In this document: piece after piece, positions 1-64,000 of the stretch | Layout: the number at the start of each line of letters is the position of its first letter | How positions within the stretch are numbered: the first letter of the stretch is position 1 | NCBI GenBank assembly: GCA_002269645.1 | Contig: NIVC01000397.1 | Coordinates: forward strand, 184,463 to 248,462 | Source of the DNA: Macrostomum lignano | Taxonomy: Eukaryota | Reading direction: 5' to 3' | DNA length: 64,000 bases | Notes under the pieces: generated by a model | Seen by the model: the letters and a program-made list of their open reading frames with translations, nothing else | Database searches by the model: none | What the model was told of the DNA's origin: nothing | Program-made: the position numbers and the translations under genes

Positions 1-489
1 CCTACCGTTCCTCGCGTTCCTAGCTTTCCAAGCTTTCCTAGCGTTCCTTCCGTTTCGTTTCTAGCGAACTCTAAGTTGTGTGCCAAGTTGACGCTTAAGT
101 TGAACTCCAAGACTCCCGACTTTGCGCGTGACTGCCTCTGGCTCTGATTGTTCCTGCTATCAGCTAGCAGGCCAGCTCAGATCGCCCGAAGCTAGCACTT
201 TCGCTCTCACCCCGCACCAGCCCGGCAGGGACTGCTGACGGTGGGCACCTCTGCGCGAGAACTGCTAAATCTGCACGAAGTGCGAGTCTCTTTCTCTCGT
301 CTTAGTTATTTGCTTCTACGAGCTCAGCACCTCACCGAAGGCTGCGACTCTGCGAAGCTGGTGGCAGCACTACCAACGCTACTAGATCAACCCGGAGACT
401 TCCCAGAGGAGCTCAAGCAACTGTACTTCACCGGGGCAGCGTTCCTATTGAAGGCCTCTAGACAACCACAGGCAAGAACCTGTACTTCA
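1..489 (+). repeat. 5' LTR (R/U5 part only)
   Basis: Matches 9059-9548; ends ...TGTACTTCA, followed by 1 nt and the TGG of the PBS. Confidence 0.95.
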
Positions 490-490
490 C

Positions 491-514
491 TGGTGACTCA
501 GCGGTGGGATTCGA
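491..514 (+). promoter_or_regulatory. Primer binding site, tRNA-Leu-like
   Basis: TGGTGACTCAGCGGTGGGATTCGA; its reverse complement TCGAATCCCACCGCTG(AGT)CACCA resembles a eukaryotic tRNA-Leu 3' end (..TCGAATCCCACCGCTGCCACCA, from memory). Confidence 0.75.
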
Positions 515-623
515 CGAGTCAACGACACGACTATCTGGGATCCGACAAGTCAAGATTCGACTACTACTACACCCAAGACAACCGCTCTTTCGAGTAAGAA
601 TTCGGCTATTCTACTAATTTGAA

Positions 624-1583
624 ATGTTTAACGAGAGAGAAGAGAGCCGGTGCAGCAGCCGGCTGGATCAGCACATCAGCAGTTCGAGACCTGCAGCAGC
701 ATCGGCTGCCGCAGCAGCAGCGGTCAACGACCTTGGTCAGCAGATGCCGCGGCGAAGTGCGAGAAGCGAAGTGTCCGAAGACCCGCCAGACGAGCTTCTG
801 CCAGGTTTGGACGACCTCGGCCAGAACATCAGGCCCCAGGATGTGAGAACGATGATGGCAGCTCTGCAGCAGCAGATGGAGCGGCCGGTAAGCAAATCTG
901 TTAAGATTGTAAAGTACACGCCCAGCCAGGACATCCACGTCTGGCTCGCCGCGTTCGAGCAGCGCTGCGAGATGGAGCGTATCGAAGACCCGATCGAGAT
1001 GAAGCAGCACCTCGTTGCGAGTCTAGATCTGGCAACCGCTTACCCGGCTCTGCTCAGTATGCACCTCCCACGCTATGCTGGCTACGAGGAGGTCAGGCAG
1101 CGACTGATCGAGAGATTCGCCCGCCACGGTGGCGCGGATGAATATCGAGAGCTGCTGAGGCGCCGTCAGCAAGGCAAGAATGAGTCAGCAGAAGAGTACG
1201 CTGATGCCCTGCGCACCTTGGGAGAGCGAGCGTACCCTCGAATGCACCCTGAGGATCGAGAGCGGGAGCTGGCTGATCAGTTCCTAGCTGGCATCAGGAC
1301 GACACCAGATCTGCGCGAGCGGCTCTATTGGGTCCGCCCGAACAATCTGCTGGCCGCTATTCGAGAACTCCATCGTCTGGAAGGCGCCAAGGAACTGGCG
1401 CAGCGCTCTGCTCAACCCCCGGTTCGCATGCTGAACGGGGAGCGCGACGGTGACCCGACGCCCGACGCCACCGCTCAAGCTCTCCTGGCTCTGACTGATC
1501 TGCTAGAGAAACAGCAGCGACTGCTAGACAACCTGGTGCAGCGTGACCAGCAGCAGAAACGAGTCCGCCGGCGAAAGCCATGA
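624..1583 (+). CDS. gag: Gag (capsid); the CCHC zinc knuckle continues in the -1 frame (1580-1651)
   Basis: Retrotransposon capsid-like segments (WLAAFEQRC, RQQGKNESAEEYADALRTL, LADQFLAGI); CYGCGQPGHRNAQC knuckle just downstream, one frame over. Confidence 0.9.
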   Translation: MFNEREESRCSSRLDQHISSSRPAAASAAAAAAVNDLGQQMPRRSARSEVSEDPPDELLPGLDDLGQNIRPQDVRTMMAALQQQMERPVSKSVKIVKYTPSQDIHVWLAAFEQRCEMERIEDPIEMKQHLVASLDLATAYPALLSMHLPRYAGYEEVRQRLIERFARHGGADEYRELLRRRQQGKNESAEEYADALRTLGERAYPRMHPEDRERELADQFLAGIRTTPDLRERLYWVRPNNLLAAIRELHRLEGAKELAQRSAQPPVRMLNGERDGDPTPDATAQALLALTDLLEKQQRLLDNLVQRDQQQKRVRRRKP

Positions 1584-1644
1584 TCTGCTATGGCTGTGGT
1601 CAGCCTGGTCATCGCAATGCACAGTGCCCGTTACGCCAGAACCA

Positions 1645-1651
1645 GGGAAAC
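1645..1651 (+). promoter_or_regulatory. Candidate -1 programmed ribosomal frameshift heptamer G GGA AAC
   Basis: Correct X XXY YYZ phase in the zinc-knuckle frame (CAG GGA AAC); the -1 frame stays open toward the protease. Confidence 0.65.
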
Positions 1652-1877
1652 GGCGAGACGGAGAGCGCCCACGGCAACGCCCTCCGCAGAGCCCAAGCCC
1701 CGGCTACTTGGCAGACTCCGAACGCTCACCAGAAGAAGAGGATGTCGGCTGCGCAGACGCCAATGCCCAGTCCGACAGTCGCTCATCAGTAAGTGAGGCT
1801 GAGTGCGGAGGTTTCGTGGACACCTCCGATGATAAAAAATCCATGCGCGTGAGGCTGATCCGTACGTCACCGGCCGA

Positions 1878-4409
1878 TTGGCGGGCCGAGAAGTCCCTTT
1901 CCTACTAGACAGCGGCAGTCGGAAAAACTTTCTTGGAGCGTCGACCTGGGCCAATGTTAGACGTCGGATGCCTCGTTGTATCATATCGCATGCTATCCCG
2001 GATTGCGTGACCATGTACGACGGTACGCAGCTACCCCTTGCGTGTAAGGTGATCATCCCGGTGGAGTTCGGTGATGTCGTCGCGGACACCGAATTCCTGG
2101 TCACGGTCACCGATTGTGAAAATTTGCTTGGTATTAATTTCATGCGTGAACACTGCCAGAACTTGGACTTTGCTCAAGGAATGTTAAAGTTCAACAATGG
2201 CGCGTGCATTCCCGTTCGCTATTCGCGCCGTGAGCTTCAATCATGCCGGGTGTACACCTCCGAGAAGTGCACTCTGCCGCCGAGAAGTTCAGCGCTGTTG
2301 GCCGTCCAGTTGGATGTCGGCCACCCCGAGAACCGAGGATCGCCATCAATCGTCGAGCTGGTGAAGTCGAGACTGCACCCCAGCTGCAACACTCTGGAAG
2401 CAGCTCCAGCTCTGATGACTATGCCTGAAGGTCGAGGCTACATCGAGGTCGTCAACACTGCTGACTGTGAGGTGTTCCTGCAGTCGGGCATCCGCGTTGG
2501 TGTTGCGACACCACTTAGAACTGCCGACCTGATGTACCTGGAAGAGACGCCGGAACCTGAAGTGCGACATTTGCCAAGGAGCCCTGAAGAGTCCAGCACA
2601 GCTTGGCTAGAGGAAGTCGAGATCAACAGCGAGCTGTCCGAAGATCAACGACAGAGAGTGCGAGATCTACTAGTTGAGTGTCAAGCAGCCTTCTCGAAGC
2701 ATCTGCTAGACGCTGGCCTGACACACCTGGTGACCCACGAGATCATCCTGAAGGATCGGACACCAGTTGCGCTACCACCGCGCAGGATCCCGCCTCATCT
2801 GAAGGACAAGCTAGACGCCCTGCTAGACGAGATGCTGGCGAAGCACATCATTCGCCCGGCTTATTCTAGCTACAACTCGCCAATGCTGATAGTGCCCAAG
2901 AAGGACGGCAACATCAGGCTGGTGCATGACTTCAGAGCTCTCAACGACAAGTGTGTGTACCACCCGTACCCGCTGCCGCACATTCAGGAGACCTTCGCGA
3001 AGCTGCGTGGTGCCCAGTGGTACTCTAGCTTGGATCTCGCTCAAGGATTCTGGCAGATCCCGCTGCGCGACTGCGATCAGCACCTGACGGCGTTCTCTGT
3101 GATTGACCGCGGACAATTCTGTTTCAATGTTCTACCGATGGGTCTCCACGATAGTCCAGGCAGCTTTCAGCGTTGCATCAATAAGCTCCTGGACGGCCTG
3201 ACGCCAAAGACTGCGCTTGGCTACATGGATGACATCGTGGTGCACTCTGTGACCTTCGAGGAGCAGCTGGACAACCTGCGGACTGTACTCCAGCGGATTA
3301 TCGCAGCCAACCTCAAGGTCAAGCCGAAGAAGTGCCATTTGTTCCTCAAGGAGCTGCATTATCTAGGCCACGTCGTGACTCCCGACGGCCTGAAGACCTG
3401 TGAGGACAAGATTGCGCAGATCCGTGATTGGCCCGTGCCACAGTCCGTTACTCAACTGAGACAATTCCTAGGCCTCGCCAATTACTACCACAAGTTTGTC
3501 AACGGCTACGCTGGATTTGCTGCGCCGCTACATGCCCTGACTCGAAAGGACATCGGCAGCCTGCGGCAGCATTGGACTGATGAGCACCAGGTAGCGTTCG
3601 ACACGTTGAAGAAGAAGTTGTGTTCGACTGAAGTTCTCGCTCTGCCTGAGTTTAACTCAGATCCTAATGTGAAGTTTGTCCTAGACACGGATGCCTCAGA
3701 CATTCGCATAGGCGCTTGTCTTGGACAACGGCAATCCGACGGCGTCGAGCGCCCAATTGCATTCTTTAGCCGGAAGCTTCGTGATCCTGAGAAGCGCTAC
3801 ACGGTCACGAAGAAAGAGCTGCTTGCAATCGTGGACGCGATGCGACATTTCCGTCATTATTTAATCGGCAAGAAGTTTGAAGTTCGTTCTGACCATCGGG
3901 CCTTGCTGTGGCTGCTGAACCAGACGCAGGTCACAGGCATCTTGGGCCGTTGGATTGAGCGATTAAGCGAGTTCCGCTTCCAGCTTCACCATCGCAAAGG
4001 CAAGGACCACGCCAACGCTGACGCCCTGTCAAGACGCCCGGAGACACCACCGGTTGACTTCGAACATGGCCGACTGCTGGAGCACCCCGGTTCTGCAGCC
4101 CGACCCGGTGATGACACCAGCCTGGAGCCGGAATTGGACACCACACGTGAGGCCACTGCGAGAGCAGCCCGCACGAAGAAGGTCCACACTCGCAACAAGG
4201 AGGCCGAAACTGCCCTGGCCGAAGACCTGGAGGCCACTGCGCCAGCAGCCCTTCAGCACGACGACCATCGCTGCAGTCAACGCCTGGAGACCGGTTTGGA
4301 CACCAACCCGGAGGCCACTGACACCTCAGCCCTCCGCACGACGCCCACGCCGACTGCCGTTACTTGGAGATTCGCCCGGACAAAACCTCGGAGGCCACTG
4401 CTGACGTAG
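1878..4409 (+). CDS. pol: Pol part 1: aspartic protease, reverse transcriptase, RNase H
   Basis: FLLDSG protease motif; YNSPM..VPKKDG..RLVHDFRALN, LDL..GFWQI, LPMGL, YMDD; RNase H TDASD, KELLAIV, RSDH, ANADALSR. Confidence 0.96.
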   Translation: MAGREVPFLLDSGSRKNFLGASTWANVRRRMPRCIISHAIPDCVTMYDGTQLPLACKVIIPVEFGDVVADTEFLVTVTDCENLLGINFMREHCQNLDFAQGMLKFNNGACIPVRYSRRELQSCRVYTSEKCTLPPRSSALLAVQLDVGHPENRGSPSIVELVKSRLHPSCNTLEAAPALMTMPEGRGYIEVVNTADCEVFLQSGIRVGVATPLRTADLMYLEETPEPEVRHLPRSPEESSTAWLEEVEINSELSEDQRQRVRDLLVECQAAFSKHLLDAGLTHLVTHEIILKDRTPVALPPRRIPPHLKDKLDALLDEMLAKHIIRPAYSSYNSPMLIVPKKDGNIRLVHDFRALNDKCVYHPYPLPHIQETFAKLRGAQWYSSLDLAQGFWQIPLRDCDQHLTAFSVIDRGQFCFNVLPMGLHDSPGSFQRCINKLLDGLTPKTALGYMDDIVVHSVTFEEQLDNLRTVLQRIIAANLKVKPKKCHLFLKELHYLGHVVTPDGLKTCEDKIAQIRDWPVPQSVTQLRQFLGLANYYHKFVNGYAGFAAPLHALTRKDIGSLRQHWTDEHQVAFDTLKKKLCSTEVLALPEFNSDPNVKFVLDTDASDIRIGACLGQRQSDGVERPIAFFSRKLRDPEKRYTVTKKELLAIVDAMRHFRHYLIGKKFEVRSDHRALLWLLNQTQVTGILGRWIERLSEFRFQLHHRKGKDHANADALSRRPETPPVDFEHGRLLEHPGSAARPGDDTSLEPELDTTREATARAARTKKVHTRNKEAETALAEDLEATAPAALQHDDHRCSQRLETGLDTNPEATDTSALRTTPTPTAVTWRFARTKPRRPLLT

Positions 4410-5293
4410 ACCTCCTTGATGATGTCCAAGACTGCGGGTCTCGGAATCTGGAGACGCCCATGGACCACGACTCAGAGGCCACTGAACAAGCAGCCCTTCT
4501 GATGACAGCCCACAACGCGAATCCAGACCAGCAATGTAAGTTCAACTCCCCGGAGTTTTGCGCTGAGAGTTCTCGCCGTGTTGACAGAGGCCAGACTCTC
4601 GCGACGGCTGCAAGGTCAACGCTCTGTCCCCCGAGCCGACAGACAGCTGCTCATCGCCTGTGCGGAAAGTCGAGTCCCCCTTTGCGACACCGCCCAGTGC
4701 TGGAGAAGACTCACCCAATGACGACGATGATCGAGCCGACGGCTACGGCTGCCTGCGACGAGGCGTGCTTCACGTGTTGCGTCTCGCCCTACAGCCAAGA
4801 GTCGCCTGGGCTGTGCAGTGGAGGCAAGTGCACTGCTCCAGCTGCGGAAATTCCTGTCAAGAGAGCGACGATGAGAACTTCGAAACGAGATCAGCGATCG
4901 TACGCCGACGTTGTGAGACAAAGTCCCTCGGAGCGACCTAATCCTGACGCCGACAAGACGGAGTCGCGTGATCAACTGCGAGCCACAGAAGCGGAGACTG
5001 AGGAAATCCGGAACCCTCAGCCATGCCGCGCCGTGCTCACTGATTTTCTGAGGATGCCGATGACGCGGCAACAGTTTGTCGACGCGCAGCGCGCCGACCG
5101 AGCAATCAGCTACGTGCTCAACTTGGTCGAGAACAAAGCCCTGAAGCCTGAGTTCGACGCCCGGTTGCGACTGACGAAGGAGCAGCGGAATCTGCTCGGA
5201 TATTATGATAATCTGCGAGAGGACAACGGCCTGCTGATGATCGATCTGACTGATGGCCAGCAGCCCCGAAGGTTGTCCTGCCCGAAGCTCTAG
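4364..5293 (+). CDS. pol: Pol part 2: long RH-IN tether and integrase N-terminal region (frameshifted segment)
   Basis: Continues the 81-bp repeats begun in part 1; ends with QRADRAISYV...YDNLREDNGLL, typical of sequence preceding gypsy IN. Confidence 0.75.
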   Translation: MEIRPDKTSEATADVDLLDDVQDCGSRNLETPMDHDSEATEQAALLMTAHNANPDQQCKFNSPEFCAESSRRVDRGQTLATAARSTLCPPSRQTAAHRLCGKSSPPLRHRPVLEKTHPMTTMIEPTATAACDEACFTCCVSPYSQESPGLCSGGKCTAPAAEIPVKRATMRTSKRDQRSYADVVRQSPSERPNPDADKTESRDQLRATEAETEEIRNPQPCRAVLTDFLRMPMTRQQFVDAQRADRAISYVLNLVENKALKPEFDARLRLTKEQRNLLGYYDNLREDNGLLMIDLTDGQQPRRLSCPKL

Positions 5294-5301
5294 ATGCCCA
5301 G

Positions 5302-6243
5302 GTGCTCCAGGAGCTCCACAGTTCGCCACTGTGTGGACACCTCGGCCAGACGAAGACGTTGAAGCGGCTACGTGAACGATTCTGGAGGCCCGGATTAGCC
5401 CGTGTCACCGAGAACTTTATCAGTAAGTGCCGCGCCTGTCTTGAAAGTAAATCCCGAAGACGAGACCGAGTACCTGTACAGAGCTTCCCTGTGTGCGAAG
5501 TCCTGGGAAGAGTACATTGCGATGTAGTAGGCCCTATCGCCCAGAAGAGCAAGAGCGGGAACCGCTACATCTTGACGCTATGCGACGCGACGTCGAAGTA
5601 CCCGTTCGCCTATCCGATGAGGAACCAGAAAGCCAAGACGGTCATCAAGATCCTGCAGGAGCGCTTGATCCCTGACTTTGGTGTACCATGCTGGATACAC
5701 ACTGATCAAGGAACCAATTTCACTGGCTCAGCTTTCAAGAAGTTCTGCGACCTGTTTGGCATCCGGCATACGACGACAACACCGTACAACCCAGCTTCTA
5801 ATGGGCAAGTCGAGAACCTCAACAAGCAGCTGAAGAGTGTCCTCACCTGCCTCCTCGAGCGCAACCATAACGACTGGGACACCTTCCTCCCAGCCTGCTT
5901 GATGGCGCTCCGCTCTAGTGTACACCCGGTGACAGGTTTCACGCCTCACTACCTGGTGTTTGGTCGAGACTTTCGACTACCAATCGACAACGCGATCAAG
6001 AAGCTGCCGGAGTATGCCAATCTGCCTGACTATGTCAAGGACTTCCAGCGCCGTTTAGACGAAGCGACTGAGCTAGCAAAGAACGCCTGCATCTGCATCA
6101 GCAACTGCGCGACGAGCACTATTCGAACCTGCCCGCTGCCAAGAAGCTCCAACCTGGTGACCTGGTTTTCCTCAACAACCCGGTGCTCGAACCGGATGAA
6201 GCGGCGAAGTTCCATCGACCTCGCAAAGCGCTGTACGAGGTAG
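5302..6243 (+). CDS. pol: Pol part 3: integrase HHCC zinc finger and DDE core
   Basis: LH-x6-GHLG...CRAC; HCDVVGP, HTDQGTNF, NGQVENLNK. Confidence 0.96.
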   Translation: MLQELHSSPLCGHLGQTKTLKRLRERFWRPGLARVTENFISKCRACLESKSRRRDRVPVQSFPVCEVLGRVHCDVVGPIAQKSKSGNRYILTLCDATSKYPFAYPMRNQKAKTVIKILQERLIPDFGVPCWIHTDQGTNFTGSAFKKFCDLFGIRHTTTTPYNPASNGQVENLNKQLKSVLTCLLERNHNDWDTFLPACLMALRSSVHPVTGFTPHYLVFGRDFRLPIDNAIKKLPEYANLPDYVKDFQRRLDEATELAKNACICISNCATSTIRTCPLPRSSNLVTWFSSTTRCSNRMKRRSSIDLAKRCTR

Positions 6244-6779
6244 TCGAACCCAAGGGCGAGGTCGTCTACAAGATTCGCCGTAGAGTGCCAAACCCGCGGG
6301 CCAGGCGCGACGAGCTAGTAGTCCATCGCCGGAATCTGCTACTCGTCCCTGATGCCGACTACCAGCTGACTTCGGATCCAGAAGTCGACCAGGCCAAGAA
6401 ACGCCGCAGGTCGACAGATGCCCCGGACGGTGCAGGACCCGCGACTCTGACACCGATTCCGGAGGACGATCCGGACGAGGACGATGATGATGATGACGCA
6501 TGGCCGGCCTTCCGGTGGCGCTTCCGGCCGTTGGCGATCCCGGATGTGCAGCCAGGAGGTGGACCGGTCACGACACCAGCGAACCAGGCAAGTGCATTTC
6601 GGCGTGAGCCACTGCCGTATGGTGATCGCCATGATGGTGTGCCTGGTTTGAATGCGTCTGCACCTGCTGCTTCTTTTTCACCTGCCCACGCGTCCCCCCT
6701 TCCCGAACCTTTTTCTGCGGCGCAGTCTCCTGCGCCACCTTCTTGCACCACTCGGTGGAAGCGTCTCCCATACCAGTAG
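6183..6779 (+). CDS. pol: Pol part 4: integrase C-terminal (GPY/F-like, SH3-type) region and acidic/Pro tail
   Basis: FHRPRKALYEVVE...VYKI...VVHRRNL resembles the gypsy IN C-terminal module; joins part 3 after a 1-nt shift near 6081. Confidence 0.75.
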   Translation: MLEPDEAAKFHRPRKALYEVVEPKGEVVYKIRRRVPNPRARRDELVVHRRNLLLVPDADYQLTSDPEVDQAKKRRRSTDAPDGAGPATLTPIPEDDPDEDDDDDDAWPAFRWRFRPLAIPDVQPGGGPVTTPANQASAFRREPLPYGDRHDGVPGLNASAPAASFSPAHASPLPEPFSAAQSPAPPSCTTRWKRLPYQ

Positions 6780-6870
6780 TGGTAGGTAGGCCAGTTAGGG
6801 ATCGGAGGCCGCCGAGAGGCTTCTGATTAGCGATCCTAGGGCCAAAACGTACGTTAGTCGCACCGCCCGC

Positions 6871-8013
6871 ATGCGTGTGCACAAATTAAAACCTTGCAGC
6901 GCAGAAATGCACAAGCGTCCGCTCCACGTGAGCTCAAGCTCCTCGTCCGATGCGGAGCAAGGGCGGCCTAGCCGTAGCCGGCGCCGACCTGGTACCCCGG
7001 TCTCGCCAGAGACCATGGGGATCCCGCGGCGCCCGCTGGAGACAATTAACCGGAGACTCAGGGCTGAAGGCAACGGCTCGGCGAGGCCGACGCGCCAGGT
7101 TGATCGGCGCCCTCACCGTCGCACGCCGTCTCCCGAGCCCCAGAGGCGGAATGGGAGGCCACTCCGAACATCGGCACCCAGGCGAAGCCCTTCGCCCGTT
7201 CTGGAGAGCCATGCAGCTCAACACCCCGCTCGGGGTCAACGACACTCGCCCGAAGTCATCGACCTCACGCGCGACTCGCCATCGCCAGACGCGACTGCGC
7301 GGACACTCATGGTCGACCGGATCGCGGCCGCTTTGGCTTACGTGCAGCTGGAACAGCAGGTGATGCGGGGCTTGGCGGACATCCGCCTCCAAGTCCGCAA
7401 TTCCCTTCCAGACATCGACGGGGCTCGGCCGGCGGCCCGTGAGCGAGTCGGGTCGGAGCACCACGGCAGGCCCGGCGGAACAGATGAACGCGGAGGGGAT
7501 CTCGACGACGCCAGGCATCCCGACGCGGCCCCGTCTCCGATGTCTTGGACCGATGACACTCAGGGAGCGGCCGCATGCTCCTCAGCTGTTTGGACCGACC
7601 TGGCCGCGTCGCTGCGCCGCACCCTGCCCAGGGCCCCGCCACCATCGCCCGAACGTCCGGCGGAAACGCTCGATACCGGCACTCAAACGGAGTCGCCAAT
7701 ACCGGAATACCGAGCTACCGTCATCGCTGCCGGCGCCAACCTGATAAGCGCTGTACTCGTCAGAGCGGCTCGGCAAGGCGGAGAAATCGTTGACCTCGGT
7801 GGCCCGATCTGGGCGGAGCTCCGTCAAACCACGGCCGAGGAGAGGAGCCGGTTATTCGCGGAGGCGGTCGGCCTGGCCGGCCCCGACCTGGAGCGGCCGA
7901 ACCGGCCGTACGCTCTCCACCTGGCGGCCGTCCGCGTTGCCCGATTCATGGGCGGCGGGGAAGAAGACCTGCCGATGCTCTTGATGACTCCGCGTCTGTG
8001 CTATTTTGACTGA
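6871..8013 (+). CDS. ORF3 of the retrotransposon: 380-aa non-env protein of unknown function
   Basis: Uninterrupted ATG-TGA ORF between the pol stop and the PPT; basic/Ser-Pro-rich N-half, EVIDLT motif, predicted helical C-terminal domain; no signal peptide or TM segment seen. Confidence 0.75.
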   Translation: MRVHKLKPCSAEMHKRPLHVSSSSSSDAEQGRPSRSRRRPGTPVSPETMGIPRRPLETINRRLRAEGNGSARPTRQVDRRPHRRTPSPEPQRRNGRPLRTSAPRRSPSPVLESHAAQHPARGQRHSPEVIDLTRDSPSPDATARTLMVDRIAAALAYVQLEQQVMRGLADIRLQVRNSLPDIDGARPAARERVGSEHHGRPGGTDERGGDLDDARHPDAAPSPMSWTDDTQGAAACSSAVWTDLAASLRRTLPRAPPPSPERPAETLDTGTQTESPIPEYRATVIAAGANLISAVLVRAARQGGEIVDLGGPIWAELRQTTAEERSRLFAEAVGLAGPDLERPNRPYALHLAAVRVARFMGGGEEDLPMLLMTPRLCYFD

Positions 8014-8403
8014 TTGGCGGCCGTACGCTGATGTACGCCCTGTTGACAATGAAGTTGCCCCGTTTGCCGCGCTAGTTAAGCGCCCTTATGCAGGAATTTT
8101 AAGCCGGTTGGCTTGTGTATTCAGGTATCGCCCGCGCAATATTTAGGCGCCATTTCTAGGGTGGGCCGGCGCCCCCACACCAAATTCGAGCACTAATTTT
8201 GCGGGCTGGAGCACGAGGAATAGTTAGGCGCAGGCTATTAGCGGGTTGGCGCCCCCGCGGTATCAGGCCACTATCTTTACGACCTGGCCAGTCGCGCAAT
8301 TTCACGAGCGCATTTGAAATTTTGTGTGTTTTCTTTTGTCAGTAAATTCACGTTTACTTTGTTTTAAATAAAGCGCGCGCCGCTTCACTCCGCCTCTTTA
8401 TTT

Positions 8404-8415
8404 GAACGGGGAGAG
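8404..8415 (+). promoter_or_regulatory. Polypurine tract
   Basis: GAACGGGGAGAG immediately before the TG of the 3' LTR. Confidence 0.85.
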
Positions 8416-9548
8416 TGTAGTGAGTCGCTAGTTTAGTTAGGCGCCGCACTAGTCAGCTGTTGCCCTCGCCTTCTCCCCAGGTTTCTGTCTGCCGCTGGGC
8501 AGTTGCCTGTCCCTCCCGCCTGTCCCTGGCCTGTCCTCTGCCCGTTTGTCTGTCTGTCTGTTTGTCCTCGTTTGCCCCTTTTGTCTCGCTTTCCCTTTTT
8601 GCAGTGCCCAGACAGCTTGGTCTGGCCTGCCTCTGTTTCGTTCTCTGTCAGGCATCTCCAAATTTGGAGTGCCTTCCTGTTTTCCGGTCCCTCGGTCACG
8701 AGTGCCTTCACTTGTGGGCCTTTTCCCCTTGTCATGTGAGTCAGTCACATGACAAGGCCCTCTTCCTTCTTTAGTCCAAAGTGCAATGATTTCATCATTG
8801 TACGCTGGGCTCGTGTTTATGGGGAGATCTCGTGCGCCCGGACCCCCCCTTGCCTCCTCTGAGGCAGGGCCCGCTTGTTTGTTGCTAAAAATAGCAACAG
8901 AGTCACTTATGACTCTCAGCGGGGGCCTTTCGTGCTATGGTGCAATCGATCCTCCCTATAAATGCAGCCCTTCTCCTGGCTTGGCTCAGACATGCCTTTC
9001 TTTCCTTCCGTTAACCGGCCCTTCCGTTTCAGCCTCTCGTTTCTGCGTTTTCAGCGTTCCTACCGTTCCTCGCGTTCCTAGCTTTCCAAGCTTTCCTAGC
9101 GTTCCTTCCGTTTCGTTTCTAGCGAATTCTAAGTTGTGTGCCAAGTTGACGCTTAAGTTGAACTCCAAGACTCCCGACTTTGCGCGTGACTGCCTCTGGC
9201 TCTGATTGTTCCTGCTATCAGCTAGCAGGCCAGCTCAGATCGCCCGAAGCTAGCACTTTCGCTCTCACCCCGCACCAGCCCGGCAGGGACTGCTGACGGT
9301 GGGCACCTCTGCGCGAGAACTGCTAAATCTGCACGAAGTGCGAGTCTCTTTCTCTCGTCTTAGTTATTTGCTTCTACGAGCTCAGCACCTCACCGAAGGC
9401 TGCGACTCTGCGAAGCTGGTGGCAGCACTACCAACGCTACTAGATCAACCCGGAGACTTCCCAGAGGAGCTCAAGCAACTGTACTTCACCGGGGCAGCGT
9501 TCCTATTGAAGGCCTCTAGACAACCACAGGCAAGACACCTGTACTTCA
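8416..9548 (+). repeat. 3' LTR (1133 bp)
   Basis: Starts TGTAGTGA after the PPT and ends TGTACTTCA; the last 490 bp match the window start. Confidence 0.93.
8957..8963 (+). promoter_or_regulatory. LTR TATA-like box
   Basis: TATAAAT about 540 bp into the LTR, upstream of a pyrimidine-rich R-like region. Confidence 0.55.
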
Positions 9549-9565
9549 CTTCGGACTCAACTCAC

Positions 9566-9910
9566 CATTCCCAACGGAGTAGGTGAACCTCAAGCCGAGT
9601 TTGTCTCCGCTGGCTCCAGCTCTCAACACCACGCTGACGAATCCGCTCGCTCTCAGGGTCTTCCTCTCGCCAAGTAGGCCAGTCTGACTGAATATGGGAG
9701 ACTCGCTGAGCCTGGGCTCAACTCCCGTGTACACATTGACTGTATCGTCATGGGGCTGGCCTCCCTCGGCATCAAAGAGCTGCAACTCAACCGTCTGTTG
9801 AGGGTTCACAGCGATGGACCAGGCTCTCGATGAGCCCAATGGTCCTCTGGACGGATAAATTGCTTTGCTTCCCTCAATGTTTTTGATGAGTTCAGTCGGC
9901 ATCGGTAGTT
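9566..9910 (-). CDS. CUB exon, domain 18 (type C)
   Basis: tcccag|AA...AAT G|gtgagt; 345 nt; the donor is 17 bp from the LTR end. Confidence 0.88.
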
Positions 9911-12900
9911 CTGGGATAATGCGAGGGTAAATATGAGTCCAGCTATTATCCGGCCATTAGCAAACAGTGTAAGGCAAGAGTGCTGGCGATACTACACCTT
10001 TTCACGTTCAATTTTGATCAAAGTCCAGTTCTAAAAAAACTAGCGGAAATTCAATTCAGACTGAGGATAATTTTGTCTATGGCTAAACCTTACTTCGGTT
10101 AGAATGTTTTGAACTGGGGTTAGACTGGGCCCAACTGGACATGATCAAAATTGAACGTGAAAAGGTGTAAGAATGTGTTCGCTGGTTAAGTTTGTTACAC
10201 TGAACTCGGCAATTAATCATCGTTTCCTATCGAAGACACTATATATACCTTTTTACGTTCTGTTTGATAAAAACTGCAACCAATTTGGCCACGGCTCAGC
10301 CTGACGCAGCCGCAGCAATTTTCCATAGACAGCCACCGCTAGCGGCAACCAATTTGGTAAAAACTGCGAGCTATTTTGCCAGCTTGAAGATAGCAGCTCA
10401 ATAGCATAACAATAACGATAAAGAATGTTAACAATACATGCACGAAGTCAGAACATTATGTCCTCAGCATTCAAGCACCGATTGAAGTACGTCTGGGAAT
10501 GGTTGATCCAGCGCAGGCACTTGAGAGGCGTGATGCAGTTCAGTGCTTGCTGCACTTCTCTCTTCAGAATGCGCATCCTATGCTGATGCAGTGTCGCACC
10601 TGCTGCAGCAGCCAGTCCAGTATCTGCCAACTCTACCAGTTCGTTCATACGTGGTCACGATGTTCCTCACTGTCGGTTTCTTCATCCCCATCATTCTGCC
10701 AAGCTCTCTCCAGTCGTCGCCGCTCCTGTACGCTCTCACGATTCGCTCTCGATCCAGCTGACTTATCTTTTGGTACGGCCCACGATTCGCCATCAGAGCA
10801 GCTGCTATCTTCAAGCTGGCAAAATAGCTCGCAGTTTCTACCAAATTGGTTGCCGCTAGCGGTGGCTGTCTATGGAAAATTCTATGTCTATGGTCAGGCT
10901 GAGCCGTGGCCAAATTGGTTGCTGTTTTTATCAAATAGAACGTAAAAAGGTATATTATTACCCGCTGTCGTATAATCTGTGGTGACTGCCCGCCCAGTTT
11001 CGTCTATCCGCCCTACATGCTATTGCTGAACATAAACACGGTCCGAACTGTCGTTGTCATTTCCGCGGTTGAAATATCCCATAAACTGGAGTGAGTTAGT
11101 TTAGAAATAATTTTTCATTGATTTGACCAATAATGGAGCCACTGAGTCACCAACGGCAGTGCGAACCGCATTGAAAATTGAAGTACAGTAGAAAGACGCT
11201 AAATCGATTTTCCCAGAAATGAGCTGAAGGTAAGGAACATATAGTACGAGTATAATTGTCGCATCGCTAGTGCTTTTGCTCTCGAGAAGTCGGATTTTTC
11301 TAGCGCGAAGTTTTTTCGACCGAATTATTCTATAGCGAAGCCCCCTTCAGAGCCGTCTAGCTTCCGAATTCTAGCGATTCGGAAAATATTCGATCTTTAC
11401 AAGCGTGCACCTCATTTCTAAAAAAATCGAGTGTGCCGTTCACTTCAGTTGTCCATGGCAAACCGACTTAAGCATATCAAGCGTCTGTACACATTGAATG
11501 CTCTGTAATGAAGGCGTGTTTATACTTATTAAACGTGTTTGAGCAGTTGAACAATCATGTATCTGGGACTCAAAAGCTTATTTATAATATTTCCTTTAAA
11601 TGATGAATAGATGGAAAATGATCATATTTTACCTTCGCTCCCGCTCTGATACGACAGCTTGAAGATGTTGCCACTGACCCGCTTTGTGGTGACTCGAACC
11701 AGCACGGGACCTCTCAGCCTGAACTCTACAGAGGTCGCGTTCGTCATTGACCTGTGCTCAGAGACGAAGGCCAGCCTGTCCTCGCTGGGGTCAGCAGTCA
11801 TCTCGTACAGTCTGACAATATCTGCGTGAGACAGCTTCAGCGAGACCCAGCCTTGACGATCAATGAGCCACCTGTAGTCAGTCTCGAGGTCATACTTCAT
11901 CTCTTCTTCCGCAGGAAGCTGCTCGCCTTCAGAGCAGACAACATCGGCTTTTTCGTCTGTCAGGTTTCTCGATTTTACTAAAACGGTTTCATTCAGAGCG
12001 TACTGAGGAATGATACGAATATTAAAGATGTAAATTATTAGGTTGACGGAAACAGTAACTTCACTTTCTGTTTGTTTTGTTTTGCTTTGTTTTGTCACTC
12101 TCTGTAAATGTTTACTGACTGACTTAATTAACAACAACTTACTTCTGCTGTCAAGAGCCGAGTAAGATAAGTTGAAGCCCGCCTTGGTGACACTGTAGTC
12201 AGTAACGAATTGGATCAGCACCGGACCAACGACCTGGGCTGTTTTGTTATTTCTTGTCACAGTAAACACTTTCTCAGAATCCTGAGCATCTTCAGAAAGC
12301 TGAGTCTTCTCATAGAAACTGATTTTATCGATTCCCGCTTCAACGTCATACGAGTCAACCTTAATCTCGAGCAGGCTCAGATCGCCGATCCACCAGGCGT
12401 ACGTTTTGCTGTTTAAATAGTTGCCACTGCCGAAGTTCTCTGGGCATTGAAGCTTTCCTGAGTCGACTGAAAAGGCATCGAAAATTGAATAGACATCAGA
12501 TGCTTTGCATTGGCTCAAATTTAGACCCACCTTGCATGCTAAAATTTAACTTAAATAATAATAATTAACATTACCAATTACTATAAACAGTAATGAGAGT
12601 ATCTGGAACTCAGGAATTCGAAACTCACCCACGTATCGATCGAGATAATAATCGATTATAAAGCCTCTTGACGCGTTCTGACGATCAGTTTTAAACTGGA
12701 TCAACGCAGGTCCAATCAAAACATACTTTCTTGAGCTCCAGCTGTCTCCAGTCAGTGTGTATTTTCTGTTCTCAGTCTGCGGTTCCGCCGAAGAGTCAGT
12801 CTTTTCATAGAATTCAACCACATCGTTTGCGTCCTGAATGCCCATGCTTCTAACTGTCAAAAAGACAACTCTGCTCGATGGGATGTACCAACGATAGTCC

Positions 12901-15900
12901 ATCTGATGCTCGTAGGCTTCATACTCTTCATTCGGACACCTGATGCTGCCCGAATCGTTCAGCAGATTACGGGAAACTAAAAATTTAAAAGAAGTGGCTT
13001 GGTGGAGAAACACTCACGTGCATAAAAACCGAGCGTCGGAATACGCAGAGCTGCTAAATTTTACACCATGAACTCAAAATTTTAAACCAAGTAAATGCAT
13101 AAAACACCAAAATGGCTCACAAGTTCGTTCCTCAACCGTATAAGACAAACTGAAGCCTTGGCCAACAAGAGACTCATCCGTGCTGAACCGGATCAGCACG
13201 GGACCAATCAGCTTATACGTTACCGATGTCGCATTCGCCTGCGTTAGTGTGAACCTCAGCTTGCTCTCTTCTGGCTCATCGGTTTCTCCATCAGTCATCT
13301 CGTACAACTGGATGATGTCATTTCCGTAGCCAATGTCAGCAGATGTGACAGTGATGAGGACAAAATTCCTTCTGTTGATGGTCCATCTGTACTCCATCTC
13401 GTTAGCGTAAGTCGAGCTGGATTCCTCTGGACAGCGAAGGCTTCCAGAGTCCTCGCTAAGGTAGCGATGCACTGAAAGGAAGTAAGGCTTATGGTCTCAC
13501 CACGGTCTCGCGGTGCACTGAAAAGGGCAAGAGCTCACCGTTTCTGATTTGATAATCGAACTGAAAGCTAAGGACCAAATCATTGCAGTATCGAACAGAA
13601 CTAGACTCTTGTATCTGTTCCCAGTAAACGGAAACAGGTCCACTTTGACTGACGTGCTGTGACAATGTCAGTCCCTTGAACTGAGCCTCAGAGCTATCAT
13701 TTGAGAGTGCCTGAGTAAGCCAATTTCCAGCATAAACGAACAAACCGCAGGTATACGAATCGTAAAATTCTGCGTCTCCTTTGAAAAGAATATGAACGGT
13801 GAATTCATGACTCGGGTTTGGCGCAATGACCCAAACAATTTTTGCTTTTTCAGTCCTGTCGCTGGTATCAAATTTAGGGAAACTCCGTCTGGTACCTCGA
13901 CTGCTCTTCACTACTTCAACCGCATTTTCCACTGCAAGAAGGTTTGATTGGGATAGAAATGGTTCACGATTACGTTACATGTAGTTTACGTTCTCCAAAG
14001 GCTTACACTTCAAATCGGGATCTGACTGATATGCCAGCTGGAAGCTTCTCGGGCTGCCGTCTCCCGCTGCCGTGATGCGAATTAAAACAGATCCTCTCAG
14101 CCAGAACTCCGACTCGCTGGCACTCGCATCTGCTAGCACAAATCTTCTCTTGAGATCATCCTTGGACGTGGTGTTTTCGTACAGATGAAGCTTGTCTCCG
14201 TCCTGGAGATTGAGGGAACGAACATTGATGCGAACAGAACCGCTGCTTTGAATGATCCAGCTGTAATCCATGTCCAAGTCGAAAGCTGAACTATCCGACG
14301 AGTTTTGAGGGAACCTGATTTCTCCCAATCGTCCCGACAGTAAAACTTTAAGTTCAAAGAGGAATAGATCATGTAGACTAAAGTAGTATGACTATATTTT
14401 TACATTAGTTATTGTTAAAAAATGAAAACAAAGTATGTATAATTACCGTTTTCCACTGAATACTTAAGGCCGAACCCTCGCTTTGCTTCATTGGCGTCGG
14501 TTCTCAGCACCACGGTGACGAATCCGCTCGCTCTCAGCGTCTTCCTCTCGCCAAGTAGGCCAGTCTGACTGAATATGGGAGACTCACTGAGCCTGGGCTC
14601 AACTCCCGTGTACACACTGACTGTATCGCCATGCGGCTGGCCTCCCTCGGCATCAAAGAGCTGCAGCTCCACAGTCTGTTGAGGGCTCACAGCGATGGAC
14701 CAGGCTCTTGCAGAACTCGGTCCGCAGCTGCTTCGACCATCGGGCATGAGGCAGCCCTGCAGTCCGTCCAAGTTTCGCAAAAGCGCAGTTGTCATCGATA
14801 AATCTGCGGGGAAGTTATTTAGAAAAGTCACTGTTCCTATCTAGAGATATAAATTTATTGTCGCTTTCAGACTGCCTCACTTTGTCGGTTGACACTGAAC
14901 GTCGCCCCGAACGGCACTATCATCGGTCTCATCCTTCGCGATTGAAGCCGAACAACTGCTGGGCCTCTTAGTTTGAACTCGGTAGACATCAAATCGCTGA
15001 GCGGTGCATCAGTCAGGGAGAACACGCGACTCCTTGGAGTTGGGATCTTCGTCCTCTCGTGCAGCTCTAGCTTGTCGCAACCGCTTAGCAATTGAGCCTG
15101 CACGAATCGAATGCTGACCGCTGCTGTTGTGTCGACAACCCACCTGCGGTCAATCTCCATGTCGTAGCCATCAGTATCGCAGACATCCAGTCCAATGGCA
15201 TTCCTCAAGTTGCTTGACTGCACTCCAATTTCACCTTGAGTCTGTGTCAGAACACTGGATATTACTAAAATATTATAGAAACCGTGCATTATTCAGACAA
15301 TAGAAAATACCAAAGACGCGTAAGATGGAATCACAAACATCAAAGTGACATTAGCATACCGAATTGGTCTCCTATTTCATAGGAAAAGTTTAGAGCTCTT
15401 TGCATTGGCCGACCAGCTGTAACTAACTTGATCATAACAGGTCCGATCAGTCTGTATGTAGATGAAGTAGCATTCCCCTTCGTCAGTGTAATGTTTGCAG
15501 TTGACGAGTCCTTTCTCCATAACTGGATTTTGTCGCAGCAGTCTGAGATTTCCACCCCACTGAATTTGACTGCCACAGCTGCCTTTCGGTCGATTTTCCA
15601 AATGTAGTTTACCTGGGCTTTGGTAAATGATGGCGGGTTCACCCACCGAACTTCACCCGAGTCGCCTGACAGACCTGAAAGTTCGAATTCAACTTTTAAA
15701 TAGTCTTATGAAGCAGCTTTCATAAATGAAAATAATTCATGAATGCATATATTTTTATGTTTTGAAACGAGCCAGGTAAAACAATGCAGAAATCTATTAT
15801 GAACTCCTAAATTCTAATTAAAATCAAATTATAATCAAACTTTGAACAAAAATTACTATACTAATTATTTCTTACTTGAGGTTTCTTCTAGATAGTATGT

Positions 15901-18900
15901 CATGTGAAACCCGTCACGATTGTTACTGCCGTCAGTTTTGAACCTGATGAGCACTGGTCCCTTCAAGGTGTATGTTTCATTGTATCCGCTCCCTGTAAGC
16001 TTGTACTTTAGTTTATTTTCGTCAGGCTTCTCATGCACCGGTGAGTTTTCGTACAAGCCGATCCAATCATAACTACTCTCAGTATCATAGCGAATAAACG
16101 TAAGCACCACCGGTTTCTGCTCATTGATGCTCCACTCGTAGTCAACGTTGTTATCGTACTTAGAGTATCCATAGTTCTCCGGATATGAAAGGTTTCCACT
16201 GTCCACTGGAAGGATTTAAGGAAAATATAATAACGAGTAAAAAGCGGTTGTTTAGTATGTGCAGACAAAATATTCCCAGAAAGACTGAAAGCTTTTAGGC
16301 AATATGTGCTAACAAATTTCACGGAAACATTGCGAATTGGATGCTTACAGATTTTTCTGCCAGCCTGATAGTAGAGCTGAAAGCCGGGAGCAGTAACTTG
16401 AGAGTTCGTTCTGAACCGGATGAGCACTGGTCCGACCAGCGTAATATTCGACGTTTCTGCAGCCTCCTGAGTCACATTGAGCTTCCATCTCTGCCGATCT
16501 GGCTCTCCACTCTCATCGACCTTCTCATAGAACTCGATGGTGTCTTGAATGTCAATAAAGTCGAACCGAATGACGATGATGCTTTTTCGATTGATTGTCC
16601 ATCGGTAGTCCATGGACTTCTCATAGTTCACCAGTGCGGTCTCGGGGCAGAAAATATTGCCGGAGTCATAATTCAACATTCGGTGTACTGCAAAACGTAA
16701 ATGAGAGTATTTCTACACAGTAAGTTTTATGCTAGCTAATAATCATCTCTCAGTTAGTAGCTTAAAGAGAATTCAAAAGAATTGGAATTCTTGATATCCA
16801 CTAGTTTTCTACGAGCCAAAATTCCAGTTCACAACCATGCAACTGGCTGTGCAGTGTTTATACTTTCTTCGAAAATACATGCGTGCGAAACCGTAAGTTT
16901 TATCTTCAAACAACATGGTCGGATTTCGATAGGATACGAATCGACAATTCGATAAGACCCTAAAGTCACAACTCAATGAAATGAACATGCTGAGATAAGA
17001 ATCGGCAATTCGATAAGATCCTAAAGTCACAACTCAATGAAATGAGCATTCTGAGATAAGAATCGACAATTCGATAAGATCCTAAAGTCACAACTCAATG
17101 AAATGAACATGCTGAGATAAGAATCGACAATTCGATAAGACCCTAAAGTCACAACTCAATGAAATTAACATGCTGAGATAAGAATCGACAATTCGATATG
17201 ACCCTAAAAATACAACTCAATGAAATGAATATTCTGACTTACAAGTCCGCTCTTCAGTAGTGTAGGACAGATTGAATCCCTGACCAACAAAATCTTTGCC
17301 CGTGACGAACCGGACCATGACTGGACCCGGCAGTCGGTAGGCCCCCCGTGCTGTAGCATTCGACTGAGTCAGAACGAACTTCAGCTTGGCCTGCTGTGGC
17401 TCGTCGGTCAAGTAGGTCTCCTCGTACAGCTCGATGACACCACTCCCAATGTCCACGGTTGTGACCTCGATAACAACTAAGTTAAGCCGGTTGACTGTCC
17501 ATCTGTACTCCATTTCGCTCTCGTAGGTCTCACCAGACACCTGAGGACATCGAATTGACCCCGAGTCTTTTATGAGAGGCTCTTGAGCTGAAAAAAGAAA
17601 GAAAAACAACGATGCTCTTAGCTGCTTGCCAGGGAAATAAAATTCGACTAAAATCTGAACGCATTTTGAGTATTTCATTAAAGAACATTGCAAATAACTA
17701 CTTATAGAAGACAATGACTGCATTAATACATAAAAATGCTAACATTCATTACCGTTTGCTAACTGAAACTTGAACTCTTGCTGAAATCTAATGAAGCTCG
17801 AAGCCCTTGGTCGATAAACCACAGTCAGAGGACCGTTGTACCTGACGATGCTCGCATACGGGATCCGCTGGAGTGGCTCAGAACTCGACAAGCTGGTGAC
17901 GGCTCCCTCATAGAGACTTATTGCGATTCCTGACACCACTGGTAGCTCTGGCAGGTTCAACAGAACTGAGCGCCCGGGCTTGGCTGCAATGACCCATGCA
18001 GTAGGCGACCCGTTCTCGGGGATAAGAACTCTCGAGCCTCGATAGCCGTCAATCAGCTCAACAGCCATGTCAGTATCTGCAGTGTCACACAAGCAGTTGC
18101 GTCAATCGCATATCTATGCTTGTCACCAAAGAGACAGCGAAGACAAATTTTTAGGAAATTGTCACTCACTGGCCGACTGGTCAGCTGCGTACGACAGCCG
18201 AAAGCCTCTCGACTCGCCGTCTCCGCTGGCAACTAATCGAATCATGACGGGACCGGACAGACGGAACTCCGACTCTCTGGAGCTCGCATCCGTCACCAGG
18301 AATCTCAGAGCCGATTCGTCCTCAGACGTTGTGTTCTCGTAGATGTACAGCTTGCCATTGGGATGGAGGCTTATGGAGGTGAATCGGATGCTGAGTCTAA
18401 TGTCTCTGCTAATGAACCAGCGGTAATCTATGTCGCTGTTGAACTCCGCTGAGCCCTTGGGGAACTCTATCCGCCCACTCGGTTCCTCTTGAGAAGCTTA
18501 ATGAAAGTGTGGAAATATTACTGATTGAGTTTTAGTCACCAACAAAGTTGTTGAAATTGTCATTGTATTGACTGTGTATATTCTGATTCACTTTTACCTG
18601 ATTTATGTGACTCACGCATTTGGCTATTATGCCCTACATCGCACTATATGCTAAGCTTTTCGTTGCACTTCGATTATCATAGTTCAAAACGATTCTTACT
18701 GCTGTACACAGTGTAGGAGAGACCGAGCCCACGTCGTGATCGTCTGGCTTCTGTCGTCAGCACCACAGTGACGAATCCGTTCGCTCTCACGGCCTTCCTC
18801 TCACCAAGTAGTCCAGTCTGACTGAATATCGGGGACTCGCTCAGCAGAGGACGAACGCCATTATACACGCTTATCGTATCCGTATGAGGCTGACTTCCAT

Positions 18901-21435
18901 CGGCATCAAATAGCTCGAGCTCAACGATTTGCTGGGGATTCACGGCGATAGACCATGCTCTTGTTGCGACGTTGCTCACAGCGATGTCGGTACCTTTACT
19001 TTGGTAACAGATTCTCTCTCCCTCTTCATTTTTGATTATTTCAGTAGGCATTTCCAGATCTGAAGTGAGAATGGAATAATCATTGGAATGGTCTGAAAGC
19101 AGAGTCACCCTAAACTTTAGCAAGTCACTTTAAGTCCAGAATTACCTTCGTCGCTACTGCTGTAGGACAGTCTAAAAACTCGTCCCCTTGTTTTTGTCCT
19201 CGTAATCTGCACCAGCACAGGACCGAACAGTCGGAAACGCGACGTCCCTTCTCTCTCCTTTGGTCCATCGGTGAAGACGGGCTCCTTGTCTGGAGTTGTC
19301 GTCATCTGGTAGATCCGAGCGAGGTCAGAGAAGGACAGCTTGAGGTCGATTCTCCCGGGTCGGTCAATGAGCCACTGGTATTCGATGCTAACACTGCTGG
19401 TGTCTCGATCCGAGATTTCCAGCTCTGAGCAGATTGCGTCGTCGCTGGGCTCGGTGAAAGTTCTGTATCGAACTAAAATTGCGAAAATTGGGTAGCTAGT
19501 CAACTATCAGCTCGACCACGTATACTAATTCCAATTATTTTTATCCTTTTAGCCATCATTGAATAACTCGTGAGACAATAGCCTGACAACAACGTTACTC
19601 ACCCAATGATTCCTCAAGCGTGTAGGTTAGGTTGAATCCCCTCTCTCCGACGCTACTATCTGTGCTAAATCGAATTAGCACAGGAGCAATAAGCACAAGC
19701 ACTTGGGATGTAGCGTTATTAGGATCGATTCGGAATTTCGGAGTCCTGAGATACGTTGTTTCGAGATCGTCCGTACTCTCGAAAATCTCCAAGCGGTCGT
19801 ATGGGGTCTCCAGTTCCACAAAGTGGAATCGAATGGCTACAGCCTTCGGCCCGCGAATGGTCCAGTTGTAGACTTTGGAGTTCTCATAGATGACGCCGGG
19901 CTCCCCGAAGTTTTCCGGACACTGAATTGTTCCAGTGTCGGCCGGGACTGAAACTGTGGATCAGGGACCACATCAGTACTTGGAGAAACAGTGCTCACAG
20001 AACTGCTTTAATTGCAAAACAGTCTAGAACTTTTGATGGTTTTACGAATTTTGACTGCCTCATCTTGTCTGTCAGCCAACACTTTAACTGCTACAAATTG
20101 ACCGCCGGCCCTAGCCTAAATTATCGGCAGTGAAATTCGGGATCCGAATTCTGACTGTTTATGACGATTGCAACACAATTAGTATATTTCCAGCGAATAG
20201 CTACTGATAACATTAATAAAGCGTTTTAACATTCTCTTTAACGTTTTAACATAGCTCTTCATCATATGACAGGATAGAAGTATATATGGAATACGCATAC
20301 AGACAGACAGACAGTATAACTGCATAAAAGCGTTTTTTATTTATTGAAAGCCGTAAGGTGGGGTTTCACCTTGATCAATTTGTGAAATTTGTCAAGAAAT
20401 GTGTTTATAACGATTGTTTCTATGGAAGGTTTCTGTAGAAAAAAAACGCACTTTTGAGGTAGCTTTCTGTATCAAAATTTATAACGAATATCACCCATTT
20501 TGCCTTGCATTTCCCCAGGTAAGTAAATTGCCCCCTAGATAATCCAGATAAGTGGGAAACATACATCATTTTGATAAGGTAACTTTTTAAATTGTAGCTT
20601 TAGAAACCCTTAAATAAACCCCGGAAGAGCACATGATCGCTTCACGATTTGCAAATAGGACGATTAATTATTGCAATAGTTCTTCGACATAGAATTTCTA
20701 TTTTTCGACATAGCAACTGAAAGTAAATAGTCAGCAAAACTTACCAGTACATCTATAAAAGTAGGAAACTACAAATATCTGTCACGAATAAATTTGGGTC
20801 AGTAACTGACTACTCCGGTATCCCTAATTCTACATGCTAGGACCTGAGTTAGTGACTGCTGAGAGTCTAGAGATAAGAGTCTAACGCACATTTGGATTCA
20901 TCACAGTGGTGGCCCATGAACTTACCTATGGCTGGAGCGTTTCAATTTGTTGACAGAAACAATATTTTGTTTCTTGAATTTGTAAATTTGTATATATGTA
21001 GTACATTTACTTGAGAATTTTAGTACCGTTTTAAAACTGATATTTGGATCAACCCATCGATCAGGGATGAGAGCAAACAGCCATGGAAGAACTCAGTCAT
21101 AAATACAAGTCCTACCTGTTATTGATAACACCATCAAGCGCATGTTATCAATGGCTAATAGATAGCTAATGTTGAGTATGCGTAAATACAGTCATCAATT
21201 ATCTTACAGATGACTGTGCAATGTTACTCTGGGCTTCAAAACATCACATTACGGTCAGCCAGTCGGTCGAAAATCAAACTCGATCAGAGGCTGCAGTTCT
21301 CAGTCCCTAGCATTAGGATGCGACGCAGTTGAAATGTTGGCAAGAGCAATCAGACTCACCCGCGACAGCAGAGCCGGTTTCAAATGCCAAGAGGCTGCCT
21401 AGGAAGGCAGCGAGTATCAGTTGCAGCAAATCCAT
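9566..21435 (-). CDS. Large secreted multi-CUB-domain protein (cubilin-like architecture); 19 exons visible, >2090 aa, 3' end outside window
   Basis: Signal-peptide exon plus 18 exons of 315-393 nt, each a multiple of 3, flanked by AG/GT in phase 1 and encoding one CUB-like domain (DSG.I.CP...Y....Y.W.I ... GPVLIRF.TD......GF.L.Y). Confidence 0.9.
9995..10167. mobile_element. Tc1/mariner-type MITE (173 bp)
   Basis: TIR CACCTTTTCACGTTCAATTTTGATCA(+10 bp with 1 mismatch) at both ends; TA at 9993-94 and 10168-69. Confidence 0.85.
10246..10952 (-). mobile_element. Internally deleted IS630-Tc1-mariner element
   Basis: ~150-bp TIRs (TACCTTTTTACGTTCT.TTTGATAAAAAC...), TA flanks; retains the transposase N-terminal HTH (MANRGPYQKIS..RIVRAY..TVRNIV..YERTGRV) and C-terminal tail (ITPLKCLRWINHS..RCL), but no DDE core. 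Confidence 0.85.
11633..11977 (-). CDS. CUB exon, domain 17 (type B)
   Basis: ttttag|TA...GAA G|gtaaaa; 345 nt; YRWLIDRQG. Confidence 0.85.
12143..12466 (-). CDS. CUB exon, domain 16 (type A)
   Basis: tttcag|TC...AGA A|gtaagt; 324 nt; DSGKLQCPENFG..FVTDYSVTKAGF. Confidence 0.88.
12629..12976 (-). CDS. CUB exon, domain 15 (type G)
   Basis: ttttag|TT...GTG G|gtgagt; 348 nt. Confidence 0.88.
13121..13471 (-). CDS. CUB exon, domain 14 (type F)
   Basis: tttcag|TG...ACT T|gtgagc; 351 nt. Confidence 0.88.
13539..13931 (-). CDS. CUB exon, domain 13 (type E)
   Basis: ttgcag|TG...AAC G|gtgagc; 393 nt; AVEV..RGTR, WVIAPNP. Confidence 0.8.
14007..14345 (-). CDS. CUB exon, domain 12 (type D)
   Basis: ttaaag|TT...AAG T|gtaagc; 339 nt; YENTTS..ESEF..GDG. 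Confidence 0.85.
14447..14803 (-). CDS. CUB exon, domain 11 (type C)
   Basis: ccgcag|AT...AAC G|gtaatt; 357 nt. Confidence 0.88.
14881..15264 (-). CDS. CUB exon, domain 10 (unique type Y)
   Basis: ttttag|TA...CAA A|gtgagg; 384 nt; RRWVV..GCDKLEL..GPAVVRL. Confidence 0.78.
15360..15674 (-). CDS. CUB exon, domain 9 (unique type X)
   Basis: tttcag|GT...TTC G|gtatgc; 315 nt; DSGEVRW..YIWKI..CCDKIQLW..GPVMIK. Confidence 0.82.
15876..16205 (-). CDS. CUB exon, domain 8 (type A, most canonical)
   Basis: ttccag|TG...TCA A|gtaaga; 330 nt; SYPENYG..DTESSYDWI..FKTDGSNNRDGF. Confidence 0.92.
16349..16687 (-). CDS. CUB exon, domain 7 (type G)
   Basis: ttgcag|TA...ATC T|gtaagc; 339 nt; DSGNIFCP..MDYRW..GPVLIRF. 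Confidence 0.88.
16941..17230. repeat. 61-bp tandem repeat, ~4.7 copies (CUB intron)
   Basis: Unit tcgacaattcgataagaccctaaagtcacaactcaatgaaatgaacatgctgagataagaa at 16941, 17002, 17063, 17124, 17185. Confidence 0.92.
17243..17587 (-). CDS. CUB exon, domain 6 (type F)
   Basis: tttcag|CT...ACT T|gtaagt; 345 nt; DSGSIRCP..EMEYRWT..GQGFNLSY. Confidence 0.88.
17753..18076 (-). CDS. CUB exon, domain 5 (type E)
   Basis: ctgcag|AT...AAC G|gtaatg; 324 nt; AVEL..RG.R, WVIAAKP. Confidence 0.8.
18170..18496 (-). CDS. CUB exon, domain 4 (type D); not in the ORF track
   Basis: attaag|CT...GCC A|gtgagt; 327 nt; GRIEFPKG..DYRWFI..YENTTS..GPVMIRL..GFRLSY. Confidence 0.85.
18700..19059 (-). CDS. CUB exon, domain 3 (type C)
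   Basis: cttcag|AT...AGC A|gtaaga; 360 nt; RAWSIAV..SESPIFSQTGLLGERK. Confidence 0.88.
19146..19472 (-). CDS. CUB exon, domain 2 (type B)
   Basis: ttttag|TT...GAA G|gtaatt; 327 nt; YQWLIDRPG..GPVLVQ. Confidence 0.85.
19603..19953 (-). CDS. CUB exon, domain 1 (type A)
   Basis: ccacag|TT...TTG G|gtgagt; 351 nt; DTGTIQCPENFG..ELETPYDRLEIF..FSTDSSVGERGF. Confidence 0.88.
21360..21435 (-). CDS. CUB gene exon 1, signal peptide MDLLQLILAAFLGSLLAFETGSAVA
   Basis: ATG, hydrophobic core, AxA cleavage-like end, then G|GTGAGT donor (phase 1). Confidence 0.8.
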
Positions 21436-21494
21436 TTGCTGGTTGCTGCACAAGAATTTCTTAGGGCTCTGGTGCTGCCGGTTGACCCGCATAA

Positions 21495-21502
21495 TATTTA
21501 TA
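21495..21502 (-). promoter_or_regulatory. TATA-like box of the CUB gene
   Basis: TATAAATA on the - strand ~60 nt upstream of the ATG. Confidence 0.4.
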
Positions 21503-21593
21503 AACATTTAAAGCCCAGGGCCCACGTGAAGCTCTGGAAATTTCTATAACAATTTTTACGTGAGTTTTCTGCTTTTTGAGAGCCCTGGATACA

Positions 21594-22786
21594 CGTAGTA
21601 CTCTTAGGGATAGGGCATCTCGGTGCGATCTGCAATGATAATTATGCCGAAATCACGCGCGTTGAAAGCGAATTCTCTTAGCCGCCGCGATGGAAATTGG
21701 CGATTAGACTGCATCGCGACTCTTGTGTTAGCGAAGTAAACTGTGCATTGCACTCGGTGACCCTTCGACTGTAGAGCCAGGGTTTGACCACCATATAAAT
21801 GAACAAGCATCGATAATGAGTTTAACGGAGCCTCTAAAGGCCTCTAGTGCCAGGTTGAAAAATACCGATGGACTGACTAGCATTATGAGTTTGCTTTGCT
21901 TCTTCCCGAGTTCTTGAAGATGTTCCTAAAATTGAACTCGCTGCTCCGGAAGTAGCTAGATAGTACCGTTGTACTACCTATCGATTTGCCTAAAAAGGAA
22001 CCTAAAACGTTAGCCATAGACTTGGTAGGGTTGCTTCCACCTTGGTGTGCGGACTCGACGCGTCGGCAGAGTTGTCGATCCGTCACCTGAAATAAAATAA
22101 CGAAGTCGCTCGGAGCAAAGGCAAATCTGAAAATGTCTCGACAGTTGATCGTTCTAGTAGATGCTGCTCGAACCTGAAAACCTGAAAATCCTTAAATGAG
22201 AGAGGAGAGCTCGGAGGCAGAGAGGCAGCTCCGGTTGAGGAAGCTCCCGAACGCAGGTCTGGGGAAAAAACGGCTCCCAGATGCTCTTTATTTATAGCCG
22301 AGCAGACCCCCAAAAGTCACGTGAGTTTCATGCGGTGAGCGCGTGAAACTTCCTTATTTGGACTTCGGAATCATGCGAGAGATGCGTGATCCAAGGCCAA
22401 CTCCCAAATAAGGTAACCCTGTCACGCTGCTGTGGTGTGACTCAAGGTCAGCTGCCACGCAAAACTAGCATGCACAGTGACGTGCTTTTCTGTGCTAAAA
22501 ATAGAACTTGGGCGGATGAGTCATCCTGTTTACTCCCTCTAGGCAGCCTTTATACCCCGCGCAGGTGATGAGTCATCCTGCTATGCCTCCTCAGCGCGAG
22601 TGGGAAGACATTGAGTGTGGCTGTCCACGCCTCGGGCAATGAGTCATCGGCCAGTAAACATTTAGGCCCAGCACAGGGTAACTCTCTCTCAAACAGGTGG
22701 ACTGAGCTGCTGTGCAGCGGACCACAGCGCTCGTAGGAAAAGCTAGTGAGTGCTGCTGAATAGCCAGTTTGCAGCCAGTCACTACA
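21594..22786 (-). mobile_element. Probable solo LTR of a related gypsy family
   Basis: Begins TGTAGTGA like the 3' LTR at 8416; TATAAATAAA ~490 bp in; ends ..GTACTAC(G); similar length (~1.19 kb). No TSD found. Confidence 0.5.
22438..22646. promoter_or_regulatory. Cluster of four AP-1 (TGA[C/G]TCA) motifs
   Basis: Exact heptamers at 22438, 22517, 22569 and 22640. Confidence 0.55.
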
Positions 22787-23146
22787 AGTTGTTTGTTTGA
22801 CGGACAAAATTCTAGGGGAATTCAGAAAATTCGTGAATTCCCGAAAATCACGTTCTAGAATTCCACCCCGAACCCTATCCTGAACATTACTCGGGACCCT
22901 GATCCCGCGAACTTAAATCCCTACCACACCAAGAACCCCAAAACCCCTACATTCACCCAAGCTGCTACCTTTATATCACTACTATCCTAATTTCTATTCA
23001 TCTTTGATATCCTAGATATTTGATGATGCCAACTGCACCTATACTGAGATGAACCTTATATCGGAGTGTAAATTATCAAAAAGTAACGGTTTAATACGCA
23101 TTAAAACTAGAGTAGATACTTTCTGAACCATAAGATAATGATGTGG

Positions 23147-24436
23147 ACAGCACTTCGTCTACTTCGGCAGTCTGGTGCCTGACGTTCGCGAGGATTTACG
23201 ACGTCGTCGTAAACTTGTCTGGGCTGACTTCCGTTCTGTGAGGGCTGTCTAGCAGTCCGAGGCCCTACCTGACCGCCCAAGGGCGGCGTTGTTCTTGTCG
23301 GTGATCGAGACCGTCCTGTTCTTCAACGCCGAGACCTGGTCGCTGACGGATTCGCTCGAACGGCTGGTCGATGCGGCGCACGCTGGCCTGCTGCGCGCCG
23401 CCTTTAAGATCGGCTACGAGCGAGTCACCAATGCGGCACTCTATCCCTGCCCCGTCCCAGCGAACTGTTGCGCCGTCGGCGACTTGGCAGGACATATCAT
23501 CCGAGCCGTGCTGCCCGCAATTGGTGCAGGAGGAGCAGGTGCGCACTCGGTGTTTCGTTGTTGTTGTTGTTATTTCCGACCGGTCAGTCCGGGGGCGGGT
23601 CTGAGCCCCGACCTCCTTTAAGAAGTCTATCACCTGCCTGCTGATGTTGCTGAGCGTCTGGAGGCTCGGGTTTTCGCCGAGGTGCCGGTCTCTGGCCTGT
23701 TGGTAAGAGCGGCAAACCTTGATCAGGTGCTCCAGGTCCTCATCGGCTTCGCCGCAGTGCGGGCACGTAGGGCTGTCGGCTTGGCCAATGCGGTGACGGT
23801 ACTGCTGGAGCAAGGGGGAGTGACCAGTCCGGAGTTGGGCGAGGGAGATCTCGTCATGTCTGGGGAGATATCTCTTGATTTTGGCGCCGTCCCCGGTGGT
23901 TAGGCGGTGAGTGATGCAGTGCGGGTCCGCTCGGTAGACCGCGGTGAATTGGGACTTGGCTGATCGGTCGATCGCCGCTTTAGCAGCGGCCAGGCTGATT
24001 TTTGCGTGAGTCTGGTCAAGAGCCGATCCAGCTTTGGCGGTGGCGTCCGCCAGGTCGTTGAGGCGGAGTCCAGCGTGTCCTGGCACCCATTGAAGATCTA
24101 CGTGCGTGGAGGCCGAGATGGAGACGAGGAGTTCCCAGATCGTACAGCAGCCCGGAGAGCGCGCTTTCGCAGGGCCTTGCTGGAGGGAGCGGAGAAGCGC
24201 CTGGGAGTCGGTGAGACACCTGATGCGGTCGGGCATGTGATTAGAGTAGATCCGAAGGACCGCTCGGTGTTTCGTCGACTGCCTGCTCGACACTACCAGC
24301 GGTGCGTCCTACGTTTGCGCCCAAGCCCTGTGACGTAGTCTTACGCCTGACTGGCTGAAAACTTATTTTTGTTGTTTTTGTTGTTGTTGTTGTTGTTGTT
24401 ATTTTTGTTTTTGTTGTTGTTGTTGTTGTTTTTGTT

Positions 24437-24440
<4 letters not shown>
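23147..24440 (+). mobile_element. Degenerate 3' fragment of an RTE-like LINE (host of nested insertions), (TTG)n tail
   Basis: Homologous to 57210-58086 (FVY.G.LVPD, VIETVLF.NAETW, ARTR..VDCLL); interrupted at 23559-24262. Confidence 0.85.
23559..24262 (-). mobile_element. 5'-truncated RNase H-encoding LINE (I-group-like), with 13-bp TSD
   Basis: TDSQALL, LQWVPGHAG..N..AD, LAQLRTGH, CPHC..EDLEHL..C; (AAC)n tail; TSD ctcggtgtttcgt at 23546-58 and 24263-75. Confidence 0.92.

Positions 24441-24486
<46 letters not shown>
24362..24486. repeat. (TTG)n plus (TG)n microsatellite
   Basis: Directly visible. Confidence 0.95.
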
Positions 24487-24660
24487 ATCGGAACGAGTCT
24501 CCGAGATCAGACCAGCCATTCCGGGTGGGCCTTCCTCAGGAACTCAAACATCATCATTTCCCTTCCGTAGTCTTTCCTTCCAGTGAGTCCGAGCTCTGGT
24601 GAGAAACCCGGAACATCATCTTTTCCATCGTACGGAGTGGATGTGGAGTACAGCCAGACT
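24441..24660 (-). mobile_element. Possible short 3' end of another LINE inserted in the host (TTG)n tail
   Basis: Ends ..FEFLRKAHPEWLV* followed by a short UTR and (CA)n; (TTG)n resumes at 24661-24685. Confidence 0.4.
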
Positions 24661-25425
24661 GTTATTGTTGTTGTCGTTGTTGTTCTTGCCGTTGTGGGCA
24701 ATAGTTTCGTTCTCTAATAGAAAGGATAAGACGAATTCCAAAATCTGTACTTATATGTAAAACAGGTCTGAGAAAAAGTAAAACCATTCCAGGTAGCTAT
24801 GTATAGACCTCCATGAATGAACAACGCTGATGGCCTGATTAAATCCAAGTTCGAAAGGGTTAACTAATTAGCCCTAATTTATTAACCTAACTAATTAACC
24901 CTAACTAATTACATTAGAGTGGCCAGTGATTTATCAGTTTAAGCAGGCCAGCGCCCGAGCCCTAATCTAGAGTACCCATCTGTCTTTCTGATGAGGTTTG
25001 CGATTTTTTAACCTTTTGGCGTGCCGAAACTTGTTAAATATTTGTCAACCGGAAACACGGCCCTTGTCTACCATCAAAGGGAGCATTTGAAATTGCGATC
25101 AAGTAAACAAAATAGCATCCGATTGGCAGAGCTCCACTACTTTTATCAGATTATAATTTGACATCTGTAAATATTTAAGGCAAACAATTTCAACGGAAGC
25201 TTGTTCTGGAAAGAAAAAGTAAGAAGATGGAGAGAGGTGAAGATGAGTTTTCAGATTAAGCACAAATTTTAAGCTTAGCTTCTGATTACGAAGTAATATA
25301 TTGGTCTCGTGGATCCTGCGGTTTAGGCTACTGGTTCATTATAATTATTCTTTAGAATTTTTACTGGTTTGATTTTGGTAGGTTGCTGCCACCAGGTTTC
25401 GTGATACTACTCCCTAATCCTAGTA

Positions 25426-26002
25426 CGAGGGGTGTTCCAAAAGTCCTTTCCCTTTTGAACATAAAGGGAAATGCAATGCTCTTGCAATGCTGCTCCGATT
25501 TCATTGCGGTTTTCGTAACTTGGCAACTAAACTATTAGCTCAGATTTATTGTCGAAAAAATTATTATAACACCAAGTTTTAAACAAGCAGCAACTGATTT
25601 CAAACAATGTGCATGACGATAGAGTTACACAGATTTTAAAAAAATGCCTAGGGTTTAGGGTCTAGGGTCAGATTTTGATGACGTTAAACTGTTAAACTGT
25701 TAAACTAAACAGTTAAACTGTAGATGAGCTTTCTATACTGACAGTGCTAACTTTGACGTGAAATTAATCTCAGATGGTTTGACGATCTTTTGGTAAAAAT
25801 GACTTGCTTTTGATTTCTCTGTTGCAGTGGGTCAGCGAAAAATGAATAGCAACACCAACACCATAGAAAAAATGATCAAATTAAAAAACTTTTGAGCTAA
25901 AGAGCATCTTTTTATAGTCGAAAACCGCACTCAAATCGGAGCAGTATTGCAAGAGCTACGAGCGTATGTTCAAAAGGGAAAGGACTTTTGGAACACCCTT
26001 CG
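25426..26002. mobile_element. Mariner-type non-autonomous element/MITE (577 bp)
   Basis: TIR CGAGGGGTGTTCCAAAAGTCCTTTCCCTTTTGAACATA extending imperfectly to ~90 bp; TA at 25424-25 and 26003-04. Confidence 0.88.
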
Positions 26003-26939
26003 TATTTCGCGATTAAAGAAGTGAGACAGGACACCAATATAGATTTTAATTGTTCAGGCAAAATATTATAAAATTTCAACATACAAAAGGAGTTCTACAT
26101 TACTTTTTTCCAGCATTTTCCCTTGTTATTACATGTGCTTTGTGTTAGCATAGCAATAAAAATAATTGTTAGCCCTTCCACTAAAAACAATATGATGGCG
26201 ACCGAAAGACCAGCTTTAACACAAATACTTTGCTATCCTCGTAGCATCTTTATCTGATCGTACTTGTCTCTACGCGTCTTGGCTTATTTGCCTCGATCTC
26301 ACTCTCGCTTTCTAACGTTTCATATAATGTCCATAGACGTCAATTTGAGCATATGCACAGCCATATGCACAGCCATGCTATTTGTCTATGTTGGTCCCTT
26401 ATTTTTCCCTTATCTTAATGTCTTTTGGCATTAGGTTGGTTGTCTCCCTGCTAATTGTGTCTTGGCTCTCATCACTGACAGTGGATTGGTGTCCTGGGGA
26501 AGAGTTCGTCCCGAATCGGGGAATACCGACTGAGTCCGGTGTCCCTTTGCTCATTGTTTAGCAATTTGACGATCATTATTCACATTTTTAATGCAGAACA
26601 ATCCATTACTACAAACAATGCATTGTCTGTAGGCTCGTCAAACAGAAAAACAATGCAAAGAATCAGCGGTCGCAGTGCGTGACAACGACAACGAGGGACC
26701 GCTGATTATTAATACATTGTATCATTTTGGAGGGGTTTTTAGGGGTATAGCAATCAAGCCAGATTGTTGCACGCTTTGAATGTCTATGGCCGAAGCCAAC
26801 GTCTGAGCTAACTATTTAATGCTATATTTAGCAGTTGTAGCATTATAAAAACCTAATATGAAAAAACAAGCTTGTAACATTACAAAAAGCATAGAAAAAG
26901 CATATACGCTCGTAGAAATTATAGAAATTATAGAAAAAG

Positions 26940-27700
26940 CATAGAAGATTCGCAAGCCAGTGACTAACTGTTCGATATCGGCTGTATTCAGATCGCAGGC
27001 GTAGTTCTTGCTTGAAAGCACCTCGTTGAACTTACGAAGTGGCCACTTTTCTTGCAACAGAGCTGACTTTGGCGTAGTGTCGAGTTGCATTACATTCATC
27101 TCCCTGAGCAAGTCTCGTTCCGGATCTTGACCAGCTAACAGCGCCTCGATTTCATTCACATCCAACTGAGCCAGATCGTCCAGCATGCCTTGCATAGTCG
27201 CCTCCCGCCGGATTCGCTCGCCAATCTCAGAAGACGACAAACCAACGACATCTCCTTGCGACACATGCAGCAATCCAATAGGCTCGCCCGTTGATGCTTC
27301 GTAAATCATGATGACAGCTTTTTGGCCGCAAACTCGCTGACCTCGCTTGGCTTGGCTTGGCCCGTCTCTTTATTGCTCTAAACAGCCCAGATCTTTGGGC
27401 CATAGACATATTTGGAGCGTGCAACATTGAAGTATTGCCCAAAATAATACAATGCTAGTGGAGAATGGCTATATCGTGCACCAAATGTATTTGTCATTGG
27501 TGCACTCATAGCCAGCATTCTCTACTACATCATTGCTGCCCCTTCTCCGACACCTTGGCTTGGGCTTATTAGAGCTGGGTAGTGAAAAAGCCTTGTGGCT
27601 CGCAGCCCTATAGGAGGCCCTTGCGAGTTTCACCTCTTGATAGGAGACGCGCCCTTGGTAAATAAGCTGCAAGGACTCGCTCCAATCTTAAAACCATTTC
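26940..27700 (-). pseudogene. Decayed coding relic of unknown family (TE-derived?)
   Basis: Protein-like stretch ..GQKAVIMIYEASTGEPIGLL..LDDLAQLD..KWPLRKFNEVL; upstream continuation broken by stops and frameshifts; no splice sites found. Confidence 0.35.
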
Positions 27701-30700
27701 CGTAGACACGGGTTTCCCGCTCTCGGACCGCTTTCCAGAAATCCGCACACTCGGGTTAGGGACCCGTCCTCTGATTCCACCGTTGGGTTGGCGGTGTCCC
27801 CATAGGCTTGGGCTAGTAGCACCAATAAGGCTATTTAACTAGGCCCCGAGTCCTGGTCCCAATCTGGGCCTCTCGGGCTTTATGCCCCTGGTAGTATGGC
27901 CCCTAATATATCCAGCGGCAGAGGCAGAGGCAGAGGCCCCAACGATGCCTTTTGGTTAAATTTTCCTAAGAGAGGAGGACCGCAAACTTAGTTTCGAGAG
28001 CCCAACTGCTTTTTATTAATAAAGAATCCCGTAAAACCCCAACGACCCTAGTTACTAATGCTGAAAACTGAAAACTACTATCAGTAGTGTAAAAGCAAAT
28101 ATTATCCCGTTACTAAATTATGCTTTACTACAATATTATTAAATATAGATTTGCCAATGGTGTGAAGAATTAAATATCTAACTAGGACACTATGCAAAGA
28201 AAACTCAAAATATGAATAATAAAATATCTGCAGGAGGGTTCTTGATACCCTGGCGCACGGAAGCACGCAAGTTTCGTAAACAAGCTCCAATTATACTCGT
28301 GTGTAAGATGCAAATCAATGATATGTTAGAAACATTTATTCTCGCCAGTCTAAATTAATAAAATCCTGAATTCTCTCATGAATCGATGTTAGGCCACTAG
28401 CGCCCCTTGACCCCGCTGCTAAGCTGCTTTACCCGTAGACATTATCAGAATCGAACATAACACCTCAACAGTTTAGTCCTCTGCAGTCTATCCATATTGG
28501 TATGCTTCGGATATACATTGGTAGCGTGATGGCGAAAAAGCAATGCTGTGCAAACTACTGACAGTAGGTCTGTAGCAGATATTAAATGACTTTCTTGTTA
28601 AAAGCGGTACTACTGAGAGAAAATACGTCTAGAGTAATTATTAAAATTATGTAGAGACTAGACAATAGCGCATATACGAGCCAAAAATCTCAGTTAAAAA
28701 AACTGCAGTTGGCACAACCTTGTACTGATAATAGATAATCATCCTTTTGTGCCGTCTCAGTCAACCCGTTCTCAAATATTTTGACTATTTCAAAGGTAAC
28801 ACGTTTGTAATTTTTAAATATGGATACTTAATTCCTACATTTTCGATTATCTAACACTAAATTAGTCATACGTAGCACGTCCCTAATGGCTAATTTAATC
28901 TAGCAGGCGTCATTAGTACCTATGTAGAGACCCAACAGAACTGTATATATACTAGTATAACGGTAGGGGGCACAACTACTAGCAGGCCATAGTCAAAGCA
29001 CTTACTCGTATTAGTGCGCGTACTTTTTTATTGAAAATGGATCCACCAAAAAACACTGGACCGGGCGATGGTGATCAAGGCATCATTGGTATCATCTTGA
29101 CAATTGTAATCCGGTAAAGTGAGTAGCCAACAAACAAGTCGATATTGGTGATTGTAGTAGCAGGTATTTGAGTGGATAATCCCCCATCTGAATAGAATTT
29201 ATACCAGATTATCCCAACCATCCGTTTTTACAGCTGCAACATGCATATCGAGTAAAGGCTCGCATAATTCAATTTTGCTTTGCTACGAATCCAGACTGTG
29301 CCAAATGACGATTACTCAGAATATTTTCAACCGGATCTAAATTCTACTAAATACGAAACAATGGGTAACAATTGACGTACTAATGTGTATACCACAAGTA
29401 AATATACTTTTTCACAACTTTTTTTACTTTTTGGCAAATCAAGAGAGCATTCCAAATGTAAAAATTAAACAAGTATTTAATTGCGTTGAATAGCTCAATG
29501 AACTCGTGCTCAATGAACTCGGTATTTAGACGCGAAGTCTTTTCAAAAAATGAAAACTTTTCGTGTAATGAGAAAGCATAAGTTTTCTAAGCGTCATCCT
29601 ATCATCAAATTCGTTTATTGTTGCCTAAAAATACTGCATAGTTTTGTTATCTAGATGGATTTATCTATTTATGACTTCATTAAAATGCCATACACATACT
29701 GATATATTTATGTGTATGGCATTTATAATTACTGAAATATATCTTTTAGATCGCGCTATTTTGTGAGAATTGACAAAAATATAACAAAAAATGACATTTA
29801 GTTTGTTGCCTTCATGTCAAAATGCATTTTTAAATTCTTTTCAATAAAACAACTGCACAATAGTCCACTTATATACTCCCTAATGATTCAGAGAACAGAG
29901 ATTCCTCGTCCCTAAAATCAGAGAACCATTTACCGTCAAAGTGTAGGTCGTACGGTAAACAAACTTTCTGGCTTAGAATTTGGTGAAGTTTACCGTAGCT
30001 ACGTGGCTTGCACAAGCGTAGTATAGCTTTTGTCGTGCTATGTGGAACAGAGGGCATGCAAACCGGAACGTTGAATTACCTCAAGAAATTAAGACATAGA
30101 AAAGTCGATTTGTCATGCTATTTGGAATGATTTGAGTTTTCTACAGAGACGACAACAAGACGATTTCATTTCATTTCGGTTGATGGAGTTCAGCTAGAAT
30201 GGCGCCGCGGGTACGCGATTGACCGCGTATCGTCGCTGCTTTGCACCGTAGACTGTCGATGAAGGATGTCATTGTTGTTAGGACTCGCGGCTCGTGGACA
30301 CTCACTAAAGCGCACGGTGACAACCCATGGGGTCCTGACATTACGGTTTGCATGGAAATTCCTCGGAGTGAGTTTAGATTGGTGCATTCTGTCATCTAGG
30401 TGGGCCAAACGAAGCAATGATTTCAGGTCTTTTTAGAGTTTACCCAACGGGAAATTTTTAGATTTCACTGTAACGTGGAAATCACAGAGAAACATCTGGA
30501 CAGGTTAGTGCAGAAGCCAGCAAAATACTACAAACGACAGCTTGTCTAAATGGTACACAACACCGAGAATTTTTGCGTCTCTTTGAGAGCTTTAATTTCC
30601 AAGGTACAACCTTGTACGCCTGTACTAATAATATGAAAACATCATTTTACGACCTACCTATAGTATTCAGCTCAATTTCATTCGATGCTTTCTGAAATAG

Positions 30701-30794
30701 ACTGTTAGCTAGTGAAGCTTTTTATAGTAAAAATCGTAATTTCTAAACTAGACTCAACTATATTTATGCCTTATAAAACTTCAGCAGACTCAAT

Positions 30795-30900
30795 CCAACA
30801 TACTAAAAATGGTTTGTCGGTATCTACGTATGTGTGCCTGTCGGTATGTGATCGGTTTCAGCAAAAACGGCTCAACCGATTCTCTTCATTATGTTTCTAA
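30795..30900 (+). mobile_element. Helitron-like 5' fragment
   Basis: AAAAATGGTTTGTCGGTA shared with 36137-36154 (- strand), followed by GT/CTGTC microsatellite-like sequence and AAAAACGGCTCAACCGATT, reminiscent of non-autonomous animal Helitrons. Confidence 0.4.
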
Positions 30901-31788
30901 ATTAGTAGTGAAAGCTAATCGTCATTGGTACCTGTGAATTCTCCTAACGCAAGTGCATATGAATGACAGAGCCTTAAGAATACTTTGTTAACCATAGTCA
31001 GTGCTATAGCTTTGATAGTCGACCGATGGGTTTGAAAAAGGAGCCGGTAAAGAATACCACCTCAGTTGGGAGTCACCAGGATTCCAGGACTCCATGAATT
31101 CTAGATACATCTCTAAGTGATTCGCATTGGTTTTTGTTTCGTCATTATAACATCGCGAGTGACATTAATCTCATACTTGTAAATGATTCCAAACGATTCA
31201 AAAAGTGTAAATTATTACAAACAACGCGCATTCAATTCTTCATGGTTTCCGTTCAGAACTACTTTCTGTCTTGAAAAATAATTTTCATTTCATGGAAACC
31301 AATCGTCGAATTAGATAGTTTGTTTCAGTAGGTTAAATATAATATTTTTTCATTGCAAGTGTCATTTTTGAAGGTCAAATTTGCATAAAGGTTGAGAAGA
31401 AAGCAAAATACGTTAATAGGATCTTGAAGAAAACGATTTAATATGTTATTATCAGGGAATCTGATCGATTAATTATTTGATATCATTGCCTGAGACAATC
31501 TAGGAAATTGAAAATATTTAAGTACAAAGTTCAATAAGCAATCAAATCGTTGCATCGGAAAATGATAGTCGACGGTAATACACAGCAAAAAATAAGGACG
31601 ACAATAGAAGAAAAACAAAAAATAAATTGTTCGCTTGTATCGCAGCTCAACTGATAATTTGTCAAGTTTGATAATCTCTATGATTACAGATATATGTGTA
31701 GTAGATTAAAAACAATATATATTATTTATATAATAATAACAATATATATATCTAGACAGTTTTAAGCTTCCGTATTTGAGGCTGAATT

Positions 31789-31905
31789 TCAATCGTAGTC
31801 ATCGCCGTTCTCGTCTCGCAGTCTGCGCTCTCGTTCGGCGTCCCTCAAGCTGGCCGCCAGATGGGGATAACCCGATGCGTTCAGCGCCCTGCAGAGGATC
31901 AGAAC
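31789..31905 (-). CDS. DTHD1-like exon 10 (death domain end, stop)
   Basis: cgccag|GTT CTG...TAC GAT TGA; VLILCRALNASGYPHLAASL. Confidence 0.85.
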   Translation of the reverse strand, partial: VLILCRALNASGYPHLAASLRDAERERRLRDENGDDYD

Positions 31906-34900
31906 CTGGCGCGAGCCAATGAAATTTATGATTAGTGAGCATTATATCAGCATGTCAGCAAGGACTTGTCGCCAGCGAATTGATGCTGCAGAATAATAAT
32001 AATATACTTTAAATAATAGTCAGACAAATACAATTTCATCGCCAATTAGTTTTGTGGACTAGTGTACTGCCCCCCATTGGGCGGGGGCTTTATGGAAGAC
32101 AGCTTGGCGAGCCTACTTGGGCTACTGCAGTATATGAGCCATTGTATTGTCGCCAGCGACTAACTGGTTAAGAAAATGCAGTTATGATTACACGAGGGTA
32201 CTTCTCAAAGTACAAATGCAAGCAAGTTTACTTGCAATCAAAGAAAATGATTTCTCACCTTATTTTTCAACACGGGCAGCTTCTTAACCCAGGTAATTAA
32301 CATATCATAGGCTTGGGTCTCCTGTGACTCGCTCGTCTTCTTAATAACTGAGCATCGTTTCTTAGAAACCTCCAACTTATCGGCCAGCAATTCCCAATTG
32401 TCGCAGACAAGTTCAGCTAGATCGCGAAGATATTCCATTGTCACCGAGTCTATAAATAATCGATCAGTTTGTACTTTTGATAAACATTCCTAGCTTACTC
32501 AGCTATCAGAAGGTCTCACCTTTCGATTTGAAGACAAAAGGCGTTGCCCTAGGCGACTTGACTCGCAACTCCTCCTCAGATTTGGGCACGCAGATGAGCA
32601 TCTTAGCAACCACAGCCTCCTCCATCACAGTCACTGTCTGATGAGGGTTTCCCTTCTTTGCGTCCTTTACTGGCTTCTGCACCGCCATGTCCGTAGTGAC
32701 CTCGATATAGCCGCGGAACTGGTCAAGAGCCCGCTGGGCAAAGCGATCTCGTTCCGTAACGCTGCATGGTTTTGAAAGGCAAAGCTTACTACTAACAGTA
32801 ACCAATAAGTACCGAAGAAAATGTATAAAACCATCTATAGTGATTGAAAGGTTGAGCTATAGCTTCTTCCACGTTCGAATCCTTAAAACAGGTCTATGAA
32901 GTTCTCCCGCAGTAAGGTTTTCCCGCAGGATGTTTTCCCACAGCGAGATTTTCCCGCGAGATTTTCCTGCGGCGAGGTTTTCCCGCAGGGTTTTTACAGT
33001 CGGGATTGGATTTGAAATCTAATCTAGTCTAGTTCTAATCTAGTCTAGCCTTTAATCTAGTCTAGTTTTTAATATAGTCTAGTTTATGTCTAGTCTAGTC
33101 TAGCCTAGCCTAGTCTAGCCTAGTCTAGTATAGTCTAGGCTAGTTCTAATCTAGTCGAGCACTGTCTATAGACTGGATTTGACTAGAAATTCCGACTGTA
33201 GAAACCCAGCCGGAAAACCTCGGCGGGAAAACTCTTGCAGGAAAACCTCCTGCGGGAAAACCTCGCCGCGGGAAAGCTTCCTACGGGAAATTCTCGTGCT
33301 CCCCTTAAAAGACTACAACAGCTAGAGGCTACCAATAACTTAGAGCGTACCAATACAAGTATCCTAAAACTGGATTTTTCTATTTAGTCTGCAACATACT
33401 AACATAGTCTCTTCCAATACCCTACGGCTGAATCTACCAATATCCCATATAGTATCTAAAGTATTTATAAATACCCTACCAGAGTCCACAGACACTCACG
33501 AAAGCTCGAGTCGATTCTTCATCTGAGAATTAAAGTGCAACACAAACTCTGACGGCCTGTCCGGGTCGTCATCCTCGCAGATGATGTTGCCGCGGAATCT
33601 TAATCGAAATTGCTGCCTCTCGCGAACTCGAATGTCTTCGCTGACGCCGGGGCCGTTGCTGCCACCACCGCCACCGCCAAGACCGCCAGAGATTCCGTCA
33701 TAGCCATAGCCGGCTTCTTGAAGCTGCTTCAGAGTCCGATCGAGGCGACCGCTGGCTGTGAGTGCCAGAGACACCTGCGGGTAATTGTTTGTAACTAATT
33801 TTGTAGTTTGAAAATTAACATTACATTTTCAGCTAACCATCGTTGTCCTTAAAGTGCGAAAACCCGCCTGAATTGGTGTCTTCAGTTGCAACATCAACCA
33901 TCTCTATCGGTGTGTTAAGTTGCAACAGCATCCACCTCCATTGGTGTGTTGAGTTGCAGCATCATCCACCTCCATTGGTGTGTTGAGTTGCAACAGCATC
34001 CACCTCCATTGGTGTGTTGAGTTGCAACAACATCCACCTCCATTGGTGTGTTGAGTTGCAACAACATCCACCTCCATTGGTGTGTTGAGTTGCAACAACA
34101 TCCACCTCCATTGGTGTGTTGAGTTGCAACAACATCCACCTCCATTGGTATGTTGAGTTGCAACAGCATCCACCTCCATCGGTGTGCTGAACTGCAACAG
34201 CATCCACCTCCATCGGTGTGCTGAGCTGCAACAACATCCACCTCCATCGGTGTGCTGAACTGCAACAGCATCCACCTCCATCGGTGTGCTGAGCTGCAAC
34301 AGCATCCACCTCCATCGGTGTGCTGAGCTGCAACAGCATCCACCTCCATCGGTGTGCTGAGCTGCAACAGCATCCACCTCCATCGGTGTGCTGAGCTGCA
34401 ACAGCATCCACCTCCATTGGTATGTTGAGTTGCAACAACATCCACCTCCATTGGTGTGTTGAGTTGCAACAACATCCACCTCCATTGGTGTGTTGAGTTG
34501 CAACAACATCCACCTCCATTGGTGTGTTGAGTTGCAACAGCATCCACCTCCATTGGTGTGTTGAGTTGCAACAACATCCACCTCCATTGGTGTGTTGAGT
34601 TGCAACAACATCCACCTCCATTGGTGTGTTGAGTTGCAACAACATCCACCTCCATTGGTATGTTGAGTTGCAACAGCATCCACCTCCATCGGTGTGCTGA
34701 ACTGCAACAGCATCCACCTCCATCGGTGTGCTGAGCTGCAACAGCATCCACCTCCATCGGTGTGCTGAGCTGCAACAGCATCCACCTCCATCGGTGTGCT
34801 GAGCTGCAACAGCATCCACCTCCATCGGTGTGCTGAGCTGCAACAGCATCCACCTCCATCGGTGTGCTGAGCTGCAACAGCATCCACCTCCATCGGTGTG

Positions 34901-37900
34901 CTGAGCTGCAACAGCATCCACCTCCATCGGTGTGCTGAGCTGCAACAGCATCCACCTCCATCGGTGTGCTGAGCTGCAACAGCATCCACCTCCATCGGTG
35001 TGCTGAGCTGCAACAGCATCCACCTCCATCGGTGTGCTGAGCTGCAACAGCATCCACCTCCATCGGTGTGCTGAGCTGCAACAGCATCCACCTCTATCGG
35101 TGTGCTGAGCTGCAACAGCATCCACCTAGCTCCATCGGTGTGCAGAACATTTTTCGTCCGGGAGTACTTCCGAAACCAAAACAATTAGTCCGGTGTTTTT
35201 TATACTTGCTACTTAAAGTAATGTTATGACGATATTTTACTGAAATCAAAGTTTCGTTATAGAGCGTGCACATGTATCTTACACAGGACACCAATTTAAC
35301 TTCTTATATACTCGTACAATACCTAGATATATCGGACAAAATGTCTTGATTTTCGGACAAACTGTCTTGCACTTCGGACGATATGACTTGGATAACAAAG
35401 CCGGACGAAGTGTCCCGGATGAGAAGTCTTAAGACGAAGTGTCCGCAAACTATTGAGATTGTATATTGTTGCAACTGAACACACCATAGTTTTACAGTAG
35501 CTTGTATCAGAGACTTAATTTGCTTCAGTACCCTTGTAGTGCAACAGTACCCTTATAATTAGCAGTGCATGTTCCTAGAACTTGTAAGTTGTAAGGAAAT
35601 AATTAGGTTCAACCCGACAGAATATTATCTAAGGCCCTGATATTTACGACCCCCAATATAGCTCCTGCTCGTTCTTTAGTGACCACGAAGGTGAGGGATT
35701 GGCTAGTATACCCTGAAAAGTTAAAATCATAGGAAATCTCTGGCATCGCTGCAAGTTTGGTCAGGTGTGGCAGCAAAAGGTTGTGTACTTTAAGATCCCG
35801 AGACCGATGAAGAGGTTGTTACGGTTTCTGTAGACTCCGAGGCAGATTTATTATTTTAGGAACTATTACGAGAGTGGATGAGGACTATTTCATCACGCCG
35901 GCAGTTCCTCATCAGTGCAGACCCAGATGAACCCAGCGCATAACAAATATTATTCGTTTGCGTGTTTAGCAACCTTACCAGAAAGCTTCTAAGAATAATG
36001 GTCTGGTTAGCACGACTTGTAGCTATAATATTTGCACAAGACAAAAGCAACGTGATTAGAATTGATATAAAATGAGTAAAATTAACAGTTCTCAAAATGA
36101 ACTAATGGATGATGCCATCTGTAGTTGCTCTACCTGTACCGACAAACCATTTTTATTAGATGGAAGACAAGCTGTTGAAACCCGCGGATTTTGAACCCGG
36201 GGAACTCCATTCCCAAGAATTATTTTTGCATGTATTCTAAAATCTGAGGTCAAACTCAAACAAAAACTTGTTAATAGTTGGGATAGAGTTAAACATAAAA
36301 TAGTGTACATTCATGTAAAATTAGGATTTGAGGCAAACATTGATATTGTTGGCTGGGGTGCTGCGCAGAATGTCAGGAAAACTGTGGCCTCTACCTCTGC
36401 CTCTCCCTATGTCCTTTTGCATCCTTTGAAACTTCCATCTTCTTTTCTGTTTCCTATCTTCTCTCTCGTCTCTTCTCTCTCTCCCCTCTTATCTCTTCTT
36501 TCTTCTCTCCTCTCTCGTCTCCTCTCTCGTCTCTTCCCTCTCCCCTCTATTCTTTTCTCTCTCTTCTCTTCTCTTCGCTCTGGTCTCTGGTCTCTCATAT
36601 CTCCTTTCTCCTGTTTTATCTTTTCTCATTTCTCTCTGCTCTCTACTCTCTCTTCCCTCACCTCTCTTCTCACTCCTTACTCTACCCTCTCTCAACACTT
36701 TCCTTATCTCTACTCTCTCCTTTTTCCTCTCTTCTCTCAACTCTTTCCTCTCCTCTGTCCACTCTCTCCTCTAATCTCTTCTATCGTCTCTTCCCTCACC
36801 TCCCTTCTGTCTCGTCTTTGCTCTCTTATCTCTCATTTCTCTTTTAACAAAACAAAACGAACAAAATTGTCCACAGACACACAGACACACAGACAGAGTT
36901 TTGATTTTTATATGTAGAGATTTAGTATAGTTGGATTTCACACTGGCCATAGTCAACAGTTAGTAGGGTCGTAGTCCAGTGGTCTAACTTGGCGCTCTGA
37001 TGTGCCAGCGGTCCAGGCTCGATTCCAAGTGCAGTCACATTTAATTTGGGGCCGAATTGGAATCTCGGCTTGGCCCTGCTCGTGCAATTAATGGCCTTGA
37101 GGGCCAACCCCCCAAGGCGCAGTGAAGTGTACATGCCTAACGATAATATAAAGTTAGGGCCACTGTACACTCCTGTGTGAGTGTGTGCCTGTGTGCGTAT
37201 GACTGCGTACGTATCCGCGCGCTTGTGGGCCTCCCCAAGCCCAAGCAGCCCCAATGCCTCTAAAAATAACAAACCTCGGTCAAATTATCCGACTTTTGAC
37301 GCAGAACAAAGCAGGCCGATTTGTCTTCCAGATTGGTCTCGATTGCTTCGCAAATTCGACTCGCTGTGTCCGCGTTGAACTCGGGCTTTACTCGGAATGC
37401 GATAAACCTGCGAGTTAATTGTGGGGGGCGGTATGTGGCTGCTGTGTTGGAGTTCGGGCTCCTTTAGTCGAAGGGGGCTTATGCTGCTTCACAGTGGCAT
37501 TTGAATTGGGTACAATGTGGCAGGGTGGGATTAAAGCTTTAGAGGATTAGGTGATTAGAGATTCAGAGAATTCGGGGATTTGAGATTTTGTTATGTCTTT
37601 TATTACAGAACTAAAGACTTAGAAATTAAAGCCTAGGGACTAGAGTTTTAGGGATTTGATAAGAATTTGGGATTTGGGGAATTGGGATTAGGGGAATTGG
37701 GATTAGGGGTATAGGGATTAGGGGAATTGGGATTAGGGGATTTGGAATTAGGGGATTTGGGATTTGGGGATTTGGGATTTGGGGATTTGGGATTTGGGGA
37801 TTTGGGATTAAGGGATTTGGGATTAGGGGATTTGAGATTAGGGGATTTGAGATTAGGGGATTTGAGATTAGGGGATTTGGGATTTGGGGATTTGAGATTA

Positions 37901-40900
37901 GGGGATTTGAGATTAGGGGATTTGAGATTAGGGGATTTGGGATTTGGGGATTTGGGATTTGGGGATTTGGGATTTGGGGATTTGGGATTAGGGGATTTGG
38001 GATTTGGGGATTTGGGATTAGGGGATTTAGGATTAGGATCGAGGATTTAAACAAACAACAAAATTGTTTACCGTCTATCGTAGAATCGAGTTGTCCTGAA
38101 GCCCACAATATCCTTTCCAGGCTCCTCCTCAATGTCGAGCTGGTCGAGGACGCTCCAGCTGCCGCCACCGCTGCCACCGACACCGACGCATCGACGCTGC
38201 CCGTCGCAGCCGAGCAGCACGACGAGCTCGTCTTCCTCGTCGCTGTTTGGCGTCGCCTTTGGCTTCGCCGTCATCGGGCGGCCGGAAGCAGCCACGGAGG
38301 ACGCGGCGCCGCCAGCTGCACCAGCGGTGGCGGTGCCCGGTCGGGTCTTCTTCGCGCCAGCCGGGTTCAGCGGCAGCTGGAAGTTGAAGGTGACCGGCCG
38401 CAGAGTGTTCTTGCAGATCGAGGCTGCGGGTGGATTGATTTTTTGGTGAGCGTCTGGTGTTGCATTCTTGCTGGAGATTGGGGCGGTTTCTGAGTAGATG
38501 CGAGCGTAAAGTAGAGCCTGAAGCAGATTCTTAGTAGATAAAGTAGAGCCTGAAGTAGATTCTGAGTAGATAAAGTAAAGCCTGGAGTAGATTCTTAGTA
38601 GATAAAGTAGAGCCCGAGGTAGATTTTGAGTAAGATAAAGTAGCGCCTGAAGTAGATTCTGAGTAGATAAAGTAGAACCTGAAGTAGATTCTGAGTAGAT
38701 AAAGTAGAACCTGAAGTAGATTCTGAGTAGATAAAGTAGAACCTGAAGTAGATTCTGAGTAGATAAAGTAGAGCCCGGAGTAGCTTCTGAGTAGATAAAG
38801 TAGAGCCTAAAGTAGATCCTGAGTAGACACGCGGAGTAGAGTTTGAGGCGGAATTTAAGGAGAGAGACAGTCACGTCCTGAGCAGTGAACTCACTGTGCT
38901 GAATGATGGAGCTGCAGGTGAGCAGGCCGTGAGTCTCCCGCGGCAGCTGCGACTTGATGACAGCCAGAGTCGAGGAGTCAACAGGCTGAACTTCAATGGT
39001 TTGGTCAAGCTGGATTTTTAACGCGTCCTCAGGCACGGTGAGGCAAATTCTGTTGTCAACGGAGCTGCTGTACCGGATGCCGGGTTTGCCAACGCTGAAT
39101 CTGTCCGTTTTGAGTTTGTTCACCGCCACCGCAGTGACTGAAGTGTCCGTGATTTTGGTCTCCACCCAGCGGGCTGGAAGGCCCTGCATATCGATGTGCG
39201 TCTCAGCCGATGGGCGCTCCTGCCAGCGACCGTCTTCGTAGATCTGATAGAATTTTAGTATATAGAAGTAACATAGGTTTCTTAGAAATGCAGACTCCGA
39301 ATAAGTTTCCTAGAAATGGAAACGTATTCTTAGAATACGAATATGTTTCTTATAGAATGCCATCCAATTCTTGGAAATCAAAAATAAGTTTCCTAGAAAT
39401 GGAAACGTATTCTTAGAATACGAATATGTTTCGTATAGAATGCCATCCAATTCTTGGGAATCAAAATAAGTTTCCTAGAAATGGAAACGTATTCTTAGAA
39501 TACGAATATGTTTCGTATAGAATGCCATACCATTTTTGGGAATCAAAATAAGTTTCCTAGAAATGGAAACGTATTCTTAGAATACGAATATGTTTCTTAT
39601 AGAATGCCATCCAATTCTTGGGAATCAAAATAAGTTTCCTAGAAATGGAAACGTATTCTTAGAATGCGAATATGTTTCTTATAGAATGCCATCCAATTCT
39701 TGGGAATCAAAATAAGTTTCCTAGAAATGGAAACGTATTCTTAGAATGCGAATATGTTTCTTATAGAATGCCATCCAATTCTTGGGAATCAAAATAAGTT
39801 TCCTAGAAATGGAAACGTATTCTTAGAATACGAATATGTTTCTTATAGAATGCCATCCCATTCTTGGGAATCAAAATAAGTTTCCTAGAAATGGAAACGT
39901 ATTCTTAGAATACGAATATGTTTCTTATAGAATGCCATCCCATTCTTGGGAATCAAAATAAGTTTCCTAGAAATGGAAACGTATTCTTAGAATACGAATA
40001 TGTTTCTTATAGAATGCCATCCAATTCTTGGGAATCAAAATAAGTTTCCTAGAAATGGAAACGTATTCTTAGAATACGAATATGTTTCTTATAGAATGCC
40101 ATCCCATTCTTGGGAATCAAAATAAGTTTCCTAGAAATGGAAACGTATTCTTAGAATACGAATATGTTTCTTATAGAATGCCATCCCATTCTTGGGAATC
40201 AAAAAAATTTTCTTAGAAATATAGAACCATTCTTGGAAACTCAGTAAGCTTCGTCTAAGACGATAAATAAGTTTCTTTGAGATAGAAAGCTATTTTTAAA
40301 GTTTCTTAGAAATGCTAATCCGTTGGTAAATAAATGCACATAAAAATTTTTATTAGAATTAGGCACAAAAAGTCTCCGATTGCCAAGTTAAATCTAAGTG
40401 CTATAAAGTTAAATAGTAAGCCTACCAAAAGATTTTTAGAAATATAAGCCTATTCGTAGAAAGGCAGATTCTTCCCTAGAAACAATCTATTTTCTAAATA
40501 TTAACCAACCGATTAGGAAATAAAGAAGCCATTCTCCTCAAAGAATTTTTTTCCGAGAAAGCTGATTCTTTCAAAACACAAACCGATTTCGTAGAAAGCA
40601 AATTCATTCCCTAGAAGAAAACCTATTTCCGAGAATACATCAAATTTCTAGGAAGCAAACCCATTTCCTAGAAAACAACTTGGATTCCAAGAAAGTACAT
40701 CAAATTCCTGAAAAACAAACCCATCTCATAGAAAATGCTTTTATAAAAAAACGATTTGATTTGCTAGAAGGCTCATTCTTGATTTGGAATACACAATTAG
40801 CGACCATTTCTTAGAATGCAAATCGATTTCGTTTTACTTAGAGCAGCTCAGCCTGCACCCATCTCACTCACGTAGACCACGGTTTCCCTGGCCGCTTGCC

Positions 40901-43900
40901 GCTGAGCGCAGTGCGGCAGCATGAAGTACCAGTGCCGCCGGCCCTCGCCCCCGCCGCTGATCTGCACCCGGGACAGCCCTGCCGGTTCCAATCGCACCAC
41001 GCCGCTGACCAGCTCGTCACCTGGCGGAATCGAACCGACGTCGGCCTGGTCGAGCGGCACCAGCGTGCACTTAAAGTCGTCCGGCTGTACCGCACCGTCC
41101 GGAGCTCGAATCGCGCAGGCGGCGTTGTCGGCTTCTGCGGCGGAGGCGTCGTCGGATTCGTCGGCCATCGAGGCAGCGAGCACCACCGGCCGCCAGCGAC
41201 GCTCCGCCTCCTCCGCCGCGGCCGCGGCCGCGGCCGCTTCAGCCTCGCGTTTCCGCTGCGCCTCGGCTTCGGCGCGGGCGCGCGCTCGGCGCCTCGACGA
41301 CGACTTTCGACGGTGCCGACCGCCGCTGCCGTCGTCGCCGTCCGAGTCTTCGCCGGCCGCCTCCTCGGCGCGGCGCCGACGTTTGGCCTCTTCGGCGGCG
41401 GCCGCTTTTGCAGCCGCAGCCTCGTCCGCCTGGCGCCGCCGGAGCTCCTCCTGGCGCCGGCGCTCCGCCTCTTCGGCCTCCTGGCGCTGGCGCTCCTCTT
41501 CGCGCCGTTTCGCCTCTTCAAGCTGGCGACGTCGGAAGGGGAGGTGAGCTGAGCTGATTGATCAGGACAGAGTCGCTTCAGCTACGCTTCAGGGAAATTT
41601 TAGTAACACTTCAGTAGCACTTCAGTAGCACTTCAGTAACACTTTAGTAACACTTCAGTAACACTTTAGTAACACTTCAGTAACACTTTAGTAACACTTC
41701 AGTAGCACTTCAGTAGCACTTCAGTAACACTTTAGTAACACTTTAGTAACACTTCAGTAGCACTTCAGTAGCACTTCAGTAACACTTCAGTAACACTTCA
41801 GTAACACTTTAGTAACACTTCAGTAGCACTTCAGTAGCACTTCAGTAGCACTTTAGTAGCACTTCAGTAGCACTTTACAGACACGCGTTACTCTAGTGAC
41901 CTTAATGACGTTTTTGAGAATCTGAAGGATACTTTTTGTAAACAAAGCCTCACCTCTTCTTGAATAGCGGCAGCCCTTTTCCTCGCCTTAGTGCAATTGA
42001 TTGCGCTCTCCTTCAGGGTGTTTTCAAGCCTTTGAAACTGGTCGCCAATGTTTGCAATCGTGGACTTCAATCGCAGGCCGTTGGCCAACTGCTTGTTCTC
42101 CTCTTCGCTTGCTGCCGCTCGCTCGTCCAGCTCCCGGTGGTCCTCTATGGAGTTGATCGCCTCTGAAGTGGTCGCGACGGAGTTGGAATGAGAATTGGGA
42201 TCGGCTGAATGTTGAGCATCTGTTTTTATATCCGATTTTCAGTGTGCTGCATCTTTATAACTGGCGCACTTAAATTTTTTTACGCTTTTTATTGCACCTG
42301 AGTCTCGCATCGCTCTCACTTTTGCTTCCTTCATCTCACTACCTCTGTTTTTCTCCTTCCTTCTCATCTCTCTCACCTCTCTCCCTCCTCTCACTCCGCC
42401 TCTCCCTCTCCATCTCCCCTTCTCTATCCCCTATCCTCTCGCTCTCTTTCTCTCCCTCTCCTCCTCTCCCTCTCCTTGTCTCCCTCTCCCTCACCTTCTC
42501 TCCCTCTCCTTCTCTCCCTCTCCCTCCCCTTCTCTCCCTCTCCTTCTCACCCTCTCCTTCCCACCCTCTCCCTCTCCCTCCCCTTCTCTCCCTCTCCTTC
42601 TCACCCTCTCCTTCCCACCCTCTCCCTCTCCCTCCCCTTCTCTCCCTCTCCTTATCTCCCTCTCCCTCTCCTTCTCTCCCTCTCCTTCTCTCCCTCTCCT
42701 TCTCTGCCTCTCCCTCTCCTTCTCTCCCTCTCCCTCTCCTTCCCACCCTCTCCCTCTCCCTCTCCCTCCCCTTCTCTCCCTCTCCTTCTCACCCTCTCCT
42801 TCCCACCCTCTCCTTTCTCTCCCTCTCCTTCTTCTATCTCCATCTCGTCTTACTCTCCTTCTTCCCCTCTGTCCCTCCTTGCAGCCCTTCTATCACCATC
42901 TCCTCTCTGTTCTCTTCGCAATTCTTTCCACCATTCTCTCGCATCTAACTTTGTGTCTCCCTACAAAGCATTTCTCTCTTCCAAGCTATTCATGTCTTCT
43001 TTAGAGCAGCAGCCAATTCTTTCTGGAAAAAGCATCAAAAAGCATTTTGCGACTGTCAAAAACTTTACTGACAGAACGCAGGTGTGGAAATAAAAAGATT
43101 TTATCGACAGAATGTGGAACAGTTGCCAATTATAATTTTTCATTCCAGCGCGCACTTTTGTAGCAATTTTTTTAGCCCAGCGTTAGGGATTCAGAATTTC
43201 TCCCATTCTCGCGAAATCCTGCCCGCATCTTCCAACCTCGCCTCTCTCGTCTGCAAGCGGATTCTGTCCTCCCCCATGGCAACCAAGTTGATGCGCAGGG
43301 AGACGCGGGTGGAGACAGAAATAGGGATGAAGACTCAAGAAATCAGCTTCATCTGATGCAGATGTAATCCCATAGAAATGCGTACAGACCGCCCCGTAAG
43401 TGGGAAAGTATACCTTACCAGTGAGTGATGACTAATTATATTGATATTATTCTGTGTGGCCAAACTATTAATTATTTAAGCAATGCCTCAACTGTACTTA
43501 ATCCACTGGCACCTTTGTAGCTTGTGTTTTCACTACGTCTCATGGTTATAGTCTCTAATCCAATGTCCATCATTGTCACTCATTTGTCACTCTCATTATT
43601 CACTCATTTGTCACTTCCATCATTTGCTCATTTTTCACTCTCATTATTCACTCATTTTCACTCTCATTATTCACTTATTTGTCACTCTCATTATTCACTC
43701 ATTTGTCACTCTCATCATTCACTCATTTGTCACTCCCATCATTCACTCATTTGTCACTCTCATTATTCACTTATTTTGTCACTCTCATCATTCACTCATT
43801 TGTCACTCCCATCATTCACTCATTTGTCACTCTCATTATTCACTTATTTTGTCACTCTCATCATTCACTCATTTGTCACTCTCATTATTCACTCATTTTT

Positions 43901-44426
43901 CACTCTCATCATTCACTCATTTGTCACTCTCATTATTCACTCATTTTTCACTCTCATTATTCACTCATTTGTCACTCTCATTATTCACTCATTTTTCACT
44001 CTCATCATTCACTCATTTGTCACTCTCATTATTCACTCATTTGTCACTCTCATTATTCACTCATTTGTCACTATCATTATTCACTCATTTGTCACTCTCA
44101 TTATTCACTCATTTGTCACTCTCACCGTCGCGTCGCCGCAGCGCTTCTTCATCAGCCCCCACTGCCTCGCCGAGCGCCCTGTAGAAGTTGCGAGCGTCTG
44201 CCGCTGCCAGCTGACTCTCCCGCAGCTGTCCCTCAACTTCGGTCAGGCACTCAGCCAGGCTTGACCTCAGCTGCTCCAGCCTGTCAGCCAAATCTTCCAC
44301 ATCCAAACTGCTCAATCTGGCCACTCCTTGATCGCTTCGTCCATTCAATCGAGTCTGTTGAAGCGTTTTAAATTCGTGCGAAATTTCACGAAACGCTTTG
44401 ACTAATTCGCCATTCGAGGATGGCAT
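31789..44426 (-). CDS. DTHD1: DTHD1-like death-domain adaptor (coiled coil/SAH - ZU5 - ZU5 - UPA - Death), 10 exons, ~958 aa
   Basis: Exons 44126-44426, 41954-42219, 40872-41522, 38895-39243, 38072-38423, 37275-37407, 33500-33774, 32520-32761, 32259-32449 and 31789-31905 all have GT/AG with matching phases (2877 nt). Motifs ELVSGVVRLEP..LPHCA (ZU5), FRGNI..FNSQMKNRLEL.V.E.D.F..F.G.I.V (recalled as DTHD1-like) and WELLADKL..YDMLITW..LCRAL (death domain). Confidence 0.8.
32259..32449 (-). CDS. DTHD1-like exon 9 (death domain)
   Basis: ttatag|AC...AAG|gtgaga. Confidence 0.87.
32520..32761 (-). CDS. DTHD1-like exon 8 (UPA end)
   Basis: atgcag|C GTT...AAA G|gtgaga. Confidence 0.83.
32899..33297. 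mobile_element. Foldback/MITE-like element with internally repetitive inverted arms around a (CTAGT)n core
   Basis: Left arm has repeats of TTTTCCCGCAG and the right arm the complementary GCGGGAAAA; inner IR tttttacagtcgggatt / aattccgactgtagaaa. Confidence 0.6.
33500..33774 (-). CDS. DTHD1-like exon 7 (UPA)
   Basis: ccgcag|GTG...CTT TC|gtgagt. Confidence 0.85.
33873..35143. repeat. 34-bp minisatellite, ~37 copies
   Basis: Unit gcaacagcatccacctccatcggtgtgctgagct with a T-rich variant. Confidence 0.97.
36168..36920 (-). mobile_element. Helitron-like non-autonomous element containing a CT/AG-rich tract
   Basis: 5' A|TCTCTACATATAAAAATC..(TCTGTG)n; 3' CCCCGGG..CCGCGGG hairpin then CTTG (degenerate CTAG); a second TC..TAATAAAAATG start follows directly. 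Confidence 0.4.
36965..37270 (+). mobile_element. Probable tRNA-derived SINE
   Basis: A-box-like TAGTCCAGTGG, B-box-like GGCTCGATTCC, body with a GTGTGAGTGTGTG tract and an A/AAC-rich end. Confidence 0.5.
37275..37407 (-). CDS. DTHD1-like exon 6; not in the ORF track
   Basis: tcgcag|G TTT ATC GCA...ACC GAG|gtttgt; bridges phase 2 to phase 0 exactly. Confidence 0.82.
37665..38036. repeat. 15-bp G-rich minisatellite (GGGGATTTGGGATT[T/A])
   Basis: Directly visible; ~25 copies. Confidence 0.95.
38072..38423 (-). CDS. DTHD1-like exon 5 (ZU5-2 end)
   Basis: ccgcag|CC...AGA CG|gtaaac; RPVTFNFQLP. The acceptor choice is uncertain (alternatives in the repeat upstream). Confidence 0.72.
38488..38828. 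repeat. 32-bp minisatellite, ~10 copies
   Basis: Unit gaagtagattctgagtagataaagtagaacct. Confidence 0.92.
38895..39243 (-). CDS. DTHD1-like exon 4 (ZU5-1 end, ZU5-2 start)
   Basis: tatcag|ATC TAC...CAC A|gtgagt; YSSSVDNRICLTVPEDA. Confidence 0.82.
39297..40215. repeat. 82-bp tandem repeat, ~11 copies
   Basis: gtttcctagaaatggaaacg recurs every 82-83 bp. Confidence 0.95.
40872..41522 (-). CDS. DTHD1-like exon 3 (E/R/A-rich SAH region, start of ZU5-1)
   Basis: cgccag|CTT GAA GAG...TAC|gtgagt; 651 nt open. Confidence 0.85.
41602..41876. repeat. 11-bp tandem repeat (cact[t]cagta[a/g]), ~25 copies
   Basis: Directly visible. Confidence 0.95.
41954..42219 (-). CDS. DTHD1-like exon 2 (coiled coil)
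   Basis: aaacag|AT...GAG|gtgagg. Confidence 0.78.
42330..42900. repeat. CT-rich low-complexity tract
   Basis: ctctccctctccttct variants. Confidence 0.9.
43575..44122. repeat. 24-bp minisatellite, ~22 copies
   Basis: Unit ttcactcatttgtcactctcatta; abuts the exon-1 donor. Confidence 0.95.
44126..44426 (-). CDS. DTHD1-like exon 1 (coiled coil)
   Basis: ATG CCA TCC...GAC G|gtgaga; LEQLRSSLAECLTEVEGQL. The start codon is not confirmed. Confidence 0.7.
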
Positions 44427-45261
44427 TTTTCTTGCTATTCTTTGTTATAATTCTATTTGTTATTTTTTAAATATTTAGTTCTAAGGTTTCCTTGGCTAGT
44501 CTGTTTCTCTCTCACGGGCTTCGAGCTGCAGTCCGGCGTTCTAATAATGCTTAATAATGCCCTGAGCGGCTGAGAATACTACTGGAGAAGCTGTTGCTAT
44601 GGACGCCTCCAATGGAAGGGAAAGAGAGAGGGGGGGAGGGTAGAGAGAGGGAGAAGGCAACGGTCAGAAGTTTTCAGCACAGAAGATATAACAGACTTTG
44701 TTGATGGGGTGGCCCAGCATCCATGCCTGTCTCTCAGAATTGAGAAGTGTACTGAATAACAAAGCATAGCATAGCTACTGCTGCAGGTTGGCCTCAGATA
44801 AATATACACGAATGCTCAATGGGAGGGCTTGGGTTATTAAGCACCTATAGATAGAGAGAGAAGTTCATTTCGTCTCCTAAAAATGCGTGGCTCTAGAAGC
44901 GCATGTTGAATGATTAGAAAAAAATAGCTTTGCATACAAAGCGTTAGGTTAGAACATACAAAATGATAACTGTTATTTCTCTTACAGGAAGTGTGGCTAT
45001 TAGATGTGTGAGTGTCCGGTTTTCTTGAGTAGGCAAAGGCAATAGTTAGCTGAAATAACAATAAATATGAATGCCGGAAACCATAGACAAAAGGGAACAA
45101 TGCGGTTTGTAGTAGAAGTTTGCGCCTAACTGGAGCTGACGGAGTTTTTACTTTTGCAGTCGAAATCCTGTTTTTTGGAGCCCAGCCAAGTGGCGAATAC
45201 GAAGCCAAGTTTGAAGCTAAGAGAAAAGAGAGGAGAGAGAGGGAGGTGGAGAGAAGGTCGA

Positions 45262-46242
45262 TGAGAAAAAAGGGTAGAGAGAAGGGTAGAGAGAAGAGTA
45301 GAGAGAAGGGTAGAGAAGCGGGTAGAGAGAAGGGTAGAGAGAAGGGTAGAGAGGATAGAGAGAAGGGTAGAGAGATGGGTAGAGAGAAGGGTAGAGAGAA
45401 GGGTAGAAAGAAGGTTAGAGACATGGGTAGAGAGAAGGGTAGAAAGAAGGTTAGAGACATGGGTAGAGAGAAGGGTAGAGAGAAGGGTAGAGAGAAGAGT
45501 AGAGAGATGGGTAGAAAGATGGGTAGAGAGGAGGGTAGAGATATGGGTAGAAAGATGGGTAGAGAGATGGGTAGCTCGTAGAGAAGTGGGTAGAGAGAAG
45601 GGTAGAGAGATGGGTAGAGAGATAGATAGGGAGAGTAGAGAGATGGATAGAGAGGGTAGAGAGAAGGGTAGAGAGATAGATAGGGAGGGTAGAGAGATAG
45701 ATAGGGAGGGTAGAGAGATGGATAGGGAGGGTAGAGAGATGGATAGAGAGAAGGGTAGAGAAGCGGATAGAGAGAAGGGTAGAGAGATGGGTAGAGAGAT
45801 GGGTAGAGAGATGGGTAGAGAGAAGGTTAGAGACATGGGTAGAGAGAAGGGTAGAGAGATGGGTAGAGAGATTGGATACAGAGAAGGTTAAAGAGATCGG
45901 TAGAGAGATGGGTAGAGAGATGGGTAGAGAGATGGGTAGAGAGAAGGTTAGAGACATGGGTAGAGAGAAGGGTAGAGAGATGGGTAGAGAGATTGGATAC
46001 AGAGAAGGTTAAAGAGATCGGTAGAGAGATGGGTAGAGAGATGGGTAGAGAGATGGGTAGAGAGATGGGTAGAGAGATGGGTAGAGAGAAGGATAGAGAG
46101 ATAGGTAGAGAGAAGGGTAGAGAGATAGGTAGAGAGATGGGTAGAGAGATGGGTAGAGAGATTGATAGATAGATGGGTAGAGAGATGGGTAGAGAGATGG
46201 GTAGAGAGATGGGTAGAGAGATGGGTAGAGAGATGGGTAGAT
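45262..46242. repeat. 12-bp purine-rich repeat (agaga[a/t]gggtag)
   Basis: Directly visible. Confidence 0.95.
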
Positions 46243-46667
46243 AATTGGAGAGTTACAGGAGCGAGACGCATCTTTGTCAGTCCCGTGGATACTCACTGTC
46301 ATTGCCAAAACAATACCTTGAACTTTTCGCCAATGGCCTGAGAAAATGTCTAGAGGCATCTATCACAAGTACATCCCAAAACAGACAGACGTAATCGGTG
46401 GAATCGTCAGAAATATATTAGTAGAACTGCTATAGAAAAGGAAAGTGCAAATGGAGTTTCAATTAGCTGGGAATGCATATTAGCTAGCTACTCAGCAGAT
46501 CTAGCTCCGCGTTCTGCATGGCTCATAAAATTTGCAGCTCACAGTTCACAGTCAGACACGTGGTTGGCTACTGTCCAATCATTAATTAAGTTGTTCTCAG
46601 CATAGTCTCGGTTGAATTCTTGCCTCCCATTTTCGTATAGACCCTAGAATTTTAGAAATTGGACAAT

Positions 46668-47975
46668 CAGAGCTTAGAGTGACAGATACTGAGCTTAGAG
46701 TGACAGATACGGAGCTTAGAGTGACAGATACGGAGCTTAGAGTGACAGATACGGAGCTTAGAGTGACAGATGCGGAGCTTAGAGTGACAGATACGGAGCT
46801 TAGAGTGACAGATACGGAGCTTAGAGTGACAGATACGGAGCTTAGAGTGACAGATACGGAGCTTAGAGTGACAGATACGGAGCTTAGAGTGACAGATACG
46901 GAGCTTAGAGAGAAAGATACGGAGCTTAAAGAGACAGATACGGAGCTTAGAGTGACAGATACGGAGCTTAGAGAGACAGATACGGAGCTTAGAGTGACAG
47001 ATACGGAGCTTAGAGAGACAGATACGGAGCTTAGAGTGACAGATACGGAGCTTAGAGTGACAGATACGGAGCTTAGAGTGACAGATACGGAGCTTAGAGA
47101 GACAGATACGGAGCTTAGAGAGACAGATACGGAGCTTAGAGTGACAGATACGGAGCTTAGAGTGACAGATACGGAACTTAGAGTGACAGATGCGGAGCTT
47201 AGAGTGAAAGATACGGAGCTTAGAGTGACAGATACGGAGCTTAGACTGACAGATACGGAGCTTAGAGTGACAGATACGGAGCTTAGAGAGACAGATACGG
47301 AGCTTAGAGTGACAGATACGGAGCTTAGAGTGACAGATACGGAGCTTAGAGTGACAGATACGGAGCTTAGAGAGAAAGATACGGAGCTTAAAGAGACAGA
47401 TACGGAGCTTAGAGTGACAGATACGGAGCTTAGAGTGACAGATACGGAGCTTAGAGAGACAGATACGGAGCTTAGAGTGACAGATACGGAGCTTAGAGTG
47501 ACAGATACGGAGCTTAGAGTGACAGATACGGAGCTTAGAGTGACAGATACGGAGCCTAGAGAGACAGATACGGAGCTTAGAGTGAAAGATACGGAGCTTA
47601 GAGTGACAGATACGGAGCTTAGAGTGACAGATACGGAGCTTAGAGAGACAGATACGGAGCTTAGAGAGACAGATACGGAGCTTAGAGAGACAGATACGGA
47701 GCTTAGAGAGACAGATACGGAGCTTAGAGTGACAGATACGGAGCTTAGAGTGACAGATACGGAGCTTAGAGTGACAGATACGGAGCTTAGAGTGACAGAT
47801 ACGGAGCTTAGAGTGACAGATACGGAGCTTAGAGTGACAGATACGGAGCTTAGAGTGACAGATGCGGAGCTTAGAGAGACAGATACGGAGCTTAGAGTGA
47901 CAGATACGGAGCTTAGAGTGACAGATACGGAGCTTAGAGTGACAGATGCGGAGCTTAGAGTGACAGATATGGACT
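46668..47975. repeat. 21-bp minisatellite, ~62 copies
   Basis: Unit gacagatacggagcttagagt. Confidence 0.97.
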
Positions 47976-48479
47976 TTTGAGTTTATAGCTAGGCTACCTG
48001 GGCATACCTACATACCTACATGGTATGTATACTAGTAAAATTTTATGAATACGGTGTTTACTATCACATCACAACAGCATATAGAAAAGTGACAAGTTCA
48101 GTCAAAAAGCGCCAAGCTGTCACGCTCTCTTTCACAATGCTTGAAGCCAGAAGAAAGAGGATTTGAAATCCCCTCACAATGGTAGGGCAGTCAGGCGTCG
48201 CAACGATGGAGCTTCCCATTAAAATGGTTACCAAGCGCTCACAATGGCACTCATGAAAAGAAATCAATTGTGGAGCTCATCTGCAAGGTGAACTATTTGC
48301 ATAGCAACTGAGTAGGCCATACAACAATAGAAGGCAAGAGTTTACTCTAAGAGCTACTCTTAGCGAGTGCTGATAAGTGCTGCTTTAAAGTTCTAAACAT
48401 TCTGCATGTATGAGCCAAGAGCGATTCTACCCCATTCACGATTAAAATTAATCTACTCATTGGAGTTAATCTATCTACA

Positions 48480-48833
48480 GATTAGAGTGTCCCTACCTGC
48501 ATATTAGAGTATGTCTACCTACATATTAGAGTGTGTCTACCTACACATTAGAGTGTGTCTATCTACACATTAGAGTGTGTCTACCTACACATTAGAGTGT
48601 GTCTACCTACACATTAGAGTGTCTCTACCTACACATTAGAGTGTGTCTATCTACACATTAGAGTGTGTCTACCTTCACATTAGAGTGTGTCTACCTACAC
48701 ATTAGAGTGTGTCTACCTACACATTAGAGTGTGTCTACCTACACATTAGAGTATGTCTACCTACACATTAGAGTGTGTCTACCTTCACATTAGAGTGTGT
48801 CTACCTACACATTAAAGTGTGTCTACCTACACT
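48480..48833. repeat. 22-bp minisatellite, ~15 copies
   Basis: Unit ttagagtgtgtctacctacaca. Confidence 0.95.
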
Positions 48834-49239
48834 TCAGAGTGAATCTACTCAGAGACTAGAATCAAATCTACCCAGAGAGGTTAGGGCCTTATCTATTAAT
48901 TTTCATCCACAGTGCAAATTAGGCAACAAAAAATGCGACGCTTTGAAGAACTTCTATATCGTAGTTTTTAAGAGCTGTGCTACCGCTGCGGTAAACGGGA
49001 CAATTAGCACAGCGGCTTCAAGATAAGATAAGAGATGGAATCGGCTGCACGCAGATAAATGCTAATTAAGCGCTTCGGCGGCATGGACAGGCGGTTGAGC
49101 AAAAGGACAATGAAAATGAATTGAAAAGGTACAGAAAGAATTGAGTCTACCCATCTGAGAACCTGCTCCATATCTTTCTATCTCACTGCGTATGTTGTAT
49201 TAGCACTTTTAACTCACCTTTCATGCCCGCTGTGATGTA

Positions 49240-50236
49240 TCTCACTGATTCATGTGTCTCTCTCAGATGTTTCTCACTGATTCGTGTGTCTCTCTCAGAT
49301 GTTTCTCACTGATTCGTGTGTCTCTCTCAGATGTTTCTCACTGATTCGTGTGTCTCTCTCAGATGTTTCTCACTGATTCATGTGTCTCTCTCAGATGTTT
49401 CTCACTGATTCGTGTGTCTCTCTCAGATGTTTCTCACTGATTCGTGTGTCTCTCTCAGATGTTTCTCACTGATTCATGTGTCTATCTCAGATGTTTCTCA
49501 CTGATTCGTGTGTCTCTCTCAGATGTTTCTTACTGATTCGTGTGTCTCTCTCAGATGTTTCTCACTGATTCATGTGTCTCTCTCAGATGTTTCTCACTGA
49601 TTCGTGTGTCTCTCTCAGATGTTTCTCACTGATTCGTGTGTCTCTCTCAGATGTTTCTCACTGATTCATGTGTCTCTCTCAGATGTTTCTCACTGATTCG
49701 TGTGTCTCTCTCAGATGTTTCTCACTGATTCGTGTGTCTCTCTCAGATGTTTCTCACTGATTCATGTGTCTATCTCAGATGTTTCTCACTGATTCGTGTG
49801 TCTCTCTCAGATGTTTCTTACTGATTCGTGTGTCTCTCTCAGATGTTTCTCACTGATTCATGTGTCTCTCTCAGATGTTTCTCACTGATTCGTGTGTCTC
49901 TCTCAGATGTTTCTCACTGATTCATGTGTCTCTCTCAGATGTTTCTCACTGATTCGTGTGTCTCTCTCAGATGTTTCTCACTGATTCATGTGTCTCTCTC
50001 AGATGTTTCTCACTGATTCATGTGTCTCTCTCAGATGTTTCTCACTGATTCGTGTGTCTCTCTCAGATGTTTCTCACTGATTCGTGTGTCTCTCTCAGAT
50101 GTTTCTCACTGATTCATGTGTCTCTCTCAGATGTTTCTCACTGATTCGTGTGTCTCTCTCAGATGTTTCTCACTGATTCATGTGTCTATCTCAGATGTTT
50201 CTCACTGATTCGTGTGTCTCTCTCAGATGTTTCTCA
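49240..50236. repeat. 32-bp minisatellite, ~31 copies
   Basis: Unit ctcactgattc[g/a]tgtgtctctctcagatgttt. Confidence 0.97.
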
Positions 50237-50634
50237 TTGTTCAACGTGTTACTGCTTTCGTAATTAGACTTTTGTTTCACTTGTTAGCTCTAGAGAAATG
50301 TGCAGGTCTGTGCCTCTCTATGCTGCTTGCTTGAGCATTCGGTCTTTCCAGGAAATGCGAACCTTCAAGACTTCGCAAACACTTAACTCGGGTAAACACC
50401 AGAACAGGCTGCTGCACTGGAGAAAAAGATAGAAAAGATGGTTAAGCCATGTTTGCATAGGCGGCCAAAATAATTTGTTTTAGTTTTCTGTTTGCCTAAC
50501 TGAATCGCTTGGCTTGCCATTTCTTGTAGGAAAATGGAACCTGTCCGATCTTGTGAGTCGGCAGTTAGGATAATGCATTAATAACTTTACCTTTTGCTCA
50601 TATTTTATTTTCATTGCCTCACCTGTTACGACGT

Positions 50635-50962
50635 AGATAGTGTCACCTGTTCGACAGGATAGTGTCACCTGTTAGACAGGATAGTGTCACCTGTTAGACA
50701 GGATAGTGTCACCTGTTAGACAGGATAGTGTCACCTGTTCGACAGGATAGTGTCACCTGTTAGACAGGATAGTGCCACCTGTTAGACATGATAGTGTCAC
50801 CTGTTAGACAGGATAGTGTCACCTGTTCGACAGGATAGTGTCACCTGTTTGACAGGATAGTGTCACCTGTTAGACAGAATAGTGTCACCTGTTAGACAGG
50901 ATAGTGTCACCTGTTAGACAGGACAGTGTCACCTGTTTGACAGGATAGTGTCACCTGTTACA
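50635..50962. repeat. 22-bp minisatellite, ~15 copies, with a partly palindromic unit
   Basis: Unit gacaggatagtgtcacctgtt[a/c]. Confidence 0.95.
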
Positions 50963-52144
50963 CAGGTTTAATTTAATTTCTACATTAATGATTTTGAGAA
51001 AACACTTAGGGGTGCACATAAGTATTTCTTTCTTATTTTTCTAGTTAATTAATATTCCTCATATAAATTCTGTTTAGAAAAAAGTAAATATTAAATGAAG
51101 CAGTTGGTGAAACAGCTGATTGCTTCGGGAATCAGTTTTTCATTTCCTAAGCCTGCTTAAGTCTGCTGCACCCGAATAATCGTGTATTGCATCATCCCAG
51201 CCGAGAGGATCAGTGGGATTTACAGGCACGAATACTCCATAGCCAAGCCCCAAGTCTCAGAGGGTGTACATGCCATGGATGCATTAATAAAACTTATGTC
51301 TGAGTGCTTTATCTATGTGGCGTGCTCAGGGTCAGCGGGATGGGCTTGGCTGCTCCTTGGCTTCTGGGTGGCAGTTTACTGTCGCCTTGATCAGATTTGT
51401 GAGTTAATGGGGGAGGTCATGCTAAATCACGTGAGTGCTTAAAATAACTGATAGGATAGGCTTTTACTACATTTAGTAGTAGTCCATTCAGATTATTAGT
51501 ACAAATTAAAGTAGTTAATCGTGCATCAGGTTTCACAATTATTTCTTCTGTTTCATAATCAAAATACTACTAAAGTAATGGGCATGCATAATTCCTACAA
51601 TTGATATAATAATCAATACTGAAAATTGAAATATTCAATTTTATTTCGTAGAAAAGCAGCATAAAACGATAATCTTAAATATTTATATTTATTTGTAAAG
51701 CTTTGCAGTAGACTTAGGAAAATACATAATTTTAATTTCGGCGAAACCAAGTCTTATCTAAAATCTACGCGAACACGCGAATCGTCTACTCATCGCATTT
51801 AGTAGCAAGTAGAGGCTGTGGAGAATATACAAAAAAACTATGGAAGGAACATTTAAAAGGGACTTGACGCAAACATTATTAAAATCTAAGAGTTTTAACA
51901 AAGCGCCGGTGTTAAAATTACAAAACATTTGAACCGCGTCTGCTTCCAAATGCGACATTTTTACAACGCACCTCTTACTACATTCCTTATGCGTACCTAC
52001 AGAACTACAGGCAAAGCCACATATTCCACAAAAATCGTTTAGCCCCGAAAATGCTCTCCTTCCAACTATCTACGATATATATATATATATAATTGTAGTC
52101 TGAACTTCCTGTGTGCGATGCTCCAGTTTAGCCTGACTTTAACG

Positions 52145-52330
52145 TACCAGAGGTCAGAGCGTCGGACTCACGACTTGAAGGTCGAGGGTTCGATGATTCT
52201 TGACCCGCTCGGAACTATTTGTGTCCTTGAGCAAGACACTCAACTCTGCATTGCTTCAGTTCCCCCAGCTGTAAAATGGGTAATTGAGGGTGTGCGTGGC
52301 GACCCCCCAGTCCAAGTTTTACCATGGCAT
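52145..52330 (+). mobile_element. tRNA-derived CORE-type SINE
   Basis: B box GGTTCGAT (52187); 52220-52280 TGTGTCCTTGAGCAAGACACTCAACTCT..TGCTTCAGTTCCCCCAGCTGTAAAATGGG matches the remembered MIR/CORE consensus. Confidence 0.75.
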
Positions 52331-52464
52331 ACCCTAGTTTAGCTCGCTGAAGTCGGTCTAAACCAAGTTTAAGCAGATTTGCTCCCAAGTTTACTTCCAG
52401 TTTAAACCACTAGCCAACCATCCGCGTGTCACTAGGACAAGTCGCTCTAACGCAATAGCAGTTG

Positions 52465-53427
52465 TCACAACACCTGGCAATAAGCATCTGCTGCAGCATC
52501 CGTGGCGACGACGGCGGCGGCGGCTGCTTCATCTTTTCGTCTCGTCCGACGATAGCCGACAAACTCAGCGACGGGGCAGTCCAGCGGCGTCAGCTCGATG
52601 CAGTCCAAATAGACGCCCTCCTTCAGATGGCTCTTGCTAATCCGGCTGTTGACAATCTGTATTCGGATGCCGCTGCAGCGCGGCAGGCTCAGGCGGCCGA
52701 GTCGAAGGCAGAACCAGCGCTCGAAGCCGTGTCTGAAGGCCAGACTGCGCCACTTCCGCTCGGGAATGCGAGCTCGGAGCAGGCAATCGAGCCTGGGCGC
52801 ATCCGGCACCAGCAGCACCTCAGTGACGCCCTGTAGGCGCCAGTGAGCACCGAGTTTCGCCCGCAGAGTCACCTGATAGGTGCCTTTAGGCAGGCCCGGC
52901 ACGTAGTCGTGAATGCTCAGACGGCTGCCCTCTGATCCGATGCCGGACCTGCCGGAGCCCGCGACAACCGCTGCATTGCGGCAGTTCAAATCGTGCAGGT
53001 AGACAACGCGCCCAGAGTAGCTGTCTGCTTCTTCAAGCGACGGCAGGTAGGTGCCATTGTTTAGACTCTCCACAGGGATGCAGAGCTTCCGTTCCAACGC
53101 GTGGTTCAAGGATCCGTACAGCGATTCTCTGGAGCTGGATCGCGGTCCAGCCGACGTCCAGAACACCTCGGCGCCGAACAGTCTGCAGTTCTCCGGGCTG
53201 GTCTGGCACAGGCTGAGCAAGTCGTCGCTGCTCAAATGAGAAGAGATCCTACGCAGACACTCGTAGGGTAAGCGGCTGAGGGAAAACTCGAATTGTTGTT
53301 GATCGTCACCTGCTGTTGCCACCTCCAAGCCATCGAGTTCGTCTGATCTCATCGATTGAACTTGAAACTCGTCCAATATTGACAACTGTTGAGTACGCCT
53401 ACTCAATGCTGAGCTGCTGGAGCCCAT
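52465..53427 (-). CDS. Intronless F-box protein (320 aa) with an N-myristoylation motif and a PP2/Nictaba-like C-terminal domain
   Basis: MGSSSS start; F-box LSRLPYECLRRISSHLSSDDLLSLCQT; C-terminal GLPKGTYQV..WFCLRLGRL..LKEGVYLDCIELTP. Confidence 0.8.
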   Translation of the reverse strand: MGSSSSALSRRTQQLSILDEFQVQSMRSDELDGLEVATAGDDQQQFEFSLSRLPYECLRRISSHLSSDDLLSLCQTSPENCRLFGAEVFWTSAGPRSSSRESLYGSLNHALERKLCIPVESLNNGTYLPSLEEADSYSGRVVYLHDLNCRNAAVVAGSGRSGIGSEGSRLSIHDYVPGLPKGTYQVTLRAKLGAHWRLQGVTEVLLVPDAPRLDCLLRARIPERKWRSLAFRHGFERWFCLRLGRLSLPRCSGIRIQIVNSRISKSHLKEGVYLDCIELTPLDCPVAEFVGYRRTRRKDEAAAAAVVATDAAADAYCQVL

Positions 53428-55499
53428 TATTAGGGAATCGAACTGTGACGCAAACTTGCGTGGTAGACGTGTTATCGACCTAGACACGGGAAATAGAGAG
53501 TTATAATTTATCCCCACCGGGGAGGCGGCGGTGGGGCTGGGCGAGCCCTCTCGTGCAGCCTTCGCGTCCAGTAGAATTCGACCGACCAGTTTTGTCGATT
53601 CCTTTTTTCAGACAGAGAAAAGGAATATGAGAGAGAAGAGCTAAGCCTACACATGACATGCCTAAACTAGGCTTACTACTATAAGGCATTGAATTAGACC
53701 TAGGTTGTGCTGTACCTGTACTGTAGCTTAGTAGAGATTTTTTAATAAAATAATTGGTTCTAATTCTAAATTCTAATACTATGGTATTAAACGAACTAAC
53801 AAGTCTGGTTTATTTAAGTCAAGTTAATTGTGTTGTTTAAAAGGTAATCTAGCCACTTGGTATAGGCCTACTCCTACTCCTAGGCCTAGGCCAGCCCCAG
53901 TGGGCCTAGCCAGGTAGAAGTTTAGTAGTAGGTAGGCGGTAGGCCTAGTAATTGAGTGAGTTGAGTTGAGTAGAAAAAAGTAGGGCCTAAGCCTTTGCTT
54001 CCCATATAGTCATATGCAAAAAATATCAGTTTTTATTCTAGAGAGTAAGAGAGACTAAGAGTGAGTGCAATTCTAGGTTTAGACCTAATTAGAAAAAATA
54101 ACCAGATATTGCTATAAAGTAGGCTATAATGCTAATATTGTATTGGCCATTTAAAAATATTTGACTTTGAAAAAGTTCTTGGCTATAAAGTAGTGTATAT
54201 TTCATTGCTATATTATAATATTAAATAGGCCGGCTTCCAGACAGTCTGGCAACACAGCCATGTCCCACTCATGAGGCCATTCTATCCTCGGAAAACACGG
54301 CCTTGCAGCCCAGCAATGAATGTAGCGGTGTAGTGCTGCATGTATTTCTGGCTTTATTTTACGTTGTATTGAAAACATTTGTGCACATATGCACAAAAAA
54401 GTTCTTTCATTGAAACGGTTATACCCTTTTACATTTTACATATATATTGGCAATGCCAATGGCTTAATTTAATTTAAGCAGTTCTATACACCTAAAAATA
54501 TGGGCCCTAAAATTTATGCTTTTTCTTCAGTTAGTGTTATGGTATATAAAAGGCGCATATATCCAAGACCTATCTATATAATATAATGGTATTTCTATAT
54601 ATAAATAGTAATGTTAATTGCTAAATAAAAAATAGAGCTTGACTAGTAAACCATTTGCTAGTATATAACTGGGTTATTATTTTTTATTAACAGAGCCAGA
54701 TTTGTCTATATTGTTGATATATTTCTAGCCAAAGCATTATAGTATTAGTTGCCTATATTAGCTATTAGCTATGCCTTGCCTAGATATAGTATAGGGCCTT
54801 AATTCTATCTAGCCTAGGATAGAACTCTATAGCTTTAAGGACTTAATTTTAATGTAGGCCTATTAAGTTTTTAATCCATTTTACACAAAATTGACTATTT
54901 GATTTGATATCAAACCTATTTAATTTAAGCCCTAGGCCTAGCCAAAATAAATCATTGCTAAATAGAATTGAAATTTAAAATTAAATATACTAGGCCTAGC
55001 CTACCAAAATTTATATATACCAAGTTATATATAGTGCTAGGCCTAGGGCTAAAGAAAAGTTGAACCCTAATAATACTATTAATTATACTAATGAATTAGT
55101 GAGTAAACTTGAAGCCTGCCTACTAGGCCTAATATAAATAATTAAGCATACAAGCAAATATTAGAGATTTAGTATATTTGGTTTGGATTAATATATTCTA
55201 ATTAGGTCTATATTTGATTCAAAATAGCTAAGCCTACCTAAGCTTTAGCTCAGGCTAAAGATAAAAGCATGAATTTAGCCTTTTTATTGGATTAAAATAT
55301 GTTTAGTTAGCATGCTTGGGTTGGGTGTAAACCCTTTTTCATCTTTCTATATCCTCTTTTCTTATTCTCTATCTTCTATCCTTATACTCTTTTCTACCCT
55401 TTTTACCCTCCCCTCACCTTTTGATCCTATCCTCTTCAACCTATCTCTACCCTCTTCTACTAGGTTCTACCCTTGTTTATAGCTTTACATTTATTTGTG

Positions 55500-56290
55500 G
55501 CTTCATTCTCTTAGCCCTAGCCCTAGCCCCAGCTTAGCCCTAGCTTGAGATCAAGCCCCAGCTCAAGCTCTAGCCACACCACAGCCCTAGCAGCCAGCTC
55601 TAGCTTAAGCTCAAGCACTAGCCCAGTCCTAGCCCTATCCCACTCTATCCCAGCCCCTAATCTAGCCCTAACCTTAGCCCTAGCCCTAGTTCCTCCCCTA
55701 GCCCTGGCCTTAGCCTTAGTGCTTGTTATCCCTGCCCCAGCTCTGGCCCTATCACTATCCTGCCCCAGCCCTAGCCCTTGCCCTAGCCCCAGCCCTAGCC
55801 CCAGCCCCAGCCTTTGCCCTAGCCCTAGCCTTAGCCCAAGCCCCAGCCTTAGCCCCAGCCCCAGCCTTTGCCCTAGCCTTAGCCCAAGCCCTTGCCCTAG
55901 CCTTAGCCCAAGCCCAAGCCCAAGCCCTAGCCCTAGCCCTTGCCCCTGCCCTAGCCCTAGCCCCAGCCCTTGCCCTAGCCTTAGCCCTAGCCTTAGCCCA
56001 AGCCCAAGCCCAAGCCCAAGCCCTAGCCTTAGCCTAAGCCCTTGCCCCTGCCCCTGCCCCTGCCCCTGCATTTGCCCTAGCCCCAGCTCCAGCCCCTGCC
56101 CTTGCCCTAGCCCTAGCCCCAGCCCCTGCCCTTGCCCTAGCCCTAGCCCTAGCCCCAGCCCTACCCCACCCCCAGCCCTACCCCACCCCAGTGCCAGCCC
56201 TACCCCATCTCAGCGCCAGCCCTACCCCATCCCAGTCTTGGCCCTAGACCCCCAGAACTGGCCCTTTCACTATCCTAGCCCTAACCCCAG
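55500..56290. repeat. 6-bp (GGGCTA/GGGCAA/GGGGCT)n array on the - strand
   Basis: ccctag/cccaag/ccccag units on the + strand. Confidence 0.93.
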
Positions 56291-57209
56291 CAGAATTATA
56301 CTTCTTTGACTCCTGCACCCCTGCACTCCCTACACCCCGTGCACTCCACATGTGCTGTTTGTATTTTTATGAATGCTTTTTTGTTGCTTTAATCATTAAT
56401 TCCTCCCAGGCAGTCCTTCTAGGCTATCTTTCCTAGGCAGCCCCCAGGCAAACCTTTCAAGGCAGCTTTCCCAGGCAAACCCTCCCAGACAGCCCCCCAC
56501 CCTCCTCTACTCTTCTATCCTCTCCTTACTCTTCTCTACCCTTTATCCTCCTACTCTCCTCTACTATCCTACACACCTCTATCCTTCTCTACCCTCTACC
56601 CTTTCTCTACCCTCTTCTACCAGCTCCTCCCCTCCTCTGCAGCTATACCCTTGTCTATTGCCTTAACCTCCGTTACCAGCCTCACCCCCTACTCTCCTCT
56701 ACCAGCTCCTACCCTTCTCTGCCCTTCTACCATTTCCTACCCTCCTACCTTCTACTCTCCCCTGCCCTGCTCTACCCTTCGACACTTTCCCTTCTCTCTT
56801 CTACCAGCTCCTACCCTCCTCTACCAACTCTTACCCTCCTAGCCTCCGCCATCAGCTCCTACCCTCCTATAACAGGAGGAATAACAGGATAATGAACCTA
56901 GATTAGATTCTATCTACTATACTAGGTTAGTAGCCTATCCTACCTACTAGGCTAGTAAATATAATACCTATCATTCTACCGTCTAGACTTATAGGTGCTA
57001 ATCTACTTTATAGTCTGTTAGGCTTCGCGGGTCAACCTGCTAGTCTTCTAGGTACAAATCCACTCTATCTACCTGACTAGTAGTTGCTAAACAACTCTGT
57101 ACCCTACAAGGCTAGTAGTCCTAATATACCTATCTACGAGCTCGTACTAGGCAAGTTGTGCATAACTGCCCTACCTTATATGCTAATAGTTGCTCAAATA
57201 TTCCTTTTA

Positions 57210-58086
57210 ACAACAACAACAACAAAATACGCTGTCATGATGGTAAAGGTCAGCGTCACAGGGCGCGCTTCATGGCTTGGGCGCGAACAAAGGCCGCGCC
57301 ACCGGCAGTGTCCGGGGCGCCGGCGTCAGCCAGCAGACAGTCGACATAACGCCGAGTTCGCGCTTGACCTCGCCGGTAGGGTGCCTGCAGCGTGAGCAGC
57401 AGCACCTCCTGCACCGGCTGTGGGCAGTACGACTCGGCGCGGATGAGATGGCCTGCGAGCTGGAGTCGCCGACGGCGCAGTAGATCACTTGGACGTGGCA
57501 GGCCAGCGCGGCGATAGAGTGCCGCGTTGGTGACTCGCTCGACGCCGATGTTGAAGGCGGCGCGCAGCAGACCAGCGTGCGCCGCATCGACTTGCTGTTC
57601 GAGTGAGTCCGTCAGCGTCCAGGTCTCGGCGTTGTACAGCAGGACGGTCTCGATTACCGCCTGGAACAGCGCCGCCCTCTGGCGGTCCGGTAGGGCCTCG
57701 GACTGCAGGACTGCCCTCACAGAACGAAAGGCAGCCCAGGCAAGCCCGCGGCGGCGTCGCAGGTCCTCGCGAGCGTCTGGAACCAGACCGCCGAGGTAGA
57801 CGAACTGCTGACATCGCGGGAGTTCGGTCGCCTGCCCGTCAGCGCCTCGGCAAAATATTGCAGCCTCGATGTCGTCCGGCACGCAGAGCACAACGGTCTT
57901 CTGCGTGTTGACCACCAGGCCGACACTCGCCGCAACGGCAACCAGCCTGTCCAGCTGCCGTTGGGCGCCCTCGACGGTCGAGGACAGCAGGGCGAGGTCA
58001 TCGGCGTAGCCAAGCACGCTGAGCCGCTTCTCCGGTTGACGTCGACCCACGCGTCGCTGCAGCAGAAAACCGTCGTCGTCGGTAGG
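57210..58086 (-). mobile_element. 5'-truncated RTE-like LINE with 10-bp TSD and (TTG)n tail
   Basis: YADDLALL, FVYLG, LLYNAETW; TSD attcctttta at 57200-09 and 58087-96; the ORF is intact to its stop. Confidence 0.92.
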
Positions 58087-58689
58087 ATTCCTTTTAGAAG
58101 CTTCTGAGTAGTTGAAGTCAGTTTGCTTAAGGTCTTTCACTCTCCCTTTTTCTCTTTGCTATTCTCCCCTAGCCTTGATATTCTTCTCCTTACCCATCCT
58201 TGCTATTCTCTTACCTTCCTTCTATTACTGTTTTTTTCTTTTATATTCCCTGCTGAACTTCCCCTCCTCCTCTATCCTTTTCATTCCCTTCCTCCTCTAT
58301 CCTTGTTGCTATTTCCCTTCTCCATTCTCCTTGTCCCCCATTCTCCTTGCTATTCCTCTTTGCTTTGCTCCTTTTTCTCCCCTTCAGACCCAGCCCTTTA
58401 CTCCCTTTCAGACCTGACCCTCTCCTCCATTCAGTACCCACCCTCTCCTCCCCTTCAGATTCCACCCTCTCCTCCCTTCAGATTCCACCCTCTCCTCCCC
58501 TACAGATCCCACCCTCTCTTCCCCTTCAAACCCTCTTCTCCCCTTTAGACCCCAGCCTCTTCTCCCCTTCAGACCCCACCCTTTTCTTCTTTCCAGCCTC
58601 ACCTCGTAGCTCTGCTAATTAAACTTTAACTATTCTTTTCAGAAGAAGTGAAGAAGAATTTATCTCCTTCCTCTCTTCAGAATATCCTC

Positions 58690-59460
58690 GCATCGGTCTT
58701 GTGGTCATTCTACGTGCCGTAGCGACTGGTCGCAGCAACCATAACTCTCTACCGCCGCCGTAATGGCACCTGACGTACTGTCCAACCTGTTCAACACGAC
58801 CTCAGGGTGCTGCAGAGCGACACACTTGCGGCCTACCTTTTCGTTTTGGTGCTCGATGGGGTGCTACGGAGGGCCCTGCCAACAGATGAGGACGGCTTCC
58901 TACTGTGGCTGCAAACAAACAGCCGCCATCTGGAGTCGGCGTAACCCAGGAGCTGTTGGAGCTGTTTGCCTCTACGGCTGAGGGAGCCCAGCGCATGCTA
59001 GACAGCCTGGTGGCAGCTGCGGCATCGGTCGGGCTAGCGGTAAACATCGAGAAGAGGCAGGTGATGTGTACCTGCGGAGCTGCCTATCAAAATCACCTGC
59101 TGGGACGCCCGACGATCGTGCATTGGCTCTACCTCGCTGCACGCGCTTCACGTACCTCGGCAGTCTTGTGCCCAGTGTCCAGGAGGACTTGGCGCGACGC
59201 AGGGGCCTGGCCTGGGTTGCCTTCCGCTCTATCCGAGTTGTCCTGTAGGACGCCGCGCTGCCAGACTGCTGCGACGACCTAGCGAGACCCTCCGCAGGCA
59301 AAGACTTCAACTGGCGGGCCACACCATTCGGCGGAGGCTTACTGTTCTCAACCAGTGCAGGACGTCCTGCTACTCACGATGCAGGGCCCCTGGCCCCGAG
59401 GCTACGGCCGGGCGAGCCGCTACGCGGATTGCTTGCTAGATGACGCTGGGGTGATCGGCT
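58690..59460 (+). mobile_element. Degenerate copy of the same RTE-like LINE
   Basis: TTSGVLQ.DTLA.YLFVLVLD.VL, PTDEDGFLL and FTYLG.LVP across several frameshifts. Confidence 0.82.
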
Positions 59461-60603
59461 AGGAATTCTGTTGCCGCCTTCAGAGAGCTCGCACCGAGAA
59501 AACTGATCTGACACCACCTCCGTTGTGAACTGTACTCTGTTGAGTCCCCGGCGGTTTGCCTTGTTGTTGTCTCTACAGAATAATTTGCCCAGCTGCGAAC
59601 TGTGATGGTGCATATCGCGTACTCACGATTCAAAAGTTTATGCTTCTTACTGTTTCACTGATCTAATTCCAAACCTACCACGCAAACTATTTACTTTTAA
59701 TTCCGTGTGCTTTTCTTGTGTTTTACTTTTTACCGTTTGGTGTCAATGCTATTTATTGCGTGTAATATTGTCGCAAAATTCAACTTCGGATGTCAATATT
59801 TAGCTACTGCCGCTGTTCTGCATTACAAATACTTCCGCATGTACTGACGTAACATTGCGCCAATAATTTTACATTGCGTGGCGTCGAAACCAATCTGCTG
59901 TTGAATGCTACTAGCGTAGCTAATGGCCGTTTGAATCTCTTGAAATACACTAAAATGTCATGCTGTAGTATTGCTGTTGAAGATCTAAACGAGACTAGCC
60001 ATACTCCCTACTGATCCATATGCTTCTCAAGCAAGGTATACGGAAAGCAGAATGAGCAGCAAACTTAGTATTTGATCTTTGGATCCCTTATAGAACCAAG
60101 GGAAGGGATCTAGTCTAGATGTAACATTTAAATAAAAATTCTTGATATAATGGAATGCAATAAATGCCAACCGAAGTAATTTTTTAACTTCCACTTTCCC
60201 CGAGTTTGACCACTTTCTCTGCTACAGGCTTAAGCTAAACCAACGCAAAATACGAGCCTGAATAAAAAACAACTCACTCCACAACCTTAAGCTTCATATT
60301 TCTTTCTGCCACTGCTGTGTCTTGCAATACTCATAAATCCTGTGACTTCGCTTCACAGATGTTGCTTGAGAAACATATGCCGTCCCATTTGAATTGGCGC
60401 AAGTCTCTTTTACATCGTCAAAAGCAATATGTCTGGTGCCAATTATATTTGTGCCGATCAAACTTCCTAGAGAATGATTTGTTGATAACTACATGTCCCT
60501 GTCTTGAAGCTTGCACGCTGTCTTTAACCATTATTTTGTCGGTGTACAACGTGGAACCGATCAGACAAGTTGGTCGTAAATTCCCTAAAATCCTGGATAG
60601 GGG

Positions 60604-61135
60604 CTGAGCTGTTGGGGAAGAGCTAGGCGGCAAGCAGCGGAGCTGTTGGGGGAGCCGCGGTAGGCAGCGGAGCTGTTGGGGGAGCCGCGGTAGGCAGCGG
60701 AGCTGTTGGGGGAGAGGCGGTAGGCAGCGGAGCTGTTGGGGGAGCCGCGTTAGGCAGCGGAGCTGCTGGGGGAGCCGCGGTAGGCAGCGGAGCTGTTGGG
60801 GAAGAGCTAGGCGGCAAGCAGCGGAGCTGTTGGGGGAGAGGCGGTAGACAGCGGAAATGTTGGGGGAGCCGCGGTAGGCAGCGGAGCTGCTGGGGGAGAG
60901 GCGGCAAGCAGCGGAGCTGTTGGGGGAGCCGCGGTAGGCAGCGGAGCTGTTGGGGGAGAGGCGGTAGGCAGCGGAAATGTTGGGGGAGCCGCGGTAGGCA
61001 GCGGAGCTGTTGGGGGAGCCGCGTTAGGCAGCGGAGCTGCTGGGGAAGCCGCGGTAGGCAGCGGAGCTGCTGGGGGAGAGGCGGCAAGCAGCGGAGCTGC
61101 TGGGGGAGACGCGGTAGGCAGCGGAGCTGTTGGGT
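60604..61135. repeat. 30-bp G-rich minisatellite, ~17 copies
   Basis: Unit taggcagcggagctgttgggggagccgcgg. Confidence 0.95.
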
Positions 61136-61373
61136 GAAGGAGGAGGTGGCATACATGTAAGTACATGTAGGTTTCTATGCGATCATATTCCACAGAAGTC
61201 GCCTTCAAAATTGGATACATGTTCAGCGTTCGAAAAATGAATCCCTCTCTGTGCATCCCTCCCTGGTGGTACCAAAGAATACCATTTTGTCAATCAAGTT
61301 TAGGATTGCCCATTAACCTACAGATCGTAGAAAGCGAAAACAATGAGGAAAGTGAAGCCTTTTGACGGGTCGC

Positions 61374-61535
61374 TTTCATAAGACCGAAATTTTACAACGC
61401 CTAAAACTACTGCACGATGCTTTCACAAGACCGAAACTTCATAAGACCGACCGAGACACAACGCCGAAAACTGACCAAGGTCAAAGGGCCCTGCATTTTG
61501 AGTTTTTGGCGTTGTGAAATTTCGGTCTTATGAAA
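61374..61535. mobile_element. Small MITE-like inverted repeat
   Basis: Perfect 19-bp IR tttcataagaccgaaattt extending imperfectly to ~35 bp; the same motif recurs internally. Confidence 0.55.
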
Positions 61536-62229
61536 TCCCCCTTTTACGAAGCCGATGAGTTCGTCCCGTAGTGTACTAACTAATATCCGAGTTTAAATGT
61601 ATTATTCTATAATTTAATTCGCTGCCTGTCAGCCACGATGGATCTATACAGGGAGCGGAGATTAATTTACATGTATGTACTCGTATATTACATGTATATA
61701 AACATAACAATTCATATCTTACTTCCTTGGCTCTTTCTTTACCAGTGGAATGGCCGTCTATGGCCAAAAGTCATTAAATTGTTGCCTGAGAATTCAAAAC
61801 GAGACCGATTGTAGAGCCACTCATTAATTTTTTTCTTGAAGCTGAAGTTTTTGATGAATACGCTCGAAATCACGTGCGACATCACCCTTGGGCAGTCCAG
61901 CCCGATGAAGTGTCGTTGCTACAGATTGTCCAGCAGTCAAAAGTTGACATTCATGTCAATGTTGATATCCACTTCTTCCATGTTGAAAATTGAATACTGA
62001 AGCAATCCACTCGCTCAGCAAATTCAGCCTACCCCTTCATTTTGCTCCTATAAAATACACTAGCTACTGTAGTATTGTGTTGCCTGTTTTATTCAGTTTA
62101 TGTCAGAAAGGGCTCTCTCCGCCTACCCTTTAACTCGTAATATCTGTGGAGTAAGTATATTTATCATTTATTGCGAATGATGCAACTTACGGCATGCGCG
62201 AAGCTCATTGGCACTTGGGGGTTGCACAG

Positions 62230-62520
62230 GACAACGCACCGCCACACCGAGCCGATGCTGTTAGTCAACCGAAAGAACAGCTACAGCTGCGCACCCTGCG
62301 CTGGTCCCGGTCCCCAGACATGAACCCCATCGAGTAATGTCTGGGACTTCCTAAAACGCGGCATTCAAAAAGAGAATCCACCACAGAATGTTGTGGAGTT
62401 TCGTCATGTCATCGAAAACGCTTGACAGCAGCTTCCCCAGGACTTTCTGCGCCGCCTCATCCTTTGGAATGCCCCGCAGTCGCCGCACTTCTGTGTGCGA
62501 GGGGATCCCACACGCGTTAT
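62230..62520 (+). pseudogene. Tc1 transposase C-terminal fragment
   Basis: QDNAPPHRA and SPDMNPIE.VWDFLKR motifs, with stops and indels. Confidence 0.85.
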
Positions 62521-63224
62521 AACCCACCGCGATTGAAACTGCACATTGCATAAAAATGAACAAACTGTTGATTTTGCGCGACTGACGTTTATTGATTCAA
62601 TCAACTTTCCCTTCCCCCGCGGCAGCTTAGTTGCGCGTTGAGGGCGGATTGCGAGTGAAAAGTTGTGATAAGTGAGAAAATTTTCATCTCGCTTGGAGGA
62701 TGGAACTTTTGACTGTTTGACTGCACTTTTTATTCCGGACTGATCCCATTATTGCATCATCTAAAATAATTCGATTGCCATGCTTAATTTCCATCCAATT
62801 CGTCAAGAGACTGAAACGATTAATTCGATCATATGTGACCAAGAAAATTCTAGGTCAGTGACTTCACTTTCTGTTTAAAAATACCAGCAGTGATATACTC
62901 ATTAATAGTTCTATATTGACCGAGGACAACACGCTGCTTTCAACGAAAGATTTAGGAGGGGAGACTTTGGCCTGAAGCCCCCATTCATCCCATAGCCAGC
63001 CAAGCCCCTGAAATTTGGTAAATAGTAGTGTAGTCAGTAGTCATTATACATGTATGGGGTATTTTCGTTGAAAATAAAAGTTTTGTGCCAATTGAGTAGA
63101 GCTCATATTCTTTTGCTCCTACATTAAGGTGCAGTTTTTTTGCGGTGCCCACCCTTCCTATGCGCACTTCCCTTGCCAGCAGTGCCCGAAGTTGATTCTA
63201 TACTCTTATACTCGTACATGTATA

Positions 63225-63812
63225 CACTCAGCAACAGTCAAAACCGCCACCCTACCGAGAGAGGCGACTTCTCTCTCACCTCAACTGCAAGTGCCGTAAC
63301 TTGCGCCACGTGGCTAAAGCTGGGTGAGAGTGAATTCCAGGGTGAGAGTACAAAAGGGACTGGGGTTGGGGTGCAACAGTACACGTGACAATGGTCAGGC
63401 AATGACAGACGCTGAACGATGGCGCGCTGTTGGCATGCCAGAAGCTGGTGCATCCATCAGCGCAGTTGCTCGCCAATTTGGTCGATCACGTTCAACAATT
63501 CGAGCGCTGTTAACGAAGTCCCAAGAGACTGGTAGTGTTCAGCATGCAGCCATAGGCAGCCAGCGCCATGATCTCCGCGGCTCAACAGCCAGGGCAAATT
63601 GACGTCTGCTGCGGATTGTCAGGCGAACTTCGACCGCGCCAGCAGCCACCCTGCTCTGTGTCTAATGTGGGGTGAAAGAAGCAGATTGCCCTCTCCTGCA
63701 TTCACTCTCACCCAGCTTTAGCCACGCCGTGGCGCAAGTTACGTCACTTGCAGTTGAGGTGAGAGAGAAGTCGCCTCTCTCGTAGGGTGGCGGTTTTGAC
63801 TGTTGCTGAGTG
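63225..63812 (+). mobile_element. Internally deleted Tc1 element (588 bp)
   Basis: ~120-bp TIRs starting CACTCAGCAACAGTCAAAACCGCC, TA flanks; the interior encodes only the HTH MTDAERWRAVGM..SISAVARQFGRSRSTIRALL..QETGSV. Confidence 0.88.
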
Positions 63813-64000
63813 TAGTTTTGGCAAACTTGGTTACAAAAAGGTACGGCTCGTACAGTAAACATGTATTACCATCTGGCATCTGGGTGACGGTTTTAAATGT
63901 TGCTAGGGCTGTGACCTGGGTGCTCTACTCCACTCTAACTTGATGCCTGTAAGGCTTAGTTTCCGATCATTTACTTCATTTACTAATTTAAGCTGTCGCG

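Follow-up and report, generated by a model that had tools for sequence, protein, structure and literature searches.

An exchangeable C-terminal Pol tail with a retained PIAS-type SUMO-interaction motif in a Ty3/gypsy retrotransposon of Macrostomum lignano

Accessory open reading frames other than env are already known in LTR retrotransposons (PMC5408684 and PMC13486581). In Cer1, a Ty3/gypsy element of C. elegans, the CERV protein joins Gag exons to a 3′ exon and has G- and M-domains (PMC10309623). The Macrostomum lignano sequence described here, termed the tail, differs from CERV in that it appears to start at an ATG just past a splice acceptor, has a predicted all-helical domain, keeps a SUMO-interaction motif (SIM) and is swapped as alleles; no homology between the two was found. 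The non-env ORF3s of bdelloid rotifers resemble the tail as accessory modules in the env position that are gained and lost as units; those ORFs, separate and family-specific, code for enzymes (GDSL, DEDDy), coiled-coil proteins or TM proteins (PMC5408684). The tail, in contrast, has a Pol-fused form as well, and its variation lies inside a single near-clonal family. The env/sORF2 frames of Drosophila gypsy/mdg1 elements, likewise 3′ accessories under purifying selection weaker than that on pol, with env repeatedly lost, encode membrane proteins for cell-to-cell spread (PMC13486581). The tail, by comparison, has neither a signal peptide nor a kept TM segment.

The chromodomain of chromoviruses and the Ty5 targeting domain are modules that extend past the integrase C-terminal domain and could contact chromatin. 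Set beside these, the tail extension is ~550 aa long, has no chromodomain or PHD by Pfam, and possesses its own acceptor and ATG. VANC proteins, encoded by VANDAL DNA transposons of Arabidopsis, are trans-acting, fast-diverging anti-silencing factors with sequence-specific DNA binding; the tail is proposed to have the same role, whereas VANC comes from plant DNA transposons and the likeness is one of role alone. Searches of open-licence PMC and bioRxiv text yielded no report of the tail module, nor of any retrotransposon accessory protein with a SIM or any subgenomic LTR-element RNA made by leader splicing, and the words "ORF" and "SUMO" are absent from the main text of PMC12801592.

The window analysed is a 64,000-nt stretch of M. 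lignano DNA (GCA_002269645.1, contig NIVC01000397.1, positions 184,463 to 248,462), and a Ty3/gypsy LTR retrotransposon occupies its positions 1-9548. Pfam matches follow the PR-RT-RH-IN order, and the element has the polypurine tract, the LTRs with TG...CA ends and the target-site duplication (4 bp) expected of Ty3/gypsy. The LTRs are 1133 and 1134 nt long and differ by 11 substitutions per 1130 aligned positions (~99% alike). The main parts of the element are as follows.

1..489, + strand: 3′ part of the 5′ LTR, which starts 643 nt before the window.
491..508, + strand: putative PBS-like TGG... stretch directly after the LTR, from sequence.
618..1620, + strand: gag, broken near 1560 in the window copy, with a CCHC knuckle at its end.
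1836..8013, + strand: pol (protease, RT, RNase H, long linker, integrase, tail), a single frame in siblings and broken here.
5254..6335, + strand: integrase zinc finger, core (rve) and p58-type C-terminal domain (PF17921, PF00665, PF22938), the PF22938 match lying under its cut-off.
8367..8372, + strand: AATAAA, candidate poly(A) signal upstream of the 3′ LTR and right edge of the variable cassette.
8404..8415, + strand: polypurine tract, from sequence.
8416..9548, + strand: 3′ LTR with TG...CA ends, from sequence and LTR comparison.

The AATAAA was found in 11/11 copies among those listed, of 14. A 16-mer covering a splice donor described below marks 110 copies in the genome set (G000), and the family's protein records that carry a species name belong to M. 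lignano. Copy counts overstate independent insertions because the assembly is redundant (PMC12801592). A pattern search of the element LTR found no canonical heat-shock element. The linker between RNase H and integrase is unusually long, with ~81-nt repeats and a Cys-rich patch (window 4120-4500, 4322-5250), and a second IDLT-type string, MIDLT, lies at 5237-5251, just 5′ of the integrase zinc finger; relatives have LIDLT or LIDLS there, and the string may be structural. Elsewhere in the window, a small element at 10243-10955 carries inverted repeats of 63 and 82 nt (97-99%) in a nested arrangement, and similar elements lie at 25424-26004 and 63256-63782; tandem arrays (units 11-82 nt) are dense over 33700-61200; and an open frame of 307 aa at 11622-12545 encodes a protein that looks CUB-like.

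The sequence-only reading of this locus described a 380-aa third ORF in the env slot at 6871-8013. An ATG-to-stop frame of this length is indeed present, as are the VIDLT string at 7255-7269, within SPEVIDLTRDSPSP, and an N-terminal half rich in Arg and SP. The frame is not a free-standing gene, since the same residues close a continuous in-frame Pol in sibling copies. Near-identical siblings (99-100% identical across 6871-8013) have open Pol frames including the tail of 1852, 990 and 919 aa, and those of diverged copies measure 2139, 1284, 1375 and 1251 aa. The window copy is shorter than 7-11 of 11 siblings at ~1560, 1830, 4340, 5260, 6080, 6750 and 6810; the breaks near 6750 and 6810, which are what isolates the 380-aa frame, are private to it. 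At five or more of the seven break places (among the matches listed), contigs from four public runs read as the siblings do, and the window breaks are therefore assembly errors or private mutations. The frame is continuous with Pol in most copies and distinct from it in one lineage only (3 copies).

That the frame is unbroken while gag and pol are broken, a point made in the sequence-only reading, carries no weight: 6/12 near-identical full-length matches, the window copy included, have indels inside the stretch, so its intactness here is due to chance. The ATG at 6871 was rejected as the start codon. It lies upstream of a splice acceptor, is ATC in the second backbone group and occurs at the equivalent offset in 40/55 copies, and the start that is kept is the ATG at 6907. 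The stem-loop proposed at 6798-6842 sits in pol coding sequence and is no more stable than expected (z = -0.98; 30/200 shuffles fold equally well), and its homologues have folding energies of -7.5 to -19.6 kcal/mol and do not keep the same pairings. On the evidence of the copies compared, the 380-aa stretch is the C-terminal tail of Pol and also an exchangeable cassette, and despite the private frame breaks it still looks like a functional unit.

At least 12 tail alleles (14 unbroken sequences aligned, two near-duplicates dropped), with 21-88% protein identity and a median of 33%, are carried on two near-clonal pol backbones. DNA identity falls from ~95-100% in the flanks to 54-66% right at the ATG at 6907 and recovers before the PPT. 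RT sequences form two groups, each 97-100% alike (old decayed copies aside) and each with several tails, and different tail alleles within RT groups are 39-79% identical. Because near-identical RT backbones carry several tails, old alleles must have recombined onto young backbones. Many tail carriers have LTR pairs that are 99-100% alike over the overlap compared. For alleles A, B and C, dS is 0.04-0.06 in the integrase core and 1.3-1.6 in the tail, where dN/dS is 0.21-0.35; over the 10 pairs of five alleles dN/dS is 0.21-0.56, rough values obtained by the Nei-Gojobori method on pairwise alignments of low-complexity sequence, with dS near saturation and sometimes undefined. These ratios show that the tail has evolved under purifying selection. 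Local positive selection was considered as the source of the divergence and rejected, as dS rises along with dN; the divergence is old, with dS near saturation, so nothing suggests that amino acids were recently under positive selection. Three separate insertions lack the tail, have LTRs 99.4-99.9% alike, and lost the acceptor together with the tail. Judged from these insertions, the tail is dispensable in cis.

The following features were identified in the tail.

6907..8013, + strand: tail protein from the kept ATG, 368 aa (copy alignment and gene models).
6964..7185, + strand: Arg/Ser/Pro-rich low-complexity region; 18-25% Arg in the first 110 residues in 12/12 alleles.
7255..7269, + strand: SIMb-type motif VIDLT, then D-S-P; IDLT in 11/12 alleles.
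7591..7650, + strand: amphipathic W-x2-L-x3-L helix and APP-x-[ST]P motif (tail alignment; model helix 4-17).
7672..7692, + strand: candidate LC8/DYNLL-type motif DTGTQTE; [AGS][TICV]QT in 10/12 alleles.
7702..7986, + strand: all-helical C-terminal domain of ~95 aa in the predicted structure, with no clear structural match.

IDLT is the best-kept 4-mer of the tail (shuffle p ~0.001 per allele) and is retained with synonymous codon changes where synonymous sites are near saturation, so the VIDLT motif is under purifying selection. The motif has the hydrophobic-[IV]-D-L-T core and the acidic or Ser flank of a conserved SIMb. Two psi-K-x-E sites occur in the one allele that lacks the motif, and a single such site in each of two others. 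A second SIM had been proposed at GEIVDL; this string is not conserved over the 12 alleles, and its I column is Pro in the other 11. The motif of LC8 partners is [D/S]-K-X-[T/V/I]-Q-[T/V]-[D/E] (PMC3078936), which DTGTQTE fits except for the K; the matches among the 10/12 alleles are looser, stand at two different positions and have shuffle p values of 0.02-0.09 each. LC8 might thus assist dimerisation of the tail protein. The Arg-rich region may serve in nuclear localisation or RNA binding, and the protein as a whole is predicted to be nuclear. AlphaFold2 (20 sequences) placed the all-helical domain at residues 44-138 of 146, with block pLDDT mostly 88-95 and 80 in one loop.

As the sequence-only reading had it, the tail does not resemble env. 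Hydropathy profiles of 12 alleles revealed no signal peptide and no kept TM segment: the N-terminal 19-residue Kyte-Doolittle maximum is -0.6 in the window copy, and residues 282-300 reach a borderline 1.68 (the other 11 alleles peak at 0.75-1.62) in a helix that the predicted structure places inside the globular bundle. No Pfam family matched the 380-aa frame at E<=1, nothing fell under E 0.04 in Pfam searches of 15 tails, and a PDB sequence search with the tail gave 0 matches. Foldseek comparison of the C-terminal domain with the PDB and viral models, the check proposed for it, gave 0 hits at E<=0.001 and no env or host match. The best VIA-align result for the domain (Z 5.5, rmsd 3.8, 88 aligned) was to unrelated helical proteins at background level, and does not imply a novel fold; in the ESM Atlas the best score was 0.85, with HD-domain clusters at or below 0.82, a chance level. 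No homology to a known fusogen, and no fold of one, was matched in the Pfam, PDB and fold searches, the last 146 aa having been modelled. A tail profile searched against 1.84 billion representatives had six matches, of which five belong to the element family and the sixth is a repeat protein over 37 residues. Among 44 Pol relatives, a SIM-like motif after the integrase was present in 0/44, and the tail profile matched P0005, of the same family, only.

These data bear on three possible origins of the tail: decay of an env, capture of a host gene, or passenger DNA in which the motif arose by chance. The single borderline hydrophobic window (1.68) and the existence of tail-less copies would suit such an origin; the lack of a signal peptide, a Cys count of just 3, dN/dS of 0.21-0.56 in 10/10 allele pairs, IDLT retained under changed codons, and the absence of any Pfam, PDB or clear fold match, with 5/6 of the matches in the 1.84 billion belonging to its own family, all argue against it. 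We consider any such origin exceedingly improbable and already largely refuted.

VIDLT is the core of the PIAS SIMb, and a lone SIM binds weakly, at 1-100 uM (PMC3901395); SIMs are loose motifs helped by acidic or phosphorylated flanks (PMC12751080). In PIAS and RNF4 (PMC3901395, PMC12751080), the VIDLT core lies in a disordered region and is followed by acidic and phosphorylatable residues, as in the tail. The tail differs from them in having a single SIM, a short acidic flank and no SP-RING or RING domain, and it is therefore not a SUMO ligase or STUbL. Docking of tail residues 104-139 to worm SUMO (L156) scored 0.42 against 0.02 for the best control, a weak pass, with contact agreement of at least 90% and partner pLDDT of at least 51. 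In the calibration, based on a set without peptides, 5/78 solved complexes scored 0.60 or less, as did every one of the 4 mismatches (of 180) that passed, and the docking score may reflect memory of solved SIM-SUMO structures. The tail protein very probably binds SUMO. SUMO itself is coded in a single 92-codon open frame at seven or more places on 4 contigs, several of them inverted pairs (L156-L162).

Transposon silencing has been linked to SUMO in other animals (10.1101/533091), and in flies and nematodes SUMO is reported to take part in silencing guided by piRNAs. The tail might instead act in the nucleus as a SUMO-binding transactivator or a modulator of the host cell (e.g. of stem-cell state or stress response), with a role unrelated to silencing; this would be in keeping with a disordered, motif-rich protein bearing a SIM, which is like viral regulators, and with a tail that is dispensable in cis. 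Such a role would not in itself account for one backbone having many old alleles, and we regard it as very unlikely.

Processing signals for a separate tail RNA lie inside pol.

6585..6593, + strand: GC-type splice donor CAG/GCAAGT, intron start 6588; common 5′ end of 4 intron-less copies (3 events).
6588..6899, + strand: intron or outron within pol coding sequence; most copies have 314 or 311 nt, and its removal changes the frame.
6894..6899, + strand: main splice acceptor, TT[TGC]CAG, which bounds the variable cassette on the left.
7402..7411, + strand: second splice acceptor, used in one intron-less copy (C3306).

The kept ATG at 6907 stands 7 nt past the acceptor at 6899. One copy (C1341) shows exact GC..AG loss from 6588 to this acceptor, and C3306 shows exact GC..AG loss from 6588 to the second acceptor at 7411. 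Two copies of the other backbone group (C2766 and C1069) have exact GC..AG losses from the same 6588 donor, and count as one event because they are 98% alike with common flanks. Deletions other than of the intron, in the copies listed, have scattered ends, unlike the GC..AG losses from one donor. The intron-less copies may be reverse-transcribed spliced RNAs. The donor is present in 61 copies, 55 of which match the acceptor search (54 with TT[TGC]CAG, 1 with TTTTAG); the remaining six comprise 3 tail-less copies, 2 with an altered acceptor and 1 unmatched. The residue coded over the acceptor varies (F, C, S) while the acceptor is kept. From donor to ATG the frame is open in 35/55 copies, and dN/dS of the intron-coded stretch is 0.42-0.47 between distant alleles. 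Removal of a 314-nt intron shifts the frame, such that integrase gains a short new tail and the tail frame opens to Met codons in an Asp run; in this run of the integrase (window 6480-6500), several Met codons stand in another frame, which becomes the tail frame after the 314-nt splice.

Several rearranged copies were also observed. A copy with identical LTRs (L083, C723) lacks 761 nt of integrase (window-equivalent 5423-6183), starting exactly at a GTAAGT donor-like site and with a 3′ end that is not AG. Another (L071, C3668) has, from window-equivalent 6261 onward, a GT..AG-bounded deletion landing just before the SIM, in two copies in tandem; this deletion also has 4-nt microhomology, and could stem from splicing or template switching. 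L073 and L104 (C2766, C1069) are non-autonomous, consisting of LTR, integrase end, intron-less tail and LTR, without gag or RT.

All four NCBI gene models of the tail that the searches returned begin at the acceptor or at most 3 codons from it: two at the ATG, one a codon past the ATG, and one, 5′-partial, at the first full codon past the acceptor. At their loci the frame is open far upstream, over 956-1644 aa; one contig also carries a second copy, with 819 aa. The M. lignano annotation cut transcripts at mapped leader-splicing peaks before ORF calling (PMC5730564), and the spliced leader ends in ATG, with [T/C]TNCAG as trans-splice acceptors (PMC8629364). The tail acceptor fits this motif in 54/55 copies that match the acceptor search. 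In one lineage (L072, L141, L142; 3/3 copies) the fusion is lost and a 396-397-aa tail frame is kept. Contigs of two runs from two studies, X1 and X5, presumed to be RNA, start exactly at 6899 among the matches listed; a contig of run X16 starts at 6888, and one of run X3 crosses the acceptor unbroken (6567-8412). The genomic variants examined explain branches at 6888 and 6897 and none at 6899, so that the starts at 6899, which are what a leader ending in ATG would give, provide a weak hint.

Other searches were negative within their scope. A 6587-to-6900 joint was absent among the 15 of 19 contig joints listed, and the run contigs (24 of 189 loose ends listed) displayed no leader letters at the acceptor. 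When genomic copies carrying a different leader at the acceptor were sought by pattern, 8 matches came up, none of them in the element. The NCBI tail records carry no trans-splicing flag, the gene ids of the tail models had no match in the supplements of PMC12801592 and PMC5730564, and three tail motifs had none in those of PMC12801592. Under the "donor-first" rule a cis donor outcompetes the spliced leader (PMC4558846); the weakness of the GC donor may therefore leave room for trans-splicing, and leaky scanning would be needed because the leader's own ATG is out of frame with the tail. From the acceptor, the copies and the gene models, an RNA of the tail alone probably starts at 6899, and its production by spliced-leader trans-splicing seems somewhat favoured. 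A separately expressed tail product, alongside the Pol-fused form, is likely.

The open frame into integrase raises the possibility that the tail works mainly within integrase, with the Arg-rich region and LC8 motif aiding nuclear entry and the SIM tethering the complex to SUMOylated chromatin in a chromodomain-like role; alleles may then favour different sites. This would explain the kept fusion, as the tail is in frame with integrase in both backbone groups (35/55 copies) and the intron-coded linker is under mild purifying selection, and SIM and TQT motifs suit tethering and transport. A fused tail needs no kept acceptor, kept ATG or gene models starting there, one lineage dropped the fusion and retained the tail frame, and tail-less copies inserted recently. 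On balance we find a main role within integrase unlikely.

Usable splice sites in the element, a layout like that of CERV (PMC10309623), the Arg-rich region in 12/12 alleles, and the joint loss of acceptor and tail in tail-less copies would equally fit a CERV/Rev-like regulator made from processed RNA. Its Arg-rich region would bind unspliced element RNA and aid export or shield it from splicing, and SUMO would place it at transcription sites or pores. Nothing among the profile and structure search matches resembles CERV or Rev in sequence or fold, Gag exons form part of CERV and a gag-to-tail joint was not seen, near-identical pol RNAs are paired with very different tails, and the SIM would be left unexplained. 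We hold such a regulator to be quite unlikely.

Our tentative preference, at rather less than an even chance, is for an accessory protein that binds SUMO in the nucleus and counters silencing in trans. An RNA beginning at acceptor 6899, probably trans-spliced, would give a stand-alone tail protein that binds SUMO in the nucleus and acts in trans against SUMO-dependent silencing of the element. It would do so either by filling the SIM-binding groove on SUMOylated silencing factors or by delivering the helical domain to such factors. Selection would favour rare alleles, since host proteins or small RNAs track common alleles, and tail-less copies would ride on tail protein supplied in trans. This interpretation is preferred because the SIM, separate expression, dispensability and the allele pool are all accounted for together. 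It builds on what was observed in the copies, namely purifying selection, frame continuity, the kept donor, acceptor and ATG, intron-less copies, mosaic alleles, SIM retention and tail-less copies; silencing as the target is its least supported part. Against it count the kept Pol fusion in both backbone groups, which it neither needs nor explains, the great age of the tail divergence with its lack of recent positive selection, and the one lineage without a SIM together with the weak binding of lone SIMs; the tail model that starts just past the ATG is unexplained by a stand-alone start at the ATG. The fullest version, in which host leader machinery cuts a SUMO-binding anti-silencing mRNA from pol, an old pool of alleles recombines onto near-clonal backbones and tail-less copies cheat, is doubtful as a whole. 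Roles against silencing, within integrase and in RNA export need not exclude one another.

Element-encoded counter-silencing is poorly known for animal retrotransposons. Two features are unusual in their own right: the probable dual coding, as Pol tail and in an RNA of its own, and the number of old alleles that near-identical backbones carry. The SIMb kept on a dispensable, swappable module offers a five-residue handle for tests in a worm with transgenesis (PMC5730564).

Follow-up and report, generated by a model that had tools for sequence, protein, structure and literature searches.

A gene for a CUB-only super-repeat protein in Macrostomum lignano, a candidate multivalent Ca2+-dependent extracellular binder

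The CUB domain is a beta-sandwich of about 110 residues with four conserved cysteines in two disulfides. CUB arrays, such as those of cubilin, DMBT1 and the CSMDs, are usually seen as strings of broadly equivalent ligand-binding modules. Cubilin is a 27-CUB peripheral membrane receptor, anchored to the membrane by amnionless, in which an N-terminal stalk and eight EGF-like repeats precede the CUB array, and PCPE-1, C1r/C1s/MASP and neuropilin combine two to five CUB domains with EGF, protease or other modules and keep the disulfides. In titin and nebulin, modules of one fold occur in position-specific types and an ordered block of them is repeated. Ligand binding through the CUB Ca2+ site has been described (PMC6372009, PMC8051872). 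In cubilin, C1r/C1s/MASP, PCPE-1 and neuropilin it is a basic side chain of the ligand that this site clamps.

The gene analysed here lies at NIVC01000397.1 of M. lignano, on the minus strand (21435-9566) of a window of 64,000 nucleotides, the whole stretch of DNA that was analysed. From the ATG at 21435, an exon 0 with its GT donor at 21360 is followed by 18 exons of 315-393 nt, each flanked by AG and GT, of phase 1-1 and encoding one domain of about 100-130 amino acids; none of these exons contains a stop (Table 1). Exon 18 terminates at the donor at 9566, the left limit given in an earlier note on this DNA. Four of the acceptors used (19953, 18496, 15674 and 11977) were fixed by comparison with a transcript-based model. 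Splicing of the window exons gives a stop-free product of 2093 aa that matches residues 9-2101 of PAA83892.1 at 100% identity; PAA83892.1 is the GenBank transcript-based product of BOX15_Mlig033186g1, automatically named "CUB domain-containing protein". The GenBank models of M. lignano were built on RNA-seq reads assembled with the genome as guide (PMC5730564). The gene is thus real and transcribed, and it represents copy g1 of a homeologous set of several copies.

Table 1. Positions in the window of the exons of the gene and of the neighbouring transposon features
Feature	Position	Strand	Source
Exon 0: start codon, signal-like peptide MDLLQLILAAFLGSLLAFETGSAVA, phase-1 donor	21360..21435	-	peptide by eye
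Exon 1: D1, class A (CPENFG), full Ca2+-site signature Y/E/D/D/S	19603..19953	-	Pfam CUB 27.7 bits
Exon 2: D2, class B	19146..19472	-	domain trees
Exon 3: D3, class C	18700..19059	-	domain trees
Exon 4: D4, class D	18170..18496	-	domain trees
Exon 5: D5, class E (sister to C; the most degenerate of the classes)	17753..18076	-	domain trees
Exon 6: D6, class F	17243..17587	-	domain trees
Exon 7: D7, class G, closes super-repeat 1	16349..16687	-	domain trees
Exon 8: D8, class A (YPENYG), full Ca2+-site signature, opens super-repeat 2	15876..16205	-	Pfam CUB 30.0 bits
Exon 9: D9, class X (unique)	15360..15674	-	23-domain tree
Exon 10: D10, class Y (unique; closest to class B D17)	14881..15264	-	23-domain tree
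Exon 11: D11, class C, CUB-like beta-sandwich (predicted)	14447..14803	-	AlphaFold2 model
Exon 12: D12, class D	14007..14345	-	23-domain tree
Exon 13: D13, class E, CUB-like beta-sandwich (predicted)	13539..13931	-	AlphaFold2 model
Exon 14: D14, class F, conversion tract with exon 21	13121..13471	-	23-domain tree
Exon 15: D15, class G, closes super-repeat 2	12629..12976	-	23-domain tree
Exon 16: D16, class A (CPENFG), full Ca2+-site signature, opens super-repeat 3	12143..12466	-	tree
Exon 17: D17, class B	11633..11977	-	23-domain tree
Exon 18: D18, class C, GT donor at end	9566..9910	-	transcript-based model
Ty3/gypsy-type LTR retrotransposon, intron 18, antisense to gene	1..9548	+	
Retrotransposon LTRs	8416-9548; other at 1 to ~490, cut by window edge		
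Retrotransposon RT/RNase H ORF	1878-4409		
Retrotransposon integrase ORF	5302-6243		
Tc1/Sleeping Beauty-like transposase HTH fragment, intron 17	10581..11003	-	

The earlier note had counted 18 one-exon CUB-like domains and called for extension of the gene to the left. The count holds for the window, which contains 19 of the 25 coding exons, but the whole gene has 23 such domains: exons 19-24 lie outside, to the left, as five further domain exons and an 8-codon terminal exon with a TGA stop. The full product of about 2680 aa consists of a signal-like peptide (MDLLQLILAAFLGSLLAFETGSAVA, judged by eye), 23 back-to-back CUB-fold modules and an 8-residue tail, and nothing more. It ends in ...STQSLDGTNTTGWI followed by the stop, a hydrophobic tail being absent, and neither a transmembrane segment nor a GPI tail was found in the 23-domain product. 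Pfam searches of the full 2689-aa protein returned CUB as the sole family, with no EGF or protease domains, which agrees with the secreted CUB-only array first proposed. The protein carries 33 N-x-S/T sequons, one of which (an NAT motif) recurs at the same loop in 8 domains, and is probably secreted and N-glycosylated. GenBank and UniProt already list the product, as a CUB protein that is uncharacterised, so that the gain lies in its interpretation rather than in a new fold or system. Searches of the literature by gene name found no mention of Mlig033186, and none of Mlig033186, Mlig029297 and Mlig028314 appears in the supplements searched for M. lignano papers.

The 18 domains of the window can be aligned as one family, most members of which are very divergent, as the earlier note had said: only D1 and D8 pass the Pfam CUB (PF00431) cutoff of 21.4 bits, the match being weak or absent for the 16 others. 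A profile built from the 18 domains nevertheless matched, among PDB entries, CUB domains from PCPE-1 (2e-9) and cubilin (6e-8). Single exons from the two most divergent classes, C and E, were modelled with AlphaFold2. Both D11 (class C, pLDDT 77.8) and D13 (class E, pLDDT 71.0) were predicted as all-beta sandwiches, and CUB domains (C1r CUB2, Neto2, PCPE-1, neuropilin and spermadhesins; TM 0.5-0.67) headed and dominated the PDB matches of these models in Foldseek. Since the input alignments consisted of the gene's own 18 domains only, these models are of moderate confidence and biased to one common fold; they suggest that the modules adopt the CUB beta-sandwich. The domains are also Cys-poor, as had been noticed from the window, with 21 cysteines in the 2613 residues of the 23 domains. 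Seven domains are Cys-free, a cysteine precedes the invariant Trp in none of the 23, and only D9 and D23 have one at the third canonical position. The canonical Cys pairs, which would form the two disulfides, are missing from all modules.

The order of the domains, established by trees and lag analysis, is ABCDEFG / AXYCDEFG / ABCDEFG' / A, where domains 19-23 represent classes D, E, F, (G) and A and complete the third block, of which only ABC lies in the window, in the way that the scheme of the earlier note predicted. The PEN[FY]G motif is found in D1, D8 and D16. A neighbour-joining tree of the 18 window domains recovered every class named in the earlier note (bootstrap values: C 100%, F 100%, D 99%, B 98%, A(1,16) 80%, E 68%, G 42%), and the tree of all 23 gave 100% for C and F, 98% for D, 97% for E, 88% for B, 47% for A and 45% for G(7,15). 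Support is therefore weak for classes A and G, and D22, which occupies a G position, falls outside the G cluster. The domains do group by class, the point on which the note had said that its proposal could fail. X and Y, described as unique, indeed have no class partners; Y (D10), however, is closest to the class B domain D17, and Y may therefore be a diverged B.

This order is reflected in the similarity between domains at fixed distances. Mean similarity among the 23 domains was 158 at lag 7, 133 at lag 8 and 206 at lag 15, compared to 59-93 at the other lags, and 20 of the 23 domains found their best partner at one of these three lags; counterparts one block apart are thus more alike than neighbours. 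When the domains were shuffled and the highest mean similarity was taken over lags that have eight or more pairs, the observed value was reached in 41 of 20000 trials for 18 domains and in 1 of 20000 for 23. Inclusion of lags of only three pairs, which are noisy, gave 16 and 194 of 10000, respectively. The profiles of four comparison arrays, two cubilins (sea urchin and nemertean), a bacterial and a mollusc protein, were flat. Because seven classes recur in fixed order, a block of seven modules was duplicated as the array grew, and since synonymous sites are saturated between most paralogous modules this happened long before the genome duplication of the species. The architecture recalls that of titin and nebulin, in that position-specific module types follow one another in repeated ordered blocks. 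Here, however, the fold is CUB and not Ig/FnIII or a nebulin repeat, the predicted setting is extracellular and not sarcomeric, there are only about three blocks, and no periodic partner is known. The term "super-repeat" was not found together with CUB domains in the literature searched.

Growth by block duplication, as put forward in the earlier note, is thereby borne out by order, lags and shuffling, but not as one clean event. Block 2 has eight domains. A single clean triplication was rejected, as the closest pair varies by class (D16-D23 in A, D11-D18 in C, D4-D19 in D, D5-D20 in E, D14-D21 in F) and a conversion tract is common to exons 14 and 21. This tract, in class F, covers about 240 nearly identical nucleotides, and exons 11 and 18 of class C are 86% identical at the nucleotide level. 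Classes C and F have been partly homogenised by gene conversion, a further reason why the history is not one clean block duplication, and the locus illustrates exon-level gene conversion within a repeat gene.

Comparison of the homeologs over 2555 codons gave dN 0.028, dS 0.065 and dN/dS 0.43 (Fisher p 5.5e-11), from which it follows that the gene is under purifying selection. This bears on the reading that the gene is decaying or an annotation artefact, at least in this copy, which carries two transposon insertions. A Ty3/gypsy-type retrotransposon of 10.2 kb, 17 nt from the exon 18 donor, expands intron 18 to 10.3 kb, across which splicing in this copy is predicted, and intron 17, with its Tc1-like fragment, measures about 1.7 kb against about 0.7 kb in the homeolog. 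In addition, the database models of several sister copies are truncated or misjoined. Both insertions are nevertheless intronic, the GTGAGT donor of exon 18 is intact, all 19 exons of the window are open with consensus splice sites, the 23 domain exons are intact in both homeologs with a dN/dS significantly below 1, and the gene models are transcript-based. We therefore rejected a pseudogene on the open exons, the splice sites and dN/dS, and consider decay or artefact very improbable. The retrotransposon itself, with LTRs of 1135 nt that are 98.5% identical, a GAAG target-site duplication and an empty site in the homeolog, is a young insertion specific to this copy. The locus illustrates a dated, copy-specific retrotransposon insertion near a splice site in a neopolyploid genome.

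When 1.84 billion representatives were searched exhaustively with the domain profile, only the M. lignano copies ranked above generic CUB arrays, in line with the lineage-specific origin that had been suggested, and HMMs of the single classes, applied to the 150 remaining matches of the profile, found no protein matching all classes and no hidden orthologue. The best matches outside Macrostomum were bacterial T9SS-secreted CUB arrays (476 and 280 bits). These (for example P0003, P0006 and Aureivirga proteins) are secreted and contain 13-15 or more CUB-like modules, but their modules are tandem copies that hardly differ, and the lag profile of P0003 is flat; they have PKD domains and end in a Por secretion tail, are prokaryotic and are not orthologous. 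Cubilins are among the generic matches of the domain profile, and cubilin is also a very long tandem CUB array that lacks a transmembrane segment of its own and has some modules with the acidic triad of the Ca2+ site, used there for ligand binding. An orthologue of cubilin, or a cubilin-like endocytic receptor held at the membrane by a partner protein, is however hardly to be expected here. The signal-peptide exon splices straight to D1, with neither EGF repeats nor an N-terminal stalk, and Pfam CUB scores 129.7 bits, over 3 stretches, for the 23 Cys-poor degenerate modules, compared to 2362 bits for the 27 canonical modules of sea-urchin cubilin, which also has EGF, hEGF, EGF_3 and EGF_CA. 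BLASTP matches to cubilin are local, non-colinear and 21-26% identical, one query region matching several cubilin regions, and the super-repeat is absent from the sea-urchin and nemertean proteins. Simple cubilin orthology, which the earlier note had named as the outcome that would speak against it, was rejected.

The alignment of the domain profile with CUB1 and CUB2 of PCPE-1 runs from end to end, and the columns of the Ca2+ site were mapped to PCPE-1 Glu183, Asp191 and Asp233 through the HMMER alignment and published numbering (PMC6372009). In this alignment the full Tyr/Glu/Asp/Asp/Ser signature, with equivalents of these three acidic residues and of the Ser and Tyr, is present only in the class A modules D1, D8, D16 and D23, which carry a predicted Ca2+ site; each of the 19 remaining modules lacks part of it. 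Unlike PCPE-1, C1r/C1s/MASP and neuropilin, this protein has 19 of 23 modules without the Ca2+ site and no module with canonical Cys pairs.

Since only the class that opens each block keeps the site, we propose a multivalent Ca2+-dependent binder. The protein would be a secreted, elongated string of modules, roughly 80-90 nm long if extended, at about 3.5-4 nm per CUB domain as in known CUB structures. Four equivalent class A binding modules, about seven modules apart, would be held apart by six non-binding, disulfide-free CUB-like spacers, and the protein could thereby cross-link or line up a repetitive or multimeric extracellular partner. A CUB-only super-repeat protein that acts as a multivalent Ca2+-dependent extracellular binder or scaffold appears to us the best explanation of the whole and, on balance of the sequence evidence, a somewhat probable one.

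That the protein is instead a bulk component of a secretion or structure (mucus, eggshell, adhesive, seminal or gland product) is possible but doubtful. The modules would then form a long glycosylated filler or polymer without a specific Ca2+-dependent site, and the super-repeat would be an accident of block duplication. Such a role would suit a lineage-restricted protein made of repeats only, with many sequons, a fairly high dN/dS of the kind common in fast-evolving secreted proteins, and both disulfides and Ca2+ site lost in most modules. On the other hand, the seven classes are distinct and ordered despite saturated synonymous sites, which argues for position-specific constraint and not for interchangeable filler, and in both homeologs the full signature is kept by all four class A modules and by no others. 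It should be noted that class A modules evolve fastest between the homeologs (pN/pS 0.69; 10 non-synonymous and 1 synonymous changes in D8), which could mean relaxed constraint instead of conserved binding.

A tentative and rather unlikely form of the binder is a Macrostomum-specific extracellular ruler or cross-linker, whose four class A modules, kept at a constant distance of about seven modules by six specialised spacer classes without disulfides, would engage a periodic or oligomeric partner, for example in gland secretion, adhesive, eggshell or reproductive-tract matrix; class A would then evolve fast because the partner does. If true, this would be, to our knowledge, the first super-repeat scaffold made of CUB domains. 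Transgenesis is established for M. lignano (PMC5730564).

Taken together, one fold is split in this gene into seven position-specific classes whose order has outlasted divergence to saturation. Of each block, only the opening module looks competent for binding, and the array may thus offer a natural example of how copies become spacers and active sites come to be regularly spaced.

On the minus strand between 21.5 kb and 9.5 kb, the window carries a chain of open segments (stop-to-stop reading frames) that share the loose motif SG.i.cP...Y.....Y.W.I ... D.i..YE.T ... GPVLIRF.TD.S...GF.LsY. Each segment has an AG acceptor, complete with pyrimidine tract, at one end and a GT donor at the other, both borders always being in phase 1, and joining the segments yields 19 exons without any stop codon. 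By eye, the peptide encoded by exon 0 looks like a signal peptide. The limits proposed in the earlier note (9566-21435) coincide exactly with the gene's ATG and its final donor inside the window. With four alternative acceptors adopted, the product of the window (2093 aa) matched PAA83892.1 (BOX15_Mlig033186g1) over residues 9-2101 with 100% identity; that protein maps to NIVC01000397.1 (assembly GCA_002269645.1), the window being identical across a 31.5-kb overlap. The GenBank models of this assembly rest on genome-guided assembly of RNA-seq data (PMC5730564), and the exon chain is accordingly backed by transcripts. M. lignano became polyploid recently and its assembly is redundant (PMC5730564); the sister copies show 93-98% protein identity.

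Extending the gene to the left of the window, as the earlier note had proposed, added five CUB-type one-domain exons and a terminal micro-exon, (D)G|TNTTGWI, followed by TGA. The whole protein is therefore composed of the putative signal peptide, 23 successive modules (D1-D18 in the window and D19-D23 to its left) and an 8-residue tail; the 18 domains previously counted are all present in the window, but the whole gene has 23. Pfam reported CUB and nothing else on the full protein, in agreement with the claimed lack of EGF and protease domains. The full protein has no hydrophobic C-terminus, and hence neither a transmembrane segment nor a GPI anchor signal. It should be noted that translation continuing past the exon 17 donor gains the residues GKI before meeting a stop, and that the UniProt model A0A1I8JK63 (1970 aa, sister copy) ends exactly in this GKI; a 17-domain truncated isoform may thus arise by intron retention.

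Smith-Waterman scores and neighbour-joining trees with bootstrap recovered the paralog classes A to G, the domains grouping by class as had been suggested. Bootstrap values with the 18 window domains and with all 23 were respectively 80% (modules 1 and 16) and 47% for A, 98% and 88% for B, 100% and 100% for C, 99% and 98% for D, 68% and 97% for E, 100% and 100% for F, and 42% and 45% for G (modules 7 and 15 in both cases). Modules D19-D23 were assigned to D, E, F, a divergent module occupying position G (G') and A, giving the full order ABCDEFG / A-X-Y-CDEFG / ABCDEFG' / A, where X and Y are D9 and D10. Mean similarity by domain offset rose to 158, 133 and 206 for offsets of 7, 8 and 15 domains respectively, most lags lying at 59-93, and the best partner was found at one of these three offsets for 20 of the 23 modules. 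When domain order was shuffled, the observed value was reached in 1 of 20000 cases. By contrast, the same analysis gave flat profiles for sea-urchin cubilin, a nemertean cubilin-like protein, a bacterial CUB array and a mollusc CUB array, indicating that CUB arrays do not in general have such a periodicity. The lag peaks, the shuffling and the class trees together bear out the super-repeat described in the earlier note.

A profile built from the 18 domains was searched against 1.84 billion representative proteins. Two proteins of Macrostomum lignano named "CUB domain-containing protein" led by a wide margin, with 1955 and 1448 bits; the match that followed them reached 476 bits. The nearest matches outside Macrostomum (bacterial T9SS CUB arrays, cubilin-like, DMBT1-like and uncharacterised mollusc proteins) were all at a generic per-domain level, and no orthologue was visible among the searched proteins, a set from which other macrostomid proteomes may be absent. 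That the protein is a straightforward cubilin orthologue, the reading that the earlier note had set against its own, was rejected on Pfam content and on sequence comparison with cubilins.

Only D1 and D8 exceed the Pfam CUB threshold. Nevertheless, a one-family alignment takes in all 18 window modules, with an invariant Trp, and the family profile matched the solved structures of PCPE-1 CUB1/CUB2, cubilin CUB5-8 and enteropeptidase. For the two most deviant classes, C (pLDDT 77.8) and E (pLDDT 71.0), AlphaFold2 gave models of moderate confidence, built from alignments of paralogues only; both are beta-sandwiches whose PDB neighbours are mostly CUB domains (TM 0.5-0.67). The canonical four cysteines are lost, 21 Cys remaining in 2613 residues, so that the domains are as Cys-poor as had been noticed. 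The modules are degenerate, disulfide-free CUB-fold units.

Comparison of the window copy (g1) with its homeologous copy (g2) over 2555 aligned codons gave dN 0.028 and dS 0.065, hence dN/dS 0.43, which departs from neutrality (Fisher p 5.5e-11), intron divergence being 7.7%. The gene is under constraint, which is not strong. The fastest-changing classes between copies were A (0.69) and E (0.62); for class A against the rest, the non-synonymous to synonymous counts differed with p = 0.029, a nominal value before any correction for multiple testing. In D8, 10 non-synonymous and 1 synonymous changes were counted (ratio ~2.5, counts too small to test), and D8 is the sole module with a hint of possible positive selection.

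Most pairs of paralogous modules are saturated at synonymous sites (dS above 1 or not computable), whereas the 23 modules of the homeologous copies correspond one-to-one at the low dS reported here; the super-repeat is therefore much older than the genome duplication. No intron similarity was detectable between blocks, the reported repeats being exonic pieces only. Exceptions to saturation are found in class C (D11-D18, dS 0.54) and class F (D14-D21, dS 0.40). A central stretch of ~240 nt differs by only ~5 mismatches between exons 14 and 21 and has diverged ends on either side, a signature of gene conversion. As the closest module pair varies by class, no single clean duplication order emerges. 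Growth by duplication of a 7-domain block, as first proposed, is thus retained for the repeated class order but not as one simple series of events. X and Y had been considered unique; Y scores best against D17 of class B, and may therefore be a diverged B, with X as the one module inserted into block 2.

Intron 18 measures 10.3 kb in the window copy compared to ~0.14 kb in g2 and houses a Ty3/gypsy-type element (see table) with LTRs of 1135 nt that are 98.5% identical and a 4-bp target-site duplication, GAAG. Its empty site is intact in g2 (NIVC01000052.1). The element, which is young, begins 17 nt beyond the donor of exon 18, whose GTGAGT is intact. Intron 17 is ~1 kb longer than in g2 (~1.7 kb compared to ~0.7 kb). 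Elsewhere, long minisatellite arrays form a dense run (33887-61134), with several further arrays besides the four listed; several mimic long ORFs. GC skew shows a strong strand bias at 42-48 kb (-0.51 to +0.39). The F-box ORF may be a single-exon gene, and an exact look-up of its ATG-started version gave no record. The reverse-transcriptase fragment is probably a decayed non-LTR element.

Features of the gene and of the rest of the window (L001 denotes the sequence reaching left of the window)
Feature	Position	Strand	Remarks
Exon 0	ATG 21435 to donor 21360	minus	encodes MDLLQLILAAFLGSLLAFETGSAVA
Exon 8 (D8)	15876-16205	minus	
Exon 17 donor read-through	11625-11632	minus	
Exon 18	3' end = donor at 9566	minus	last donor in window
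Intron 6 minisatellite	16933-17237		61 nt, five copies, 93% match
Tc1/Sleeping Beauty-like transposase HTH fragment	10581-11003, intron 17 (9911-11632)	minus	HTH_SB 3.3e-07
Ty3/gypsy-type LTR retrotransposon	1-9548, continuing left of window (L001 21912-32103), intron 18	plus, antisense to gene	RT/RNase H and integrase ORFs
Non-LTR retrotransposon fragment	23265-24308	minus	RNase H, zf-RVT; ~2 kb upstream of the gene's start codon
Minisatellite	33887-35127		34 nt x 36 copies
Minisatellite	39300-40220		82 nt x 11 copies
Minisatellite	46670-47973		21 nt x 62 copies
Minisatellite	49234-50236		32 nt x 31 copies
F-box ORF	52465-53517	minus	350 aa; PF00646, 23.6 bits
Reverse-transcriptase fragment	57256-58140	minus	RVT_1, below Pfam threshold

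The gene is already deposited in databases but uncharacterised, and the literature searched contained no paper naming it and none describing a CUB super-repeat. Both the observation and most of the interpretation of the earlier note proved correct. Newly described are the super-repeat, which none of the other CUB arrays compared here shows, and the confinement of a predicted Ca2+-site signature to the module that opens each block. The Ca2+-site columns were mapped onto PCPE-1 using the HMMER alignment and published residue numbers (PMC6372009); in PCPE-1, Glu183, Asp191 and Asp233 hold the Ca2+ and salt-bridge the ligand lysine (PMC6372009). The signature scored was Glu/Asp/Asp with a Ser two positions past the last Asp and an upstream Tyr. 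Of the 23 modules, only the four of class A (D1, D8, D16 and D23) carry it in full, and its residues are identical in sister copies. D1 and D8 also retain the Tyr that immediately precedes the second acidic residue and that in PCPE-1 stabilises the bound lysine (PMC6372009). Since Ca2+-binding CUB domains generally bind their ligands through the Ca2+ site (PMC8051872), this restriction to class A points to one binding-competent module per block. The function that we infer for the 23-module protein would then be carried by blocks in which a single binding-competent class A module is followed by six modules with a spacer or structural role.
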